Source: Candidatus Binataceae bacterium (GTDB lineage Bacteria; Desulfobacterota; Binatia; Binatales; Binataceae). Taken from it: DNA of 64,000 nucleotides. The first letter of the stretch is position 1. Each line of letters starts with the position of its first letter. This document shows, in pieces, positions 1 through 64,000 of the stretch. The notes under the pieces are model-generated. The model was not told the DNA's origin. It searched no databases and saw only the letters and a list, made by a program, of their open reading frames with translations. The stretch spans positions 178-64,177 of the forward strand of contig JBGPUE010000010.1 of the NCBI GenBank assembly GCA_041491005.1, written 5' to 3'. The position numbers were made by a program, and so were the translations under genes.

Positions 1-196
1 CCCCAGGGGGAAGCACGATGTCTACATTCAGGTAAGTGTAATAGACCGCCACTGAGTGATTCGCAGCAGCAATGTGCGTGATTATGAGTCACGTGTGCTC
101 CAAGCGACTCCATCGTAGCAATGGACACCCTTGGCATATCAGCTTTGCCGACTCGGCATCAGTTGCTGTATGATTCACGCCGCCTAGGGGGAACAA

Positions 197-2293
197 TTGC
201 CCACGTTAACCGACATGCGCGCGCTAATGCGAGACCTCGCCGCCGAGCCGGCTCACAGTCAAAGACGGAGCAACCTTCCTCGCGACCAGGCACACTCACT
301 CGAATCGTCCGAAGCGCAAGAACAGATAGCAACGACAGATGACATGGCATCACGTCTGAGAGATTCCGAAGAGGAGCGCGCCGAGATTCTCAACCGCCTC
401 CAGTTTGCTTCACTGAGCCAACAGCATCTCGAGCAGCGAATCCTGGCCCTGGAGAACAGTTTTGTTTCCCGCTGCTTTCGGTCACTGGGCCGGGTCTACG
501 ATACCACCCGGGCGAGACTCGCCTACAAACTCGCCAATTCCCGCTTCAACCCTTACTATCTGAAGCTCAGGCGCACGGACCCACGAGGACGCCTTTACCG
601 GCAGTGGGCGCAGCTCGAGGAGGCATGCGCCCCATCACCCGAGTGGCATCGGCAGCAAGCGCATCGATGGCACTATCGCCCGCTGGTCAGCATCGTTACG
701 CCGGTGCACAACCCCAAGCGACAGTGGCTGGATGCCGCGGTCTCCTCGGTTGTCGGTCAAACGTACGATAACTGGGAGTTGTGCGTTTGCGACGACGCTT
801 CCCGCGAGGAATGGGTGGCCAAATTCCTCGACGCTAAAGCAAAGGCTGACTCTCGCATCCGGGTTGTCGGGTCAAACACGCCTATCGGCATCTCGGGCGC
901 TCTCAACCTCGCCGGAAGCCTTGCCCGCGGCGAATATGTAGGCTTCCTTGACCATGATGATCTCCTAAGCCCCTACGCTCTCCATTACGTCGTCGAGGCG
1001 CTTCAGGATTCGAACTTCGATCTCATCTACACAGACGAAGACATCGTGAACGAACAAGGAAACCGCATCTTGCCTAACTTTAAGCCAGGATGGTCGCCGG
1101 AGCTGTTGGCCGCCTGCATGTACATCAATCATTTCATGGTGGTATCGCGGCGGCGGCTCGATCAGGTTGGTTGGTTTAGATCTGAATGCGACGGCGCCCA
1201 GGACTACGACCTCGCCCTGCGCCTCAGCGACCTTACGCCGAGCGTTCAGCACTTGCCGCGCGTCCTGTATCACTGGCGTCGGCATGAGGGTTCGTCGATA
1301 GCTGATTCATCGGCGAAGCCTTATACTCACAACGCGGGGCGCCGCGCCCTCGCGGACGCCGTTGAGCGGCGTGGCCAGGACGCGGAAGTGGAAGATGGCC
1401 CGCGCCCGAACACGTACCATCTCAAATACCGGCCGTCCCGCACACCGTTGGTCAGTCTTATAGTTTGTTCGAGGCGCCACAAACTGCTTAGGCGCTGTCT
1501 ATCCGCGTTGAAATCCAGAACTGATTATCCAAACCGTGAAATCATCGTCGTCGAGCACTCGGGCGACGACGAAGCGATAGAGAAGCTGATCGAGCGCTTC
1601 GCGTGCCGGCGGGTTGTTTACTCGGCACCGTTCAACTTCTCATCAATGAACAACAGCGGAGTTGCGGTCGCCGAAGGCGAAGTGCTGGTCCTTCTGAACG
1701 ATGATGTCAAGCCGCTCGACTCGCGCTGGCTTGGCTATCTGGTGAGCCAGTTGGAGCGCCCTGAAGTGGGCGTCGTAGGCGCGAAGCTGCTCTACCCTTC
1801 CGGAGCGATCCAGCACGCGGGCTTGGTCATCGACGCGCTTGTCGGGGCGGCGCATCCCGGGCGCGGTTCCTTCACCAGTGGCTACTGGCCCTGGCTGGAT
1901 CTCACGCGCGATGTTTCCGCCGTTACCGGAGCATGCCTTGCGATTCGTAAGGACCTTTTTGAGCGGGTAGGTGGTCTGGACCCTTCGTTTCCGATGAACT
2001 ACAACGACGTAGATCTCTGCCTTAGAGTGAGGCAGTTGGGTTTCCGCGTTGTCTACGAGGCACGTGCTGTATTGTGCCACTATGAGGCCAGCACTCGCGC
2101 GCCAGGCATCGGCTACAAAGAACGGGAATCGTTCTTCGGGCGCTGGCCAGAGTCGTTCGCAAAGGGGGACCAGTACTACAATCCCAACCTTACTGCCGAG
2201 GCCGAAGTGTTGCCGGACTTAGAAGTGCTTCAACGGCGGGTCAGCGCTAGGCAAGTGACGGCGTTTTCTGGCACGCAGATCGCTCGATCCTAA
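197..2293 (+). CDS. Two-domain family-2 glycosyltransferase with an N-terminal coiled-coil segment
   Basis: Two GT2 cores, each with a DxD-type motif: (1) VSIVTPVHNPKRQWLDAAVSSVVGQTYDNWELCVCDDAS ... GFLDHDDLL; (2) VSLIVCSRRHKLLRRCLSALKSRTDYPNREIIVVEHSGDD ... LLNDDVKP. The N-terminal ~100 aa are heptad-like (RLRDSEEERAEILNRLQFASLSQQHLEQRILALENSF). The start is uncertain (TTG at 197, ATG at 215). Confidence 0.8.
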   Translation: MPTLTDMRALMRDLAAEPAHSQRRSNLPRDQAHSLESSEAQEQIATTDDMASRLRDSEEERAEILNRLQFASLSQQHLEQRILALENSFVSRCFRSLGRVYDTTRARLAYKLANSRFNPYYLKLRRTDPRGRLYRQWAQLEEACAPSPEWHRQQAHRWHYRPLVSIVTPVHNPKRQWLDAAVSSVVGQTYDNWELCVCDDASREEWVAKFLDAKAKADSRIRVVGSNTPIGISGALNLAGSLARGEYVGFLDHDDLLSPYALHYVVEALQDSNFDLIYTDEDIVNEQGNRILPNFKPGWSPELLAACMYINHFMVVSRRRLDQVGWFRSECDGAQDYDLALRLSDLTPSVQHLPRVLYHWRRHEGSSIADSSAKPYTHNAGRRALADAVERRGQDAEVEDGPRPNTYHLKYRPSRTPLVSLIVCSRRHKLLRRCLSALKSRTDYPNREIIVVEHSGDDEAIEKLIERFACRRVVYSAPFNFSSMNNSGVAVAEGEVLVLLNDDVKPLDSRWLGYLVSQLERPEVGVVGAKLLYPSGAIQHAGLVIDALVGAAHPGRGSFTSGYWPWLDLTRDVSAVTGACLAIRKDLFERVGGLDPSFPMNYNDVDLCLRVRQLGFRVVYEARAVLCHYEASTRAPGIGYKERESFFGRWPESFAKGDQYYNPNLTAEAEVLPDLEVLQRRVSARQVTAFSGTQIARS

Positions 2294-2408
2294 CCTGCGC
2301 ACGGGAAGCACGGGGTGCTCCTGCGCAAAAGATTCGTGATGCCAGTGGGCTGCGCCGAGAATTTGGAGCCGGGTCCAGCGGCCTCGAGAGAGGAGTCGAC
2401 GCTTCAAG

Positions 2409-5400
2409 ATGGCGAGCGACAGGCACAGCCCGAGCACGCAGGCGGCAGGTAGTCAGGGATTGGAGGTCAAGCCCGACGGTATCCGCGCTGACGGCGGTTC
2501 GGGGCGGCAGGCCGCTGCGATGCGATCCGAGATCGTTTCACCGGACGGCACGGAGCTCTCTCGTCTCTATAACGAGCACTATTTCCAGACCGGTTGCGGC
2601 CCGATCCCTTACGATCGCACGGAACCTTGGCTCACGTTTTTTGGAAACATTGCGGAACAGGTGATCCGTAGCCTCCGGCCGCGCAAGGTTCTCGACGCCG
2701 GCTGTGCGATGGGATTCCTCGTCGAGTCCTTTTGGGATCGAGGTGTCGAAGCTTGGGGGATAGACATCTCTCCTTACGCCATCTCCAGGGTTCGACCTGA
2801 CATGAGGCCGTTTTGCGCAGTTGGTTCGCTTACCGATCCGCTGCAAGGCCCCTTCGATATAGTCGTTTGCACCGAGGTCATCGAGCACATTCCCTCAGAG
2901 CATGAACGGACCGTGGCGGAGAATCTGTGTGCCGCCACCAGCACAATCCTCTTCTCTTCCACGCCCTCTGACTTCGCGGAGGCGACCCACTTCAACGTCC
3001 GGCCGCTTATCTACTGGCTGAGACTATTCTCCGAGTTCGGTTTCTGGCCAGATCTACTATTCGATACGAGCTTTGTCGCGCCTCACGCAATGCTGCTCAG
3101 GAAGAGCGAACAGCGACTGCCGGAAGAAGTGCTGGTGCTGTTCGCCGAGACCCTCCGTCACAAGGCGGCAATTCATGAGCTCAACACCCAGCTCGGTTCG
3201 GCAACCAGTGCATTGCAACAGGCGCGCGGCGATCTCGAAACGGTCCGAGCTCAGGAAGGGCGTGTCCGGCAAGAGACCGTGAGGCTCAAGCAAGCACTCA
3301 ACGCCGCCGAGCGCCGCCTCAGCGATACCTTCGCCAGCCCGGGCTGGAGAGTGATCGAGCGATACCGCGGCTGGGTTCAAAGGCAGCGACGGCTCCGCCC
3401 GCGATTATTCAATCGATACGAGAGAGTCGCGCTCTGGGCGCTTAGGCGGATAGCTCACGAACAGCGCCCAAGTAGACAGCCTGATAGAGGCCGTCGCGCG
3501 ACCGACCAACCTGTGACGCCCGACAACGATCCATCGGAGCCTCCGGCAAGTGCAATCGCGGAGGCCCAAGAACGTCCCGACCAAAGCATCTCCCGGTTCC
3601 TGCTGATCATCAGCGGCTGCCCAGGCGATGCCTACCGGTATCGCGTCGAGCACCAGGCGGAGGAGCTTCGCCTGCTCGGGTTGTCTGTCGAGGCCGCCCT
3701 ATTCGACGCAGTCGACTACACCAGCGTCATAACTCAATACAGCGCCTTTGTTCTCCATCGGGTGCCGCACACTTCAGGCATCGAGCAGTTCATCGATCGG
3801 GCAAAGAGGCTGGGCAAACCCGTTATCTTCGATACGGATGATTTGATTTTTAGCGAGAGCTTCATCGGAGACATTAAGGCAATACGTGACTTCGCGCCCG
3901 ACGAGTACAATCTCTACATAGATGGCGTGAGGCGCTACCACAGAACGCTCTCGCAATGCGCAGCCGCAATCGTTACCACGGAGCCTCTGCGCGACCGGGT
4001 CAAAGAGTCATTCCCCGATCGGCCTGTGTACGTCAATCGAAACGCCGTCAGCGACGAGATGCTCCAGCAGGCCGACTTCGCGCTCGAGCATATACCGAAA
4101 ACTGACGATGGTCTGGTCCGAATTTTATACATGAGCGGAACCAGCACACACAACGATGACTTCGCCCAGTGTGTTCCGGCGCTCGCGCGAATACTCGAGG
4201 CGTACCCGAACGTGCGCCTTATGATTGTCGGTCATCTCGACGTACCTGAACGTCTACGTAGCACGGTGGACCGGCTGGAGATTAGTCCGTTCATGCCATG
4301 GCAGGAATTGCCAGCGCTCATGCGCCGCGCAGACATCAATCTTGCGCCGCTCGAGCTGAATAACGCCTTCACGGAATGCAAGAGCGAACTGAAGTATTTC
4401 GAAGCCGGTCTGCTGGAGCTTCCGACGGTGGCCTCCGACCTGCCCGCCTATCGAGTCGCGATCACCCACGGCGAGAACGGGTTTCTGTGCCGAAGCGAGC
4501 AGGAGTGGTTCGAAACGCTTGAGCGGCTGGCGCTGGACCCCGCGCTGAGACGACGGGTCGGAAGCCGGGCGCGCACGGACGTACTCGCCCGTTACACAAC
4601 CCGCAGTCGTGCCCCTCAGCTCGCGACGGCGTTGCGCCGGATATTCACTGACCTCCGCCTCAATGCTCAAGGCCGTCTTTCTGTGGCGATCGTGATGCGA
4701 GCGCCTATAGCGCAGACGGGGGGAGGGTACCGGAATATCTTCGCCCTTGCGAACCATCTTGCGGCACGCGGACACGACGTACATCTGTATGTCGAGGCGA
4801 TTGCTCACCTCGAGGGAATGAACGATGCTCAGATAGTCTCGTTTTGTCACCGACATTTCGGAGAGAGTGCGGCTCAAATTCACGTTGGCCACGATCAGAT
4901 TCTCGCCAGTGACATTGCCGTCGCCACCAACTGGCCCACGGCCTATGCCGTCACCGCGCTCGAGAGCACGAGATGCAAGGCGTACCTGGTTCAGGACTTC
5001 GAACCGGATTTCTACGATCGGGTGGATCCGGCCCATGAACTGGCAGAACGGACCTACGACCTTCCGCTCAGGAAGATCACGTTGGGGAAGTATCTCCAGA
5101 AGCTGTTTTGCGAGCGTGACCGCCTGCCAACCCACCACATCCCCTTTTCCATTGACTCATCAATCTACCGCAACCTCAACACTCGGCCCCAATCGCCCGT
5201 CCGAGTCCTGTTCTTTGCGCGGCCGGGCCTGAAACGGCGCGCGTACCCGGTCGGCGTGAAAGCCTTGCGAATCTTGGCGCGCGCGTGCCCTGAAGTTGAG
5301 ATCGCGTTCTACGGTATGGTCGAGCGAGAGGAACTGGGGTTCGCCTATCAACACCTCGGGGAATTGTCCTCATCCGAACTCGCGCGGGAGATGAACCGCA

Positions 5401-6629
5401 GTCACATTCACCTCTCATTCTCCTTGACCAACATCTCGTGGGTGCCTTTCGAGGCGATGGCGTGTGGCTGCGCCGTCGTCGAAGCCAGGGTTCCCACCGT
5501 CGAGTCGTGGATGGAAGGGGAAGGCACCAACTCGCTGCTGGTTGACCCGGAGCCGAGAGCCGTCGCAGACGCTCTCATCACGCTCGTTAGAGATGCCGGC
5601 TTGCGCAAGCGGATAGCGGCCAATGGCGAAAAGCATGTAGCAAGGATCTCGTCGAGTTGGGAAGCGGCCTGTGCCCAGTTTGAAAGCATACTGCTTGACG
5701 CAGTATTCAAACAGTATCTTCCTACAGAGGGAGCGCTAATCACATCGCGAGACGGCCGCTTCGATGGGAAGATATTCTACGTACGCGGCGGGAGGCGTCG
5801 CTGGGTGCAGGATCTGGCACGGGCAGGGGAAGCGGGGTTGCGCACTACCGACGGCGTGTTGCGGCTGTCCGACGATGAGATAGCCAAGCTACCGCTGGGC
5901 GGGTACGTTCCTCGCGACTGGACGCTCGCTGATTGGAAATCGCCGCCGGCGACGGCACCGCTGCGCGAGATCGCAGCGTCAAGACTGACAGGCTCCGGCC
6001 TTGAGTTCGGAGCAGGCGACAATCCTTTCCCCACCCCATTGCACTGCGAGGTCCGCTACGTCGATAGGCTGCCACAGGAAGAGTTTGCCGCGCAGTATCA
6101 TCCAAACGAGAACATCGACGCCGTACGGCCTGATATGATCACAGGCCTTTGCCAAATGGAGGGCATTTCAAACGAGAGCGTCGACTTCGTCATCGCATGC
6201 CATGTGCTCGAGCATACGGCAAATCCGCTTCTTGCTTTGCGAACGGCATACTTGCGTCTGAAGCCGGGCGGCCAGTTGGTGCTCGTCATTCCGGACAAGC
6301 GCTATACCTTTGACCGGCAGCGCGAGCTGACTCCACTCGAACACCTGATTCTAGACTACGAGTCGCCCTCGCCTGACAGAGATCGTCAACATTGGCAGGA
6401 GTGGTACACGAAAGCCTTTCCAGTGTCTCCTGAGCAGATCGACGGATCAATCGCGTCTGCGTTGGAGCGCGACGCTGACATTCACTACCATACCTGGACC
6501 TACGAGAGTTTTACGGAAATGGTCGAATATGCGCGCCGCGACCTCGCTCCGTGGTCCGCCGTGTGGTCCCATCCTGTACGAAGAAATACCGAGGAGGGAA
6601 TCGAGTTCTACTTCGTCCTGACAAAATAG
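2409..6629 (+). CDS. 1406-aa multidomain glycan-assembly protein: SAM-methyltransferase / coiled coil / Pro-rich linker / GT4 / GT4 / SAM-methyltransferase
   Basis: N-terminal class I methyltransferase Rossmann motif VLDAGCAMGFLVE...DIVVCTEVIEHI. Coiled coil around aa 235-305 (HELNTQLGSATSALQQARGDLETVRAQEGRVRQETVRLKQALNAAERRLSD). Two GT4 (GT-B) units with EX7E-like segments ECKSELKYFEAGLLELPTVASD and VPFEAMACGCAVVEARV. C-terminal methyltransferase domain LEFGAGDNPF...FVIACHVLEHTANPLLALRTAYLRLKPGGQLVLVIPDKRYTFD. Confidence 0.8.
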   Translation: MASDRHSPSTQAAGSQGLEVKPDGIRADGGSGRQAAAMRSEIVSPDGTELSRLYNEHYFQTGCGPIPYDRTEPWLTFFGNIAEQVIRSLRPRKVLDAGCAMGFLVESFWDRGVEAWGIDISPYAISRVRPDMRPFCAVGSLTDPLQGPFDIVVCTEVIEHIPSEHERTVAENLCAATSTILFSSTPSDFAEATHFNVRPLIYWLRLFSEFGFWPDLLFDTSFVAPHAMLLRKSEQRLPEEVLVLFAETLRHKAAIHELNTQLGSATSALQQARGDLETVRAQEGRVRQETVRLKQALNAAERRLSDTFASPGWRVIERYRGWVQRQRRLRPRLFNRYERVALWALRRIAHEQRPSRQPDRGRRATDQPVTPDNDPSEPPASAIAEAQERPDQSISRFLLIISGCPGDAYRYRVEHQAEELRLLGLSVEAALFDAVDYTSVITQYSAFVLHRVPHTSGIEQFIDRAKRLGKPVIFDTDDLIFSESFIGDIKAIRDFAPDEYNLYIDGVRRYHRTLSQCAAAIVTTEPLRDRVKESFPDRPVYVNRNAVSDEMLQQADFALEHIPKTDDGLVRILYMSGTSTHNDDFAQCVPALARILEAYPNVRLMIVGHLDVPERLRSTVDRLEISPFMPWQELPALMRRADINLAPLELNNAFTECKSELKYFEAGLLELPTVASDLPAYRVAITHGENGFLCRSEQEWFETLERLALDPALRRRVGSRARTDVLARYTTRSRAPQLATALRRIFTDLRLNAQGRLSVAIVMRAPIAQTGGGYRNIFALANHLAARGHDVHLYVEAIAHLEGMNDAQIVSFCHRHFGESAAQIHVGHDQILASDIAVATNWPTAYAVTALESTRCKAYLVQDFEPDFYDRVDPAHELAERTYDLPLRKITLGKYLQKLFCERDRLPTHHIPFSIDSSIYRNLNTRPQSPVRVLFFARPGLKRRAYPVGVKALRILARACPEVEIAFYGMVEREELGFAYQHLGELSSSELAREMNRSHIHLSFSLTNISWVPFEAMACGCAVVEARVPTVESWMEGEGTNSLLVDPEPRAVADALITLVRDAGLRKRIAANGEKHVARISSSWEAACAQFESILLDAVFKQYLPTEGALITSRDGRFDGKIFYVRGGRRRWVQDLARAGEAGLRTTDGVLRLSDDEIAKLPLGGYVPRDWTLADWKSPPATAPLREIAASRLTGSGLEFGAGDNPFPTPLHCEVRYVDRLPQEEFAAQYHPNENIDAVRPDMITGLCQMEGISNESVDFVIACHVLEHTANPLLALRTAYLRLKPGGQLVLVIPDKRYTFDRQRELTPLEHLILDYESPSPDRDRQHWQEWYTKAFPVSPEQIDGSIASALERDADIHYHTWTYESFTEMVEYARRDLAPWSAVWSHPVRRNTEEGIEFYFVLTK

Positions 6630-6764
6630 AGCGCGACCGGACCTGGCAAAGAACATTCTCCGCTCGCATTCTGCCACACTCGGCGCCGATGCTTAGTTGA
6701 ATGCTCGACGTCATACGATGACCCTCGCAAGCAATCGCTTGTCACACTTCTCAAAGGATAGAGA

Positions 6765-7499
6765 ATGATAACGCGCGCGGACTACCAGCGGAATAGGTTC
6801 GCTTTCCTCACCGGTCTAACGGACGTGAAGAAAGGCCTCGGTTTGGAAATTGGCGCCGGCGATCTGCCCACGGTCCTGCCCGGCGCCGGCAGATGCCTGC
6901 ATGCAAACATGTACGGCAAGAGAGATCTGGTGACGCTCTTCAATCTTCCTGCCGAGCAGGTGCCTGAGGTCAATTACGTAGTGAGTCGGCGGCAGCCCCT
7001 GTCGGAGCAGATTGGATTGCAAACCTTCGACTACGTTTTTCTGGCCCACGTGATTGAGCATGTGGCCGACCCGATTGGTTATGTCAAGGATCTGACAAAT
7101 CTCTTGAGACAAGATGCGCTGATCGTGATGGCAGTTCCCGACAAGCGCAGAACGTTCGACAATCCCCGACCGGCAACTGCGATTGAGCATATCCTCAGCG
7201 ACTATCACGAGAGAGCCATGTACCCGTCGGTGGAACACATAATGCAGTTCGCACCGTGCATCATCGACGAGCTCAAAGGCAAAGATTCGGTCGAGCTATA
7301 CCAATGGGCACAGGCCAACCACGAAAGTGGTGCGGCAGATGTCCATTGTCACGTTTGGACAGACGAAGACTTCTTCCGCCAAGTCGACGAGATCAGACGA
7401 GCTGGTCTTTGGACCGGGCTGACAGTCGTGGCCAAATGGCCGAACAGTGGTGACTTCAACGAATTCATGATCGCGTTGAGGTACACGGGAGGGCGATAG
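6765..7499 (+). CDS. Class I SAM-dependent methyltransferase, paralogous to the C-terminal domain of the upstream 1406-aa protein
   Basis: GLEIGAGDLP...YVFLAHVIEHVADPIGYVKDLTNLLRQDALIVMAVPDKRRTFDNPRPATAIEHILSDYHE aligns colinearly with the C-terminal MT domain of ORF 2409-6629. Good SD (AAAGGATAGAG) before the ATG. Confidence 0.75.
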   Translation: MITRADYQRNRFAFLTGLTDVKKGLGLEIGAGDLPTVLPGAGRCLHANMYGKRDLVTLFNLPAEQVPEVNYVVSRRQPLSEQIGLQTFDYVFLAHVIEHVADPIGYVKDLTNLLRQDALIVMAVPDKRRTFDNPRPATAIEHILSDYHERAMYPSVEHIMQFAPCIIDELKGKDSVELYQWAQANHESGAADVHCHVWTDEDFFRQVDEIRRAGLWTGLTVVAKWPNSGDFNEFMIALRYTGGR

Positions 7500-8577
7500 G
7501 GGTACTGTCGGTGTTGGTGTGAATTGGAGTACATCCGCCAAGAATCGTGGCGCGGCGAGTTTCGCAAACATGCGCTGTTCGGCTTGAGCGCCCCCGGCCC
7601 TTCGGGCTGGTAGTAGAATGCCCACGATAGTCGCCCCAGTGCTGATGAGGTCGAGCGCCAGCCGCGCGCGACCACCTTGAGCAAAGCCAGATCTGGCCCC
7701 GGCGACGTGGGCGCCTGATTCCCGTTCAGGATGATGCGACTCACTCCGCCTCCGCAAGCGATTTCGAACGGAACTTCGAGTGGCGTGAGCTCCAACTGCT
7801 CAGGCGTTTTGGAATGAACTTCCATCGCTGAGTCATTCGTGCGACAAGGGTCGATGCTGATCCGAAGTCGCCCCTTCGCAACCACGACCTTCGGACAACA
7901 AGACGCAGTATCCGGTGGCGCTCGGACTCGTCGACAGACTTGAACCGCGCCATAGCGGCTCTCGCGCGCTCATCTTTGGACAAGGTCTTGAGCGTGGAGT
8001 CGATGACCAGCTGTTCCAGCTCGTGAGCTGCGACACGTGGCAGGCTACCGGCTTCTTCGGGCCGATGCTGAACGACTGCCTGACTTACATAGTAGCGATA
8101 GCGGCGGCCTCCCTTACTCGTATGCGGACCGATTCAGTTGTTCTTCTTAGCGCGCGCTCCCGCCTGATGCCCGTTTGCGCCACCTCGCTTCGTGATCCGC
8201 ATTGCAGCCGTTTGGACATCACCAGAACCCACAACGCAAGTAGTTCTTTCTTGCCAAGTCCGCTGACCAGATCTGTCGGCATTTTCGGCAACGAAGCCGA
8301 TCGCCGCCGATCAAGTCGACGCCGACGCCTCTGAGGACAAACTCCGCACCCGCGCCGGAAAGCTTTGGAGTATCCGGACACATCGGCGCCTCCGATTCGC
8401 ACGATGCTTCACCGCCCTGCCACCACGACCTTCATCGTTATAAGACTTTAGAGATAATCTTAATAATTCATGAGACGTCATAGTGGGTCAAGACCATCGA
8501 GTCTCCCCGGTCGCCGCCAGAGCAACTAGCGCCCTGCCGGTCACCACATGGCGACGAGGTACGTCTCGTTCCCTCGA

Positions 8578-11500
8578 TCATCCGAGGGTGATGCGTACTC
8601 GATGGGTCACGCCGTCGTTAGCCAGGGGGATAACGGGTCGGTTTCTCGACAGAGCTTCGCCGTCGAGCTCGATGGAGGCAATTCCGCGACTCACTCCGCG
8701 CGGGTTCTCCACCGCGATCTCATAGCGCGCAGAATGGTATAGGAAGACGATTTCGAAGCGTGGCCAAGCCTTCGGCACACACGGATCGATGACCAGGGTT
8801 GCGCCCCGCAAACGAAATCCGAGTATCCGCTCAAGGCCCACCCGATACATCCACGCGGCCGAGCCAGTGTACCAAGTCCATCCACCGCGTCCGACATGGG
8901 GAGGCGTAGCGTAGATGTCGGCACAAGCGACGTACGGTTCCACCTTGTAGCGATGAATGCCGGCGCGCGTGCTGGCGTGATTGATGGGATTCAGCATCGA
9001 GAATAGCTCGCCGGCTTTGTCTCCCTCGCCCAGCATGGCGAATGCAAGCACCGACCAAATTGCGGCATGTGTGTACTGGCCACCGTTTTCCCGGATTCCA
9101 GGTGGGTATCCTTTAACGTATCCAGGGTCGAGCGGTGCCAGATCGAACGGAGGGGTGAAGAGTAGGACCAGTTTTTCGTTCCGGCGGACGAGATATTTCT
9201 CCACCGCCGCCATCGCGGTTGCAGCGCGAGCCGGATCGGCGGCACCGGAGATCACTCCCCACGATTGCGCGATCGAATCAATTCGACATTCGGTACTCGA
9301 AGCCGAACCGAGCGGTGAGTCGTCGTCGAAGTAGCCCCGCCGGTACCAGTCGCCATCCCAGCCGTCTCGCTCAAGGGATTGCTTGAGAGCGGCCGCGTGT
9401 CGGCTCCAGTTTGCAGCGCGCGCATTCTCTCCGCGGTCATCGGCCAGGTGAGCGAAGTCGGAAAGCGTGGAATAAAGGAACCAGCCAAGCCAGATGCTCT
9501 CGCCTTTTCCCTTCTCACCGACCCGGTTCATGCCGTCGTTCCAATCGCCGGTGCCGATCAGTGGCAGGCCGTGGTGACCCACCGCGAGACTCACGTCAAG
9601 GGCCCGGGCGCAGTGCTCGAAGAGCGTGACGCGTTGCTCGGAAACCATCGGTCGAAAGTACGATTCGTGCTCGTCGGCACGGAGGGTTGGGCCTTCGACA
9701 AAGGGGACCATCTCGTCGAGGACTGCGAGGTCGCCTGTGACCTCCACATAATGGGCTGCCGCATACGGCAACCATACCCGGTCGTCGGAGATCCGGGTGC
9801 GAACCCCCTGGCCAGATGGCGGGAGCCACCAATGCTGAACGTCGCCCTCGGCGAACTGCCGCGCGGCCGCACGCAACAGATGCTCCCGCGTCACTTCAGG
9901 CGTCGATGCAGCGAGCGCCATCACATCCTGAAGCTGGTCGCGAAAGCCGTAGGCGCCGCTCGCTTGGTAAAACGCCGACCGAGCCCACACGCGGCATGCC
10001 AGTGTCTGGTAGAGCAGCCAGCGGTTCATCAGAATGTCCATCGCTCGGTCGGGTGTCTTCACTTGAACTGCGCCGAGGATCTCGTCCCATTGCCGAGTGA
10101 CCGCCCTGAAGACCGAATCCAGGTCTGTGGTTCGGTAGCGCGTGATCAAGGAAAGCGCCTCCGCCTTCGTCGCCGCCTCGCCGAGAAAGAAGACAATTTC
10201 GGCCGCACTGTTCGGCGCAAGCTGAAGCTGAGTCTGCAGGACGCCGCAGGGATCGAGACCGGCGCCGACCCGATCGGAGAGCGGCGTTGCGCTGGCGAGC
10301 GCGGCCGGAGAATCGAGCGTGCCGTTGCGGCCAACGAACTCCGTGCGGTCGCCGGTCCAAGCGCTTTGGCGTCCGGCGAGGTCGGCGAACGCCACGCGAC
10401 TACCGAAATCGTTACTCCGAGGGTTCCGCGCAAGCATCGCTCCGGTCGTCGAATCGATTTCCGTGACGACGAACGGCGCAGAAGTGATGCGGGAAGCGCC
10501 GAGCACCCACTCCACGTATGCGGTGACCGAAAGACGCCGCGATCGCGCCGAGAGATTCCGAATCTTCAACCGGGAAATCTTGATCGGATCCTCGGGGGAT
10601 ACATATTGCAGAAGTTCGAGCGAGATCCCGTGCGAAGTGTGCTCGAAGCGGCTGTAACCTTGGCCATGCCGAACGACGTACGGCGAGGTCTCCTCGCGAA
10701 TCGGCAGAGCGGTGGGACTCCAGAACGCACCTGTCGCTTCGTCACGAACATAGATCACCTCGCCCGGAGGGTCGGAGACGGGGTCGTTGGACCAAGGAGT
10801 GATCTGGTTCTCGCGGCTGCTGATCGACCATGTGTAGCCAGAGCCGGCGGCCGACACTTGGAAGCCAAACGAGCGATTCGCGATCACATTCACCCATGGC
10901 GCCGGTGTCCATAGCGCCTCGCTGAAGATTGTCACGTATTCTCGCCCGCCGGCGGCGAAGCCGCCGATGCCATTGAAAAACTCCAGGCTCGTTTGGGGCG
11001 GCGTAGCCTTCGGCTGTTCGTTCGCCGGCGCAGACTCGCGTCTCGGGGGCGGCGCGATGGCGGGTTGAGATTCCTCCAGGCGATTGACCTGCTCGGTGAG
11101 GCTTCCGTGGTGGCTGAGAAGCACCGCCCGGGCGGTGCTCTGAAGCAGGCTTCGCACCTCGACCGAGATCAGATCGGAGCGCAACACAAACACTGCTCCC
11201 CGCGCCGCTTCTCCGTCGGCCTGCGGCCGCGATTGGTTCGCACGGACCAGCGCTTCCAACGTGGCCTGCAGATCCTGATCGTAGGACGAAGGCTTTTCAT
11301 TCAGAATCACGAGATCGACGTCGAGCTGCTTCATCCGCCAGTATTCGTGGGCGCGGACCAATTGCCGAACGATCTCTCGATCCTCTGCTTCATCGATCCG
11401 GACCAACACGATCGGCAGGTCCCCGGAGATTCCGTGGGCCCATAGCGTCGAAGATCCGCGCTCGCTCCGCTTGAGCACCTCGGACGAAGGCCGCATCGTC

Positions 11501-14500
11501 GGGTTGGCATAGATGACGTGATTGGCGATGCGCTGGAAGAGGTGCGCTTCGTCGGGACTGACGCCGAGATGGTGCAGCTCCACCTGAGCCTGCGTCCAGG
11601 CCAGAGTGACCGCGCGCTCGAAGGCTGTAAAGTCGTGGTGCTTGTCTGCCAAGTCAAGCGCTTCGACTCGGGAGGGTGCGATCAGGGTCCAGAATGCGAC
11701 GCGCGCCCGGCCACCCGGCGGAATTCTTAAACGGTGGCGAAGGCTGAAGATCGGATCGAGCACGGTGCCGACCGTGTTGGAAAGCGGCCGGCCGTCGATC
11801 ACGGATATCGGCGTTCGGATCCCTCGCGCACGCCCAAGGAACGCCGCCCGGTCGGTCTCGAATTGCAAGTCGCCCACCGTCTCGCCTTCTACTACGGCAA
11901 GGTGGGCTGCCCAGACCGGCGCCTCGCCGGGCGACCGCAGCCGCCGCGTTGCCATCACAGCGCCCACGTCGGCGACGAATTCCGTCTGCACGAACAGCTT
12001 GGAGAAGGCGGGGTGCGCGGCGTCTTCCGCTGGGGGCGCCAAGACGACCTCAGCATAGGAGGTCACCTCGATTTCCCGATACCGGTTTCCAAGGTTTGAG
12101 ATCGATACGCGGCGAACCTCGGCGTCGTCCTCGGGCGAAACCGCGATCTCGAGTGTTGTCGTGAGCGTCCCGTCGCGCCTCGTGATTTCGGCTCGATCCT
12201 CGGAGAACACCACCCCGTAACTATCCGGCTCGACGCCGGTCGGTTGATATCCCGCCGACCATACTTCGCCGGTACGCACATCGCGCAGAAAAACGTACGT
12301 TCCCCAGGAGTCGCAGGTAACGTCTTCTCGCCAACGCGTGACCGCGAGGTCCCGCCAACGGCTGTATCCGGAACCCGCTGCAGTGATCATCACTGCGTAT
12401 CTGCCGTTCGAGAGAAGGTGCGTGCGCGGAATCACGTCGTGTGGCGATCGGAATCGTCGCAGCATCGGCGCAACGATCTCGCGGATGTTGGGGGCCACCT
12501 TCACTTCCTCGGCACGCGGACGCGCAACCAAAACGTCGCGCGGAGTTCGTTCTTGCAGCAAGAGTTCCGTCGCCTGCATGACTGGCGCGGCGTGAAAACG
12601 GGCGCGCATCGTTCCGTTCCGGAGAGCGTCGTCAATCGCGACCAGAGTCATCCCCTGGTGATGCGCCATAAAAGCTCGAACGACCGCCACGTCTTCGCCC
12701 TCAGGGAGGCGCGTCGGCGTGTAGTCAAGAGCCTCATAGTAGCCATAGCGGCCGAGGCCACCGGCCGCAGCGAGACGTGTGAAGTTTCGCGCCGCAGCTT
12801 TGGCATCTACCATCGCGGCGAGGGCCGTTGCGTAAGGGGCGACGACGACGTTCTCGCTGAGTCCGCGCTTGAGCCCCAGTCCAGGGACGCCAAAATTTGA
12901 GTACTGATAGGTGAGCTCCAGATCTCGCGCGCTGTAAGCCGATTCCGAGACACCCCACGGCACGCCGAGCTCGGCGCCATACTTCATTTGCCGGCGGACG
13001 ACGAGGCGATTCGACTGCGCGAGCAGGCTCCCCTCCGGTGCGCGCATCACCAACGACGGCATCAGGTACTCGAACATCGAACCCGACCACGAGATCAGGG
13101 CCGAACCGCGATCTACCGGCGTCAGGTCGCGCCCGAGCCGGAACCAATGGCGCGCCGGCACGTCTCCCTTGGCGATCGCCACGAAGCTGGCCAAGCGTGC
13201 CTCAGAGGCGAGCAAGTCATAGCAGTTTGGATCGAGGCTGCCTTCCGCGACCCGGTACCCAATCGCAAGAAGTTGCCGCGCTGGGTCGAAGAGGAAGCCG
13301 AACTCCATGGCCTCGAACATTTTCCCCGCCATTTCGCCGAGCGCCGCGAGGCGACGTTCGAGCACGCGTGCGGCGTTCGCGGAACGTTCGAAGGCGTCAA
13401 TCAGAGCGTCGGCTCGCACCACCGCGGCAGATACTCCACGGGCGTGCGGGTCAAGTTCCGATCGGTAACGCGTCAGGCCTCTGATCGCCTCTTCGCAGTG
13501 ACCCGGCAGATCGGCAATGGTCGGAACGGATTCGAACAGATAGCCGAGCACCTCCTCCAGCGGAGCGTCTCCATCTACCGCTCTCTCAGCGGCGACGAAC
13601 GCGACGTCGCCCGCGAGCTTCGCCCATGGCATCAACTGTTCGACGTCGCGCTGATGACTCAGGATCGACGCCCGCACCGCTTCTACCCAGTTCAGCACTT
13701 GGGCGCTAGCGTCGTCTCCCCGTTCCTGGTTGAGCGTCCACGCAATGTCGACGGCCGTGTGGGCGTCAAGCGCGAGCCCCGCAAGGCGCCTTCCAACATC
13801 CGCCGGAGTCGTGGCAGGACTTCGCAGCGAAGCGGTGAGAGCGTCGAGTGCGTCCTCGATATGCTTTCGAGTTACCGTTTGAGTCCGCCGATCGTCAGCG
13901 AGCAAACGCAGACACTCGCGGGCGATTTCCAGCGCGTCATCGATCCCGGCGAGCCATCCCGGCCTCGGCACTGGACCGCCGATCATCTCCCGCAAAGCGT
14001 TCTCAAGGGCGATCAGGTGTCCCGCCAGATTCCCGCTATCCACAGACGAGACATATTTGGGGTCTAGCGGACGAAGCTTCCGCGTGTCGTACCAGTTGTA
14101 GAAGTGGCCGTGGAAGCGTTCGAGTCCGCTCATCGTCGTGAGAGTCGCGTCCAACCGCTCCAATGTTTCGAGCACACCCAGCCAGCCGAAATCGTGCGCG
14201 GCGGTCACGGACAGAAGATACAATCCGAGGTTGGTGGGCGACGTCCGATGAGCCAGCATTGGGATTGGTTCTTCCTGGAAGTTGTCAGGCGGAAGCATGT
14301 GATCCTCCGCGGTGACGAAGGTCTCGAAGAAGCTCCAGGTGCGGCGGGCGATGAGCTTGAGTGTCTGCGCATCTGTCTCGGAGGGCGGATTTGGGCCCAC
14401 CATGGGCGGTGGAAGGCTCGCCCATCGCGCGACCGCCGGCGATAGCATCCACAGGATCACGAATGGAGCCGCGATCGGCCATGACCCACCCCCCAAGCAT

Positions 14501-17442
14501 GCGACGATGACGACGGCCACAACCGCAAGGGCGACACCGCCAGCCATTCGCCAATACGATCCGCGAAGATCAAGCCGGGTGCGGAACTTCGCCTGAGCGG
14601 CAGTAACCCACTCGAGCAGCCTCCGACGCCTCACGAACAGGCGGAAGAGCGTTCGCGAGATGGCGTCGGTCATCAACCACGCCTGATGCGCGAGGAATGT
14701 GACCACGAGCGCGATCTGTAAGAGAGCGACCAGGAGATCCGCGCCCACCGCGCGCAGATGGGTCCGCTTGGAGATACCGAGCCGTCGGGGCGCGATCCCG
14801 GCGAGCAGAGGCAACAGGGCAGGCACCGCGATCGTGACGAGCACGAAGGCGCTCCAGATTTTCGCGGAAAACAAGGGAAGAGACCATCCTGCCAGCAATG
14901 CCAGCAAGGCGGCCGGCGCCGACAGCGTTCGGCGCAGGTTGTCGATCATTTTCCAGCGGCCGATCAACGGAATCGCCGTGCGGCCCGGTTCGCCTTTTGG
15001 GTCGCGTCCCCGGCCGAAGATCCAGGGAAGTAATTGCCAATCGCCGCGCGCCCACCGATGCTGCCGCGCCGCGGCGACGTCATAGCGTGATGGAAACTCC
15101 TCGACCACCTCGATGTCAGAGACCAGTCCGGCCCGCGCGAAAATTCCTTCAAGCAGATCGTGACTCAGGAGCGTGCTGTCGGGAACCCGCCCTTCGAGAG
15201 CGGCTTCAAAGGCGTCCACGTCGTAGATTCCCTTACCGCTGTACGAACCCTCGCCGAAGAGGTCCTGGTATACGTCGGAGACGGCAGCCGCATACGGGTC
15301 GACGCCGCTGGCGCTCGAAAAGACACGCTGGAAAAGCGACCCGTCCCGACCGCTCGGCAACGACGGAGTAACTCGCGGCTGAAGCACCCCGTACCCCTCG
15401 ATCACGCGGCAGGAATGCGGGTCGAGGGTCGGACGGTTGAGCGGATGCGCCATCTTACCGATTAGCCGCTTGACGGCTCCCCGCGGTAGTCGCGTATCCG
15501 CGTCGAGCGTGATCACGTAGCGGACGCCGGGAGGCACGACCGGGAGGCGGGAGCCCATTGGCAGGAAGGTTGTGTCAGTCGCTCCGCGAAGCCATCGATT
15601 CAGCTCGTGTAGCTTGCCGCGCTTGCGTTCCCACCCGATCCACTTTCCCTCCCCGTCGTTCCAGATCCGCCGACGATGGAGCAGGAGGAATCGTTCCCCG
15701 TCCGGCGCCGGACCGTACAGCCGGTTCAGCCGCTCGATTCCCGCGACGGCTGCGCCGAGGAGCTTGTCGTCGCCCGGAGCATTCTCGGTGGCGCAGTCTG
15801 TCCAGTCCGAGAGGAGAGCGAAACGAAGATCGCCATCGGGAGTCGCGAGATGATGGACCTCGAGACGCTCGATCTGCTCCTCAAGTTCCGTTGGTGTCGT
15901 CAAGAGGGTGGGCACGACAACCATCGTGCGCAGACTCGACGGGACCCCGTCTCGAAGCTCCAGCCCAGGCAGTATCTTCGGGCCGAAGCAATTCATGACG
16001 CCGAGGTTCACCAGGGCCACACTCGCATCCAACGCCGGAAGGAATGCCAGGAGCGCGAGCATGACGAGAGTCCATCCGCCGACACCGGACTTTGCCACGC
16101 CGAGCAACAGTAGCGCGGAAATAAGCGTGACGACGATCGCGATGGTTCCGAGATAGCCCAGAATTCCCGCGGCCGCGTTGGCGCGAACGAGCCGTTGTCG
16201 CACCGGAACCTGAAATCCGATCTCGTTCTCGAGGGCCCGACGCCCTTTCGAGATGAGGTAATAGCCCGGCTCTTGCTCGCGGCGTGGGGTCGCCTCATCG
16301 CCGTTCACAGGATCTGCTGCCGCCCGCTTGGCGGCCACAATCGCCGATCGCGCGATATCGAGTTCCGTATGCGCCGACCCTCGCGCGAGCTCTTCGATCG
16401 CGTGCCTGTAGCGATCTCGAGTCGGGAAGTCCATTTCGGCAAAGTTGCCGCCGGCGCGGAGCACCGCATCAACGAGACTGACACTCTCGAAGAGTTCCGC
16501 CCAATCCACCGCGGACATCAGGCGCATGCTCATGATCGCATTGCGCACTGTCACGTTCATCGCGCCCTGCCTCTGATGCTCCTGACGGACGATCTCGTCG
16601 GCGGTCGTTCCCTGGGCTGCAAGGCGTTGGTCCAGCCAAAGGAGCGCTGGCGTCACGGTTGGGTCCTGATCGCGTAACCGCTGGACCAACTGAACCGCAA
16701 AGGCCGTCGGCAACGAGGTCTGATCGAAGCGTCGCAGAACAGTCTCCAGCGTCTCGCCCTTGCCATTGCCGACTCCCAATAGCCTGTCGGCTAGAGCGTC
16801 GGCCTCCTGGCGAGCCGCTCGACCCCTCACGATCCGCTCGGCCAAGCGCCGCAAATTCTCCACGAGCACGATTCGAAGCGTAATGGCAACGGCCCAGAGT
16901 TCGCCGATCGTCAGAGGCTGCACGCGCTGATAGGCCTGTAGGAACCGGGACAGCATCTGCGGATCGAAGCGGCTGTCGGTATGCGCAACGAAGGCCCAGG
17001 CAATTCCGAATACGCGGGGATAGCCTTCAAGTGGTCCTTCTGCAATTTTGGGCAACTGGCGATAGAAACCACGCGGAAGATCGTCCCGGACCTCGCGAAT
17101 TTGTTTTTCTACGACGTGGAAGTTGTCGACCAGCCATTCCGCCGCAGGCGTAATTGCGCGTTCCTCACGGATCGCTGCCGCGATCGCGCGATACGCTTTG
17201 AGCAGCACGCGACCATTTTCGCGCAGGCGTTTCAGCAGCCGTGAAGTAGTACCCGGCCTCGTCGTGACAGGCTGAGCAGCCGCAAGGCTCTCCGCATGCT
17301 GTTCGAGGCGCTCGATGCTGAACAATTCGGCGCGAATCGGCTCTTCAGCGTCTCCGGCGGTGGCCGCCAGCGGACCGTTAAGAGCTCGAAAAAATGAATA
17401 CTTCAAGTTTGCCTCTCGGCTTGGTGAACGCACCGAGAGCAA
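8578..17442 (-). CDS. ndvB: Cyclic beta-1,2-glucan synthase (NdvB/ChvB/Cgs type; GT84 glycosyltransferase region plus C-terminal GH94 glycoside-phosphorylase-like domain), 2954 aa
   Basis: Size and layout match Cgs: N-terminal membrane segments, a glycosyltransferase region (YDVAAARQHRWARGDWQLLPW) and a C-terminal GH94-like region (GGQYTHAAIWSVLAFAMLGEGDKAGELFSMLNPINH, GTGDWNDGMNRVG). The exact start is uncertain (TTG at 17442, GTG at 17433). Confidence 0.9.
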   Translation of the reverse strand: MLSVRSPSREANLKYSFFRALNGPLAATAGDAEEPIRAELFSIERLEQHAESLAAAQPVTTRPGTTSRLLKRLRENGRVLLKAYRAIAAAIREERAITPAAEWLVDNFHVVEKQIREVRDDLPRGFYRQLPKIAEGPLEGYPRVFGIAWAFVAHTDSRFDPQMLSRFLQAYQRVQPLTIGELWAVAITLRIVLVENLRRLAERIVRGRAARQEADALADRLLGVGNGKGETLETVLRRFDQTSLPTAFAVQLVQRLRDQDPTVTPALLWLDQRLAAQGTTADEIVRQEHQRQGAMNVTVRNAIMSMRLMSAVDWAELFESVSLVDAVLRAGGNFAEMDFPTRDRYRHAIEELARGSAHTELDIARSAIVAAKRAAADPVNGDEATPRREQEPGYYLISKGRRALENEIGFQVPVRQRLVRANAAAGILGYLGTIAIVVTLISALLLLGVAKSGVGGWTLVMLALLAFLPALDASVALVNLGVMNCFGPKILPGLELRDGVPSSLRTMVVVPTLLTTPTELEEQIERLEVHHLATPDGDLRFALLSDWTDCATENAPGDDKLLGAAVAGIERLNRLYGPAPDGERFLLLHRRRIWNDGEGKWIGWERKRGKLHELNRWLRGATDTTFLPMGSRLPVVPPGVRYVITLDADTRLPRGAVKRLIGKMAHPLNRPTLDPHSCRVIEGYGVLQPRVTPSLPSGRDGSLFQRVFSSASGVDPYAAAVSDVYQDLFGEGSYSGKGIYDVDAFEAALEGRVPDSTLLSHDLLEGIFARAGLVSDIEVVEEFPSRYDVAAARQHRWARGDWQLLPWIFGRGRDPKGEPGRTAIPLIGRWKMIDNLRRTLSAPAALLALLAGWSLPLFSAKIWSAFVLVTIAVPALLPLLAGIAPRRLGISKRTHLRAVGADLLVALLQIALVVTFLAHQAWLMTDAISRTLFRLFVRRRRLLEWVTAAQAKFRTRLDLRGSYWRMAGGVALAVVAVVIVACLGGGSWPIAAPFVILWMLSPAVARWASLPPPMVGPNPPSETDAQTLKLIARRTWSFFETFVTAEDHMLPPDNFQEEPIPMLAHRTSPTNLGLYLLSVTAAHDFGWLGVLETLERLDATLTTMSGLERFHGHFYNWYDTRKLRPLDPKYVSSVDSGNLAGHLIALENALREMIGGPVPRPGWLAGIDDALEIARECLRLLADDRRTQTVTRKHIEDALDALTASLRSPATTPADVGRRLAGLALDAHTAVDIAWTLNQERGDDASAQVLNWVEAVRASILSHQRDVEQLMPWAKLAGDVAFVAAERAVDGDAPLEEVLGYLFESVPTIADLPGHCEEAIRGLTRYRSELDPHARGVSAAVVRADALIDAFERSANAARVLERRLAALGEMAGKMFEAMEFGFLFDPARQLLAIGYRVAEGSLDPNCYDLLASEARLASFVAIAKGDVPARHWFRLGRDLTPVDRGSALISWSGSMFEYLMPSLVMRAPEGSLLAQSNRLVVRRQMKYGAELGVPWGVSESAYSARDLELTYQYSNFGVPGLGLKRGLSENVVVAPYATALAAMVDAKAAARNFTRLAAAGGLGRYGYYEALDYTPTRLPEGEDVAVVRAFMAHHQGMTLVAIDDALRNGTMRARFHAAPVMQATELLLQERTPRDVLVARPRAEEVKVAPNIREIVAPMLRRFRSPHDVIPRTHLLSNGRYAVMITAAGSGYSRWRDLAVTRWREDVTCDSWGTYVFLRDVRTGEVWSAGYQPTGVEPDSYGVVFSEDRAEITRRDGTLTTTLEIAVSPEDDAEVRRVSISNLGNRYREIEVTSYAEVVLAPPAEDAAHPAFSKLFVQTEFVADVGAVMATRRLRSPGEAPVWAAHLAVVEGETVGDLQFETDRAAFLGRARGIRTPISVIDGRPLSNTVGTVLDPIFSLRHRLRIPPGGRARVAFWTLIAPSRVEALDLADKHHDFTAFERAVTLAWTQAQVELHHLGVSPDEAHLFQRIANHVIYANPTMRPSSEVLKRSERGSSTLWAHGISGDLPIVLVRIDEAEDREIVRQLVRAHEYWRMKQLDVDLVILNEKPSSYDQDLQATLEALVRANQSRPQADGEAARGAVFVLRSDLISVEVRSLLQSTARAVLLSHHGSLTEQVNRLEESQPAIAPPPRRESAPANEQPKATPPQTSLEFFNGIGGFAAGGREYVTIFSEALWTPAPWVNVIANRSFGFQVSAAGSGYTWSISSRENQITPWSNDPVSDPPGEVIYVRDEATGAFWSPTALPIREETSPYVVRHGQGYSRFEHTSHGISLELLQYVSPEDPIKISRLKIRNLSARSRRLSVTAYVEWVLGASRITSAPFVVTEIDSTTGAMLARNPRSNDFGSRVAFADLAGRQSAWTGDRTEFVGRNGTLDSPAALASATPLSDRVGAGLDPCGVLQTQLQLAPNSAAEIVFFLGEAATKAEALSLITRYRTTDLDSVFRAVTRQWDEILGAVQVKTPDRAMDILMNRWLLYQTLACRVWARSAFYQASGAYGFRDQLQDVMALAASTPEVTREHLLRAAARQFAEGDVQHWWLPPSGQGVRTRISDDRVWLPYAAAHYVEVTGDLAVLDEMVPFVEGPTLRADEHESYFRPMVSEQRVTLFEHCARALDVSLAVGHHGLPLIGTGDWNDGMNRVGEKGKGESIWLGWFLYSTLSDFAHLADDRGENARAANWSRHAAALKQSLERDGWDGDWYRRGYFDDDSPLGSASSTECRIDSIAQSWGVISGAADPARAATAMAAVEKYLVRRNEKLVLLFTPPFDLAPLDPGYVKGYPPGIRENGGQYTHAAIWSVLAFAMLGEGDKAGELFSMLNPINHASTRAGIHRYKVEPYVACADIYATPPHVGRGGWTWYTGSAAWMYRVGLERILGFRLRGATLVIDPCVPKAWPRFEIVFLYHSARYEIAVENPRGVSRGIASIELDGEALSRNRPVIPLANDGVTHRVRITLG

Positions 17443-17518
17443 GCCGCGCAGGGTCGCGAGAGGTCAGACAATCTGGCCGGGCTGCGGTCCTGGAATCATT
17501 CCCGCGAGGTCGGCATCC

Positions 17519-17806
17519 TTACCGATTGCCAGTTCGGTTCTTGGCTCCGAAGCTCGATTCGCGGGGTTTGGCTTCGTTCACCTTGATGTTCCTGCCCTTG
17601 AGCTCGGTATCGTTGAATTGCTGTATCGCCTTGGCAGCGTCGTCCGCACTTGCCATTTCGACAAAGCCGAAGCCCTTGGATTGGCCGGAGACCTTATCCG
17701 TTATTACAGCCACACTTTGAACCTGACCTACCTGAGCGAAAAGTTCTTCGAGGTCGCCCTGAGTAACCGAATAGGCCAGATTGCCTACGTACAATTTGCT
17801 GGGCAT
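17519..17806 (-). CDS. Small RNA-binding protein with a single RRM (RNP-1/RNP-2) domain
   Basis: RNP-2 LYVGNL and RNP-1 KGFGFVEM. 95 aa. Strong SD GGAGGG 8 nt upstream of the ATG. Same strand as cgs and 76 bp upstream of it. Confidence 0.85.
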   Translation of the reverse strand: MPSKLYVGNLAYSVTQGDLEELFAQVGQVQSVAVITDKVSGQSKGFGFVEMASADDAAKAIQQFNDTELKGRNIKVNEAKPRESSFGAKNRTGNR

Positions 17807-17845
17807 TTATTGCCCTCCATAAGCTGTGCCGGGGAGTTCTCGAAC

Positions 17846-17875
17846 AGAAAACCCGGGCTTATTCCCGGGTCTAGA
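17846..17875 (-). terminator. Rho-independent-terminator-like hairpin (ACCCGGG-aataag-CCCGGGT followed by TTTTCTGTT), oriented on the minus strand
   Basis: Read on the minus strand: acccgggaataagcccgggttttctgttcg, a 7-8 bp GC stem, 6-nt loop and U-tract. It lies about 45 nt upstream of the RRM gene start, so it is either a terminator for an unannotated minus-strand transcript or a leader attenuator. Confidence 0.35.
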
Positions 17876-18502
17876 TGAAAGGAACAATCCAAGCGTTACA
17901 ACGCGCAGCGTATGCTTTTCGGGCCGCTAATGATACGGACACAAGCTTCGTGGCCAGTCGTGTCCCCTTTGATGCGAAATGTTCAACCGTGTTGGAGTCT
18001 CCTTGCATCTACTGAGAATTCCGAAAGCCAAGGGTCTTGCAATTCGCCGCTCCTGCGCTTGGCAAGATAGAGGTTCGTCGACGACACAATGTGCCTGACG
18101 GTGACCCGCCCCTTGGCCGGCGGTGCACACAAGACGATGAAGGTCGCGGTTACGGTCGGCGATTTCACCGCAGCTTCATCGCGGCCGCTGCTGGTCGACC
18201 CGATGGGCGCCGAGCAGTATGCGTTCTAGCCGGCGGGGGTCGCCCCGCCCCACACCGGTTGCTAGGCGACGACCCAACTGTTGCAAGTTGCGGCGCCGTA
18301 GGAAACGGATCTCCGCTTTGAGCAGGCCGGCGAGTAAAACTCAAGGGGCTCTCAGGAACCCATCTCCTCTACCGGGCGCTCTGGTAGTCGAGAGACAAAC
18401 GCTGGCCGCTCGGCTGCGGGCTGTCAGCGCCCCAGCTTCTCTGTGCGGGACGCAGGTAACCGTGTAGTTTGACTCGAAGTCTGTCCGTGAAGGAGACAAG
18501 TC

Positions 18503-19183
18503 ATGGCGGCGGCAGCATCGAGCACACCATCGCAGATCATCCGGATCAGCGAACGCCAATGGGAACAAATGTCACCCACGATCAAATTAAAGAGTCTGTG
18601 GTCCGATCCCGCAACCAAACGGCGCGCACAGTTAACTCGCTTCGAGCCCGGCGCGGTGTTGCCGATGCATCGTCACATCGGCGACGAACTGCTCTACGTA
18701 ATCGAGGGAGCAATTTCTGACGAGTCCGGGACCGTTCTTGCAGGCAGCGTGGGCTATCGACCCAACGGATGCGTGCATTCGGTAAGCAGCAAGACCGGCG
18801 CTACCGTGTTCGCGATCATCACCGGCGGCATCGAGCCGGCATCCGAAATCGGCAACGCGCCGCGCTCACAAACCCTCGTGCTGAGTGACATAGCGTGGGT
18901 CGACGCGATGGCGGGCGTACGTCAGAAGCCGATTTGGACCGATCGCGAGACGAAGCGGCGAGGCCTTTTGGTGCGCTTTGAACCTGGCGCCAGGCTTCCG
19001 CTTCATCGGCACGTCGGGGACGAACTGATCTTCGTCATCGAAGGCTCAAACGCGGACGAGTCCGGTGAGGTGATGACCGGTGACATGAACTACCGGCCCA
19101 ACGGATGCGTACATAGCGTTATGAGCAGGAATGGCGCGACGGCGCTGGCGCTAGTAACTGGCGGCGTCGAAATGCTCGAATGA
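18503..19183 (+). CDS. Tandem-cupin protein (two ChrR-like cupin_7 domains), no anti-sigma zinc domain
   Basis: Two colinear copies: ...RFEPGAVLPMHRHIGDELLYVIEGAISDESGTVLAGSVGYRPNGCVHSV... and ...RFEPGARLPLHRHVGDELIFVIEGSNADESGEVMTGDMNYRPNGCVHSV... Confidence 0.7.
   Translation: MAAAASSTPSQIIRISERQWEQMSPTIKLKSLWSDPATKRRAQLTRFEPGAVLPMHRHIGDELLYVIEGAISDESGTVLAGSVGYRPNGCVHSVSSKTGATVFAIITGGIEPASEIGNAPRSQTLVLSDIAWVDAMAGVRQKPIWTDRETKRRGLLVRFEPGARLPLHRHVGDELIFVIEGSNADESGEVMTGDMNYRPNGCVHSVMSRNGATALALVTGGVEMLE
18575..19133 (+). repeat. Intragenic tandem duplication (two ~260-bp cupin-coding units) within ORF 18503-19183
   Basis: The protein-level repeat (aa ~25-112 vs ~123-210) is about 55% identical. 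Confidence 0.55.
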
Positions 19184-19197
19184 GCCGATGGCATTGG

Positions 19198-19986
19198 TTA
19201 CGCGTTGCGGATCGTGAGACCTCCATCGACCGGAATGATCGCGCCCGTGAGGTAGGAAGCCGCCGGAAGACATAGGCTGAACGTGATGTGGGCGACCTCC
19301 TCCGGGTAACCGTAGCGCTTCAACGCGGTCCTGCGCTTGCCAAAAATCGTCTTGTGCTCTTCGGGAATCGCGTCAGTCAGTGCCGTCCGAATCGGTCCGG
19401 GGCAAATGCAATTGACCGTGATCCCTTCCGGGCCGAGGTCTACGGCCAATGCACGAGTGAGCCCGATCACCCCGGTCTTGGCAACCACGTAAGGACTGTC
19501 TCCAGGGGTAGCGCCGAGACCTTCGGTCGAGGCGATATTGACGATTCGCGCCGCGTCGGACTTTCTTAGATGTGGAAGCGCCGCCCGGACCAGCTGCTGC
19601 TGCGCCGTCAACAAGCCGGCGATCGTTCTGTCCCAGACTTGATCGTAGTCCTCCGCGTCGAGCGGACGAAAGCCGCCAAATCCGGCGTTGTTGATCAGGA
19701 TGTCGAGTCTGCCGAAGCGATCGGCGATTTCCGCGACGACGCGTTTGATCTCAGCGTGGTCCATCACGTCGAGGCGCCAAGCCTCCGCTCGCCCTCCTTC
19801 CGCTTTGATTTCCTCAACGACCCGCGCGACTCCCGGCTCGTTGATGTCAGTGGCCGCGACGAGCGCGCCTTCCTGAGCGAACACGTGAGCCGTGGCGCGT
19901 CCCATACCGCTCGCCGCGCCTGTAACCATTACTGCACGCCCTTTTACCGAGCGGTCTAGTTTCCTGATCGCGTCCATATCCGTCAT
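19198..19986 (-). CDS. Short-chain dehydrogenase/reductase (SDR)
   Basis: TGAASGMGRATA glycine-rich NAD(P) motif, NNAG, catalytic Y..K region (YVVAKTGVIGLTRA). Confidence 0.85.
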   Translation of the reverse strand: MTDMDAIRKLDRSVKGRAVMVTGAASGMGRATAHVFAQEGALVAATDINEPGVARVVEEIKAEGGRAEAWRLDVMDHAEIKRVVAEIADRFGRLDILINNAGFGGFRPLDAEDYDQVWDRTIAGLLTAQQQLVRAALPHLRKSDAARIVNIASTEGLGATPGDSPYVVAKTGVIGLTRALAVDLGPEGITVNCICPGPIRTALTDAIPEEHKTIFGKRRTALKRYGYPEEVAHITFSLCLPAASYLTGAIIPVDGGLTIRNA

Positions 19987-20102
19987 CTCCTCGTTCTGCT
20001 TGAAAAGCCATGGCGCAGAGAAACGCTCGCGTGCCGCAGACGCAGACCCATGCTATCGCGCTGCCGCCGCAGACACTCGACTACCGGTCGTAGAGCTTCT
20101 TC

Positions 20103-21128
20103 TCAACCCGGCTGGGGCCACACCAAGGGGACGCTGGTGGCCAGCCACTTCACAAGAGCCGCATTCACTTCGAGGGGCTTTTCCTGCGCCATCCAGTGGC
20201 TCGTGCGAAGCGTCTCTTCTGTGAGCTTGCGACAGTAGGTGCGCATGGGCTCCGCGAGTCGCGAATGCGTGCATTCGCACACATAGTCGTATTGAGCATT
20301 GAGGAATAAGACCGGCATGTCGAGGTAGCCATCATTGCGGGCTGCTTTTGCGTAGCCAGCATTCGCGGCGTGGTTCATATACCACGATGATGGACCAAAG
20401 AAACCGTTGCGTTCCAGCGCGGAGACATAAACGCTCAAGTCTTCCTCGCTGACAACGTCCTGGTCTCGCGGCAGATCGGGAATCTCGCCACCACCCAGCA
20501 TACCGTGACTGCGACGCGCCGTAGCCGTGATTGCGCGCTGCCCCTCGCCTTCTGGATTCCCCTTGCGGAAGATGAGTTTCATGAACCGGTAGACGTTAGC
20601 ATCCATCGGTGCGATGGCCTCGGCGAAACTCTCTTCGTAATAGCGCATGTAATCCCATTGGCCGGCGGGGAATTCCTTCTCGGGATAGAGATTCCGATCG
20701 ACCAAGGTGAGCGTATGGTCAAGACCACGCTCAATCGTGTAGTACGGAACACACAAGTTCGCGACCGAATTGCAGCGGTCGGGGTGATGACTGGCCATAT
20801 TCCACACGACCGGGCTACCCCAGTCATGTCCTACCCATACGGCTCTGTCTCTTCCGACGGAATCCAGCAACTCCAGCATGTCGCGCACAATATGTTCCTG
20901 TGCGTAGTCGCCGCGTTGACAATAGACGGAAGAACGCCCATAGCCGCGCATGTCGGGCGCGATGGCGCGAAAACCTAACGCAGCAAGGGCTGGAAGTTGA
21001 TGTCGCCAGCTAATGGACAGCTCGGGCCAGCCGTGGATGAAGACAATGAGCGGCCGATTTTCAGGTCCCGCAGCGAGATAGAAGGTAGTATGCCTAGCCG
21101 TTTTGGCCGTGTGCTCTGTGATTGACAC
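20103..21128 (-). CDS. Alpha/beta-hydrolase, epoxide-hydrolase-like
   Basis: VFIHGWPELSISWRHQLPALAALGFRAIAPDMRGYGRS (HGWP motif), nucleophile elbow GHDWGS. Confidence 0.8.
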   Translation of the reverse strand: MSITEHTAKTARHTTFYLAAGPENRPLIVFIHGWPELSISWRHQLPALAALGFRAIAPDMRGYGRSSVYCQRGDYAQEHIVRDMLELLDSVGRDRAVWVGHDWGSPVVWNMASHHPDRCNSVANLCVPYYTIERGLDHTLTLVDRNLYPEKEFPAGQWDYMRYYEESFAEAIAPMDANVYRFMKLIFRKGNPEGEGQRAITATARRSHGMLGGGEIPDLPRDQDVVSEEDLSVYVSALERNGFFGPSSWYMNHAANAGYAKAARNDGYLDMPVLFLNAQYDYVCECTHSRLAEPMRTYCRKLTEETLRTSHWMAQEKPLEVNAALVKWLATSVPLVWPQPG

Positions 21129-21353
21129 GCTGGTGGCTCCTCTTCATTGGCGATCGTAAGATGCGCCGAACGCTTGAGTTGAAATAGGCTTCACTATTTG
21201 GTGGCGCCACTTCTTGCGCGAGCCGACTGCGTCCCTGGAGGGTTCGTTGGACGCGTTTAGGACGCGGTGGTCGCGGCTTCGATTGTGGATTTCGACAACG
21301 CACTCATCGGATAAATCAGGTATACTTCGCCCGGTGTCTTTGACGCAAAGCAT

Positions 21354-21848
21354 GTGACACCGATCGCGACAGCACAGGGTGATGCCATGGGGGAGCGGGG
21401 TATTTCGGGTAATCTCGGGTTTTGTTGGCTCGCTATAATGATGGTTCTGTTGGTTCAGGGTCGAGCGGCGGCTCAGTGGACCGGCCGCGACGGTTGGGTC
21501 GAAGAGCCCGCTGCCAAATCGCTCAACGTGGAAGGAGACCCGGGTCATGCGTACCTGGACCCCGCGTCCGTCCGCCGCGGCGATGACGGACTGGTATATT
21601 TCAACGAAAGCTCCAACGTGTCCCGACCGGGGGAAATAGGCAACGTGGGTTTAATGAAGGATGCCTACGATTGTGCGAAGAACATCAAGTACATGTGCGT
21701 AGGGGTTGGGGATTGGCGCAACGATCTGAAGAGCACGATCAACGCCGCCAATGACCCCGCTTTGCCAGTTTACCGCAAGTACCTGTGCGGCGACGCGAAA
21801 CCCGGCGAGGACAGCCCGAGCTACCTCCGGGAGCATCAACAGCCGTAG
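21354..21848 (+). CDS. Hypothetical secreted protein (signal peptide, 4 Cys)
   Basis: Hydrophobic N-terminal segment GFCWLAIMMVLLVQGRAAAQ. No recognisable domain. The start codon is ambiguous. Confidence 0.4.
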   Translation: MTPIATAQGDAMGERGISGNLGFCWLAIMMVLLVQGRAAAQWTGRDGWVEEPAAKSLNVEGDPGHAYLDPASVRRGDDGLVYFNESSNVSRPGEIGNVGLMKDAYDCAKNIKYMCVGVGDWRNDLKSTINAANDPALPVYRKYLCGDAKPGEDSPSYLREHQQP

Positions 21849-21989
21849 GGCCAGATCAGCCGACGGGTATGTATGCGGCTGCGGCACTTGAAGTGTAACG
21901 CGCAACACTTCGCAGCATCCGTCACCTCAGACCTTTACGCCGGCAGTTTGGTGATGCAAAGCTCTCGCAATCAGAAATGAGGAGGGTCC

Positions 21990-22994
21990 ATGGCGTCTAA
22001 AGAGACTTGGCTCGCGCAGGTGCGGGAGGAAATCATCGAGCCGGATCTTCCGATCATCGATCCGCACCATCATCTTTGGGATCATCCCGATGACCGCTAC
22101 ACGCTCGATGAGCTAAGGGCGGATACCAGTAGCGGCCACAACGTCCGTGCGACCGTCTTCGTCGAGTGCATGTCGATGTATCGCGCTGATGGCTCCGCGC
22201 CGCTGAAGCCCGTCGGCGAAACGGAATTCGTCAATGGCATCGCCGCGCAGAGCGCAAGCGGCAACTATGGCGAGATGCGCGCGGCGGCGGGCATCGTGAG
22301 CTTCGCCGATCTGACGCTGGGGACTGCCGTCGACGAGGTGCTCGAAGCGCATCGGTCGGCAGCGCCCGCCCGCTTCCGCGGTATTCGCCACGCGTCGGCC
22401 TTCGATCCGAATCAAGACATCCGCCGATCGCACACTAACCCTCCGCCGGGCCTGCTGGGTCTGCCAAAGTTCCGCGAAGGCTTCGCCCGGCTCGGCTCGT
22501 ACGGGCTCAGCTTCGATGCCTGGCTCTACCATCACCAGATTCCGGAGCTCACCGCACTTGCCCGTGCAAACCCTGAGGTCACGATCATCCTCGACCACTT
22601 CGGGGGGCCTTTGGGCATCGGCCCTTATCAGGGCAAGCGCGGCGAGATCTTCGCACAATGGAAGCTCGACATCACCGAGCTCGCGCGCTGCCGGAATGTC
22701 GTCGCCAAGCTCGGGGGAATCAATATGCCAGTTAGCGGCTTCGCGTGGCACAAGCGCGCGCTGCCGCCCAGCTCCAACGAGCTCGTCGCCGCGACGCGAG
22801 ATTACTATCTGCATGCGATCGATTGCTTCGGGACGGATCGCTGCATGTTCGAGAGCAATTTTCCGGTCGACAAGCTGTCCTGCTCCTACCCAGTGCTATG
22901 GAACGCCTTCAAAAAAATCGCACAGAACTTCAGCTCGAGCGAAAAAGCGTCTCTCTTCCACGAGACCGCAGCGAGGGTCTATCGGCTGCGCTGA
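21990..22994 (+). CDS. Amidohydrolase-2 family metal-dependent hydrolase (TIM barrel)
   Basis: PIIDPHHHLWD metal-binding HxH motif near the N-terminus; ~330 aa. Confidence 0.8.
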   Translation: MASKETWLAQVREEIIEPDLPIIDPHHHLWDHPDDRYTLDELRADTSSGHNVRATVFVECMSMYRADGSAPLKPVGETEFVNGIAAQSASGNYGEMRAAAGIVSFADLTLGTAVDEVLEAHRSAAPARFRGIRHASAFDPNQDIRRSHTNPPPGLLGLPKFREGFARLGSYGLSFDAWLYHHQIPELTALARANPEVTIILDHFGGPLGIGPYQGKRGEIFAQWKLDITELARCRNVVAKLGGINMPVSGFAWHKRALPPSSNELVAATRDYYLHAIDCFGTDRCMFESNFPVDKLSCSYPVLWNAFKKIAQNFSSSEKASLFHETAARVYRLR

Positions 22995-23048
22995 ACGGAG
23001 GTGCTGCTTGCGCCGATTCGCAGCACCTCCACTCAACTCGATCATTCC

Positions 23049-23891
23049 TCAGCCCTCGAACGACGGCCCCATGAAGCGAGTTGGCGCAATTGCCTGCGGA
23101 ACGGCGCGGTCTTCAGGGCGCGTGAACGAAGCGCCAACGGTCAACCCGCCATCAACGACGATCGCCTGACCGGTCACGAACTCAGAGTCGTCGCTTGCCA
23201 GGAACAGCGCCGTAGCGGCGATGTCCTCGGGATGCCCGGCGCGCGGAATCGGCTGGCCCTTCGCCAGCCATTCTTCCATCGCTTCCTTCACGCCCGGTTG
23301 GTTGCGATGCAGAATCGGCGTGTTGATTCCGCCTGGGCAGATGCAGTTAACGCGGATCTTGTCCTTGGCGAACTCCAGCGACGCCGACCGCGTGAGGTTC
23401 ACCACGCCAGCCTTTGCGGCGCAGTAAGCGTGCAGGCCTGCGAATCCCCGGATTCCCGCGATCGAAGCTGTTGAAATGATCGATCCGCCGCCTACCTTTC
23501 TCATCTCGGGCACCGAATGCTTGATTCCCAAGAACACGCCGCGTAGCAGGACTGCCTGGCTCCGGTCCCAGTCTTCGACCGAGATTTGCTCCAGCGGCCC
23601 GACCGCGCCACCGATTCCGGCGTTGTTGTAGATGATATCGAGGCGGCCGAATTCCTTGATCGCTCGCGCGACCATCGCCTTGATTTCGGTCTCGGCCGAG
23701 ACGTCGGTTTTCTGGAACACCGCGCGCCCGCCGTTTTCCTTGCACTCGCGGACCGTTCCCTCGCCCCCGTCCTGGTTCAGGTCAGCGATCACTATCGCGG
23801 CGCCTTCGCCAGCGAACCGAATCGCTGTGGCACGCCCCATCCCACTCGCCGCGCCGGTGATCACGGCCACTTTTCCATCGAGTCTGCCCAT
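23049..23891 (-). CDS. Short-chain dehydrogenase/reductase (SDR), paralog of 19198-19986
   Basis: ITGAASGMGRATA, NNAG, YCAAKAGVVNLTRS. Confidence 0.85.
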   Translation of the reverse strand: MGRLDGKVAVITGAASGMGRATAIRFAGEGAAIVIADLNQDGGEGTVRECKENGGRAVFQKTDVSAETEIKAMVARAIKEFGRLDIIYNNAGIGGAVGPLEQISVEDWDRSQAVLLRGVFLGIKHSVPEMRKVGGGSIISTASIAGIRGFAGLHAYCAAKAGVVNLTRSASLEFAKDKIRVNCICPGGINTPILHRNQPGVKEAMEEWLAKGQPIPRAGHPEDIAATALFLASDDSEFVTGQAIVVDGGLTVGASFTRPEDRAVPQAIAPTRFMGPSFEG

Positions 23892-24183
23892 TGCACTTTT
23901 CCTCTGCTTTGGAAGGTTGGATTGTTACGCGATGTCTTAACTAGCAGGCGATGAGGCGAACCGGTTAGCGCCGCGAGCTCTAGGTCTGCTAGTCGCCGCG
24001 CCCGATCTCCCCAATCATTGATTGAAACAGCGGGCGACCCAAAGAACGGAGCGAGTTCCCGGAAAGCGACCGTCGATGGAGGGTCGCGGTTGTGATAGCG
24101 TCGCGCAACACCATGCCCAGGCGCAATCCTGACGGAACGTTTCGGAATCGCCTCCTCTAACGAAACAAGAAACGAGGACAATC

Positions 24184-24636
24184 ATGAAAACAACAGATGA
24201 ACTGGTAATCGAGCTTGCTGATCGCGAAGCGATTCGTGAACTGCCCGTGCGCTATTGCGATTGTGTTTGGCAAAACGATCTCAAGACGATGGTCGAGCTT
24301 TTCGCCGAGGATGGGACATTTGTCGTAAAGGGACGTGAGCGAGAGGCGACGACCAAAGGACGCGCCGAACTTCGCAAGATGTACGAGCGGGCACTCGGTG
24401 AAGTGTCGCCGCGCCCTTATATCCACAACCATGTTGTGAATCTGCAGAGCAAAACCAAGGCGACTGGCAGATGCTACGTGGAACTGCGCAGCGCTGCGCG
24501 TGAGATGGAATGGATTGGAACTGGCTATTACGACGACGAGTACGTGAAAGTCGGTGATCAGTGGAAGTTCGCGACGCGACGCTTTACTAGTATCAGGATC
24601 CCGACCCCGCCTGCCAAAAGCGCAAGCAAATCGTAG
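24184..24636 (+). CDS. NTF2-like / SnoaL-like small protein
   Basis: ~150 aa with an alpha+beta cone-like pattern (DREAIRELPVRYCDCVWQND...DGTFVV...YVKVGDQWKF), the same family as 47859-48332. Confidence 0.6.
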   Translation: MKTTDELVIELADREAIRELPVRYCDCVWQNDLKTMVELFAEDGTFVVKGREREATTKGRAELRKMYERALGEVSPRPYIHNHVVNLQSKTKATGRCYVELRSAAREMEWIGTGYYDDEYVKVGDQWKFATRRFTSIRIPTPPAKSASKS

Positions 24637-24836
24637 CTCAGAGACGGACGTCTTTGTACCGGCTCGGGCGCGAATTCCAAGATTTGGTTCAGCGAAGTCT
24701 CATGAGGTCTGGCCTTTGAGCTGGCTCATAGTTCACGATCGTCGCTATCGACTTGTTTCGGCGCTAACCTGTATAAGGCGCATAGCCCGGCTGGCTGCCG
24801 CCATTCGACCCGGCGGCGGAATTGGCCAAGGGAGCG

Positions 24837-25658
24837 GTGAACTTGATTTTGAAAGATTCTGTCTATCGCGAAAAGCTCTATCGCGCATATCTCGATTTCT
24901 TCAAATCGGCCGAGACCAAACGGCGATGGAATGTCTTCGATGACGTTCCATGGGACCGGCTCGACCCTTCCAGGGCAAGCGAACAGACCCTGCAGGGAGT
25001 GGAACACGCCTGTGCCGAGGAGCTCTATCTCCCGGACTATGGTTCCAAAGTGATGCATCTTTTGCGCTCTTCATTCGGTGAGGCCTGGTTCTGGGCCAAT
25101 TGGTGCTACGAAGAATCCAAGCATGGCCTCGCCTTGCGCGAATACATGGTTCGTTCGGGTTATCGTTCAAGTGAAGGGATGGCTGAATTCGAGGACGTCC
25201 TCTCATCGGTTCAATGGGAACTGCCCTTCACAAAAATCCGCCAGATGACCTGCTACGGCGCGCTCCAGGAAGCCGCGACCTATCTCGGCTACAAAATCCT
25301 CCGAGACCGGGTAATCGCAGCCGACGACCAGCTGCTTGAAGCGATCTTCTCCTTCATCGGCCGCGACGAAGCCGCTCACGCCGGTTTCTACCGAACGCTC
25401 ATGGCGATCGATATGGAACAGGATCGCGAAGGAACCATGGCCGATATGGCGTTCGTCATCCCGCGGTTCAAGATGCCGGGTGATGGCCTCATCCCGGGCT
25501 ACAGCGAAAGGCTCGTTGCCTCTGGCCTGGCGCATGACACCCGCTGGTATGTTGAGAAGGTCGTCATGCCGACCCTCAAATCCGCGGGTACGAGCTGGGA
25601 GGAATTGAGGGCTCACTCTCGCAAGCGGCTGTCCGACCGCACCGTCGCGCGCGCCTGA
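24837..25658 (+). CDS. Soluble di-iron acyl-ACP desaturase-like (ferritin-like) protein
   Basis: Two E-x-x-H iron ligand motifs (EESKHG and DEAAHAGFY), the same layout as the acyl-ACP desaturase (FA_desaturase_2) family. GTG start at 24837 with SD AAGGGAG is preferred over TTG at 24822. Confidence 0.65.
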   Translation: MNLILKDSVYREKLYRAYLDFFKSAETKRRWNVFDDVPWDRLDPSRASEQTLQGVEHACAEELYLPDYGSKVMHLLRSSFGEAWFWANWCYEESKHGLALREYMVRSGYRSSEGMAEFEDVLSSVQWELPFTKIRQMTCYGALQEAATYLGYKILRDRVIAADDQLLEAIFSFIGRDEAAHAGFYRTLMAIDMEQDREGTMADMAFVIPRFKMPGDGLIPGYSERLVASGLAHDTRWYVEKVVMPTLKSAGTSWEELRAHSRKRLSDRTVARA

Positions 25659-25791
25659 CCCTCTGGTAGCATTCCGAGCGTCGCAGAATTCAAGGCAGAG
25701 ACCTCCAAACAGTCAGCACCGAGACTCTTCCAGCGTTGAAGCAACGACGATTTTGCGCTTGAACGGGGGCTACGCTACGCTTTGTGCTGCC

Positions 25792-26139
25792 ATGAAGAAG
25801 GTACTGATGGTCTGCACAGGAAACTTGGATAGGAGTCCGACTGCCGCGGTGGTGCTGGCGCAAATGCGCGTCCCGATGTGGGTGACCTCGGCCGGCACTG
25901 AGCCTTGGGCGCACAATCAGCTCACCCTCGAACTGGTCGAAGAGGCAGACGTGATTTGCGTGATGGAGGAGGCCCATCGGCGCTTCATCCGCGACCGGTT
26001 CGGCGATTCTCATGAGGCCAAGGTCGTCGTGCTCGACATTTCCGACAACTACATCAGCGGCGAGGATGCGCTCATACATCTGCTTCGCCCGAAATTGCTT
26101 GCCGCGCTGGGCTTGTCGGGTACGCGCCAGAACCCCTAA
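25792..26139 (+). CDS. Low-molecular-weight phosphotyrosine-protein phosphatase / arsenate-reductase-type phosphatase
   Basis: P-loop VLMVCTGNLDRSP (C-X5-R) at the N-terminus; ~115 aa. Confidence 0.6.
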   Translation: MKKVLMVCTGNLDRSPTAAVVLAQMRVPMWVTSAGTEPWAHNQLTLELVEEADVICVMEEAHRRFIRDRFGDSHEAKVVVLDISDNYISGEDALIHLLRPKLLAALGLSGTRQNP

Positions 26140-26273
26140 TAGGGCTGAAATCGCCGCTCTCCGGACCGAGACGCACGGCACAATCGAGCGAACCGGAGCT
26201 AGCTGCGATGTGATTGTGCGCGCCTGAGCGACAGGCCTTGGCAAAGAACGATACTGCGAGAGGACAATGAGCC

Positions 26274-27245
26274 ATGGAAAAGAGGAAACTTGGCAGCCAA
26301 GGACTGGAAGTGTCGGAACTGGGCCTTGGATGCATGGGGATGTCGCAATTCTACGGTCCACGTGACGACAAGGAATCGCGTGCGACGATCGAACGGGCGG
26401 TCGAGCTCGGTATCAATTTCTTCGACACCGCGGACGTTTACGGCGCCGGTCACAATGAAGAGCTGGTCGGCGAAGCGCTGAAAAAACACCGCGCCAAGGT
26501 GATCATCGCGACCAAGTTCGGGAATCAGGTCCTCCCCGACGGCAAACGCGCGATCAACGGCAAGCCGGATTACGTGCGCTCCGCCTGCGAAGGATCGCTG
26601 AAGCGGCTCGGCGCCGATTACATCGATCTTTATTACCAACATCGGGTGGACAAGAAAGTGCCGATCGAGGAGACCGTTGGCGCGATGGCGGAGCTTGTGC
26701 GCCAGGGAAAGGTCCGCTACCTGGGCCTGTCGGAGGCGGGGGCGAAAACGATTCGCCGGGCCCACATGACGCATCCGATTACCGCGCTTCAGTCGGAATA
26801 CTCGCTGTGGACGCGCGACTACGAGGACGAGGTGATTCCGACCCTTCGCGAACTCGGGATCGGATTCGTTCCGTTCAGCCCGCTGGGGCGCGGGTTCCTG
26901 AGTGGAAATATACGCGACCTGCCCGCTGACGATATGCGAGTACGCATTTCGCCGCGCTTCGAGCGCGAGAATATGGAACGGAATCTCAAGGTCGTCGATC
27001 GCATCAAGGAAATTGCGAACGAGAAGGGAATCACCCCAAGCCAACTCGCGCTCGCCTGGGTGCTTTCACAAGGAAGGGACCTGGTCCCGATTCCCGGCAC
27101 CAAGCGTCGCCGCTATCTGGAAGAGAATGCTGCGGCGACCAGGATCGAGCTATCGAAGAGCGACCTGGCGCGAATCGAGGAAGTCGCGCCGAAGGGCTTC
27201 GCAGCCGGAGGACGTTACCATGATATGAGCACCGTGAACGTTTGA
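26274..27245 (+). CDS. Aldo/keto reductase
   Basis: [24 protein letters not shown], later [13 protein letters not shown] and LGLSEA. Confidence 0.9.
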
Positions 27246-27354
27246 GCCTGGTGAAGCTGAACCCTTCCAGCGGAAGGCCCGCCGGCCCGCAACGATTCGG
27301 CTGCGTACGCCTTCTGAGCACCCGCACGGATCGCTGGCGGGATAAAAGTGCCGG

Positions 27355-27999
27355 TCAGGTCGGCGGTGGAAAACATGGCAGCGTGTGGGTCAACGCATAC
27401 TGATACACGCGGCCACTCCAGTTGAAGGTTCCGACTGCTGTACCAAAATTGGTAGTCAAGGCGGCGATGCGCTCTTGCTCGGCCAGAGACTCAGATTTCG
27501 CCGGCGCATATGCCAGGTAGTCGATTTCCGTGCCGGAGAGTGCGCCGTCAAGCGGCGGTGCGAAATTCATCTGCAAAAAATTCACCGCCGGACGCCAGCC
27601 ATCAGCGGCCGTGTCACTGTCGACTACCGTCATCCAGCGCCCATCGTCGAGCGAACCGCCCAGGCTAAGTTCACGGTATTCCGGGACCCCGGCGGCATTC
27701 TTGTGCAGTTCAATCACACCCGGAACCTCGACTTGGAGCTGTTCGCAGCGATCCCGGCGATCCCCCTCGTCTTCACCGGGGCGGAGGTCTTCGTGCGGAG
27801 GCGCGGAGCCGTGATGCGCGAGCATGACCGCCCCCTCGACCGTACGGACGACAGCACTCAAGGCGACTGGCGCGAGTTGGATTGCAGCGTACCAGCATCC
27901 GCTCAGGCCGATCATTGCCGCCCCCGCGAGAAGCACGAGGAGTATCGTAGAACGATTTGACTTCAGACGCTCGATACCGCCTCCAACCTGCTCCGCCAC
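27355..27999 (-). CDS. Hypothetical lipoprotein (signal peptide + LSGC lipobox)
   Basis: N-terminus KSNRSTILLVLLAGAAMIGLSGC; no other recognisable domain. Confidence 0.4.
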   Translation of the reverse strand: MAEQVGGGIERLKSNRSTILLVLLAGAAMIGLSGCWYAAIQLAPVALSAVVRTVEGAVMLAHHGSAPPHEDLRPGEDEGDRRDRCEQLQVEVPGVIELHKNAAGVPEYRELSLGGSLDDGRWMTVVDSDTAADGWRPAVNFLQMNFAPPLDGALSGTEIDYLAYAPAKSESLAEQERIAALTTNFGTAVGTFNWSGRVYQYALTHTLPCFPPPT

Positions 28000-28145
28000 A
28001 CAACCACTTTCGCGGCTATCCGCCAGCCTAGCACGCGCGCGAACGCCAAACTGCTGCGAAACGAACGAGCAGCACAGCCGCTATCGACGGAAAAGATTCC
28101 CTCGGCTATCTGAAATGAAGTAGAGAAACTTGGGAGATTAGTAGT

Positions 28146-30722
28146 GTGCCCACCGAAATCGCAGAAGCCCAACCGGATCCCGTGTCGATCGAGGCGTTAT
28201 TCGAGCGCTGTCAAGTCACCGAGGCGGGCCTCTCGAGCGAAGAGGCTTCCCGCCGCCTCGTGCGATACGGCCCGAACGAACCAGTTCCGCTCCGCCGTGG
28301 TACCGCGATCACTCAGTTCATCCGGTTTTGCAGCAATCCGCTGGTCCTGATTCTCCTATCGGCGTGTGCTATTTCGGCCCTGGTCGGCCAGAGAATCGAT
28401 GCCGCGATCATTGCCGCGATGGTGGCAATCAGCATCGCGCTGAATTTCGTCCAGGCGTACCGGTCAGAACGCGCAGTGCTCCGCCTCCGTGAGCAGGTCG
28501 CACCGAGCGCAACCGCTCTGCGCAACGGACGGTACGTTGAGGTGCCCCGCCGCGCGATCGTGCCGGGAGATATCGTGCGGCTTGCCGCCGGCGATCTGGT
28601 ACCCGCTGACGCGCAGCTCATTCAGAGCCGCGATCTTCACCTTCAGCAGGCGGCGCTGACCGGAGAATCGATGCCGGTCGAAAAGTTCGCCATCGGGAGT
28701 GAACCCGTGGCAGACAAGTCGGCGAGCCTGATCTTTCTTGGCAGTTCGGTCGTTAGCGGCAGTGGCACAGCAGTAGTCATCGCCACGGGATCGGCCACGG
28801 CCTTCGGCGGCATCGCGGCCCGGCTGGCGGTCCGGCCGCCTGAGACCGAGTTCGATCGCGGCACGCGACAGTTCGGTTTCCTGATCATGAGGACGGTCTC
28901 TTTCCTCATCCTGTTCATCCTGCTGGTCAACCTGAGCGCGCATCGCAACGCACTCGAATCACTCCTTTTCGCAGTCGCTCTGGCAGTCGGGCTGACCCCT
29001 GAGTTCCTGCCGATGATCACGACGGTGACGCTCTCGATGGGCGCGGTGAGGATGGCGCGCAAGAAGGTGATCGTAAAGCACCTCATCGCGATCGAAGACT
29101 TCGGCAGTATCGATGTGCTGTGCAGCGACAAGACTGGCACGCTTACTACCGGCACGATGTCACTCGATCGTTCGCTCGACCCCTTCGGTCAGCCGTCGGA
29201 TCGTGCTCTATCGCTCGCCTATCTCAATAGCCGCTTCGAAACGGGCATCAAGAGTCCGCTTGATGCCGCGATATTGGCGAATCCGCGCGACGATGCAGAG
29301 CCTTACCAGAAGCTCGACGAAATCCCGTTTGACTTCGAGCGTCGCCGTCTTTCGATCCTGGCCGGAAGGAACGGCGCCCGTCTCCTTGTTACCAAGGGAG
29401 CGCCTGAGAGCGTCATCGGTGTCAGTGCATATTTCGAAGCTGGCGGAACTACGCATCCGCTGGAGGAAGAGCCACGACGCCGATGCGAAAAGACTTTCCG
29501 GGAGCTCAGCGCGCAGGGCTTTCGCGTGCTCGCGGTGGCGTGTCGCCAGATCGAGGGCCGTGATCGACTGGCGACGGACGATGAGCACGATCTCATCCTC
29601 ACCGGATTCCTAACCTTCTTCGATCCTCCAGTCGGAGATGCGTCAGAATCGCTTGCGGCGCTGCGACGGGACGGAGTGCAGGTAAAGATTCTGACCGGTG
29701 ACAATGAGCTGGTCACAAGGCATGTCTGCGAGCAGGTCGGGATAAAGGCTGAGCGGATCGTGCTCGGAGACGAGGTCCAGGGCATGAGCGACTCGGCATT
29801 GGGTCACGTCGCCGAACAGGTGGACGTCTTCGCGCGTGTGTCGCCGGCTCAGAAAAATCGGATCATTCAGGCTCTCAGGCAGCGCAGCCACGTGGTCGGC
29901 TTCCTGGGTGACGGCATCAATGACGCGCCCTCTCTGCACACCGCCGATGTCGGGATCTCAGTGGCCGGAGCTGTCGATGTAGCCAAGGATGCTGCCGATA
30001 TCATTTTGCTGGAGCACAATCTTCAGGTGCTCCACAGCGGCATCATCGAGGGCCGCAAGGCCTTCGGCAATGTTCTGAAGTATTTGCTGATGGGGACCAG
30101 TTCGAATTTCGGCAACATGTTCAGCATGGCGGCTGCGTCGGTCTTTTTACCATTCCTTCCGATGCTGCCGACCCAGATCCTGCTGAACAATTTCCTCTAT
30201 GATCTTGCCCAGGTGACGATTCCCACCGACAATGTCGACCCGCTGTACATCCGCAAGCCTCAACGCTGGGACATCACGATAATCCGCAACTTTATGCTGG
30301 TGATTGGTCCGATCAGTTCTATCTACGACTTCCTGACCTTCTACGTCCTGTTGAAGGTCTTTCACTCTTCCGAGCAGCTGTTTCACACCGGTTGGTTCGT
30401 CGAGTCGCTCGCGACGCAGACTCTGGTGCTTTTCGTGATCCGAACGGCGGGCGTCCCCTGGAGCAGTCTGCCCAGCCGGCCGCTGGCGGCGACGACCGTG
30501 TTGGTCGTCGTGATCGGCGTGTTGCTGCCGTTCTCTCCGCTCGCGCAGGCTTTGGGGTTTGTGCCCCTCCCCGGCCGCTACTTTGTCTTCCTGACAGTAG
30601 CGACGCTGACCTACCTGTGTCTGGTCGAAGTCGCGAAGCGCTGGCTCATGGGGCGGCTGCTGGCCAAGCCGGACCGGCGCGTCGGCCATCGTGTGCGCCG
30701 ACACTCTGGAGCCGTCGCATGA
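28146..30722 (+). CDS. mgtA: Magnesium-translocating P-type ATPase
   Basis: DKTGTLT phosphorylation motif, TGD, GDGINDAP, 858 aa with the MgtA-type N-terminus (LSSEEASRRLVRYGPNE). GTG start with SD GGGAGA. Confidence 0.9.
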   Translation: MPTEIAEAQPDPVSIEALFERCQVTEAGLSSEEASRRLVRYGPNEPVPLRRGTAITQFIRFCSNPLVLILLSACAISALVGQRIDAAIIAAMVAISIALNFVQAYRSERAVLRLREQVAPSATALRNGRYVEVPRRAIVPGDIVRLAAGDLVPADAQLIQSRDLHLQQAALTGESMPVEKFAIGSEPVADKSASLIFLGSSVVSGSGTAVVIATGSATAFGGIAARLAVRPPETEFDRGTRQFGFLIMRTVSFLILFILLVNLSAHRNALESLLFAVALAVGLTPEFLPMITTVTLSMGAVRMARKKVIVKHLIAIEDFGSIDVLCSDKTGTLTTGTMSLDRSLDPFGQPSDRALSLAYLNSRFETGIKSPLDAAILANPRDDAEPYQKLDEIPFDFERRRLSILAGRNGARLLVTKGAPESVIGVSAYFEAGGTTHPLEEEPRRRCEKTFRELSAQGFRVLAVACRQIEGRDRLATDDEHDLILTGFLTFFDPPVGDASESLAALRRDGVQVKILTGDNELVTRHVCEQVGIKAERIVLGDEVQGMSDSALGHVAEQVDVFARVSPAQKNRIIQALRQRSHVVGFLGDGINDAPSLHTADVGISVAGAVDVAKDAADIILLEHNLQVLHSGIIEGRKAFGNVLKYLLMGTSSNFGNMFSMAAASVFLPFLPMLPTQILLNNFLYDLAQVTIPTDNVDPLYIRKPQRWDITIIRNFMLVIGPISSIYDFLTFYVLLKVFHSSEQLFHTGWFVESLATQTLVLFVIRTAGVPWSSLPSRPLAATTVLVVVIGVLLPFSPLAQALGFVPLPGRYFVFLTVATLTYLCLVEVAKRWLMGRLLAKPDRRVGHRVRRHSGAVA

Positions 30723-30782
30723 CGGTGTTACCGATCGGGCCGCTCGAGAAATGACGCAAAGCAGCGGCCAGGATCCGCGGCA

Positions 30783-31940
30783 TCATTGTAGACGAAACCG
30801 CGCGTACTGCTCCGCAGAGCTGTCGAAATCGATGCTCGCGTGCTGTGCGCCAACATTGATGTTTCGGAACGCAGCCTGCAACGCGCTGGGATCGTAGACC
30901 GCATGCGCGCCCGAGCCGGTAAACATCCTAACGACCGCGCGCCGGCATAGCTCCGCGGCGTATGCCGCGTGCCATTTGGCACGCACGCGTCCTTCGGTAC
31001 CGGCGGGATCCGCGCTGCCCATCAGCTGGTCGAATTCGGCGAACGTCTCTTGAAGGAGCAACTCGGCCGACTCGATTTCCGCAGCCGCTTCCGCCAATCG
31101 GACCTGAGTCGGTCCATGTTCGGCCTTCGAGGCGCCGGTCAGGATAACCTTGCGCTCGCGCGTCCGGTTGACGAACTGTTCGAGTGCGAATTTGGCGGAT
31201 CCCAGAACAGCGGTCGCGACCGAAACCGACAGGATGGCCTCCGCGGACAGCCGGTACACCGAGGTCGCGTGATTCTTACTGTGCGGGCTCTCACCGCGAA
31301 ACATGATTCGCGTATCGATCGCGCGATGAGCCGGGACCAGGATGCCGCGGGCTACGACGTCCTTGCTGCCGGTCCCCCGCAGACCCATCACATGCCAGGT
31401 GTCGTCGACCTCGATCTCGTGTCGCGGAACGACCACATGCACCAACGGTCCATGCGTCGACGAGTCCGCACAGCCAAGCATCACCCATTGCGCATTGTCC
31501 ACGCCACTGCAGAACTCCCATCGGCCGTCGACCCGGTAGCCGTCGCCTTCCTGCATCGCCGCGCCCTGCCAAGAGAGAGTTCCTGCGACCAACCCGTCAC
31601 GGCCCGCTCCGAATACTTCGTCCTGGGCGCCTTCCGGGAAAGATCCGAGACACCAGTGATGCGCCTCCATCACCATCAGCACCCACCCGCTCGATGGACA
31701 AGCCTGCGAGATGAGCGTGACAGCGTTCCCCAGTGTTCGGAGATTCATTTCGAAGCCGCCGGTGCGCGCGGGTTGTGAGATGCGAAACATACCGGCGGAG
31801 ATCATCGCCTCCATGCTTTCAGGGATGACACGCCGGGCCGCATCGCAAGCCTGGGCGTTGCGGGCAAGCGTTGGCGAGATAGCTGATACGCGCCGCATTA
31901 TTTCGCCGTGGTCGATCCGCATCTGCTCTTCACTCGGCAT
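30783..31940 (-). CDS. Acyl-CoA dehydrogenase-fold flavoprotein (possibly a flavin-dependent monooxygenase type)
   Basis: ~385 aa with ACAD-like middle beta-domain and C-terminal helical region; divergent N-terminus. Confidence 0.6.
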   Translation of the reverse strand: MPSEEQMRIDHGEIMRRVSAISPTLARNAQACDAARRVIPESMEAMISAGMFRISQPARTGGFEMNLRTLGNAVTLISQACPSSGWVLMVMEAHHWCLGSFPEGAQDEVFGAGRDGLVAGTLSWQGAAMQEGDGYRVDGRWEFCSGVDNAQWVMLGCADSSTHGPLVHVVVPRHEIEVDDTWHVMGLRGTGSKDVVARGILVPAHRAIDTRIMFRGESPHSKNHATSVYRLSAEAILSVSVATAVLGSAKFALEQFVNRTRERKVILTGASKAEHGPTQVRLAEAAAEIESAELLLQETFAEFDQLMGSADPAGTEGRVRAKWHAAYAAELCRRAVVRMFTGSGAHAVYDPSALQAAFRNINVGAQHASIDFDSSAEQYARFRLQ

Positions 31941-32115
31941 CTGCTTGGCAGTTCAACGGATTCTATCGTCGCCGGTTCGTTTGATCGAGCGGCGTTTCAG
32001 AATATCGATTCCGCGAAGTTCTGCGCAGCCGCGCAGCCCGATATTTCGAGCGAGAGTTACCCGATTCGCACACTTTAATGAGTCCTCTTAGAGGAAGGTC
32101 CCCGAAGGGCCGCTT

Positions 32116-33054
32116 CTACGCGTGGACGATTAGATCGGCGAGCGATCGATCGCTATGCAGGCGGTCGATTGCGTCCGCGAGCAGTGGTGCGAGGCTGACG
32201 CGCTGGACCGGGACAACCGCCGGGTCGGGCCCCCTCACGCTGTCGGTATAAAATAGTCGCTTTATGGGTAGTCCGCGCAGGCGCTCGATGGCCGGCCCGA
32301 CGAACAACCCATGGGTGCATACCACCGTGATCTGCGGATCGCATCCCGCCGCGAGCAGGGCGTTGATTGCCGCTTCGATCGTCCCCGCCGTCGTGATCAT
32401 GTCGTCGACGATCAGCGGCGCGAGTCCGCGCACGTCGCCCACCACGCCCCGCGCTTCGACCCGCTCTCCGCTCAGACGGCGCTTGTAGACCACCGCGGTC
32501 GGCGCGTGAAGAGTCCGGGCGTAGCGCTCAGCGAGCTTTACGCCGCCAAGGTCGGGGCTGACGATAACGGTTCGTGACCCGGCTACGGCGCTGATCGCGG
32601 GCACCAGAATCGGCAATGCAGCGAGATGCTCCAGCGGAACGGGAAAGAAACCCTCCAGCGACGTCATATGAAGGTCGACGGCGACGATCCGGCTGACGCC
32701 GACAGTCGCAATCAGATCCGCCGCGATTCGCGCACCGACCGGGCCGCGGCCCGTCGCCCGTCGATCCTGGCGCGCATACCCGAAGTACGGGATGATCGCC
32801 GTCATCCTTTCTGCGCCTGCCCGCCGGCAGGCATCGGCGAGGAAGATTAACTCGAGCAGATGTTCGTCGACGGGCGGCCCCGTAGGCTGCACAAGATAGA
32901 CATCCTGCCCACGCACACTCTGCTCGAGCTCGATGTTGAGCTCGCTGTCGGGAAACCGGCCCACGATGCGCCCCCCCAGCGGGACGCCGAGTCGGTCGGC
33001 GATTGACTCTGCAAGCGGGAGGTTGGCCGATCCGGCAAGGATAGTCAGGTTCAT
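32116..33054 (-). CDS. prs: Ribose-phosphate pyrophosphokinase (PRPP synthetase)
   Basis: MNLTILAGSANLPLAESIA...DVYLVQPTGPPVDEHLLELIFLADACRRAGAERMTAIIPYFGYARQDRR; PRPP-binding loop DLGGVKL...VDDMITTAGT. The start is set at MNLTIL (SD GGAAGAG). Confidence 0.9.
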   Translation of the reverse strand: MNLTILAGSANLPLAESIADRLGVPLGGRIVGRFPDSELNIELEQSVRGQDVYLVQPTGPPVDEHLLELIFLADACRRAGAERMTAIIPYFGYARQDRRATGRGPVGARIAADLIATVGVSRIVAVDLHMTSLEGFFPVPLEHLAALPILVPAISAVAGSRTVIVSPDLGGVKLAERYARTLHAPTAVVYKRRLSGERVEARGVVGDVRGLAPLIVDDMITTAGTIEAAINALLAAGCDPQITVVCTHGLFVGPAIERLRGLPIKRLFYTDSVRGPDPAVVPVQRVSLAPLLADAIDRLHSDRSLADLIVHA

Positions 33055-33191
33055 TGTGCTCTTCCTGCATTCCCGATTCTGCATCGAGAACGTGACGAGC
33101 AATGCTTGCCGCGCCGCGCGGTGACGCTGTCATCGAGCCTAGGCGAGCCAGTGCGGCTGGGCAACTGCACCTCCTCTATCTGAACCGCATG

Positions 33192-33980
33192 CTATTTCGC
33201 CAACGCTTGGCCTTCTTTGGCGGCGCCCGTGCAGCGGAGGGCACACTTGTCGGGGACCGGCCAAAGGCCCGGCGCGTTCGGCTCTATGCGCTCGCCCAGT
33301 GCAATCAGAAAAGGACCTGAAAGTAGATAGCCGGTAGCGAAGAGAAATGCTGCGAGCTGGGGTAAGGCCACTAGAACGCTCAAGGTGACGATCATCGCGA
33401 TCATCGTTGGAAGCGATAGGCGCCGAAGGTTGAGTGATTTGAAGCTCGGATATGGAACGCGTGAAACCATCAGGCCCCCCAAAATCAATGTCAATCCAGC
33501 GATCACTGCACATAGTGTGCGGGGCGCGGTGATCTCGAAGTATTGGTATGCGAGCACGACGCCCGCGACCATTGCGGCGGCAGCGGGAACGGGCAGACCG
33601 ACGAAGCGGCTCTTGTCGACACTACCTGCCTGGATATTGAAGCGCGCGAGGCGCAGCGCCGCACACACGACATAGAGGCCGCAAATCGTCGCGCCCCATA
33701 CACCCAGTGGCTCGAGCGCCCAGGTATAGACGAGCACTGCGGGCGCCACGCCGAAGGCCGTTACATCGGAAAGGCTGTCAAATTCCACTCCAATGGCGCT
33801 GGTGGTGCGCAGGGCGCGAGCTATCGACCCATCGAGCCAGTCGAACACAACCGCGATTTCGGTCATGAGCGCGGCGCGTCCGTAATGACCATGAACGGCG
33901 AAGACCAGCGAGAAGAAACCAATCAAAAGTCCAAGCGAAGTAGTCGCTTCAGGTAGCAGCGCGCTCATAAGCGAGGTCAT
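33192..33980 (-). CDS. CDP-alcohol phosphatidyltransferase (phosphatidylserine-synthase-like)
   Basis: D-G-x2-A-R-x7-G-x3-D-x3-D motif (DWLDGSIARALRTTSAIGVEFDSLSD); multiple TM helices. Confidence 0.75.
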   Translation of the reverse strand: MTSLMSALLPEATTSLGLLIGFFSLVFAVHGHYGRAALMTEIAVVFDWLDGSIARALRTTSAIGVEFDSLSDVTAFGVAPAVLVYTWALEPLGVWGATICGLYVVCAALRLARFNIQAGSVDKSRFVGLPVPAAAAMVAGVVLAYQYFEITAPRTLCAVIAGLTLILGGLMVSRVPYPSFKSLNLRRLSLPTMIAMIVTLSVLVALPQLAAFLFATGYLLSGPFLIALGERIEPNAPGLWPVPDKCALRCTGAAKEGQALAK

Positions 33981-34110
33981 CTCGCTGCGCGCCTCCTGTC
34001 TGGGAGATGCAGGTCGCACGGCGTCCCTTTTACAACCGTCCACAGCCTGATTTCTCCGGTATCTCGAACGATTCCGGTGCGAGAAATCGCGTTTGCAAGG
34101 TTATCGCCGG

Positions 34111-34644
34111 CTAGTCAGCCAACGTGACGGTGCTGGCCTGCGGACCCTTCTCGCCCTCTTCTTCGGCGAAGCGGACATGACTGCCGACTTCGAGACGCTC
34201 GAAGCCGGGCGCCAGCACGCTGTTGCGATGGAAGTAGATCTCGCGACCGTCGGGCGTCTCGAGGAATCCGTAGCCGTCATCGCTGAAGAGCCTCGCGACG
34301 CGCGCCAAGGCCGGCCCTTCGTGGCTCTTAACCGCGCCGCGCACCTCGCGCACGTGGTCTTCAAGCCGCCGCCGGGCCGCGTCGAAGGCCTCGCGGATCG
34401 CCGTCATGAGTTCCTCGTCGGACTGATGGCTAATCGCGAGTTCGCCCCTCGGGACCTTCAGGTCGATTCGAATCTTGAACGGACCGCCCCGGCGGTGATG
34501 GCGCACCGGAGCTTCGACCGCGATGCGGCATCCGCTGATTTGGGGATCAAACTGTTCGAGCTTCGCAGCCCTGCGCCGAAGCTCAGCCTCTTCTGCCTCG
34601 GTCAACTGAAAGTTACGCGCTGTGATTTGAACCGGATATTCCAC
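34111..34644 (-). CDS. Ribosome hibernation factor (HPF/RaiA-like) N-terminal domain fused to a C-terminal cold-shock domain
   Basis: N-terminus MEYPVQITARNFQLTEAEEAELRRRAAKLEQF...FKIRIDLKVPRGELAISHQSDEELMTAIREAFDAARRRLEDH (HPF/YfiA fold pattern). C-terminus DDGYGFLETPDGREIYFHRNSVLAPGFERLEVGSHVRFAEEEGEKGPQASTV (CSD RNP-like GYGFL and FH motifs). Confidence 0.7.
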   Translation of the reverse strand: MEYPVQITARNFQLTEAEEAELRRRAAKLEQFDPQISGCRIAVEAPVRHHRRGGPFKIRIDLKVPRGELAISHQSDEELMTAIREAFDAARRRLEDHVREVRGAVKSHEGPALARVARLFSDDGYGFLETPDGREIYFHRNSVLAPGFERLEVGSHVRFAEEEGEKGPQASTVTLAD

Positions 34645-34877
34645 GTCGTTCCTCTCTTAGCCGAGCTTTCCGCAATCCCTGTGCCACCAGTCACGAACGC
34701 CAGCTTGGCCGAATCGGCGGCCGTTGTGTCACCAAGAGAGACACGCGTGACCCCGTTGGGCGCAAACTTTGAAGTGACGGGCGTGGCGGTTGGCGGCCGA
34801 CCCTTCTGACGCACGATCGGCGTTCACGGCGCACGTCTTGCAAGTTGGCCTGATCGGGCTAGGCTCGTCACAGATCG

Positions 34878-35300
34878 ATGCCCAGCGACGAATTCTACCG
34901 TGAGATCGAGCACACCGGGGATGCGGGTGTCGAGCTCGTCGCCACGTCGCGCGCTGAACTGTTCCGCAGGGCCGCGATCGCGATCGCGCGGCTGATGGTG
35001 GCGCCCGAGGGCGTCCGCCCGATCGAGCGGCGCGAGGTGCGGGTCAGTGCAGTGAGCGATGCCGACCTGATGCACGACCTGCTCGCGGCGTTGCTCAACT
35101 TGTTCCTGGTTGAAGGGTTCATTTGGTGCGATGCGGTGGTGAATGAAGACGGCGATTCAGTGCGCGCGGACGTAGTCGGCGAACGCTATGATCCCGCGCG
35201 CCACGAGCTGCGCACCGAGATCAAAGCCGTGACCTACCATCAGCTGTCGGTCGAGCGCGTGGGAGATCGCTGGCAGGCGCAGGTGATTTTCGACATCTAG
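34878..35300 (+). CDS. Archease (RtcB activator)
   Basis: YREIEHTGDAGVELVA signature; 140 aa; immediately upstream of rtcB. Confidence 0.85.
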   Translation: MPSDEFYREIEHTGDAGVELVATSRAELFRRAAIAIARLMVAPEGVRPIERREVRVSAVSDADLMHDLLAALLNLFLVEGFIWCDAVVNEDGDSVRADVVGERYDPARHELRTEIKAVTYHQLSVERVGDRWQAQVIFDI

Positions 35301-35359
35301 GCTGCCCCGCGCGCAATCGTGCGAAGCGCGGCCGTCGAACGCGTCGGCGGTATCCGGTT

Positions 35360-36796
35360 ATGGAACTCCAGAAGATCAGCGACTTTCTATGGGAAATCCC
35401 GCGCCATGGAGCGATGCGCGTGCCGGGGCGGATTTACGCCAGCCAGCAGATGATCGACGAACTCCGCGATGATCCAGCGCTGACGCAGGTCGCGAACGTC
35501 GCGTGCCTGCCCGGCATCGTCGGCTACTCGCTCGCGATGCCCGATATCCATTGGGGCTACGGATTTCCGATTGGCGGTGTTGCCGCGACCGATGCCGACG
35601 AAGGAGTGATTTCACCCGGCGGTGTCGGCTACGACATCAACTGCGGCGTGCGGCTGATCAAGACCAACCTCGAGTACACGGCCATCGCGGACAAAGTTGA
35701 TCGTCTGGCTGACGCGCTCTTCGATGCTGTGCCCGCGGGCGTTGGCTCCAGCGGCGCGATTCCCGGCCTCGCGACCGACGAGCTCAAACGTCTGCTCGGC
35801 TCCGGCGCCGTATGGGCGATGAACCACGGCTACGCTTCGATGGATGATCTCGAGCACACCGAAGAGAGCGGCCGGCTCGAGATGGCTGACCCATCGGCCG
35901 TCAGCGAGATGGCGCTCAGGCGCGGGCGCATCCAGCTCGGCACACTCGGCTCGGGCAATCACTTCCTCGAATGCGACCGTGTCGATCAGATCTACGACCC
36001 CGACATCGCGCGCGCCTTCGGCCTCGAGCTCGGCCAAGTGACTGTGATTATCCATTCAGGCTCGCGCGGACTGGGCCATCAGATCTGCGACGACCATTTG
36101 CGCGTGATCGGCAAGGCGATGAGCGGTTACGGGATCACTCTACCCGACCGCCAACTCGCCTCGGTGCCGATCCGCTCGCCGGAGGGTCGTGCCTACCTGG
36201 GCGCGATGGCGGCGGCGGCCAACTTCGCCTGGTGCAACCGGCAGATCATGATGCATCTGGCCGAGCGCGCCTTCATGGAGACGCTGGGCACAGGGCCGCG
36301 CGAAGTCGGCTTCTCGTTGCTGTACGACGTTTGCCATAACATCGCCAAGTTCGAGCGCCATGTGGTGGGCGGTGTCGAACGGCGCGTATGTGTGCATCGC
36401 AAAGGTGCAACGCGCGCCTTCGGCCCAGGCCATCCGGCGCTGCCCATCGCCTTTCGAATGATCGGGCAGCCAGTGCTGATCCCCGGTGACATGGGCCGCT
36501 ATTCGTATGTGCTGGTGGGACGCGAACGTGCGATGGCCGAGACCTTCGGTTCGACCTGTCACGGCGCTGGGCGCTTAATGAGCCGCGCCGAAGCCAAGCG
36601 CCGGGCGCGCGGCCGCGACCTACTGGCGGAATTGCGGGAGGCCGGCGTGACGATCAGGTACCAAGGCCGTTCGACAGTCGCGGAGGAAATGCCGGCCGCT
36701 TACAAGGATGTCGCAGACGTGGTCGGAGTGATGGAAGCGGCTGGCGTCAGCAAGCGAGTGGCGCGGCTCAAACCCTTCGCCGTAATAAAGGGTTGA
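35360..36796 (+). CDS. rtcB: RNA 3'-phosphate/2',3'-cyclic-phosphate RNA ligase RtcB
   Basis: DIHWGYGFPIGGVAA, GYDINCG, HSGSRGLGHQ, THNHAGR-like CHGAGR motifs; 478 aa. Confidence 0.9.
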   Translation: MELQKISDFLWEIPRHGAMRVPGRIYASQQMIDELRDDPALTQVANVACLPGIVGYSLAMPDIHWGYGFPIGGVAATDADEGVISPGGVGYDINCGVRLIKTNLEYTAIADKVDRLADALFDAVPAGVGSSGAIPGLATDELKRLLGSGAVWAMNHGYASMDDLEHTEESGRLEMADPSAVSEMALRRGRIQLGTLGSGNHFLECDRVDQIYDPDIARAFGLELGQVTVIIHSGSRGLGHQICDDHLRVIGKAMSGYGITLPDRQLASVPIRSPEGRAYLGAMAAAANFAWCNRQIMMHLAERAFMETLGTGPREVGFSLLYDVCHNIAKFERHVVGGVERRVCVHRKGATRAFGPGHPALPIAFRMIGQPVLIPGDMGRYSYVLVGRERAMAETFGSTCHGAGRLMSRAEAKRRARGRDLLAELREAGVTIRYQGRSTVAEEMPAAYKDVADVVGVMEAAGVSKRVARLKPFAVIKG

Positions 36797-37132
36797 TGCC
36801 GCGTCCATCGGCCTAGCCACCGCTATTGACGTTATTGAGTCCTACGAGTGTGTCAGGCGATGCGCCGAGCGCTCTGGATGCCGTAAGCGTCAGCCGCGTC
36901 GCCGCAGTGCGCGATTACGCGACGCGAATCTGCCTGATTGGCGCTGCTGCATCTAACGGAGTCATTGGTTCCCGGCTGACCCTCCTTACGAAAGCACCCA
37001 TCTCCGACATACTCTGTCTTTCGACATGGCGTTCCAATTCATAAGCAGCGATGGTGCGATTCGCTGGACTTAGACGCGAGCATCGGCGCATCCAGTTGAT
37101 TGTGCGGGGCTGAATACCTCCGCCTGTTTGTG

Positions 37133-37148
37133 CGGCAGGAGAATTGCT
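37133..37148 (+). promoter_or_regulatory. Weak sigma54-type (-24/-12) promoter candidate upstream of usp
   Basis: cGGCAGgagaaTTGCT: GG and GC are at the canonical 10-nt spacing but with 2 mismatches to TGGCAC-N5-TTGC. The resulting leader would be very short (~14 nt). Confidence 0.2.
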
Positions 37149-37172
37149 CAGGGCTCATGCAATAAGTCGGCG

Positions 37173-37583
37173 ATGAGACTGCTGTTCCGAAAGATTCTTT
37201 GTCCTATCGATTTCGACCGCATCGCGATCGGAGCAATCCAACTCGCGCGCGAGCTAGCCGGGCGAGACGGCGGCCTCGTCTACCTCTTGTGCGTCGTCCC
37301 CAAAGACCGGACTCGTCTGAAAGCCGACTTGGAGCAGGTCGCACACAACAGCTTGCGCGGGATTGGCCGCAAATGGTTCGAGGGAAAAGCGCCGTACGAG
37401 ATCCTCGTTCGCGCCGGCCGGCCAGCGCGGGCGGTGCTTGATGCGGCGGAGGAACTCGGCGTTGACGTCGTGGTGATGGCAACTCATGGGCGAACAGGAA
37501 CCAGGCGTGTGCGTCTGGGCAGCGTTACCGAGGAAGTGGTTCGGCAGTCGACACGACCGGTGGTGACAATCAGGCCAACGTAG
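37173..37583 (+). CDS. Universal stress protein (UspA family)
   Basis: MRLLFRKILCPIDFD... aligns with the second Usp (MSKLFNRILCPIAFE); C-terminal ATP-binding motif VVMATHGRTGTRRVRLGSVTEEVVRQSTRPVVTIRP. Confidence 0.8.
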   Translation: MRLLFRKILCPIDFDRIAIGAIQLARELAGRDGGLVYLLCVVPKDRTRLKADLEQVAHNSLRGIGRKWFEGKAPYEILVRAGRPARAVLDAAEELGVDVVVMATHGRTGTRRVRLGSVTEEVVRQSTRPVVTIRPT

Positions 37584-37637
37584 GGCTTGGCCTGCTTCGT
37601 CGATCTTAACGCGCCAAATCGAGGAGGACATCGCACA

Positions 37638-37838
37638 ATGAGCAGATACAATTGGGACGAAATCAACCGCACGGTTGAGGACTTAACCAAGCGTTACAAC
37701 ATCGCAGCGGTCGACAGCGTGACCGTCGGTGGAAATAGCGATGGAGTCGAGTTGACGCTCACCTCGCTGACCCCCGAGCAAGCCGAGCAGATCTTCAGGC
37801 TCATCGGGCTCAAGCAAGTCGAGCTCACAGTGCTCTGA
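37638..37838 (+). CDS. Small hypothetical protein (66 aa)
   Basis: Strong SD GAGGAGGA 7 nt before the ATG; protein-like composition (MSRYNWDEINRTVEDLTKRYNIAAVDSVTVGGNSDGVELTLTSLTPEQAEQIFRLIGLKQVELTVL). No recognised domain. Confidence 0.5.
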   Translation: MSRYNWDEINRTVEDLTKRYNIAAVDSVTVGGNSDGVELTLTSLTPEQAEQIFRLIGLKQVELTVL

Positions 37839-38109
37839 TCGCGCATCAAGCCGCCTCACTCTCTCGTTGACGGTCCGCAATGGTAGTCGTCGCGAAGAGC
37901 ACCCTTGTTCCGACGATACGGCGGAGTCGCGTAGATGCGGCGAGGCTGCTTCGTCCCCCGCTTCGATGCCGGGCCTCACGATGTTTGTGTGGAGCGATCC
38001 GGAGCGCGGCTGGCGCCTTTGGAAACACATCAGAGGGGGCTGGCTTACCGTGGTTCACTGTGGCCTACCCGGAAGCTGAGAATTCAGTGCAACGAATCCA
38101 GGAGTTCGA

Positions 38110-38125
38110 TGGCAAGTTTCTTGCG
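38110..38125 (+). promoter_or_regulatory. Sigma54-type (-24/-12) promoter upstream of hsp20
   Basis: TGGCAAG-tttc-TTGCG matches TGGCACG-N4-TTGCW at 13/15 positions with exact GG/GC spacing. The predicted TSS (~38136) leaves a 35-nt leader containing the SD AAAGGAGGAGAG. Confidence 0.45.
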
Positions 38126-38170
38126 ACACAGCATCATCGAACACCAACAATTTGAAAGGAGGAGAGATCA

Positions 38171-38623
38171 ATGGGAGCATTAACCCCATGGAGGCCGTTT
38201 CGCGAAATGGAGCGATGGGCGCGCAATCTGGAGGGCCGCTTTCCGCGAGTCTTTGAGGACTGGCCGTTTCGGGCCGAGGAAGCGGAGTTTCTGCCGCCGA
38301 TTGAGAGCTTCGTCCAGAACGGCAATATCGTCGTGCGCGCCGACGTTCCCGGACTGGAGGCCAAGGACATCGAGGTCAGCGTTTTGGGCAACGTGCTGAC
38401 GATCAAAGGCGAGCGCAGGGATCAGAAGGAAGTCAAGGCCGAGGATTACATCCGGCGCGAGATCTCCTACGGCTCCTTCGAGCGCAGGCTTACGCTGCCC
38501 GATGGCGCCGATGCCGACAAGGTCAAGGCGCAGTTCAAAAACGGGACGGTCGAGATCACGATGCCGATGGCCAAGGGCGCCAGCCCCAAGAAAGTGCTGG
38601 TGGAGAGCGCAGAGAAGAAGTAG
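38171..38623 (+). CDS. Hsp20/alpha-crystallin small heat-shock protein
   Basis: 150 aa; alpha-crystallin-domain pattern (...FLPPIESFVQNGNIVVRADVPGLEAKDIEVSVLGNVLTIKGER...FERRLTLPDGADADKVKAQFKNGTVEITMP). Confidence 0.9.
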   Translation: MGALTPWRPFREMERWARNLEGRFPRVFEDWPFRAEEAEFLPPIESFVQNGNIVVRADVPGLEAKDIEVSVLGNVLTIKGERRDQKEVKAEDYIRREISYGSFERRLTLPDGADADKVKAQFKNGTVEITMPMAKGASPKKVLVESAEKK

Positions 38624-38734
38624 TCAATCGGTCACAGGGGCAGGCGGCTACCACGCATCGCAGTTGTGCCTGCCTCCCCCGCGGCACTGGATTGTCGCAG
38701 CTCACGCGGCCTGACGCGAAAGGAGGAGATTCAG

Positions 38735-39337
38735 ATGCCAGCCGGGTCGACGATCTTGAATACCAATCACGAGCGGGTCGAGAAGCTCCGAACAGTGCTA
38801 GTCAGCCAACGCGACCATGCGTGGGCAAGGGTGCGGGAGTTCCGTCACGACCAGGAAGGCGACGCGATTCCGCCGCCGGCGGATGAGATGGACCTGGCGC
38901 GTTCGACCGCCGACCTCGAGACTCATGCGAGCCTGATCGAACAAGCGGAAGACCGGCTCGCACAAATCGACGACGCGCTGGCGCGGCTCAACGAAGGCCG
39001 CTATGGGATCTGCGCAAAATGCGTCGAGGAGATCGCGGTCGAGCGTCTCAACACGCTGCCCTTCGTGCTGTACTGCGTCGATTGCCAGCGCGAACTCAAC
39101 CGTGCGCGCCGCCGCGGCGAGGGCAGCCTGTCGCGCAGTTTCGGCCGCCGCTGGGAGACGCCGCTGGAGATGGATGAATCGCTGGAGAGGACCGACGCGA
39201 TGAGCCAGCCCGAGGAAGAAACCACCATACGCGAAGGCCGGCCTTTCGGCCGCGAAGAGGGCACTCCAGACCACGGCCGGATGCCGCGTACGGGCAGGGG
39301 CTTGGTTCGGCGCGGACGGCCCAAGCGCAGTGCGTAG
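38735..39337 (+). CDS. DksA/TraR-family C4 zinc-finger protein with a long disordered C-terminal tail
   Basis: Coiled-coil N-terminal region plus CAKCVEEIAVERLNTLPFVLYCVDC (C-x2-C-x17-C-x2-C). SD AAAGGAGGAG; 200 aa. Confidence 0.7.
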   Translation: MPAGSTILNTNHERVEKLRTVLVSQRDHAWARVREFRHDQEGDAIPPPADEMDLARSTADLETHASLIEQAEDRLAQIDDALARLNEGRYGICAKCVEEIAVERLNTLPFVLYCVDCQRELNRARRRGEGSLSRSFGRRWETPLEMDESLERTDAMSQPEEETTIREGRPFGREEGTPDHGRMPRTGRGLVRRGRPKRSA

Positions 39338-39355
39338 TCGCGCAGGGGATACCGG

Positions 39356-39802
39356 ATGAGCAAACTATTCAACCGGATTCTCTGCCCGATCGCGTTCGAG
39401 CACGAGTCGTTGAGCGCCCTCGATCTGGCCATAGCGATCGCGCAGCAGAACGACGCGACCCTCGTGCTGCTCAACGTCGCGCCGCTCCCAATCGGAGCCG
39501 GCGAATTCGCGCCGACGCTCGATCCGTATCCCGCGATCGAGCAAGTGGCGCGCGAACGGCTTGAGCGACTGGCCCACGATCGGCTTGAAGGCAAGGTCGC
39601 ATACAACACCCATGTCGTCGCGGGCGATCCGGCGACGCAGATCCTCCGTGCGATCGAGGCCTTCGCCGCCGATCTGGTCGTGATGGGGACGCATGGGCGC
39701 AAGGGCGTCAAACATCTGCTGTTGGGGAGCGTCGCGGAGAAGGTCGTGCGCGAGTCACCGCGGCCTGTGCTGACCGTGCGTCCCGCAGAGGAAGCGCGCT
39801 GA
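39356..39802 (+). CDS. Universal stress protein (UspA family)
   Basis: MSKLFNRILCPIAFEHESL...VVMGTHGRKGVKHLLLGSVAEKVVRESPRPVLTVRP. Confidence 0.85.
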   Translation: MSKLFNRILCPIAFEHESLSALDLAIAIAQQNDATLVLLNVAPLPIGAGEFAPTLDPYPAIEQVARERLERLAHDRLEGKVAYNTHVVAGDPATQILRAIEAFAADLVVMGTHGRKGVKHLLLGSVAEKVVRESPRPVLTVRPAEEAR

Positions 39803-39828
39803 CGGCTTGATACGCGGGAGGCAGACAC

Positions 39829-40479
39829 TTGCAGATAACTACCGACTCAGTTGAACTTGAGGGCGACCTCGAGATGCCGGCGGGCGTTGCGCGGGGAATC
39901 GTGATCTTCGCGCATGGGAGCGGAAGCAGCAGGCTCAGCCCGCGTAACATGTACGTGGCTGCCCGTTTGCGTGCGGCCGGAGTCGCCACATTGCTTTTCG
40001 ACCTGCTCACCGAGGCCGAGGCGCTGGATCGCCAAAACGTCTTCGATATGGAGCTGCTCGCCCGCCGCTTGCGGGCCGCTACCGCATCGGTGCGCCGCCA
40101 TCGGCTCGCCGGGATACTACCGGTCGGCTATTTCGGCGCCAGTACCGGCGCTGCTGCTGCACTAATCGCCGCAACGCGCGATCCAGCGATCACCGCGATC
40201 GTGTCGCGCGGTGGGCGACCCGACCTCGCGGGAGATGCGCTCGCTCAGGTGAAGGCGCCGACGCTGCTCATCGTCGGCGGCGAAGACCGCGAAGTGCTGG
40301 AGTTGAATCGGCGCGCGCTCAGGCGCCTGAGCTGCGAGAAAGAACTCCGGGTAGTTCCGGGTGCGACGCATCTGTTCGAGGAGCCGGGAACGCTCGACGA
40401 GGTAGTGAAGCTCGCCAGCGATTGGTTCGTGCGCCATCTGCACGCTCACCCGGGCGAAAAGGAGACCCATGTTCACTAA
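39829..40479 (+). CDS. Dienelactone-hydrolase-like alpha/beta hydrolase
   Basis: GIVIFAHGSGSSRLSPRN, nucleophile elbow GYFGASTGAAAAL, PTLLIVGGEDREV, ATHLFEEPGTL. Confidence 0.75.
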   Translation: MQITTDSVELEGDLEMPAGVARGIVIFAHGSGSSRLSPRNMYVAARLRAAGVATLLFDLLTEAEALDRQNVFDMELLARRLRAATASVRRHRLAGILPVGYFGASTGAAAALIAATRDPAITAIVSRGGRPDLAGDALAQVKAPTLLIVGGEDREVLELNRRALRRLSCEKELRVVPGATHLFEEPGTLDEVVKLASDWFVRHLHAHPGEKETHVH

Positions 40480-41173
40480 TCGCCAGGATGCGGGACGCCG
40501 GCTCGCCAAGGCTCTCGCCCGCTACAAGGATGACCATCCCGTCGTGCTGGCACTGCCGCGCGGTGGAGTTCCGGTCGGTTTCGAGGTAGCCAAGGCGCTG
40601 AGCGCGCCGCTGGACATTATCGTCGTGCGCAAGCTGGGCGCTCCCGGACAACACGAGCTGGGGATCGGCGCGGTCGTCGACGGCGACCATCCGCAGACCG
40701 TGCTCAATGAGGAACTGCTGCGAAGGATCGATGTGCCCAAGAGTTACCTCGAAGCAGAGATCCTGCGCGAGCTTGAGGAGATCCACCGCCGCCAGCAGAC
40801 CTACCGCAAGGGGCATCCACCGGTCGATCCAGCCGGGCGGATTGTAATCGTCGTCGATGATGGGATCGCGACTGGCGCCTCGATACGCGCGGCGTTGCGC
40901 GGTCTGCGAAAGCTCGCTCCCCGCCGTCTGGTGCTCGCCGTGCCGGTCGCACCCGCCGAGACGATCGAGTCGCTCAGAGCCGAGGTCGACGAGGTGGTTT
41001 GTCTTGCGACCCCGCCCGATTTCTTCGCTATCGGACAGTACTATGACGATTTCAGGCAGACTTCTGACGCGCAGGTAGTCGAGCTGCTCGACAAGGCGCG
41101 CAATCGTGTGCTGGCGCCCTCGCCGCCAGCGGCACGCTCTCCATCAGAAGAGAGCAAAGCGCCCTCCTGCTAG
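40469..41173 (+). CDS. Predicted phosphoribosyltransferase (type I PRTase fold)
   Basis: PRPP-binding motif IVIVVDDGIATGASIRAAL; N-terminus MFTNRQDAGRRLAKAL. Confidence 0.75.
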   Translation: MFTNRQDAGRRLAKALARYKDDHPVVLALPRGGVPVGFEVAKALSAPLDIIVVRKLGAPGQHELGIGAVVDGDHPQTVLNEELLRRIDVPKSYLEAEILRELEEIHRRQQTYRKGHPPVDPAGRIVIVVDDGIATGASIRAALRGLRKLAPRRLVLAVPVAPAETIESLRAEVDEVVCLATPPDFFAIGQYYDDFRQTSDAQVVELLDKARNRVLAPSPPAARSPSEESKAPSC

Positions 41174-41235
41174 TCGAGTTGCGTATCGTCATTATTGTAG
41201 TTTCAGGCCGTCGCTCTATCTGTGATCCTTAGCTT

Positions 41236-42183
41236 GTGCGCTGGGAATCGCGGGCAAAGGCAGCCCTGGCACTAGCCCGATGGACTGGCGGGCTGGTCTT
41301 GTGCGTTCTGTTACTCGTCGCCGAAGCCGCCGCTGACGAACTACCGCCGCTTGGCACGGCGCTGGTTGGGGGCGAGTTCTCCTACGTCGTGCGGCGTAGC
41401 GACTCGCTGCGAAGCATCGGCTCGCGCTATGGCGTGGAGCCCACGGCGCTGGCGGCGGTCAACGGGTTTGCCGCCTCGGCGCGCCTGCGCGTCGGACGGA
41501 CGCTTCGGATCGACAACCGCCACGTCGTGCCGCGCGCAGTCGCACGCGGAATATTGATCAACATTCCTCAGCGCTACCTGTTCCTGTTCCGCGGCGGCAA
41601 AGCGGATGTTGCCTGCCCGGTGGGGCTCGGCAGGCCATCGTGGCGCACTGTCACCGGGAAGTTTACCGTCATCGGCAAACGGACCGATCCGGTATGGACC
41701 GTGCCGGAATCGATACAACGCGAGATGAAGCGCGAGGGCAAAGAAGTCCGCAGCTGCGTGCCGCCGGGCCCCGGCAACCCGTTGGGCAGTTACGCCCTCG
41801 ACTTGAGCATCGCCAGCTACCTGATTCACGGTACGATCGCGCCGTCGAGCATCTACGCATTCCAGACCCACGGATGTATCAGGCTCCATCCCGACGACAT
41901 CGCGGCGCTGTTTGGCCGCGTTGAAGTCGGCGAGCCGGGCGAGATCATTTACCAGCCCGTGTTGCTCGCGCGCCTGGACAACGGGCGCATTTTTCTGGAG
42001 GTCAACCGCGATATCTACCGCAAGGCGGGCGACGCGATGTTGCTGGTAAGGGCGTGGGCGGAGACCTCCGGTCTTGACGGCGAAATTGATTGGCGGCAGG
42101 CAACGGCTGTCATCGAACGAAGGGAGGGAGTGGCGCGCGAGGTCGATCGAGCGGGCGGGCGGCTGTCTTTGTGGCGACATTGA
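41236..42183 (+). CDS. L,D-transpeptidase with an N-terminal LysM domain
   Basis: LysM YVVRRSDSLRSIGSRYGVEPTALAAVNG; YkuD catalytic motif HGTIAPSSIYAFQTHGCIRL. Confidence 0.8.
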   Translation: MRWESRAKAALALARWTGGLVLCVLLLVAEAAADELPPLGTALVGGEFSYVVRRSDSLRSIGSRYGVEPTALAAVNGFAASARLRVGRTLRIDNRHVVPRAVARGILINIPQRYLFLFRGGKADVACPVGLGRPSWRTVTGKFTVIGKRTDPVWTVPESIQREMKREGKEVRSCVPPGPGNPLGSYALDLSIASYLIHGTIAPSSIYAFQTHGCIRLHPDDIAALFGRVEVGEPGEIIYQPVLLARLDNGRIFLEVNRDIYRKAGDAMLLVRAWAETSGLDGEIDWRQATAVIERREGVAREVDRAGGRLSLWRH

Positions 42184-42241
42184 TTGGCAACCCGTGGCGG
42201 CTATCATGGATCGCATCGATGAGGTTCTTACGGGTCGGTCG

Positions 42242-42850
42242 ATGAATCGCAAGAACAGGCCTCCATCCGAGCAGCGGGCCGCGGCTGAACTGAATGAGCC
42301 GCGCGTCATGCTGACCCGCCGCGGTTTCATGCGGGTCGCCACCGTAGCGGCCGCAACCGCGTTGATCCCGCATCGGGCGCTGGCCGGGCTGCGGCTGCCG
42401 GTCGCCCCGGCACGCTCTCTCGCGCTGCACAATCTCCATACCGGTGAATCGTTCCGTGCGGTCTACTGGACGGCGGGTGGCTACATCCGCGAAGCCGTGG
42501 AGAATATCAACTTCATTCTACGCGACTTTCGCACCGGCGAGATCAAGCCGATTAACCCGGGTTTGCTCGACCTGATGCACGCGATCGCGGGCCGCCTCGA
42601 TACCCGCGAACCCTTCCTCATCATCTCGGGCTACCGCTCGGCCGCGACCAATGCGATGCTGCGCGCGCACGGCGAAGGTGTGTCGCCGCGAAGCCTCCAT
42701 ATGAAGGGGATGGCCGCCGACATCCGCTTGCCGGGCCGGGAGCTCTCGGCGCTGCACAATGCGGCGCTCGCGCTGCACCGGGGCGGCGTCGGCTTCTATC
42801 CAAAGTCGGACTTCGTACATATCGACGTCGGCCGAGTGCGCTGGTGGTAG
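42242..42850 (+). CDS. Tat-secreted DUF882/peptidase-M15A-like (YcbK-type) Zn-dependent cell-wall hydrolase
   Basis: Twin-arginine signal MLTRRGFMRVATVAAATALIPHRALA; DUF882 motif HMKGMAADIRLPG...DFVHIDVGRVRWW. The start is either 42242 or 42307. Confidence 0.7.
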   Translation: MNRKNRPPSEQRAAAELNEPRVMLTRRGFMRVATVAAATALIPHRALAGLRLPVAPARSLALHNLHTGESFRAVYWTAGGYIREAVENINFILRDFRTGEIKPINPGLLDLMHAIAGRLDTREPFLIISGYRSAATNAMLRAHGEGVSPRSLHMKGMAADIRLPGRELSALHNAALALHRGGVGFYPKSDFVHIDVGRVRWW

Positions 42851-42886
42851 GCCGGCCGGGTTCCGATCGCGTTCCTGGTTGCTCGC

Positions 42887-43384
42887 ATGTCGGCGGCGGC
42901 GAAAACATTCATGAAGCCTGACCGCAACTGGGATCGTACGGCGATTCTTGCGATTGCCTCGCGGCAAAGCGCAAAGCCGGGCGCGCTGATGCTGGTCCTG
43001 CGGGAGATTCAGGACCGCTTCGGTTTCATCCCTCCTGACTGCGTGCCGACAATCGCCCAGGCGCTCAACCTGTCGCGAGCAGAAGTCCACGGCGTCATCA
43101 GCTTCTACCATGACTTCCGCGCCAAGCCCGCAGGCAGACACCTCTTGCGCGTCTGCCGCGCGGAATCGTGCCAGGCGATGGGCGCAGTCGAGCTGCTCTC
43201 TCACATCAAGAAGCGCACGGGAATCGGCCTCGGCGAGACGAGCGAAGATGGCACGTTTACGCTCGAGCCCGTCTATTGTCTTGGCAACTGTGCCTGCTCG
43301 CCGGCAATCGTGATCGATGGCGAGCTTCATGGCCGCGTTACAGCCGACGCCTTCGATCATTTGATCGCGGGTCTCAGGGAATAG
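42887..43384 (+). CDS. fdsG: NAD-dependent formate dehydrogenase gamma subunit / NuoE-like 2Fe-2S thioredoxin-fold subunit
   Basis: LLRVCRAESCQAMGAVELLSHIKK...PVYCLGNCACSPAIVIDGELHG (four Cys of the NuoE-type 2Fe-2S site). Confidence 0.75.
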   Translation: MSAAAKTFMKPDRNWDRTAILAIASRQSAKPGALMLVLREIQDRFGFIPPDCVPTIAQALNLSRAEVHGVISFYHDFRAKPAGRHLLRVCRAESCQAMGAVELLSHIKKRTGIGLGETSEDGTFTLEPVYCLGNCACSPAIVIDGELHGRVTADAFDHLIAGLRE

Positions 43385-43386
43385 CA

Positions 43387-44988
43387 GTGGCGCTGTCCGT
43401 CTATGTCCCTTGTGATTCGGGCGCCCGCTCTTTGGGGGCGGACACGGTTGCACGCACTATCCGCGAGGAGGCATCACGCCGTGGCGTTGCGCTCGAAGTC
43501 GTGCGCACGGGCTCGCGCGGACTTTATTTTGCCGAACCCCTGGTCGAGGTCGCGACCGCGGCTGGCTGCGTCGCGTATGGGCCGGTATCGGCCGCTGACG
43601 TTGCATCGCTATTCGAAAGTGATTTCCTCGCGGGCGGCGAGCATCGTCTCCGGCTCGGCCTAGCCGACGATATCCCTTATCTCAGATCCCAACAGCGGCT
43701 CACGTTCGCACGCGCCGGAATTGTCGATCCGGCCTCTCTCGATGATTACTTGGCGCATGGCGGTTACAGCGCGCTCCGAATGGCTCTGGAAAGGACGCAG
43801 TCCGCCGTTATCGATGAGATTGCAGCGTCGGGGTTGAGGGGCCGCGGCGGCGCCGGATTCCCCACCGGCATCAAATGGCGAACCGTTCTCGAGACCGCTG
43901 CGGATACGAAATACGTTGTATGCAACGGCGACGAGGGCGACTCGGGCACTTTTTCGGATCGCATGATCATGGAGGGCGATCCGTTTGCGCTACTCGAAGG
44001 CATGACGATCGCGGCATTCGCCGTCGGCGCGACGCAGGGCTTCATCTATGTCCGCTCCGAATACCCGGATTCATATCGCCAGCTTGGCCAGACACTACAG
44101 ACCGCTCGCAAACACGGCTGCTTGGGCGACAAGATCCTTGGTTCGAGCCTGCGCTTCGACGTCGAACTCAGGCTCGGCGCCGGCGCTTACATCTGCGGCG
44201 AGGAGACCGCGATGCTCGAAAGCATTGAAGGCAAGCGCGGGATGGTGCGCGCAAAGCCGCCGGTGCCGGCAATCAGCGGGCTCTTCGCCAAGCCGACGGT
44301 GGTCAACAATGTCATCACGTTTGCGTCTGTCCCGGTTATCATTGCGAATGGAGCGCAGTCTTATCACCAGCGCGGCACGGGCCGCTCGCGGGGGACCTTG
44401 CCCTTTCAGCTCGCCGGCAACGTCAAGCGCCCGGGGTTGGTTGAACTGCCGTTCGGCGTCACCATCCGCGAACTCGTCTTCGACTACGGGGGTGGCACCG
44501 CAAGCGGCCGTCCAGTTGGAGCCGTGCAAGTCGGTGGCCCACTGGGTGCGTACTTCCCGCTCAAGATGTTCGACACGCCGCTGGATTACGAGGCGATGGA
44601 CGCGGCCGGGGGAATCCTCGGCCACGGTGGCATCGTAGTCTTCGACGACTCGGTAGATATGGCGCGAATGGCGCGATACGCGATGGAATTTTGTGCGCTG
44701 GAGTCATGCGGGAAGTGCACGCCATGCCGGATCGGCTCGGTGCGCGGGACGGAGGTGATCGATCGCATCGTGAACCGCCACAATCCGCGCGCGAACCTCG
44801 AGTTGCTGCGCGACCTCTGCGATACGATGATGCACGGCTCGCTGTGCGGTCTGGGCGGCCTCACTCCGCTTCCAGTGATGAGCGCGCTCAGATACTTTCC
44901 TGAGGACTTCGGCCTCGAGCCCGCTAACATCGAGGAAGTCTGGCCGAACCCCACACGACAGGCGGACGACGATGCTGTCAAAGGCTGA
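43387..44988 (+). CDS. fdsB: NAD-dependent formate dehydrogenase beta subunit / NuoF-like (NAD, FMN, 4Fe-4S)
   Basis: GRGGAGFPTGIKW (NADH/FMN site), CGKCTPCRIG (4Fe-4S). GTG start right after the fdsG stop; the listed ORF's upstream extension overlaps fdsG in another frame. Confidence 0.85.
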   Translation: MALSVYVPCDSGARSLGADTVARTIREEASRRGVALEVVRTGSRGLYFAEPLVEVATAAGCVAYGPVSAADVASLFESDFLAGGEHRLRLGLADDIPYLRSQQRLTFARAGIVDPASLDDYLAHGGYSALRMALERTQSAVIDEIAASGLRGRGGAGFPTGIKWRTVLETAADTKYVVCNGDEGDSGTFSDRMIMEGDPFALLEGMTIAAFAVGATQGFIYVRSEYPDSYRQLGQTLQTARKHGCLGDKILGSSLRFDVELRLGAGAYICGEETAMLESIEGKRGMVRAKPPVPAISGLFAKPTVVNNVITFASVPVIIANGAQSYHQRGTGRSRGTLPFQLAGNVKRPGLVELPFGVTIRELVFDYGGGTASGRPVGAVQVGGPLGAYFPLKMFDTPLDYEAMDAAGGILGHGGIVVFDDSVDMARMARYAMEFCALESCGKCTPCRIGSVRGTEVIDRIVNRHNPRANLELLRDLCDTMMHGSLCGLGGLTPLPVMSALRYFPEDFGLEPANIEEVWPNPTRQADDDAVKG

Positions 44989-47758
44989 ACGAGACTACGG
45001 AACGCCCGCGGTCGCCACCACAGCAGCGCTCGTGGAGCTGCAAATTGACGGGATCCGCGTCGGCGTGCCACAGGGTACCTCGCTGATGCGCGCCGCCGCC
45101 GAGGCCGGCATCCATATTCCGAAGCTCTGCGCGACCGACTCGCTCGAGGCCTTCGGCTCGTGCCGGCTGTGCCTGGTTGAGATCGACGGCAAGCGCGGCT
45201 ACCCCGCCTCGTGCACTACACGCGTCGAATCGGGGATGCGGGTGCGCACCGAAACGCCGAGGCTCGCGGCGCTGCGGCGAAACGTGATGGAACTCTACGT
45301 CTCGGATCATCCGCTTGATTGCCTGACATGCCCGGCCAACGGCAATTGCGAACTGCAGAACATGGCGGGCGTCGTGGGGTTGCGCGAGGTCCGCTACGGC
45401 TACGACGGTGCGAACCATCTCGACTCCGCAAAGGACCGCTCGAATACCTACTTCACGTTCGATCCGGCCCGATGCATTGTGTGCTCGCGATGCGTGCGCG
45501 CATGCGAAGAGATACAGGGCACTTTCGCTCTGACTATTGACGGCCGGGGATTCCAGTCAGTCATTTCGCCGGGACAGAAGGGTCCGTTCGCCGAGTCTGA
45601 ATGCGTAACTTGCGGTGCATGCGTTTCTGCATGCCCGACCGCGGCGCTCACCGAAAAGTCGATCATTGAGCATGGACAGCCCGAGCGCGACGTAGTCACG
45701 ACCTGTGGCTACTGCGGGGTTGGATGCACGTTCAGAGTCGAGCTCAAAGGCGACACGATTGTAAGGCTGGCTCCGGAGCGCGATGGCCGCGCGAATCACG
45801 GGCACGCGTGCGTCAAGGGCCGTTTCGCGTGGGGCTTTGCCACTCATCCCGACCGCGTGAAGCGACCCCTGATTAGAGAGCGGATCGAGCAGCCGTGGCG
45901 CGAGGTGTCGTGGGAGGAAGCGATCGCTTTCGCGGCCGCGGGGTTCAAGCGCGTCCGGCAGCGCTATGGTCGTGGCGCGCTGGGCGGCATCACGTCGTCG
46001 CGATGCACGAACGAAGAAACCTACCTGGTGCAGAAGCTGGTGCGCGCGGCATTCGGCAATAACAACGTCGATACCTGCGCCCGCGTCTGCCACGCACCGT
46101 CGGGCTACGGGCTCAAGGTCGCCTTCGGCACTGGAGCCGCAACGCAGGACTTCGATTCCGTCCTGGATGCCGATGTCATCATGATAATCGGCGCCAATGT
46201 GACCGAAGCCCATCCGGTATTCGCCTCGCAGATCAAGCGGCGTGTCCGCGAGGGCGTGAAACTCATTGTGGTCGATCCGCGCGCTGTGGAAATCGCGCGG
46301 CTGCCGCACGTCGAGGCCAGCTATCACCTGCGGCTCCATCCCGGTACCAACGTTGCGCTGGTCAACGCATTCGCACATGTCATCATCGTTGAGGGGCTGG
46401 CTCGGGAGGATTTCGTCACTGAGCGATGCGAGCCCGGCGAGTATGCCGCGTGGAAGAAGTTCATTGCGGAAGAGCGCAACTCGCCCGAGGCCGTGGAGCA
46501 CATCACGGGCGTGCCGGCTCAGCAGATTCGCGCCGCCGCACGCCTGTACGCAAACGCACGTAACGGCGCGATCTACTACGGGCTGGGCGTTACGGAGCAC
46601 AGCCAGGGCAGCACGATGGTCCTGGCGATGGCTAACTTGGTGATGGTGACCGGGAACATCGGGAGGCCGGGTGTCGGACTGAATCCACTGCGTGGCCAGA
46701 ACAACGTCCAGGGTGCGTGCGACATGGGCTCATTTCCACACGAGCTGACCGGCAACCGGCCAATCTCGGATCCGATCGTGCGGGCCGAATTCGAGCAGGC
46801 CTGGTCGGCAAAGCTTGATCCGGCGCCCGGCTTCCGGATGCCGAACATGTGGGATGCCGCGCTCGCTGGCAGTTTCAAGGCGGTCTACATCGAAGGCGAG
46901 GATGTCGCCCAGTCGGAACCGAACCTCGATCACGTCGCTCAGGCCCTCCGCGCCATGGAGTTGGTTGTCGTCCAGGATCTCTTCCTCAATGAGACCTCGA
47001 AATTCGCGCACGTATTCCTGCCGGGTGCCTCCTTCCTCGAAAAGGACGGCACCTTCACGAACTCGGAACGCCGCATCTCGCGGATCAGGAAGGTCATGGC
47101 TCCACTCTCCGGCAAACCCGACTGGGAAATTACCTGCAATCTTGCTACCGCGCTCGGCTATCCGATGCACTACTCACACCCGTCGGAGATCATGGACGAG
47201 ATCGCCCGCCTCACGCCGACCTTTCGCGGCGTCAGCTTCGAGAAACTCGACCGGCTCGGCGGCATCCAGTGGCCATGCAACGATGCGGCGCCTGCGGGCA
47301 CGCCGGTCATGCACGTTGGTCAGTTCGTTCGTGGCAAAGGCCAATTCACGATCACCGAGTATGTGCCGACTCCGGAGAAGACCAGCGCGGCCTTTCCGCT
47401 CATCCTTACGACCGGACGAATACTCAACCAATACAACGTCGGGACGCAGACGCGGCGAACGCCGAACATGGAAATGCATACTGAGGATCGTCTCGAAATC
47501 CATCCGCATGATGCTGATCAGCGCGGGATTCGCGATGCCGACTGGGTCGAGGTCAGAAGCAGACAGGGTTCGACCCAGCTTCGCGCGCAACTATCCGGTC
47601 GCGTCCAGCCCGGTCTGGTCTATACGACGTTTCACCATCCGGAGTCGCATACAAATGCGCTCACCACCGACAACTCCGACTGGGCGACAAACTGTCCCGA
47701 GTTCAAGGTGACCGCCGTCGAAGTGGCGCCAGTCGTCGTCGCCCAGAGGAAGCAATGA
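44972..47758 (+). CDS. fdsA: Formate dehydrogenase alpha subunit (molybdopterin, N-terminal 2Fe-2S and 4Fe-4S domains), Cys-type (no UGA)
   Basis: N-terminal ferredoxin-like Cys clusters (CRLCLVEIDG, CLTCPANGNCELQ, CIVCSRCVRACEE, CVTCGACVSACP) and molybdopterin-domain Cys motif CGYCGVGCTF; 928 aa; no in-frame TGA. Confidence 0.9.
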   Translation: MLSKAERDYGTPAVATTAALVELQIDGIRVGVPQGTSLMRAAAEAGIHIPKLCATDSLEAFGSCRLCLVEIDGKRGYPASCTTRVESGMRVRTETPRLAALRRNVMELYVSDHPLDCLTCPANGNCELQNMAGVVGLREVRYGYDGANHLDSAKDRSNTYFTFDPARCIVCSRCVRACEEIQGTFALTIDGRGFQSVISPGQKGPFAESECVTCGACVSACPTAALTEKSIIEHGQPERDVVTTCGYCGVGCTFRVELKGDTIVRLAPERDGRANHGHACVKGRFAWGFATHPDRVKRPLIRERIEQPWREVSWEEAIAFAAAGFKRVRQRYGRGALGGITSSRCTNEETYLVQKLVRAAFGNNNVDTCARVCHAPSGYGLKVAFGTGAATQDFDSVLDADVIMIIGANVTEAHPVFASQIKRRVREGVKLIVVDPRAVEIARLPHVEASYHLRLHPGTNVALVNAFAHVIIVEGLAREDFVTERCEPGEYAAWKKFIAEERNSPEAVEHITGVPAQQIRAAARLYANARNGAIYYGLGVTEHSQGSTMVLAMANLVMVTGNIGRPGVGLNPLRGQNNVQGACDMGSFPHELTGNRPISDPIVRAEFEQAWSAKLDPAPGFRMPNMWDAALAGSFKAVYIEGEDVAQSEPNLDHVAQALRAMELVVVQDLFLNETSKFAHVFLPGASFLEKDGTFTNSERRISRIRKVMAPLSGKPDWEITCNLATALGYPMHYSHPSEIMDEIARLTPTFRGVSFEKLDRLGGIQWPCNDAAPAGTPVMHVGQFVRGKGQFTITEYVPTPEKTSAAFPLILTTGRILNQYNVGTQTRRTPNMEMHTEDRLEIHPHDADQRGIRDADWVEVRSRQGSTQLRAQLSGRVQPGLVYTTFHHPESHTNALTTDNSDWATNCPEFKVTAVEVAPVVVAQRKQ

Positions 47759-47858
47759 GTATTCGGACCATCGAGCGTGAACGCTGACCCGACGAGCTTG
47801 CGCCGCGACGGCGGGCGTCACCACGCAAGCCCAAGCCTTGTCGCATCGGAGGCCGGCC

Positions 47859-48332
47859 TCAGTCGCTCCGCTTGGTTTCCTTGTTCGCCCAGCCGGTTTC
47901 ATATGGTGCCGACATTCGACCGATCGCGCGCAGGTGCTTGAACTTCCACTCGCCGTTGACTTTCACGTAGTCCTCTTCGTATCGCGCGGCGAGCCACATC
48001 GCGCGGTTGCCTTTGCGAAAAGTGAATGGCCCCAGGAAGTACCAGGTGCCTTTTGCCTGGTTGCCGTCGACCTCGATGATCGGGTTCATCACGTTATGCT
48101 GCGAAAAGCTGATCCTCTTTTGAAACCCAAGGAACAGGGCGCGAATCGCCTCGTGCCCCTGATGGCGCCCGATTTCTTCGCCTTCCCAGATACCGTCGGC
48201 GGCAAACAGCTTGGTAATCTCGTCAGGATTGTGATCATTGTCGCATACGGCGCAGTACCGCGCCTTCAGCTTCCTGATAGCTTCGATGTCTTCGATAATC
48301 GTAGTGCGTTTCTCGAGTTCTTCTGTAGTCAT
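47859..48332 (-). CDS. NTF2-like / SnoaL-like protein
   Basis: 157 aa; IEDIEAIRKLKARYCAVCDNDHNPDEITKLFAADGIWEG...YVKVNGEWKFKH, paralogous to 24184-24636. Confidence 0.6.
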   Translation of the reverse strand: MTTEELEKRTTIIEDIEAIRKLKARYCAVCDNDHNPDEITKLFAADGIWEGEEIGRHQGHEAIRALFLGFQKRISFSQHNVMNPIIEVDGNQAKGTWYFLGPFTFRKGNRAMWLAARYEEDYVKVNGEWKFKHLRAIGRMSAPYETGWANKETKRSD

Positions 48333-48342
48333 CGTTGTCTCC

Positions 48343-48700
48343 TTATGCCTGATTGAATATGCGTGCGTAAGTCTTCTGAGTGGCTGCCGCTTGTTCCTGA
48401 GCTTTGCGGCGTTCCTCCGGCGTTGCCATCTCGCCGATCATCTTCCGCTCCAGCGCGATGCCCTCTTTCAACGAAAGCTCCACGCCGCGGTTCATAAGCC
48501 GCTTCACAGTTTTCAGCGCATAAGCCGCCCGCTCGATATAAACGCGCGCCATCTCTTCGCATGTCCCGATCAGCTCGCCCGGGGGCACTACTCGATTCAC
48601 GAGGCCCACGCGAAATGCTTCCTGTGACGTCCACGGAAGACCGCTGCATTCCGGCCTGACCATGAGCGCCACCGGATAGGTCGAAGAAAAAGGGTGCTTG
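48343..48700 (-). pseudogene. C-terminal remnant (~115 aa) of an enoyl-CoA hydratase/isomerase (crotonase) gene; the N-terminal two-thirds are absent
   Basis: ...QEAFRVGLVNRVVPPGELIGTCEEMARVYIERAAYALKTVKRLMNRGVELSLKEGIALERKMIGEM matches the crotonase C-terminal helices. The upstream part of the ORF is GC-junk and abuts the ATPase remnant. Confidence 0.5.
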
Positions 48701-49515
48701 CGCCATCTTGTTGCAGCCCAAGATGCTGACGCCGCGCGCGCTCTCGCTGGGGATGGACTTGGCCGTAAACCCGAACCACCATTTGACACTGCCTACCCCA
48801 AGCACATTTTCCCATCCATCATTCTCTCCTTGGAAGCGAAATTGCCGGGTTGGGCTGTACACCGCGATTGGGTTGCCATTGATTTCGACCTCAAAGCTCT
48901 TCCCGAGGATGGAGAAGCGTCGCGACATGGACTGACGGAAATCATCTTCGTCGATTGAGCGGGCGATCTGCAGGTCTCTCAACAGTACGACCGTTCCATT
49001 AGCATCCTTTGTCTTGGCATCTTCCAAGATCGTTGGCTCATAGTTCTCCACCAGATTGCCTGCCCGCCCTTCGTTATCTTCTCGAAGTCCATCTGGAAAT
49101 GCGTGGCCCACCGGGAACACACCGTCCGCACCTCCACGACCTGAGCGATGCCGAAACCAGCGCGCTTGCCCAAGCCTTTCCGGCCCATCACGACCCGGTT
49201 GCCCGGCGTCTTCTCCCCTTCAGCTTTTCGGCGGTCGCGGCCCACGACGAGATATGCCTGCTGCACCTCGTCCCAAGTCATACCGCGGCCGTTGTCGGCC
49301 ACGATGATCCGCTGGTCCTTCATGCCCACGCCGAAAGGAACGGTCACTGTGACCTTGGTGGCGTCAGCGTCCCAAGAGTTTGATATCAGCTCGGCAAGAG
49401 CCGGTACCGCGCCCCTATACATGGACAGACCAAGGTGCTTCACCAAGCCACCCGCGTACTGCATCTGCAGGCGACGCGGGCGTTTCAGAACAATGGCCGT
49501 CTTGCTTGAAGGCAT
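48700..49515 (-). pseudogene. Frameshifted and C-terminally truncated GHKL (Hsp90/MutL/histidine-kinase-like) ATPase gene
   Basis: Bergerat-fold motifs ELISNSWDADATKV, IIVADNGRGM and GRKGLGKRAGFG lie in ORF 48979-49671. The protein-like continuation (GTVVLLRDLQIARSIDEDDFRQSMSRRFSILGKSFEVEINGNPI) is in a different frame (ORF 48329-49120), so there is a frameshift near 49065. Coding ends at ~48700, far short of the usual 500-700 aa. Confidence 0.5.
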
Positions 49516-49736
49516 CTGAAGATAGTAACGCGGTCGTGTCAGCACGTCGACGAATGTCGATGTTTGCAAACGGTTTTGGCGCCAGCAGGATTGGAATCTT
49601 GCCGACCGGCAAACGTACAACTGAAGGTCTGGTGAGATGGCCGATTTTGTGACCGGCGAGAGCATGGTCATCTTGTGCCAGTTGCGATAAGGAATAGGGC
49701 AGGATCAACCATTAGACTGCGCGTCGATGCGGCCCT

Positions 49737-51470
49737 ATGCGGCGCACGACAACGGAGGTCGCGATGTACGATCTGATCATTCGCAATGGCACCGTCATAG
49801 ATGGCACCGGCATGCCGCGCTTTCGGGCCGATGTCGGCATCGCCCAACGCAAGGTCGTGGCGATCGGGAGAATCCGCGAGAGTGCCCGGGAGACGATCGA
49901 TGCAGAAGGCCATATTGTGGCTCCGGGCTTCGTCGACGCACACACCCATATGGACGCGCAGGTCTTCTGGGATGCGCTCGGCACCTGCTCATGCTGGCAT
50001 GGCGTCACCTCGGTGGTGATGGGCAATTGCGGCTTCTCGCTGGCGCCATGCGCAGAGAAGGACAAGCTTTTGGTGATGCGAAATCTCGAACGGGCCGAGG
50101 ACATCGCTCGCGAAGCGATGGAGGCGGGCATCAAGTGGTCGTGGACCACCTTCCCGCAGTACCTCGATGCCGTCGACGGATTGCCCAAAGGCATCAACTA
50201 CGCGGCCTACATAGGCCATTCCGCCCTGCGCACCTATGTGATGGGCGAACGTGCGTTCAATGAGACCGCGACCACCGAAGACCTGGCGCTGATGAAGCAT
50301 GAGCTGCGCAGCGCGATTCGCGCCGGCGCGATCGGCTTCACCACTTCGCGGACCAGCAACCATCAGACGCCGGATGGGCATCCCGTCGCCAGCCGCATCG
50401 CCAACTGGGATGAAGTCAGGCAACTGGTGGGCGAGATGGGCGATCTGAACGCGGGCATCTTTGAAATCGCCGGCGAAGATACCGGTGCCGAGGGCGAACG
50501 TCTGGACAACTACCTCGCCCGCCTCAAGGCGCTGGCGGTCGACACCGGCGTTCCCGTGACTTATGGCATGTTCAGCTCGCGCCGCGCCCCGGGCTATTGG
50601 CGGCGTTACTTTGCGATGGCGGATGAAGCCGAGGCTGCTGGTGGACGGATGTTTGTCCAGGTGCACAGCCGGGCGCTCAACCTGCTGCTCTCCTTCGAAA
50701 CATACATGCCCTTCGACCGGCTGCCGGCCTGGCGCGAAATTCGCAAATTGCCGCTGGCCGAACAGGAAGCCGCGCTACGCAATCCCGAAGTGCGGCGCAA
50801 GCTGGTTGAGGCATCCCACGAACGGTCCCCATCGAGCCAGCATGAGGTTGGCGCGGAGGCGCGGCCAGCGAACTACAACTGGATTTTCCCGCTCGACAAG
50901 CCAACTCCGCCTTATCGTTCGATCGCTCAGATCGCCGATGAACTGAAGAAGGATCCGGTTGACGTAGTCATCGATCTGGCCCTGGACAAGCACCTGAAGC
51001 AGTTCTTCCTGCAGACTCTGGTCAACGAAAACCAGGACGACGTGCTCGAGATGATGCGCCATCCGCGCTCAGTGGTCACCTTCTCGGATTCTGGCGCACA
51101 CGTCTCGCAGATCATGGATTCGTCGCTGCAGACGCACGTGCTGAGCCATTGGGTGCGCGAACGACAAGCGCTGACGTTGGAAGACGCGGTCCGGATGCTG
51201 AGTTTCGTCCCGGCGTATCGCTGGGGTCTCACCGGACGCGGGATGCTGCGCGAAGGCAGCTTTGCCGACGTCATCGTGTTCGATCCTGAAACGATAACGC
51301 CGAAACTTCCCGAACTGGTTTACGACCTGCCGGCCGGTGCGCGGCGCCTCAAGCAGAAGTCAACGGGCCTGCTCGCCACAGTCGTGAACGGCGAGGTCGT
51401 GCTGCGCAATAACGAACATACCGGTGCGCTTCCTGGCCAGCTATTGCGCGGCCCCCTGGCCGGAAACTGA
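49737..51470 (+). CDS. N-acyl-D-amino-acid deacylase (D-aminoacylase) family amidohydrolase
   Basis: MYDLIIRNGTVIDGTGMPRFRADVGIAQRKVVAIGRI...APGFVDAHTHMD; 577 aa. Confidence 0.85.
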   Translation: MRRTTTEVAMYDLIIRNGTVIDGTGMPRFRADVGIAQRKVVAIGRIRESARETIDAEGHIVAPGFVDAHTHMDAQVFWDALGTCSCWHGVTSVVMGNCGFSLAPCAEKDKLLVMRNLERAEDIAREAMEAGIKWSWTTFPQYLDAVDGLPKGINYAAYIGHSALRTYVMGERAFNETATTEDLALMKHELRSAIRAGAIGFTTSRTSNHQTPDGHPVASRIANWDEVRQLVGEMGDLNAGIFEIAGEDTGAEGERLDNYLARLKALAVDTGVPVTYGMFSSRRAPGYWRRYFAMADEAEAAGGRMFVQVHSRALNLLLSFETYMPFDRLPAWREIRKLPLAEQEAALRNPEVRRKLVEASHERSPSSQHEVGAEARPANYNWIFPLDKPTPPYRSIAQIADELKKDPVDVVIDLALDKHLKQFFLQTLVNENQDDVLEMMRHPRSVVTFSDSGAHVSQIMDSSLQTHVLSHWVRERQALTLEDAVRMLSFVPAYRWGLTGRGMLREGSFADVIVFDPETITPKLPELVYDLPAGARRLKQKSTGLLATVVNGEVVLRNNEHTGALPGQLLRGPLAGN

Positions 51471-51513
51471 TTTGGAGATCGCCAACCATCGATAGAACGG
51501 AGGCGAACCCGCG

Positions 51514-52668
51514 ATGGCATCGACAGCAATCAAGGTAATCTCCGCCGATTCGCACATGATGGAGCCAGCGGATCTGTGGACGCAGCGGCTTGATCAGAAG
51601 TTCAGAGACCGCTCGCCGCGTGTCATCAAGACCGAAGACAAGGGGCAGTTCGTTTTCGTCGCGCCCGATATTCCTCCCTTTCCGGTCGCCGGAGGATTTG
51701 CGGCTGGCCGTAGCGGCCAGGAGCTGAAGGAATTCATGAAGCGGGCGAACACCGACGAGGGCTACAAGGCGGCGCGCCCCAGCGGCTGGGATCCTGTCGA
51801 GCGCATCAAGGACCAAGACATCGATGGCGTCCAGGCCGAGGTGCTTTATACGACACTCGGCATGCCGCTCTTCGGCCTTCATGATGTCGAGCTGCAGCAA
51901 GCCTGCTTCCGGGTCTATAACGATTGGGTTGCCGAGTTCGCATCGCACGATCCTCGCCGTTTCCATGCGATCGCGCTGATCTCGCTGGAGGATGTCGGCG
52001 AAGGCGCAAAGGAGCTCGAGCGCGCCGCCAAGCTGGGGCTCAAGGGCGCGATGATTTGGGGATCGCCACCCAAAGAGAAACCTTACTGGCAGAAGTCTTA
52101 CGATCCGTTCTGGCAGGTAGCCCAGGACCTCGAGATGCCGCTATCGCTCCATGTCATCACCGGCAAGAAGCCGCCCAAGTCCAAGGAAGAGCAGGAAAAG
52201 ATCCGTTCGCGAGAGCCGTCGTTCATCCGCGGCTACATGAACATCCTGCACGAGGTGCAGCGCTCGCTTACCGACATCATCTGCGGGGGAGTGCTGATGC
52301 GCTTTCCGCGTCTGAGGATCGTTTCGGCGGAAAACGACAGCGGCTGGATTGCTCACTACATGTATCGGTTGGACCACGCCTTCGAGAAGTTCGGCGCGAT
52401 GATGCAAGAGCCGCTGGACATGAAGCCCAGTGACTACCTCCGCCGCAATGTCTGGGCGACCTTCCAGGACGACCCGATCGGGCCGATGTTGTTCAGGTTC
52501 TTCGGCGAAGACAATTTCATGTGGGCTTCGGACTTCCCGCATACCGATTCGACCTGGCCGAATTCGCTGCAGGTCATCGCGCGGGATTTCGAGCAAGTGC
52601 CACCGGCAGTTCGACAGAAGATCATTTGCGGGAACGCGGCCAAGCTCTATCGAGTCGATCTGAACTAG
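51514..52668 (+). CDS. Amidohydrolase-2 family metal-dependent hydrolase
   Basis: ISADSHMMEPADLW (HxH-type motif); TIM-barrel length; paralog of 21990-22994. Confidence 0.8.
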   Translation: MASTAIKVISADSHMMEPADLWTQRLDQKFRDRSPRVIKTEDKGQFVFVAPDIPPFPVAGGFAAGRSGQELKEFMKRANTDEGYKAARPSGWDPVERIKDQDIDGVQAEVLYTTLGMPLFGLHDVELQQACFRVYNDWVAEFASHDPRRFHAIALISLEDVGEGAKELERAAKLGLKGAMIWGSPPKEKPYWQKSYDPFWQVAQDLEMPLSLHVITGKKPPKSKEEQEKIRSREPSFIRGYMNILHEVQRSLTDIICGGVLMRFPRLRIVSAENDSGWIAHYMYRLDHAFEKFGAMMQEPLDMKPSDYLRRNVWATFQDDPIGPMLFRFFGEDNFMWASDFPHTDSTWPNSLQVIARDFEQVPPAVRQKIICGNAAKLYRVDLN

Positions 52669-52701
52669 AGATGCTGGCGAGCTCGCCGGAGAGGATTGCC
52701 T

Positions 52702-53145
52702 ATGGTAGTTCGAGAGCTGGGGCATATTGTCCTCTACGTGAGAGACATCGAGCGGTCCCGGCACTTCTATCGCGACCTGCTCGGCTGGAAGGAAGTAGTG
52801 GGCGGGCGAGCGGCGGCGGCTTTTTCCTCCGGCCGGACGCATCACGAGTTGCTGCTCATCCAGGTGGGAGCGGAGGCCGCGGCGATTCCTCACAAACCGC
52901 GCGTGGGCCTGTATCACTTCGGGCTCAAGGTCGGAGATAGCGACGACGAGTTGCGCCAGACCATTGAGCAGTTGCGCGCGGCGGACGTGCAGATAGACGG
53001 GATGTCAGATCACGGAGTCAGCCACAGCATCTACATTCGAGACCCGGACGGAAACGAAGTGGAGCTGTATATCGACGTTCAGCCCGAGGTTTGGCGCGAT
53101 CAGCCGGTCGCAAATTTGATGACCACCCGTCCGCTGCGCATCTGA
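52702..53145 (+). CDS. VOC-family (glyoxalase/bleomycin-resistance/dioxygenase) protein
   Basis: LGHIVLYVRDIERSRHFYRDLLGW...HHELLL...GLYHFGLKV. ATG at 52702 with SD GGAGAGG. Confidence 0.8.
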   Translation: MVVRELGHIVLYVRDIERSRHFYRDLLGWKEVVGGRAAAAFSSGRTHHELLLIQVGAEAAAIPHKPRVGLYHFGLKVGDSDDELRQTIEQLRAADVQIDGMSDHGVSHSIYIRDPDGNEVELYIDVQPEVWRDQPVANLMTTRPLRI

Positions 53146-53358
53146 ACTACTCAGTAGCTCGATAACCTGCCCCTAAGCCACGGGATGGAGGTGTTCGGCG
53201 TTCATCTCCGCGCATGCAAGCACCGTTATCCGCGCTCGCACTAGATGCTGTCGGCATTCCCGACGACGGTCTTCAGCGCGGGTAGCATCTCTGATGGCTT
53301 CTCGGCCATAATCCGAAGCCCGTGCTCGCGAGTTGATCTGACAGGAGCGAAAGTCGCC

Positions 53359-54540
53359 ATGGCCGACCCTGAGACGTTCCGCGAAGAGACCTTGGCTTGG
53401 CTCGAGGCCAACTGCCCACCGGAGATGCGCCGCCCTGCGCAGGGCGAGAAAGACACCTGTTGGGGCGGACGGCGCTGGGTCTTCCAATCCGATGCCCAGC
53501 GGATCTGGCTCGAACTGATGGCTGAAAAAGGCTGGACCGTACCGGAGTGGCCGCGCGAATACGGCGGCGGTGGATTGTCGCGCGACGAAGCCAAGATCCT
53601 CCACCAGCAGATGCGCGCACTGGATTGTCGCTCGCCGCTGGACAGCTTTGGCATCTGGATGCTGGGGCCGGCGCTGCTGAAATACGGCTCCGAGGCGCAG
53701 AAGCGTGAATACCTGCCCAAAATCGCGCGCGGCGAAATCCGCTGGTGCCAGGGCTACTCCGAACCCGGTGCGGGCTCCGACCTCGCCTCGCTCCAAACCA
53801 AGGCGGAGCTCAAGGGCGATCACTTCGTGATCAACGGCCAGAAGATCTGGACCTCATACGCCGACCAGGCGGATTGGATCTTCTGCCTCGTTCGCACTGA
53901 CCCCAAGGCGCCGAAGCACGAAGGTATCAGTTTCGTCCTCTTCGACATGGAGAGTCCCGGCGTCTCTACGGCGCCGATCACTTTGATCTCCGGCAATTCG
54001 CCCTTTTGTCAGACTTTCTTCGAGGATGTGGTGGTGCCGCGGGAAAACCTCGTTGGCGAGATCAATAAGGGATGGGGGATCGCCAAGTATCTGCTCACCC
54101 ATGAGCGGGAGATGATCAGCGGCGTGGGTAATTCGACGGGCAGCCGTCCGCTGGGCCAGATCGCCGCCGACACGCTGGGAACCGAGAACGGCCTGCTGGC
54201 CGACACGGTGCTGCGCGGCCAGATGGCATTGTTCGAGGTCGATGCCCTCGCGTTTCGCCTGACGGGCGAGCGAATCGGGGATATGGCAAAAGTCGGCCAG
54301 GCGCACCCGGCGCTGTCTTCCCTGCTTAAATACTACGGCGCTGAGCTCAACAAACGCCGGTTCGAGTTGATAATGGCCGCTGGCGGCTCGGACGCGCTGG
54401 AATGGGAAGGGCAGCGGTCCCGCGACGGCGACTTGGCCCGCGCATGGTTGCGCACGAAGGCCAACTCGATCGAAGGCGGAACCAGCGAGGTTCAGCTCAA
54501 CATCATCGCCAAGCGCATACTCGGTCTGCCGGGAGCGTAG
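53359..54540 (+). CDS. Acyl-CoA dehydrogenase
   Basis: WCQGYSEPGAGSDLASLQTKAE...VINGQKIWTSYA (ACAD middle-domain signature) and a C-terminal helical domain. The start is set at MADPETF. Confidence 0.85.
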   Translation: MADPETFREETLAWLEANCPPEMRRPAQGEKDTCWGGRRWVFQSDAQRIWLELMAEKGWTVPEWPREYGGGGLSRDEAKILHQQMRALDCRSPLDSFGIWMLGPALLKYGSEAQKREYLPKIARGEIRWCQGYSEPGAGSDLASLQTKAELKGDHFVINGQKIWTSYADQADWIFCLVRTDPKAPKHEGISFVLFDMESPGVSTAPITLISGNSPFCQTFFEDVVVPRENLVGEINKGWGIAKYLLTHEREMISGVGNSTGSRPLGQIAADTLGTENGLLADTVLRGQMALFEVDALAFRLTGERIGDMAKVGQAHPALSSLLKYYGAELNKRRFELIMAAGGSDALEWEGQRSRDGDLARAWLRTKANSIEGGTSEVQLNIIAKRILGLPGA

Positions 54541-54594
54541 CTCGCAAGATGCTCACGGGCCGCAATTGTAGCCAGATCGTTCGGAACTGCTGAC

Positions 54595-55734
54595 ATGCCG
54601 CTGGTCCTCACCGAAGAACAGGCCATGCTTCGCGACAGCGCGCGGGGCTTCTTGCGCAAGAATGCGCCGATCGCACATCTGCGCCAGCTCCGCGACAGCC
54701 GTGACCCGGCGGGTTTCTCGCGTCCGCTTTGGAAGGACTTCGCGCAACAAGGCTGGGCGGGCATCCTCGTCCCCGAGGCGTTAGGCGGTCTGGGCTTGGG
54801 CTATGTCGAAGCCGGTATCGTGATGGAGGAATTGGGACGGACGCTGACGCCCTCTCCTTTTCTGGCGACGGCGGTGCTCACCGCCACCGCTATCGCGCGC
54901 GCCGGTAGCAATGCCCAAAAGAATGAGTATCTCGCGCGCATCGCCGGGGGCGATTTGATCGCGAGCTTGGCGGTCGATGAGACCACCAAACACCGACCCG
55001 AGAAAACCGCGTTGACCGCGACTCGATCGGGAAACGGTTTCGTTCTCAATGGCGCCAAGACTTTCGTGCTGCATGGTCATGTGGCCGACATTCTGCTCGT
55101 GGTCGCCCGAACCGCCGGCACGCCGGGCGAAACTCGAGGTCTCACGCTCTTCGCGGTGGATGCGAAGACGAAGGGACTCCATCCTGAGCGCACATTGATG
55201 GTCGACAGCCACGACGCTGCGCGGGTGGCCTTCGACAAGGTGGAGGTCGGCCGCGATGCCGTTTTGTGCGAGGTCGACGCAGGCTGGGGCGTGCTCGAAG
55301 GCGTGCTGAACGCCGGACGGGCCGCAGTCGCTGCGGAACTCGTGGGAGCGAGCGAGGAAGCCTTCAGTCGGACCGTCAGCTACCTCAAGGAACGCAAGCA
55401 ATTCGGCCGGCCGATCGGCGAGTTCCAAGCCCTCCAGCATCGTGCCGCCAACATCTATATCGAACTGGAACTCACGCGCTCGGCTGTGCTGAAAGCCCTG
55501 CAGACGCTCGACGAGTCTTTCGACAGCGCTGGCACGATTTGCTCCGCAGCAAAGGCGAGGGCTGGCATCAGCGCTACGCTCGCTGTGCAGGAGGCCGTCC
55601 AGATGCACGGCGGAATCGGTATGACCGACGAATTCGACGTCGGATTGTTCATGAGACGCGCCCGCGTCGCCCAGGAGTTATTCGGCGACTCGAACTTTCA
55701 CGCGGACCGGCTGGCGCGGCTGAACCACTACTGA
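54595..55734 (+). CDS. Acyl-CoA dehydrogenase
   Basis: MPLVLTEEQAMLRDSARGFL..., VLNGAKTFVLHGHVAD, C-terminal QMHGGIGMTDEFDVGLFMRRA. Confidence 0.85.
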   Translation: MPLVLTEEQAMLRDSARGFLRKNAPIAHLRQLRDSRDPAGFSRPLWKDFAQQGWAGILVPEALGGLGLGYVEAGIVMEELGRTLTPSPFLATAVLTATAIARAGSNAQKNEYLARIAGGDLIASLAVDETTKHRPEKTALTATRSGNGFVLNGAKTFVLHGHVADILLVVARTAGTPGETRGLTLFAVDAKTKGLHPERTLMVDSHDAARVAFDKVEVGRDAVLCEVDAGWGVLEGVLNAGRAAVAAELVGASEEAFSRTVSYLKERKQFGRPIGEFQALQHRAANIYIELELTRSAVLKALQTLDESFDSAGTICSAAKARAGISATLAVQEAVQMHGGIGMTDEFDVGLFMRRARVAQELFGDSNFHADRLARLNHY

Positions 55735-55830
55735 TCGCGAAGGCAGCTCAACCCTGCTCCAAGCGGCGAGCGCTTTGAGCGGCACTCAGAGCGCCTAGCC
55801 TCACGGATAACTAGTATCCATGCGCGCCAC

Positions 55831-57162
55831 TCATTCGATTCCATAGCGTCTGCGTTTGCGCCAGAGCGTGGTGGCGTTGATTCCGAGCGTTGCGGCGGCC
55901 TCATCAAGTGTCGCGCTCTCGGCCAGCACTCGCGCGATATGTTCTCGTTCGACGTCTTCGAGACTCGCGGCAGGCGAGGTGGTGCCCGGCGCCTGCGGTA
56001 TATCGCGGAAGATCGAATCGGGCAGATCGTCGGGCCCGATGGTATCGCTGCGGCTTAGCACCGCGGCGCGCTCAAGAGCGTTACGCAACTCGCGCACGTT
56101 TCCCGGCCATTGATAGCGGGCCAGGGCCGCGCCGGCCTGCGGCGCGAGCCGGAGCTGCGGACGGTGGTTGCGAATCGCCGCCGCACGCAGCATCCACTCC
56201 GCCAGCGCCGGGATGTCCTCGCGGCGCTCGCACAGCGGCGGCACGCGGAGCGTAATCACGTTGAGCCGGTAGAACAGATCTTCGCGGAAGCGGCGCGCCT
56301 TGACCTCGTCTTCCAGATCGCGATTGGACGCGGCGATGATTCGCGCGTCGACCCGGATCGTGCGTTCTCCGCCCACGCGTTCGAAGCTCTGTTCCTGGAC
56401 GAAGCGTAGAAATTTGGTCTGCAGTGCGGCCGAGAGGTCGGCGATCTCGTCGAGAAATACCGTGCCGCCGTCGGCCGCCTCCAGGCGGCCGGGCTTGTCC
56501 TTGATGGCGCCGGTGAATGAACCGCGCATATGGCCGAAGAGCTCGCTTTCGAGCAGCTGCTCCGAGAGCGTCGTGCAGTTGACCACGACGAACGGGCGCT
56601 CGCATCGCGGACTCCATCTGTGAATCTGGCGGGCGAGGACGTTCTTGCCGGTGCCGCTCTCGCCGCTGAGCAGGATCGTCGCCTCGCTGCGCGCAGCCTG
56701 CCGCGCGGTTTCCAGCATGCGAACCATTGCGGCGCTGCGCGATTCCAGCATCGGCATCTCGTCGATAGTCTCGCGTAGCACCTGGTTCTCCGCCTGCAGG
56801 CTGTGCATCTGCAGCGCGCGATCGACCACATGGCGTATCTGGTCGAGCGAGAAAGGCTTGGCAATATAGTCGGAGGCGCCGGCCTTCATCGCGGCCACTG
56901 CGTTCTCGACGGTCGCGTAAGCCGTCATCAGGATCACCGGCGTGTAGGGATGCAGCCGCTTCGCCTCGTTGAGCAGCTCGAGTCCGTTCATCTCCGCCAT
57001 CCGGAAGTCGGTCAAAACCAGATCCAGCGGTCCTGCGGCGAGCGTCTGTATCGCCGCGACGCCGCTGGCGGCTTCGCGCACCTCGTGTCCGAGCGACTGG
57101 AAGAACGCCGCGAGGCTGCGGCGAATGTTCTTCTCGTCGTCGACGATGAGCAGTCGCGCCAT
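55831..57162 (-). CDS. Sigma54-dependent (NtrC-family) two-component response regulator
   Basis: Receiver MARLLIVDDEKNIRRSL...DLVLTDFRM; AAA+ sigma54-interaction domain GESGTGKNVLARQIH, GSFTGA (GAFTGA variant), ERVGG; C-terminal Fis-type HTH. The start ATG overlaps the kinase stop (ATGA). Confidence 0.9.
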   Translation of the reverse strand: MARLLIVDDEKNIRRSLAAFFQSLGHEVREAASGVAAIQTLAAGPLDLVLTDFRMAEMNGLELLNEAKRLHPYTPVILMTAYATVENAVAAMKAGASDYIAKPFSLDQIRHVVDRALQMHSLQAENQVLRETIDEMPMLESRSAAMVRMLETARQAARSEATILLSGESGTGKNVLARQIHRWSPRCERPFVVVNCTTLSEQLLESELFGHMRGSFTGAIKDKPGRLEAADGGTVFLDEIADLSAALQTKFLRFVQEQSFERVGGERTIRVDARIIAASNRDLEDEVKARRFREDLFYRLNVITLRVPPLCERREDIPALAEWMLRAAAIRNHRPQLRLAPQAGAALARYQWPGNVRELRNALERAAVLSRSDTIGPDDLPDSIFRDIPQAPGTTSPAASLEDVEREHIARVLAESATLDEAAATLGINATTLWRKRRRYGIE

Positions 57163-58952
57163 CAGGCCTCCGTCATCGCCGGCAATTCGACTACGAAGCG
57201 GCTGCCGCGATCGCCGTTGCTTTCGACGAAGATCCGGCCGCCGTGTGCCTCGACGATGTCCCTTACGATTGCGAGTCCCAGTCCTGCCGAACCGGCTCCA
57301 CCGCCGTTGGCGGCGTATTGAGCGAAGCGCTCGAAGATGTAGTCGCGAATCTCCGGCGCAATCCCGGGCCCCGAGTCCGCGACTTCGAGTATCACCGTAT
57401 GATTGCGCGGCCGCGCAACGATCTCGATTTTTCCGCCGCTGGGCGTATAGCGCAGCGCATTGCCGATCAGATTGGAGACCATCCACGACAGCTTCACAGG
57501 ATCTCCGTTGAGCTGCGGCACAGGCTCGATGCGCCGCTCAAGCACGACTTGCTTCTCGCGCGCCTGCAGGGCGAAGCGTTCGCTCACCTCCTCCGCGAGG
57601 CGGCCGATGTCGAGCGGCCGGCGCTGCACCGCGATCGCGGCTGCTTCGCCGCGGGCGAGGCTCAGCAGGTTGTCGCTAAGCTGCTTCATCCGCGCGCATT
57701 CCTCAAGGATAGCGCCCAACAACGCCCGCTGTCTTGGCTCCAGGCCCTCATGCTCGCGGCCGAGCAGCTCGGCAGAAAGCGCGAGCGAGGTGAGCGGCGT
57801 GCGGAGCTCATGCGAGAGCGTCGCGACCAGGTTCGTGCGTGCGCGATCCTGATCGCGCAGGTAGGTAACATCCTGCATGATGAGCAGCGTACCCAGCGCG
57901 CCGCCCTCGGGATGGCGCAGCGGCACCGGCTTCAGCACGTAAGAGTGTTCGCGGCCGCGCACGTGGAGTTCCACCTCGATGCGCTGGGCGCCGGAAGCGG
58001 ACTTGCGCGACGTCCTGAGCGCGTCCCGGATGCGCAGGTAGTGCGGATGGTTGCTGCTCAGATCATCGAAGATGCTGCCGAGCGCGTCGGCCGCATCGAT
58101 GCCCAGAATGATCGCCGCGATCTCGTTGATGTGTGCGACGACACCTCCCGAGTCAATCAGCACGACGCCGTCCTCGAGGCTCTCGATGATCGCCTCGGTC
58201 TTGCTCTTCTCATAGACCAGCCGCTCGACGTTGAGCTTCTCATACTGTTCCAGCCGCTCGGCCATCTCGTTGAACTCGCGCGCCACGATATCGAGTTCGG
58301 TGAGTCGCTGCGGGCCGAGCCGCAAATGCGTGTCGCGGCGGCTGATTCCGCGCAGCCGCTCGGCAAGTTCCGTCAGCGGCCTCGACAGTGTCCACGACAG
58401 CCCCCACGACAGTGCCACGCCGGTGAAAATGAGCACCAGCAATCCGGCTGCGAACTCGTAGGTCAGGCGCATGCCAAGCCGCATCGCGCGGCTATCGGCA
58501 CGGAACATCGCCGCCCGGTTCATCTGGATCAGATCGTCGAGCAACCCATGAAGCCGGTCATACCCTGCGTCGCGCTCCGCCTGGGGCTGCCCAGCGGCGA
58601 TCTCGCGAAATAACTCGAGAGCATTCGACTCGACGCTGTGTGCCAGCTCCGGCTCACCCACTTCCGTATGGATATGATTCTCGACGTCAATCCAGTGCAT
58701 AAAGGCAGCGCTCGAGGAGGGCAGCGCCGCGCGCCCTTGGCCCGCACGATCGGCAAGTTGCAACCGCCTGAGCTCTGAGTGCATGTGCTGAGCGGCGTCG
58801 ATGCTGACGTAGTTGCGGTACAGTGTCTCGCGAATCGCACCGCCGAGCCGGTACAAGTGCGGCAGGGCGTATCCGCCAAGAATCAAAACCACCGCCAGCA
58901 TCAGCAACGTACCGTTGCGAATCCGGCCGCGGAGCGATGGCGTCTTCATCGC
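57162..58952 (-). CDS. Membrane sensor histidine kinase (two TM helices, periplasmic-type sensor, HAMP, HisKA, HATPase_c)
   Basis: TM1 LLMLAVVLILGGYALP, TM2 LLVLIFTGVALSWGLSWTL, H-box LVATLSHELRTPLTSL, N/G boxes NLIGNALRYTP...DSGPGI...GLGLAIV. The start is set at MKTPSLRG. Confidence 0.85.
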   Translation of the reverse strand, partial: AMKTPSLRGRIRNGTLLMLAVVLILGGYALPHLYRLGGAIRETLYRNYVSIDAAQHMHSELRRLQLADRAGQGRAALPSSSAAFMHWIDVENHIHTEVGEPELAHSVESNALELFREIAAGQPQAERDAGYDRLHGLLDDLIQMNRAAMFRADSRAMRLGMRLTYEFAAGLLVLIFTGVALSWGLSWTLSRPLTELAERLRGISRRDTHLRLGPQRLTELDIVAREFNEMAERLEQYEKLNVERLVYEKSKTEAIIESLEDGVVLIDSGGVVAHINEIAAIILGIDAADALGSIFDDLSSNHPHYLRIRDALRTSRKSASGAQRIEVELHVRGREHSYVLKPVPLRHPEGGALGTLLIMQDVTYLRDQDRARTNLVATLSHELRTPLTSLALSAELLGREHEGLEPRQRALLGAILEECARMKQLSDNLLSLARGEAAAIAVQRRPLDIGRLAEEVSERFALQAREKQVVLERRIEPVPQLNGDPVKLSWMVSNLIGNALRYTPSGGKIEIVARPRNHTVILEVADSGPGIAPEIRDYIFERFAQYAANGGGAGSAGLGLAIVRDIVEAHGGRIFVESNGDRGSRFVVELPAMTEA

Positions 58953-60163
58953 GCGTTCTCCTGCTCGGAGTCGCCCACAATCTCGACGTCGACACCACGC
59001 GCCTGCGCGAGTATGCGCATGGTCACATCGAGGTGAAGCCACCGCCGCCAGATCGGCTGATGAGTACGCCCGAGGATGATTTTCGTGATGCCCTTTTCGC
59101 GGGCAAAGTCAAGCATCGTCCTGACGATGTCATCGCCCTTGAGCCAGACTGATTCCGCGCCCAGATCGCCAGCCAGGTTGATGTTGTCGAGCAGCGCCAC
59201 GAAGTCGCTGGTGCGCACCTTGTGCACCGATTCGGACGGCGTTTCCACGTGGATGGCATACCACTCGGCGTTGAGCCGCCCCGCGATACGCGAGGCCTTG
59301 CGCAACAGCTTGTCACCGTCGGCCGGATTGGAGGAGAGCCCGACCATGATCCGCTCGGTGATTTGGAGCCGGCGGCCGCCTTCGCGCTTGAGCGCTTCCT
59401 GCCCTTCGCGCTGGCGGCTGAGCCCGCGCGCAACCTCACGAAGAGCCATCTCGCGCAACGAGGCAAGATTGCTCGGCTTGAAGAAGTTTCGCAGCGCCTG
59501 CTCGATCTGCGCGGCAGGATAGATCTTGCCTTCTCGCAGCCGCTCACGGAGCGCCTCGACCGTCACGTCGACGTTTACGACCTGATCCGCACGCGCAAGG
59601 AAGGCGTCGGGCACGGTCTCGCGCACCTCGATACCCGTCACCCGTTTCATCAGCGGGTTGAGGCTCTCGACGTGCTGGATGTTCATCGCCGAGATGACGT
59701 TGATGCCTGCGGCAACCAGATCCTCGACGTCCTGGTAGCGCTTTTCGTGTTTGGAGCCGGGTACGTTGGTATGCGCCAGCTCGTCGACGATCGCGACCTC
59801 CGGTTTGCGCGCGAGGATGGCGTCGACATCCATCTCCTGCAACGTCACGCCCCGGTGCGCAATCGTGCGGCGCGGGACGACCTCCAATCCCGCGATTTTC
59901 TCGGCAGTTTCGGCGCGCCCATGAGTCTCGACCACCCCGATTACAGCGTCGACGCCTTTGGCGCGCAGCTGATGCGCCTCTTCGAGCATCTCGTACGTCT
60001 TGCCGACACCCGCTGCAGCGCCGACGTAGATCTTGAGGCGGCCCTTGAACGCCTGCGGAACGAGATCGAGAAACGACTCGGGCTCGGGGCGCACATCGTC
60101 AGGGGGCCGGGCAGAGCCACGGTCCGCTTCACCCTTCGGCGACTGCGTCATTCGCCAAGTCAT
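58946..60163 (-). CDS. kdpD: Stand-alone KdpD N-terminal sensor domain + Usp domain protein (no transmembrane or kinase part)
   Basis: KdpD-N P-loop region LKIYVGAAAGVGKTYEMLEEAHQLRAKGVDAVIGVVETHGRAET followed by a Usp-like domain; 405 aa; ends 6 bp into the next ORF. Confidence 0.8.
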   Translation of the reverse strand: MTWRMTQSPKGEADRGSARPPDDVRPEPESFLDLVPQAFKGRLKIYVGAAAGVGKTYEMLEEAHQLRAKGVDAVIGVVETHGRAETAEKIAGLEVVPRRTIAHRGVTLQEMDVDAILARKPEVAIVDELAHTNVPGSKHEKRYQDVEDLVAAGINVISAMNIQHVESLNPLMKRVTGIEVRETVPDAFLARADQVVNVDVTVEALRERLREGKIYPAAQIEQALRNFFKPSNLASLREMALREVARGLSRQREGQEALKREGGRRLQITERIMVGLSSNPADGDKLLRKASRIAGRLNAEWYAIHVETPSESVHKVRTSDFVALLDNINLAGDLGAESVWLKGDDIVRTMLDFAREKGITKIILGRTHQPIWRRWLHLDVTMRILAQARGVDVEIVGDSEQENAR

Positions 60164-60238
60164 TTGCGCGGCTGCCCTGTCGATCCGGTCTCGGCAGGGA
60201 TCCCTTCCTATTATCCATCTAAGGTCAGCTCGATAGTA

Positions 60239-60844
60239 TCATCTCTCGTTGCGAACTTGCCGAGTGCGGTCCGGGGACAATGCGTCGAGGGCGAGGTTCA
60301 GGCGCAAAACATTCACCCCGGGCTCGCCGAAGATTTCGGCCCATCGCCGACTTGTATTCACCCTGACTAGCCGGCGTACCGCGTCTTCGGCCAAGCCTCT
60401 GGTCTTTGCGACGCGGGCGACCTGGATATCCGCGGCGGCCGGGCTGATCTCGGGATCCAATCCACTACCCGACGCAGTGACCAGATCGATCGGTACCTGT
60501 GCCGGCCGCACGCCCTCGGTTTCGACCACCGCCTTGAGCCGCGTCTGGACGGCGTCGATCAGCGTCTTGCTGGTTGGGCCGAGGTTCGAGCCGCCCGAAC
60601 TCAATCCATCGTAGCCCTTCGCCCCAGCCGTTGAGGGCCGCCCGTGAAAGTTGCGCGCACTTGAGAAGTTCTGTCCGATAAGTGACGACCCGACCAGCTT
60701 GCCGTTCACATATACGAGGCTGCCATTGGCCTGTAGCGGGAAGAGCAACTGGGCCACCGCCCAGACTGCCAGCGGGTAGATGACGCCCGTTAGCAACGTC
60801 ATCACCACGGTAAGCCGGGTTGCGATCCACAGTGAACGCATCAT
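60239..60844 (-). CDS. kdpC: Potassium-transporting ATPase subunit C
   Basis: TRLTVVMTLLTGVIYPLAVWAVAQLLFPLQANGSL (KdpC signature N-terminus). Confidence 0.9.
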   Translation of the reverse strand: MMRSLWIATRLTVVMTLLTGVIYPLAVWAVAQLLFPLQANGSLVYVNGKLVGSSLIGQNFSSARNFHGRPSTAGAKGYDGLSSGGSNLGPTSKTLIDAVQTRLKAVVETEGVRPAQVPIDLVTASGSGLDPEISPAAADIQVARVAKTRGLAEDAVRRLVRVNTSRRWAEIFGEPGVNVLRLNLALDALSPDRTRQVRNER

Positions 60845-60851
60845 CTGTACC

Positions 60852-62894
60852 TCAGGCCAGATGCAGAGCAGTAATCATCAGATCGATCGCCTTGATCCCG
60901 ATGAACGGAACTACCACTCCGCCGAATCCATAAATGAAGAGATTGCGCGTGAAGATCGCGGCAGCGCCCAATGGCCGATACCGCACGCCGCGCAGCGCAA
61001 GCGGGATTAGCGCGATGATAATCAGGGCATTGAAGATGACTGCAGAGAGGATCGCGCTTTGGGGCGTCGCGAGACGCATCACGTTGAGCGCCTGGAGCTC
61101 GGGATAGCCAACCACGAACATGGCCGGGATGATCGCGAAATACTTGGCGACATCGTTGGCGATCGAGAACGTGGTCAATGCGCCACGCGTCATCAGCAAC
61201 TGCTTGCCGATCTCGACCACCTCCATGATCTTGGTCGGATTCGAATCGAGATCGACCATGTTGCCGGCCTCGCGCGCGGCCTGAGTGCCGGCGTTCATTG
61301 CGATACCCACGTCGGCCTGCGCCAGCGCCGGCGCATCGTTGGTGCCGTCGCCGATCATCGCGACCAGCTTGCCTTGCGCCTGTTCCTCGCGGATCAATCT
61401 GAGCTTGGCTTCAGGAGTGGCCTCGGCCAGAAAGCCGCCGACTCCCGACTCGCGAGCGATTGCCGCCGCGGTTAGAGCGTTATCGCCGGTGATCATCACC
61501 GTTCGCATGCCCATCGCATGCAGCCGCTCGAAGCGTTCGCGGATGCCCTCCTTGATGACGTCCTTCAGATGGATGACGCCGAGCGCGCGCGGCCCATCGG
61601 CCACCACCAGCGGCGTGCCACCATCGCGCGCGATTCGCTCGACAGCCGCGGCGAGATCGGCTGGCACGGTACCACCCTGCTCGCGCACGAACGCGATGAC
61701 CTGATCGGCGGCGCCTTTGCGGATGCTGCGGTTTGCGATATTGACGCCGCTCATCCGCGTCTGAGCAGAGAATGGGATGAACTCGACACCGTCCTCGGAC
61801 AGTGGACGGCCGCGGAGATTGAAATCACGCTTGGCGAGCACCATGATCGACCGCCCCTCCGGTGTCTCATCAGCGAGCGAGGCGAACTGTGCGGCCTCTG
61901 CCAGCGCGGCGATCTCGACGCCCTCGACCGGAACGAACTCGTACGCCATCCGATTGCCCAGCGTGATCGTACCGGTCTTATCCAGCAACAGCGTATCGAC
62001 GTCACCCGCCGCCTCGACCGCCCGCCCGGACATCGCGAGCACGTTGTGCTGCACCAGCCGGTCCATGCCGGCAATTCCGATCGCGGACAGCAACCCGCCA
62101 ATGGTGGTCGGAATAAGACAGACCAGCAACGACACCAGCACTGGCAGCGAAAGAGCTACGCTTGCGTACCGTGCGAACGGATAGAGTGAGACAATCACCA
62201 GCATAAAGATGATAGTCAGTCCGGCAAGAAGGATTTCGAGTGCGATTTCGTTGGGTGTCTTCTGACGCCGTGCGCCTTCGACCAGGGCGATCATCCTGTC
62301 CAGGAAGGTTTCACCCGGGTTGGCAGTGATGCGGACCTTAATCCAGTCCGAGATCACGGTCGTGCCGCCGGTGACCGCACTGCGATCGCCGCCGCTCTCA
62401 CGAATCACGGGCGCCGATTCGCCGGTGATCGCGGCCTCGTTGACCGCGGCGACGCCTTCGATCACTTCGCCGTCGCCCGGGATCACCTCGCCTGCCTCGA
62501 CCAGTACTACGTCGCCACGCCTGAGCGAGGTCGCAGAGACCAATGTGGTCGCGCTGGTTTCGGTCACGAGTTTGGCCTGGGTCTCGATGCGGGTCTTGCG
62601 CAGATTGTCGGCCTGCGCCTTGCCGCGGCCCTCGGCCATCGCTTCTGCGAAATTGGCGAACAGCACTGTGAACCAAAGCCATAGCGTGATTTGCAGTTCG
62701 AAGACCGCCAGCGCGTGGCGTCCGGCTGCGAAATCGCGGATCAGGATCATCGCGGTCATGAGGCTGGTGACTTCGACCACGAACATCACCGGATTGCGAA
62801 TCATCAGGCGCGGATCGAGTTTGTACAACGCATCCAGGGCCGCACGCGTAACGATCGCGCGATCCCATACAGCAATCTGCTTTTTCGATGCCAT
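60852..62894 (-). CDS. kdpB: Potassium-transporting P-type ATPase subunit B
   Basis: [31 protein letters not shown]; 680 aa. Confidence 0.95.
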
Positions 62895-62900
62895 GACTTC

Positions 62901-64000
62901 CTAGAAAAGCCTGCCGGTCATCATTGCGAGCTGTTCAACAATCGGGCCGAGCGCGAGTGCCGGAAAGAAGGTCAGCGCGCCCACGATCACGACAACGGAA
63001 ACCAGCAGTACCACGAAGGTCGCACCGTTGGTGGGAAAAGTCCCGGCGCTCGGCGCCGCGATTTTCTTGCCGGCCAGCGAACCCGCGATCGCCAGCGCGG
63101 GAATCGCCATCATGAAGCGGCCGGAGAGCATCGTGATTCCGAGGGTCACGTTGTAGAAGGTCGTGTTGGCGTTGAGCCCCGCGAACGCCGACCCGTTATT
63201 TGCCACTGCCGATGAGAATGCATAGAGAATTTCCGAAAAGCCATGCGGCCCCATATTGGCGCGGCTCGCAAGCCCCGCCTCGGTGACGCTTGCGGCGGCT
63301 GCGGGCAGCAGGATAAGCGCGGGGAAGATCAGCACGTAGAGCATCACCAGCTTCATCTCGCGCGCCTGAATCTTCTTACCCAGGTATTCTGGCGTGCGGC
63401 CCACCATCAGCCCTGCGATGAAGACCGCGAGCACCGCCATCACGAGCATCCCGTACAAGCCCGATCCCACGCCGCCAAAAACCACTTCGCCCAGATGCAG
63501 GTTCACCAGCGCCATCAGCCCGCCCAATGGCGTGAAGCTGTCATGCATCGAGTTAACCGAGCCGTTGGAGGCCGCGGTCGTGGCCGTCTCCCAAATCCCG
63601 GAGCTGACGATGCCGAAGCGGACTTCCTTGCCCTCCATGTTGCCACCGCTTTGACCGCCGGTGGCTGCCTGATTGATTCCCATGCTCGCGAACTGCGGGT
63701 TGCCATGCTGCTCCGACCAGACCGCGGGCACGAGCGTCATCACATAGAGCACGGCCATCGCGGCAAACAACGCCCATCCTTGCCGCATGTCGCCGGCCAT
63801 CTTGCCGAACGTCAAAGTGAGCGCTCCGCCGAGCGCCAGGATTGCCAGCATCTCGATCAGATTTGTCAGCCTGGTCGGATTCTCGTACGGATGCGCCGAG
63901 TTGGCGTTGAAGAAGCCGCCGCCGTTGGTGCCGAGCTGTTTGATTGCGATTTGCGACGCGACGGGGCCCTGCGGGATGGTCTGCGCAGCGCCTTCGAGCG
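62901..64000 (-). CDS. kdpA: Potassium-transporting ATPase subunit A (3' part; the gene continues beyond the window end)
   Basis: C-terminal half of KdpA (…[11 protein letters not shown]…[13 protein letters not shown]…). The reading frame stays open to position 64000. Confidence 0.85.

Follow-up and report, generated by a model that had tools for sequence, protein, structure and literature searches.

The window, i.e., the whole stretch of 64,000 nucleotides from a Candidatus Binataceae bacterium that was analysed here, carries a series of stress-related genes on its forward strand in the order archease, RtcB, Usp, a 66-aa ORF, Hsp20, a DksA/TraR-type protein, and a second Usp, followed by genes for a dienelactone-hydrolase-like protein, a phosphoribosyltransferase, and a YkuD protein, with the hpf-CSD gene divergent from archease on the reverse strand. 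Elements resembling sigma-54 (-24/-12) promoters were scored with a matrix built from 18 experimentally known E. coli sigma-54 promoters (PMC2831329, Table 1), which was used in two versions, one with the full 16 columns and one, referred to as the core matrix, restricted to the -24 and -12 blocks with the spacer columns dropped. The following features make up the locus.

34111..34644, reverse strand: hpf-CSD, fusion of a ribosome hibernation factor with a cold-shock domain, 177 aa (Pfam Ribosomal_S30AE and CSD; gene call in L001)
34671..34686, reverse strand: another strong candidate for a sigma-54 promoter, TGGCACAGGGATTGCG, located 26 nt before the start codon of hpf-CSD
34827..34842, forward strand: weak site of sigma-54 type ahead of archease-rtcB, CGGCGCACGTCTTGCA, 35 nt from the ATG of archease; core-matrix rank 55
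34878..35300, forward strand: archease (Pfam Archease, E = 9e-37)
35360..36796, forward strand: RtcB RNA ligase (Pfam RtcB, E = 4e-174)
37133..37148, forward strand: weak site of sigma-54 type ahead of usp, CGGCAGGAGAATTGCT, 24 nt from the usp ATG (37173); core-matrix rank 36
37173..37583, forward strand: usp, universal stress protein, 136 aa (Pfam Usp; gene call in L001)
38110..38125, forward strand: putative hsp20 sigma-54 (-24/-12) promoter, TGGCAAGTTTCTTGCG; core-matrix rank 2 of 127,970 positions
38171..38623, forward strand: hsp20, small heat-shock protein, 150 aa (Pfam HSP20, E = 1.4e-23)
38735..39337, forward strand: DksA/TraR-type zinc-finger protein (Pfam), downstream of hsp20
39356..39802, forward strand: second usp (Pfam), downstream of hsp20

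The 66-aa ORF between usp and hsp20 (37638-37838, forward strand) is annotated as a gene in every near-identical contig and has no Pfam or NCBIfam match, and some annotations call an 82-aa ORF within 37839-38170. In hpf-CSD the cold-shock domain replaces the usual C-terminal domain of long HPF; this fusion is kept in two related loci (L125 and L135) and appears split in another (L132). Elsewhere in the window, a single ORF of 2954 aa occupies 8578-17442 on the reverse strand.

The intergenic region that contains the element before hsp20 measures 332 bp, and the element stands 45 nt from the ATG, on the strand of the gene. Its GG (38111-12) and GC (38123-24) are separated by exactly 10 nt, a spacing found in 8 of 8 orthologous sites, its spacer is TTTC, and 14 of its 16 positions agree with the consensus TGGCACG-N4-TTGCW, the exceptions being position 6 (A in place of C) and position 16 (G in place of W). 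The published nac promoter of E. coli, TGGCAAGCATCTTGCA (PMC2831329, Table 1), has almost the same sequence. Transcription of hsp20 is predicted to start near 38136, which would give an unstructured leader of ~35 nt with a free GGAGGAG ribosome-binding site. Across 33-41 kb no Rfam family was matched at E <= 1, and therefore no known RNA thermometer lies near hsp20. The hairpin 3' of the gene is no more stable than those of shuffled sequences, so hsp20 may share a transcript with the dksA-like gene and the second usp. In the window, the dksA-like gene is not preceded by a -24/-12 motif of correct spacing, whereas the dksA-like genes of relatives do carry such motifs.

The match in the window and its conservation among relatives

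Judged from the window alone, the hsp20 match is borderline, with statistics that are mixed and model-dependent. The 16-column matrix, which is dominated by the AT-rich spacers of the E. coli promoters, gives it 12.5 bits, and dinucleotide-shuffled windows contain on average 3.3 equal or better matches. With the core matrix it reaches 15.7 bits, which falls among the scores of the training promoters themselves (8.8-17.8), and a test confined to a 91-nt zone before the ATG, fixed in advance, gives a p value of 0.0014. The exact pattern TGGCA-N6-TTGC occurs twice in the window, the same pattern with a spacer one base longer has a shuffle mean of 0.53, and the loose pattern GG-N9-TGC is not enriched (187 observed, 194 expected).

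The highest core-matrix score of the entire window (17.8 bits, rank 1) belongs to the site before hpf-CSD, which was absent from the initial annotation and which differs by a single spacer base in a relative that is 98.1% identical overall (L136). Both this site and the hsp20 site are intergenic, correctly oriented, and located 26-45 nt before the starts of stress genes, in a promoter zone that comprises 5.4% of the strand-specific positions. Third in rank is TGGCACGCAGATCGCT (2269-2284, forward strand), which is situated at the 3' end of a glycosyltransferase gene and 124 nt before a gene for a 1406-aa methyltransferase/glycosyltransferase; a role as the sigma-54 promoter of a cell-envelope gene is possible. 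A weaker copy that the initial annotation had placed before the first usp is indeed present, and at its rank it is not significant alone. A transcript made from this usp site would have a leader of ~14 nt in which a Shine-Dalgarno sequence is not clearly recognisable, and the usp genes of three relatives (L129, L133, and L126) have stronger sites. Together with the site before archease-rtcB, it is regarded as suggestive, each of the two being plausible and neither individually significant.

Protein searches with Hsp20 returned homologues whose named sources are almost all Candidatus Binataceae, as are the closest named ones. Ten contigs encoding an identical Hsp20 are also identical in the upstream DNA, and in the 98.1% identical relative the intergenic region 37839-38170 is 100% identical where ~6 differences would be expected; constraint beyond the 16-nt promoter, imposed for example by an enhancer or a small RNA, may thus act on this region. 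Since the upstream DNA of close relatives is uninformative, diverged orthologues were collected, consisting of Hsp20 homologues of 60-71% identity found by protein search, with contigs for eight of them and one further locus from a metagenome scan; that their upstream sequences have no evident similarity was judged by eye only. At 8 of 8 other diverged Binataceae hsp20 loci the best match within 400 nt is a -24/-12 motif, located 56-81 nt before the ATG, and TGG, TTGC, and the spacing are invariant among the orthologous sites.

L047: TGGCGTGCTCTTTGCG
L125: TGGCAGGAGCTTTGCT
L126: TGGCGCGTTGTTTGCT
L129: TGGCGCGGGTCTTGCG
L130: TGGTGCGCCCCTTGCA
L132: TGGCACATCTCTTGCG
L133 and L134: TGGCGCGTTGCTTGCT
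L135: TGGCAGGGGCTTTGCT

For each locus, the E. coli core matrix was applied to a zone chosen beforehand, from -130 to -40, and the score distribution of the whole locus served as the null. The nine hsp20 loci (the window and eight others) gave individual p values of 0.0014-0.017 and a Fisher combined p of 8e-12, whereas 15 control hsp20 loci, mostly from other phyla, gave a combined p of 0.37, the controls being mostly distant hsp20 genes without the motif that were obtained by scanning a genome collection with Hsp20. The motif is absent from two loci of lower identity, i.e., L013 (59%, with a frameshifted hsp20) and L049 (56%, with hsp20 directly after a usp gene). In a Nitrospira sp. MAG (L029), a strong -24/-12 match, TGGCATTTTATTTGCA, was observed ~210 nt upstream of hsp20, and sigma-54 control of hsp20 may on this basis extend outside Binataceae. 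The sigma-54 promoter proposed before hsp20 in the initial annotation on account of its exact GG/GC spacing is thereby found again in eight other diverged loci, and this conservation is the decisive and strong support for reading the element as a sigma-54 promoter.

Two other readings of the element itself were weighed. According to the first, it would be a chance match or a non-productive sigma-54 site, with hsp20 being read from a housekeeping or heat-shock sigma promoter. In addition to the frequency of equally good full-length matches in shuffled windows (~3 per window), this reading could draw on E. coli ibpB, where a sigma-54 site accompanies a sigma-32 promoter. A consensus scan of 37839-38170 revealed no E. 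coli-type sigma-70 promoter; for an uncultured lineage, whose promoter consensus may differ, this negative result has little weight. The position-specific conservation in nine loci, set against the controls, and the placement of both best sites of the window in the small promoter zone before stress genes nevertheless make this reading very improbable, and even if a second promoter coexists, the sigma-54 promoter would remain. The second reading starts from a perfect 5-3-5 inverted repeat, GCAAG-TTT-CTTGC, which is visible in the hsp20 element and whose reverse strand also scores as a weak match, and takes the element for the operator of a dimeric repressor or activator. It is hardly tenable and was rejected because the orthologous sites, such as GCAGGAGCTTTGC, GCACATCTCTTGC, and GTGCGCCCCTTGC, are not palindromic; what they keep is TGG, TTGC, and the spacing, which are the features read by sigma-54 and not those needed by a reader of palindromes. 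The hsp20 element is therefore regarded, with high probability, as what would be a functional sigma-54 promoter.

The motif is also widespread in the loci of the relatives, where ~28 of 34 sites of at least 12 bits, scored with the authors' own approximate matrix and counted by the authors' own tally, sit just upstream of genes. The genes preceded by it include usp, usp-CBS, dksA-like, and PolX genes and several hypothetical genes, as well as a cluster of a 62-aa ORF with FtsH and a gene for a single-domain response regulator (REC). It further heads a one-strand gene cluster that ends in PRPP synthetase, RtcB, and archease; the rtcB gene has a motif of its own in L130 and in L126 lies downstream of, and on the same strand as, a gene with a 14.9-bit site. 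In L125, L135, and L132, hpf comes after hsp20 and a CBS gene and shares their strand, so that it would be under the hsp20 promoter there, which fits the presence of a separate strong hpf site in the window. The earlier proposal that neighbouring stress genes carry sigma-54-type promoters is thus strengthened within the window, by the hpf site as the best of all and by the weak archease-rtcB site, and it reaches further in the relatives, where such sites precede almost all operons of the stress cluster. These observations support the view that a stress or dormancy gene cluster would be placed under sigma-54 promoters across Binataceae.

Sigma-54 activators and a candidate sensor family

A sigma-54 promoter stays off unless an ATP-driven activator triggers it, and the 64 kb contain one gene for such a protein.

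55834..57165, reverse strand: NtrC-type response-regulator sigma-54 activator with REC, Sigma54_activat AAA+ (GSFTGA loop), and HTH_8

This gene follows that of a HAMP-PAS histidine kinase (57162-59042), and upstream of the kinase gene, again on this strand, lie kdpB and a partial kdpA. It gave the single match in tblastn searches of the window with two activator sequences, in agreement with the earlier statement that a Kdp-associated NtrC-type regulator is the only enhancer-binding protein encoded there. The absence of rtcR from the window, also stated earlier, holds as well: this sole activator scores 326 bits against the NCBIfam RtcR model, which has a cutoff of 650, and does so through the AAA+ core only, and no RtcR gene (CARF sensor, AAA+, HTH) is found near 34878-36796. 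The presence of an intact NtrC-type activator, and of the many further activators of the lineage described below, would imply that sigma-54 is in use. A tblastn search of the window and of the fetched loci with an E. coli RpoN query gave no match to rpoN. The partial kdpA, kdpB, the HAMP-PAS kinase, and the NtrC-type regulator together span 55834-63851 on one strand, with the kdp promoter lying beyond the end of the window, and this arrangement suggests that potassium uptake may also be under sigma-54 control.

The hsp20 promoter could be a genuine sigma-54 promoter that is fired by this NtrC-type regulator, or by another two-component activator, rather than by the globin-domain protein described below. 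The regulator is the sole sigma-54 activator gene in the window, its REC domain, GSFTGA loop, and HTH are intact, and it is paired with a PAS-containing kinase; moreover, REC and REC-PAS genes stand behind sigma-54 motifs in the clusters of relatives (L125 and L129). It is however 18 kb away from hsp20, and its place by the kinase and downstream of kdpA/kdpB suggests a role in potassium transport. In addition, no NtrC-type response-regulator activator was called in the fetched hsp20 flanks of relatives, where the activators have no REC domain, and control of hsp20 by such a regulator is considered unlikely.

The preferred candidate is a family of ~500-aa proteins in which an orphan domain at the N-terminus is followed by a sigma-54 AAA+ domain (loop GAFSGA) and by HTH_8 (seen in L126 and L129), and that form at least 120 clusters of full-length homologues in Binataceae. 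The sigma-54 contact loop is GAFSGA or GAFTGA in the ten homologues inspected, and the GAFTGA loop of the L129 copy is degenerate. Members of the family adjoin usp, CBS, or hsp20 genes with sigma-54 motifs in L126, L129, and L138, the neighbours in L138 being CBS and usp-CBS genes, and in L137 a member is located directly upstream of cydAB (cytochrome bd oxidase). By tblastn, the family is absent from the 64-kb window.

The N-terminal 190 aa of the candidate are highly conserved, with the motifs FHLLW, LHF, HLFEES, and FDKLSH. Sequence searches of Pfam, NCBIfam, and the PDB with this domain returned nothing credible and no globin family match. Its AlphaFold model (pLDDT 86) resembles sensor globins and the non-haem globin of RsbR, with fold-match values of 13.0 for BpeGReg, 12.8 for RsbR, 12.6 for AfGcHK, 12.5 for a Geobacter globin-coupled sensor, 12.3 for DosC, and 12.0 for HemAT. 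The top 21 Foldseek matches are all globins, and phycobiliproteins appear among the lower ranks. According to the predicted model, the protein would join a sensor-globin fold at the N-terminus to an output domain. There is no invariant histidine in the predicted F helix (residues 90-106), in which position 96 is D or H, and the invariant histidines H23, H58, H119, and H148 are all outside this helix, as placed without a residue-level structural alignment.

The initial annotation had deduced that an enhancer-binding protein acts on the stress genes, and with a candidate family found beside the same clusters in relatives this deduction appears reasonable. On the strength of its neighbourhood in 3 of 4 contexts, the globin-fold family is a reasonable candidate for the enhancer-binding protein of hsp20; as the specific activator of the promoter, and with a specific signal, it can be proposed only tentatively. 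The gene neighbourhood in relatives suggests control by oxygen, redox state, or general stress. Searches for the sites at which an activator might bind revealed no shared k-mers or inverted-repeat half-sites upstream of 33 promoter-positioned sites beyond the level of shuffles, and the local repeats of the three intergenic regions of the window have nothing in common; all that came to light were local palindromes, e.g., GCGATCCGGAGCGC at 37994-38007.

Briefly, the mechanism that we infer is one in which sigma-54 RNA polymerase would bind the hsp20 -24/-12 element as a closed complex and transcription would start near the predicted position only when an AAA+ enhancer-binding protein hydrolyses ATP. 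The hsp20 promoter would be part of a stress or dormancy regulon that depends on sigma-54 and extends across the Candidatus Binataceae lineage, with at least hpf-CSD (strong site) and probably usp and archease-rtcB (weak sites) as its further members in the window. The activator is not encoded beside hsp20 here, and its best candidate would be the Binataceae-conserved 500-aa family with the globin-fold N-terminal sensor. It is possible, albeit at clearly less than even chances, that Binataceae have a dormancy-like regulon run almost wholly by sigma-54, the master of which would be a new globin-coupled enhancer-binding protein sensing oxygen, NO, redox, or general stress. Within the same tentative proposal, the regulon would comprise hsp20, several usp genes, hpf-CSD, CBS, dksA-like, ribonucleotide reductase, FtsH, rtcB-archease, and PolX genes, and the hsp20 promoter of the window would be one of its targets.

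Relation to known stress regulons

The hsp20 promoter is of an established sort, because sigma-54 control of ibpB and rtcB is known in E. coli. E. coli ibpB is among the 18 known sigma-54 promoters and served as the ChIP positive control in that study; its site, TGGTAAATGGTTTGCT, is located 168-185 nt upstream of the gene and inside the ibpAB operon (PMC2831329). The likeness consists in a small heat-shock gene of the Hsp20/IbpB family behind a -24/-12 promoter. Unlike the ibpB site, the element described here precedes the ATG by 45 nt and has no evident second promoter beside it, and its motif is found again at adjacent stress genes. The Hsp20 of the window is moreover distant from IbpA and IbpB, scoring ~20 bits against NCBIfam models that have cutoffs above 200. 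E. coli rtcB is likewise sigma-54-dependent, with the promoter TGGCACGACGGTTGCA (PMC2831329), and the RtcR/rtcBA system resembles the present locus in that rtcB belongs to the cluster and that motifs precede either rtcB itself or the gene heading its cluster in relatives (L130 and L126). In contrast to E. coli, RtcR is absent, with all activators examined scoring far below the model cutoff, rtcB is paired with archease and not with rtcA, and the archease-rtcB motif of the window is weak.

In gene content, the cluster also resembles two regulons of dormancy or low oxygen that rely on other transcription factors. In M. tuberculosis, control is exerted by DosR, a response regulator of the LuxR type that works at sigma-70-type promoters. 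The lxa low-oxygen locus of Burkholderia cenocepacia consists of clustered stress genes that share an FNR/Anr-like motif, TGA-N6-TCA (PMC3721108). Several usp genes, an alpha-crystallin/Hsp20 gene, a hibernation factor, and CBS genes are held in common with this locus (PMC3721108) and with the DosR regulon, and ribonucleotide reductase, hydrolase-phosphoribosyltransferase, erythromycin esterase, and PolX genes are further shared content when 34878-41173 of the window is taken together with L125-L135. The genes are clustered in each case, and each operon carries the same regulatory motif. The shared element in Binataceae differs from that of both lxa and DosR in being a sigma-54 promoter, and the likeness to these systems rests on gene content. 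If the proposed regulon is real, it would functionally parallel the mycobacterial DosR system while using a different transcription machinery.

The scale of the arrangement, in which a dormancy-like gene set would be run through sigma-54 in an uncultured phylum, and the globin-coupled candidate activator may be new. Among the papers listed by literature searches, none ties Binatia to sigma-54, none deals with a sigma-54 hsp20/usp regulon, and none pairs globin-coupled sensors with enhancer-binding proteins. The nameable outputs of known globin-coupled sensors are chemoreceptor, kinase, diguanylate cyclase, and STAS domains. Compared with HemAT, AfGcHK, DosC, and BpeGReg, and also with RsbR, the candidate activator differs in its output, which is a sigma-54 AAA+ activator with HTH.

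With sigma-54 on hsp20 and hpf, genes for holding proteins and for hibernating ribosomes would in this uncultured soil lineage be switched tightly on or off, and not by the classical heat-shock sigma factor. The conserved motif offers a simple handle for predicting the whole Binataceae regulon, and its recovery at orthologous loci illustrates how a borderline match in a single window can be validated. It also points to a candidate sensor, i.e., the globin-fold sigma-54 activator that is encoded in one relative directly upstream of the cytochrome bd oxidase genes.

Follow-up and report, generated by a model that had tools for sequence, protein, structure and literature searches.

Known Systems for the Control of kdp Operons

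The closest described relative of the system analyzed here is the operon DVU3339.1-DVU3334 of Desulfovibrio (Nitratidesulfovibrio) vulgaris Hildenborough. There, kdpF-A-B-C are followed by the genes for a KdpD-N/Usp protein, for a histidine kinase with a PAS domain ("sensory box") and for a sigma-54-dependent response regulator, which binds to the kdp promoter of this same operon (Rajeev et al., 2011, PMC3333781; Kazakov et al., 2015, PMC4641369). This regulator (DVU3334), which contains a GAFTGA loop, targets DVU3339.1-3337 through the site CGTTACATTTTGTAACG (PMC3333781; PMC4641369), and the system has been assigned by Rajeev et al. to the low-potassium response (PMC3333781). Two further regulators also target the operon (PMC3333781), suggesting that it integrates other stresses.

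The same pump is encoded in Escherichia coli, where the regulatory genes likewise follow kdpC but consist of kdpD and kdpE, the latter an OmpR-type winged-helix regulator, and where the promoter is of the sigma-70 class. Split forms of KdpD are known from Alicyclobacillus, Deinococcus and Anabaena (as cited in PMC11018627). The isolated N-domain of KdpD phosphorylates KdpB at S162, proteins that consist of the KdpD and Usp domains only exist, and the TM/GAF parts make the E. coli serine kinase responsive to K+ (Silberberg et al., 2024, PMC11018627). One such two-domain protein, DgKdpD of Deinococcus geothermalis, is switched on by c-di-AMP (Silberberg et al., 2024, PMC11018627).

Organization of the kdp Locus in Binataceae

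A sequence-only reading of the window (the whole stretch of 64,000 nucleotides analyzed, from a Candidatus Binataceae bacterium) proposed that kdpABC is accompanied by a separate KdpD-N/Usp protein, a membrane histidine kinase and an NtrC-type regulator. All six genes were confirmed on the minus strand at 55831-64000, with domain profiles and motifs in agreement (Table 1). Because the Pfam KdpA match spans only profile positions 202-548 of 548, kdpA is truncated by the window end. The complete gene (575 aa, 5536-7263) is found on contig L163, which is 99.85% identical to the window, carries JGI gene calls whose lengths agree with those of the window genes, and covers upstream DNA absent from the window.

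Table 1. Genes of the kdp operon in the window and the matches that identify them.
Feature	Coordinates	Strand	Evidence
kdpA, 3' two-thirds	62901..64000, continues past window end	-	Pfam KdpA 1.3e-158; TIGR00680 514 bits
kdpB, P-type ATPase subunit, 680 aa	60852..62894	-	TIGR01497 1075 bits
kdpC, 201 aa	60239..60844	-	Pfam KdpC 2e-72; NF001454 225 bits (above the cutoff of 178)
Stand-alone soluble KdpD-N/Usp protein, 405 aa	58946..60163	-	Pfam KdpD 1e-94 and Usp
Membrane sensor histidine kinase, 595 aa	57162..58949	-	HAMP, PAS, HisKA, HATPase_c (Pfam); hydropathy
NtrC-family sigma-54-dependent response regulator, 443 aa	55831..57162	-	Response_reg, Sigma54_activat 7e-67, AAA_lid_14, HTH_8 (Pfam)

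On L163, the operon consists of a putative enhancer with two TGC-N5-GCA palindromes, a -24/-12 promoter, a conserved 99-aa ORF with a Cys motif, a hydrophobic 27-aa ORF, kdpF, kdpA, kdpB, kdpC and the genes for KdpD-N/Usp, the kinase and the regulator. Immediately past the window end are the promoter, the two small ORFs, kdpF and the 5' part of kdpA. The regulator gene is the last of the operon and is followed by convergent acyl-CoA dehydrogenase genes. An ATGA overlap that had been placed between the kinase and the regulator actually joins the KdpD-N stop to the kinase start, and the kinase/regulator junction is TGATG, with a one-base overlap.

The KdpB subunit is 64% identical to that of E. 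coli and contains the DKTGT motif (residues 305-309) as well as the TGES motif (residues 157-160, nt 62415-62426), in which Ser160 is equivalent to the inhibitory phosphorylation site Ser162 of E. coli.

The prediction of a sigma-54 promoter upstream of kdp is borne out on L163, where the promoter and the palindromes were read: the element TGGCGCGTTCTTTGC (4969-4983), of the form TGGCGC-N5-TTGC, is the only site in 21 kb, both strands included, that fits TGGCRC-N5-TTGC, with 0.18 expected, and the two palindromes are located at -77 and -52. The element departs from the usual form by G for A at -22 and leaves just 14 nt between its end and the first ATG of the 99-aa ORF, suggesting either a very short leader or a wrongly assigned start codon. 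An OmpR-type KdpE together with a sigma-70 promoter would have spoken for conventional control; no KdpE-like gene was found upstream of the operon on L163, and no sigma-70-like promoter was detected there by a simple scan that is insensitive in GC-rich, non-model phyla. The rpoN gene was found neither in the 64-kb window nor in any related locus examined.

Conservation in Binataceae and Other Phyla

The gene order is kept in all 21 Binataceae loci of sufficient length, and each of the 18 loci with upstream sequence contains a GG-N10-GC element at a fixed position upstream (background rate, 0.6 per kb per strand) and a TGC-N5-GCA palindrome at -85 to -90, with a second palindrome site near -64 in nearly all of them. 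Among 80 related loci, 29 encode an activator-type and 27 a KdpE-type regulator, and none encodes both. The activator-type regulator adjoins kdp genes in seven loci of other phyla (L032, L034, L035, L047, L048, L071, and L164); in L040 and L076 it adjoins KdpD-N alone, with no kdpABC in the sequence covered there. Strong sigma-54 sites, each with 10 or 11 of 11 scored positions, are present in L034, L035, L040, and L164. KdpD-N is directly followed by the kinase in loci of Binataceae, Bacteriovoracaceae, Bilophila, Nitratidesulfovibrio, Ignavibacteria and Bacteroidetes, but this adjacency is not universal given that in L032, L034, and L047 the kinase is encoded upstream of kdpA and KdpD-N after kdpC.

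The pairing of such genes with a sigma-54 activator, which the sequence-only reading did not know to be described, has a precedent in DVU3334-3336 of D. vulgaris, which together with kdpFABC show the same arrangement and for which DNA-binding data exist. In a Nitratidesulfovibrio sp. operon homologous to that of D. vulgaris, KdpD-N, the kinase and the regulator are 46, 29, and 43% identical to the window proteins, respectively, and both the kinase (E 2e-60) and the regulator align end to end. In D. vulgaris, and probably in Binataceae, the operon regulates itself through a sigma-54 promoter that is preceded by a palindrome with a 5-nt spacing. The two systems differ in phylum (Binataceae belong to Binatota), in the activator loop (GSFTGA in Binataceae), in the palindrome half-sites (TGC...GCA vs. 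GTTAC...GTAAC in D. vulgaris), in the two additional ORFs between promoter and kdpF in Binataceae, and in the greater length of the Desulfovibrio kinase (732 aa) and regulator (502 aa).

The Histidine Kinase and the Regulator

The two transmembrane segments and HAMP domain ascribed to the kinase are both present, but a PAS domain had been missed; the layout is TM1 (13-34), periplasmic sensor (35-162), TM2 (163-189), HAMP (185-236), PAS (252-362), HisKA, with the H-box SHELRTP at residues 379-385, and HATPase_c. The sensor is predicted to form a four-helix bundle (AF2 model, mean pLDDT 81.5, above 90 in the bundle). It matches no Pfam family even at E up to 10, and the top Foldseek matches, NarQ fragments and chemoreceptors, are generic and all weak, none with an E-value at or below 0.001. 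In its predicted succession of TM, four-helix bundle, TM and HAMP, the kinase resembles NarQ/NarX and the chemoreceptors, and kinase homologs in L034, L035, and L064 match Pfam 4HB_MCP_1 (E 2e-5 to 2e-9), although the window kinase itself falls short of this model. What sets the kdp-linked sensors apart are the motifs NYxSI, TExGE and LNxxxM, which in a cross-phylum alignment are specific to kinases adjoining kdp or KdpD-N genes in several phyla and include NYVSI (46-50) and TEVGE (95-99) in the window. KEGG labels assigned by JGI to the kinase homologs point to KinB/AlgB of Pseudomonas aeruginosa, which share the layout of two TM segments, periplasmic helical sensor, HAMP, PAS, DHp/CA and an NtrC-family partner regulator; however, no match to Pfam KinB_sensor is found for the window sensor (the Bilophila homolog reaches only E 0.13), and the genomic context and target are unlike those of the window kinase.

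The regulator consists of REC, with Asp52 as the presumed phosphate acceptor, AAA+ and a C-terminal HTH_8. As had been read from the sequence, it contains a sigma-54-interaction domain with both GESGTGK (Walker A, residues 167-173; Walker B, FLDE) and the GSFTGA loop (residues 214-219, nt 56506-56523). Only its REC domain aligns with E. coli KdpE (31%). These features support the view that KdpE has been replaced by a putative NtrC-type sigma-54 activator at the Binataceae kdp operon.

The Stand-Alone KdpD-N/Usp Protein

No hydrophobic segment was found in the KdpD-N/Usp protein, consistent with its proposed solubility. It is 45% identical to residues 4-350 of E. coli KdpD, including Walker A (GAAAGVGKT, residues 48-56, nt 59996-60022) and Walker B (VDELAH, residues 126-131), but the polypeptide has no TM, GAF, DHp or CA parts. 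A reading as serine kinase is backed by the conservation of Walker A (G-X5-GKT), Walker B (DE) and an Arg matching R190, as well as of TGES in KdpB; the Tyr in place of E. coli W39 counts against this assignment. The most likely role of the protein, judging from these motifs, is that of a stand-alone atypical serine kinase that would shut off KdpB via the TGES serine, and we infer the same for the Binataceae organism. The domain architecture, the catalytic motifs and the KdpB target are shared with DgKdpD; in contrast to DgKdpD, the window protein carries an E. coli-type Usp motif (RKASR-X8-WYAIH, i.e., RXXXR-X8-WXA..) and the c-di-AMP-binding motif SXS-X20-FTAXY is not present in the protein (motif types from PMC4686210), and the operon has its own transcriptional two-component system. 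With a Usp of this type and without the TM/GAF parts, KdpD-N would require some input.

Proposed Mechanism and Alternatives

We propose that these genes form one sigma-54-dependent, self-activating kdp operon in which KdpD-N/Usp is most likely a serine kinase acting on KdpB, an interpretation that we hold with good confidence. Scarce K+ would trigger autophosphorylation of the membrane kinase (periplasmic four-helix bundle, HAMP, PAS), which would pass the phosphate to Asp52 of the regulator; we infer both this signal and these phosphotransfer partners. The phosphorylated regulator would assemble on the upstream palindromes, touch sigma-54 via its GSFTGA loop and spend ATP on promoter opening, yielding more pump and more regulators. 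Upon return of K+, KdpD-N/Usp would phosphorylate KdpB Ser160 and turn the pump off. Under this scheme, KdpD-N/Usp is not the sensor half of the adjacent kinase, and its gene would stay in the operon for production together with the pump.

The system had been interpreted as a split KdpD. In an alternative along these lines, which could coexist with the serine-kinase role, the two proteins form a single sensing complex, KdpD-N sets the balance between kinase and phosphatase activity, and K+/turgor sensing needs both. The ATGA overlap would also fit a physical partnership, the kinase directly follows KdpD-N in Binataceae and several other groups, and a complex would supply the input that KdpD-N needs. 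Nevertheless, the similarity of the kinase to E. coli KdpD is confined to DHp/CA (33% over 233 aa), a generic core; alignment detected no KdpD TM/GAF part in it, and among NCBIfam models it fits PnpS, WalK and PhoR best, not KdpD. The split KdpD systems, including four among the relatives (L024, L037, L038, and L060), likewise encode a stand-alone KdpD-N/Usp of about 375-400 aa with the kdp genes, but in their kinases the alignment with E. coli KdpD extends over residues about 403-880, TM1 through CA, and their regulators are full-length KdpE orthologs (43-47% identity), neither of which holds for the window proteins; in Acidobacteriota, the split KdpD kinases adjoin a real KdpE. Furthermore, KdpD-N and the kinase are encoded apart in three loci, and whatever the kind of kdp operon, KdpD-N comes after kdpC, which co-production with the pump explains. 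The kinase was therefore rejected as the other half of KdpD, being a four-helix-bundle-HAMP-PAS kinase that is KdpD-like in its catalytic core only; an inter-protein sensing complex is possible, although we give it the smaller share of credence.

It appears rather improbable that the two-component pair controls the operon in response to a cue other than K+ (envelope, osmotic or general stress), leaving K+ control solely to the action of KdpD-N on the pump. The generic sensor fold and the additional stress inputs to the D. vulgaris operon are compatible with such a cue, but the sensor motifs are conserved specifically beside kdp/KdpD-N genes across phyla, and the D. vulgaris system has been assigned to potassium limitation (PMC3333781). 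Already disfavored, and by far the least credible, is the possibility that the kinase and regulator are mere neighbors of a kdp operon that is constitutive or transcribed from a sigma-70 promoter missed by the insensitive scan: the genes for KdpD-N, the kinase and the regulator are translationally coupled, their order is shared by 21 species and by several phyla, conservation of the -24/-12 element and the palindromes falls precisely upstream of the operon, and in D. vulgaris the kdp promoter is bound by the regulator encoded in the same operon (PMC3333781; PMC4641369).

The Binataceae operon is thus a new example of a known but little-studied design whose earlier description, with some experimental testing, comes from Desulfovibrio vulgaris.

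Gene Content and Regulator of the kdp Operon

The six co-directional genes on the minus strand at window positions 55831-64000 comprise kdpABC, followed by genes for a soluble protein that combines the KdpD N-domain with a Usp domain (hereafter KdpD-N), an adjoining membrane histidine kinase and an NtrC-type response regulator. The Pfam domains and coordinates of these genes confirm the gene set that a sequence-only reading had placed here. The sequence of the operon beyond the window end is available from a near-identical 106-kb JGI contig (L163), which was found by exact look-up of KdpD-N and is identical to the window in 15033 of the 15055 overlapping bases. An exact look-up of KdpC yielded only a 5-kb contig ending inside kdpA, and for the KdpA fragment no match in scanned metagenomes was closer than 73% identity.

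Features of the kdp operon and its upstream region (window position = 70164 minus L163 position)
Feature	Window position	L163 position	Strand	Remarks
Predicted -24/-12 element TGGCGC-GTTCT-TTGCG		4969-4984		~1.2 kb past window end
99-aa ORF		4998-5297		
27-aa hydrophobic ORF		5342-5425		~700 nt past window end
kdpF		5422-5514		
kdpA	62901 to beyond 64000	5536-7263 (whole gene)	-	Pfam KdpA model positions 202-548 matched in the window; cut by window end
kdpB	60852-62894		-	
kdpC	60239-60844		-	
KdpD-N/Usp protein, 405 aa	58946-60163		-	Pfam KdpD (1e-94), Usp (1.5e-5); no hydrophobic segment
Histidine kinase, 595 aa	57162-58949		-	TM 13-34 and 163-189, then HAMP, PAS, HisKA, HATPase_c
Regulator, 443 aa	55831-57162		-	REC, Sigma54_activat (7e-67), AAA_lid_14, HTH_8

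The stop codon of KdpD-N overlaps the start codon of the kinase gene as ATGA, an overlap that had been misplaced at the junction between kinase and regulator, where the sequence is TGATG. The regulator gene is the last of the operon because the downstream acyl-CoA dehydrogenase and amidohydrolase genes are convergent. The 75-nt spacer between kdpC and KdpD-N (60164-60238, minus strand) contains an inverted repeat, CCCTGCC...GACAGGG, that lacks a T-run; this repeat could serve to process or attenuate the mRNA at the boundary of the pump genes and the regulatory genes. An Rfam search of 55000-64000 detected no riboswitch and no other RNA family; therefore, a c-di-AMP riboswitch is not the control element there. 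Elsewhere in the window, a second P-type ATPase gene (28566-30020, plus strand), the product of which is 25% identical to KdpB over ~500 aa, is unrelated to the kdp operon.

The regulator has the architecture of the NtrC family, as judged by Pfam domains and motifs: a REC domain with the phospho-acceptor Asp52, an AAA+ domain with Walker A (GESGTGK) and Walker B (FLDE) motifs, and a C-terminal HTH_8 domain. It aligns with Escherichia coli KdpE, a member of the OmpR family, by the REC domain alone (31% over 121 aa), whereas the C-terminal winged-helix domain of KdpE (Trans_reg_C) is replaced by Sigma54_activat and HTH_8, in agreement with the proposal that a sigma-54 regulator is present instead of KdpE. 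The GAFTGA-type contact residues, the possible lack of which had been a concern, are present as GSFTGA, in which Phe and Thr are preserved. Across the comparison loci, this loop reads GAFTGA in 25 of the activator-type regulators scanned and GSFTGA in 5, and the NtrC-type regulator DVU3220 is likewise listed with GSFTGA (Kazakov et al., 2015, PMC4641369).

KdpD-N and Its Relationship to Split KdpD

Similarly to canonical KdpD (PRK10490), KdpD-N consists of an N-domain with Walker A and B motifs followed by a Usp domain (45% identity to residues 4-350 of E. coli KdpD), whereas the four TM segments and the GAF, DHp and CA domains are absent from this polypeptide, which ends at residue 405. KdpD-N aligns with positions 4-376 of the 895 in the PRK10490 profile with a score of 367 bits (cutoff, 1123), and with positions 3-373 of 373 in NF038185, the profile of KdpD-like non-kinase potassium sensors, but with a score of 387 bits (cutoff, 550); i.e., it has the same architecture as NF038185 but falls outside the curated clade by score.

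The notion that the adjoining kinase is the other half of a split KdpD is not supported, given that this kinase lacks the TM and GAF regions of KdpD and aligns with the DHp/CA part alone (E. coli residues 659-883, 33%); among the NCBIfam profiles, it matches PnpS, WalK and PhoR best. True split KdpD is found in Acidobacteriota and Actinomycetota (L024, L037, L038 and L060), where a stand-alone KdpD-N is combined with a KdpD-type kinase spanning TM1 to CA, which in L024, L037 and L060 aligns with E. coli KdpD from approximately residue 403 onwards, and with a full-length KdpE orthologue (43-47% identity). Gene fission does not fit the window genes, in which the kinase shares only DHp/CA, and the regulator only REC, with KdpD and KdpE, respectively. 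Judging from these alignments, the two-component pair of the window is different from, and unrelated to, the true split KdpD/KdpE. The data nevertheless leave room for the related idea that KdpD-N and the kinase are partners: their ATGA coupling fits such an arrangement, without proving it, and the Usp motif of KdpD-N, RKASR-X8-WYAIH, follows the E. coli pattern (RXXXR-X8-WXAVY) and not the c-di-AMP-binding one, SXS-X20-FTAXY (PMC4686210).

Silberberg et al. (2024, PMC11018627) demonstrated that the N-domain of KdpD, an atypical serine kinase, inactivates the pump by phosphorylating Ser162 of KdpB, and that it is active in isolation; they also showed that proteins consisting of KdpD/Usp only are common where KdpE is absent, their genes retaining a place downstream of those for the pump. 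The KdpD-N of the window contains the Walker A motif G-X5-GKT (GAAAGVGKT, 48-56), the Walker B pair D127-E128, and an adenine-holding pair in which Tyr57 takes the place of E. coli W39 and Arg208 is equivalent to R190. The A domain of KdpB retains the substrate motif of the serine kinase, TGES (157-160), so that Ser160 corresponds to E. coli Ser162. From these conserved residues, we propose that KdpD-N probably acts as a serine kinase on KdpB.

The KdpD-N/Usp proteins of a Desulfomonilia locus (L034, 9983-11665) and an Ignavibacteria locus (L047, 9980-11647), both of which carry the sigma-54 regulator, end in a PTS_EIIA_2 domain (E 5e-16 and 8e-14, respectively); a 554-aa protein of L032 (9983-11647) is placed alongside them. 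This fusion recalls that, in E. coli, EIIA-Ntr (PtsN) has been reported to be linked with KdpD and sigma-54.

Predicted Promoter and Upstream ORFs

The predicted -24/-12 element upstream of kdpA on L163 is the single match to TGGCRC-N5-TTGC on either strand of 21 kb (0.18 expected), and two TGC-N5-GCA palindromes, at L163 4892 and 4917, precede it by 77 and 52 nt. This putative sigma-54 promoter lies where the sequence-only reading had anticipated one; of the features that would have spoken for conventional control, neither a KdpE-like gene upstream of the operon on L163 nor, in a simple scan of L163 4600-5600, a sigma-70-like promoter was found. The window itself contains no sigma-54-like site, as expected because the promoter lies past its end. 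No activator gene beyond the operon regulator is present in the window, and rpoN is absent from the window and from all comparison loci examined. In two other Binataceae genomes, the 5 kb preceding the kdp operon contain several more sigma-54 activator (AAA+) genes (L005 1-4710, L057 2529-3641), which suggests wide use of sigma-54 regulation in this family.

Between the predicted promoter and kdpF, an ORF of ~100-130 aa is present in the window lineage and in three other Binataceae species (L003 4977-5381, L005 5021-5359 and L057 4966-5358). It shares the motifs H.FAI, Y.C.RC.W.F and E.RR.A.F..GPCP, matches no Pfam family and is not called as a gene by JGI. The start codon or leader of the L163 version is doubtful because the -12 element ends just 14 nt before the first ATG. 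Directly upstream of kdpF, and overlapping its start as ATGA, is a 27-aa hydrophobic ORF (consensus MWDLIFILATVAFFxVSLAYVxGCxRL; L163, L002-L022, L031, L057, L082, L083, L092 and L093) that is present in 21 of the 107 kdp loci examined, all Binataceae among them, and matches no Pfam or NCBIfam family. Its product may be an extra small subunit of the Kdp complex or a leader peptide.

Conservation in Binataceae

At 71-76% identity, Candidatus Binataceae MAGs are the only source of KdpD-N relatives, and the order kdpABC, KdpD-N, kinase, activator is found in all 21 Binataceae loci of sufficient length. A GG-N10-GC element occupies a fixed position in each of the 18 Binataceae loci with upstream sequence: 221-238 nt before the kdpA ATG in 15 loci, usually as TGGCATGTCTCGTGC, and 595-626 nt before it in the remaining 3, which have the extra ORF (background rate, ~0.6 per kb per strand). 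The strict sigma-54 pattern misses the main-clade promoter, TGGCAT-N5-GTGC, and the element was recognised by alignment. In the same 18 loci, a TGC-N5-GCA palindrome is invariably present at -85 to -90, with a second site ~24 nt downstream in nearly all and a third near -40 in many, although the surrounding intergenic DNA has otherwise diverged.

Relatives in Other Phyla and the Desulfovibrio Precedent

Across 80 genome loci, an activator-type regulator is found in 29, a KdpE-like one in 27, and both in none. The activator adjoins kdp genes in Acidobacteriota (L032), Desulfomonilia (L034), Ignavibacteria (L035, L047), Bacteroidetes (L048), Bacteriovoracaceae (L071) and Nitratidesulfovibrio (L164). 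Its neighbour in Victivallis (L040) and Bilophila (L076) is KdpD-N, with no kdpABC within the sequence examined. The operons of L034, L035, L040 and L164 have strong sigma-54 sites upstream.

In the published kdp operon of Desulfovibrio vulgaris, kdpFABC is followed by regulatory genes that include the sensory box histidine kinase DVU3335 and the regulator DVU3334 (Rajeev et al., 2011, PMC3333781). Kazakov et al. (2015, PMC4641369) list the latter among GAFTGA regulators, with "potassium uptake" as its role; by DAP-chip and motif, it binds its own kdp promoter, at the site CGTTACATTTTGTAACG (PMC3333781; PMC4641369), whereas for the window operon the corresponding elements are conserved palindromes alone, known from sequence. 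Nitratidesulfovibrio sp. L164 has the same gene order as the DVU3336/3335/3334 module, i.e., kdpFABC, KdpD-N/Usp, PAS kinase and sigma-54 regulator. Its promoter, TGGCACGCCGCATGCT, is accompanied by two palindromes, TT[AG]C-N5-G.AA, that are related to the DVU3334 site; that site itself (GTTACATTTTGTAAC) does not occur in L164, even with 2 mismatches allowed. End-to-end alignments of the L164 and window proteins (KdpD-N, 46%; kinase, 29%, E 2e-60; regulator, 43%), together with the common sensor domain, were the basis for judging homology. The pairing of KdpD-N and kinase with a sigma-54 activator, initially thought to be undescribed, has therefore already been published, in an operon homologous to that of the window; D. 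vulgaris is the only organism for which we found descriptions of sigma-54-dependent kdp.

The Sensor Domain of the Kinase

The two-TM sensor and HAMP domain ascribed to the kinase are both present, the PAS domain having been overlooked. In an AlphaFold model of residues 1-240 (mean pLDDT 81.5, >90 in the periplasmic part), the sensor is predicted to be a periplasmic four-helix bundle continuous with TM2 and HAMP. The domain is recognisably homologous across phyla (BLAST E from 1e-9 to ~0.04 against the window sensor) and shares the motifs NYxS(I/V), N(I/V)TExGE and LNxxxM, all three of which, from the helix topology, we infer to lie at the membrane-proximal end. Foldseek places fragments of NarQ and the ligand-binding domains of chemoreceptors at the top, but these matches are weak and generic to four-helix bundles, and there is no sequence match in PDB, so that no particular ligand is indicated. 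Homologues of the kinase are labelled "NtrC family sensor kinase KinB" by JGI, but the window sensor matches no Pfam family at E up to 10, including KinB_sensor (PF16767), the domain of Pseudomonas aeruginosa KinB. The sensor homologues in L034, L035 and L064 match 4HB_MCP_1 (PF12729), the window sequence itself giving no match.

In Clostridium sp. UBA701 (L064, 7709-10141), a kinase of the same four-helix-bundle/HAMP/PAS family adjoins kdpABC and a stand-alone KdpD-N. Its partner is a 195-aa REC-TPR response regulator that has neither a DNA-binding nor an AAA+ domain; thus, this sensor family is reused with a different output.

Implications

Taken together, the comparative sequence evidence indicates that the window carries a genuine, conserved kdp operon of the sigma-54 type, with a predicted promoter, a Binatota case of the design known from Desulfovibrio. 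The core idea is not new because it has been published for D. vulgaris; what is added here is the breadth of distribution, the conserved sensor motifs, and a defined predicted promoter with enhancer palindromes. Dedicated transcriptional control can still be present where KdpD is short and KdpE is missing, which refines the recent view that such organisms control Kdp solely post-translation.

A tentative and rather doubtful extension of these findings is that the kdp-linked kinase is a hitherto unrecognised periplasmic cation (K+) sensor which, together with the sigma-54 activator, is a main controller of kdp transcription in several lineages and feeds K+ information to KdpD-N. The lineages would be Binatota, Desulfobacterota, Bdellovibrionota, Ignavibacteria/Bacteroidota and Acidobacteriota, and K+ would bind in a membrane-proximal pocket of the four-helix bundle marked by NYxSI, N(I/V)TExGE and LNxxxM. 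In Lentisphaerota, kinase, activator and KdpD-N occur together with no kdpABC close by. The KdpD-N serine kinase, devoid of TM and GAF, would be informed by the kinase or, in relatives, by the fused EIIA(Ntr)-like domain. If true, this would supply the "unknown mechanism" left by Silberberg et al. for short-KdpD, KdpE-less species.

The promoter, the enhancer palindromes and the candidate K+-sensing pocket are concrete elements offered by this analysis. Not every organism relies on the textbook KdpD/KdpE circuit: an alternative design, predicted to combine a four-helix-bundle kinase and a sigma-54 activator with a free-standing serine kinase, KdpD-N, is kept across a whole uncultured family and recurs in several phyla.
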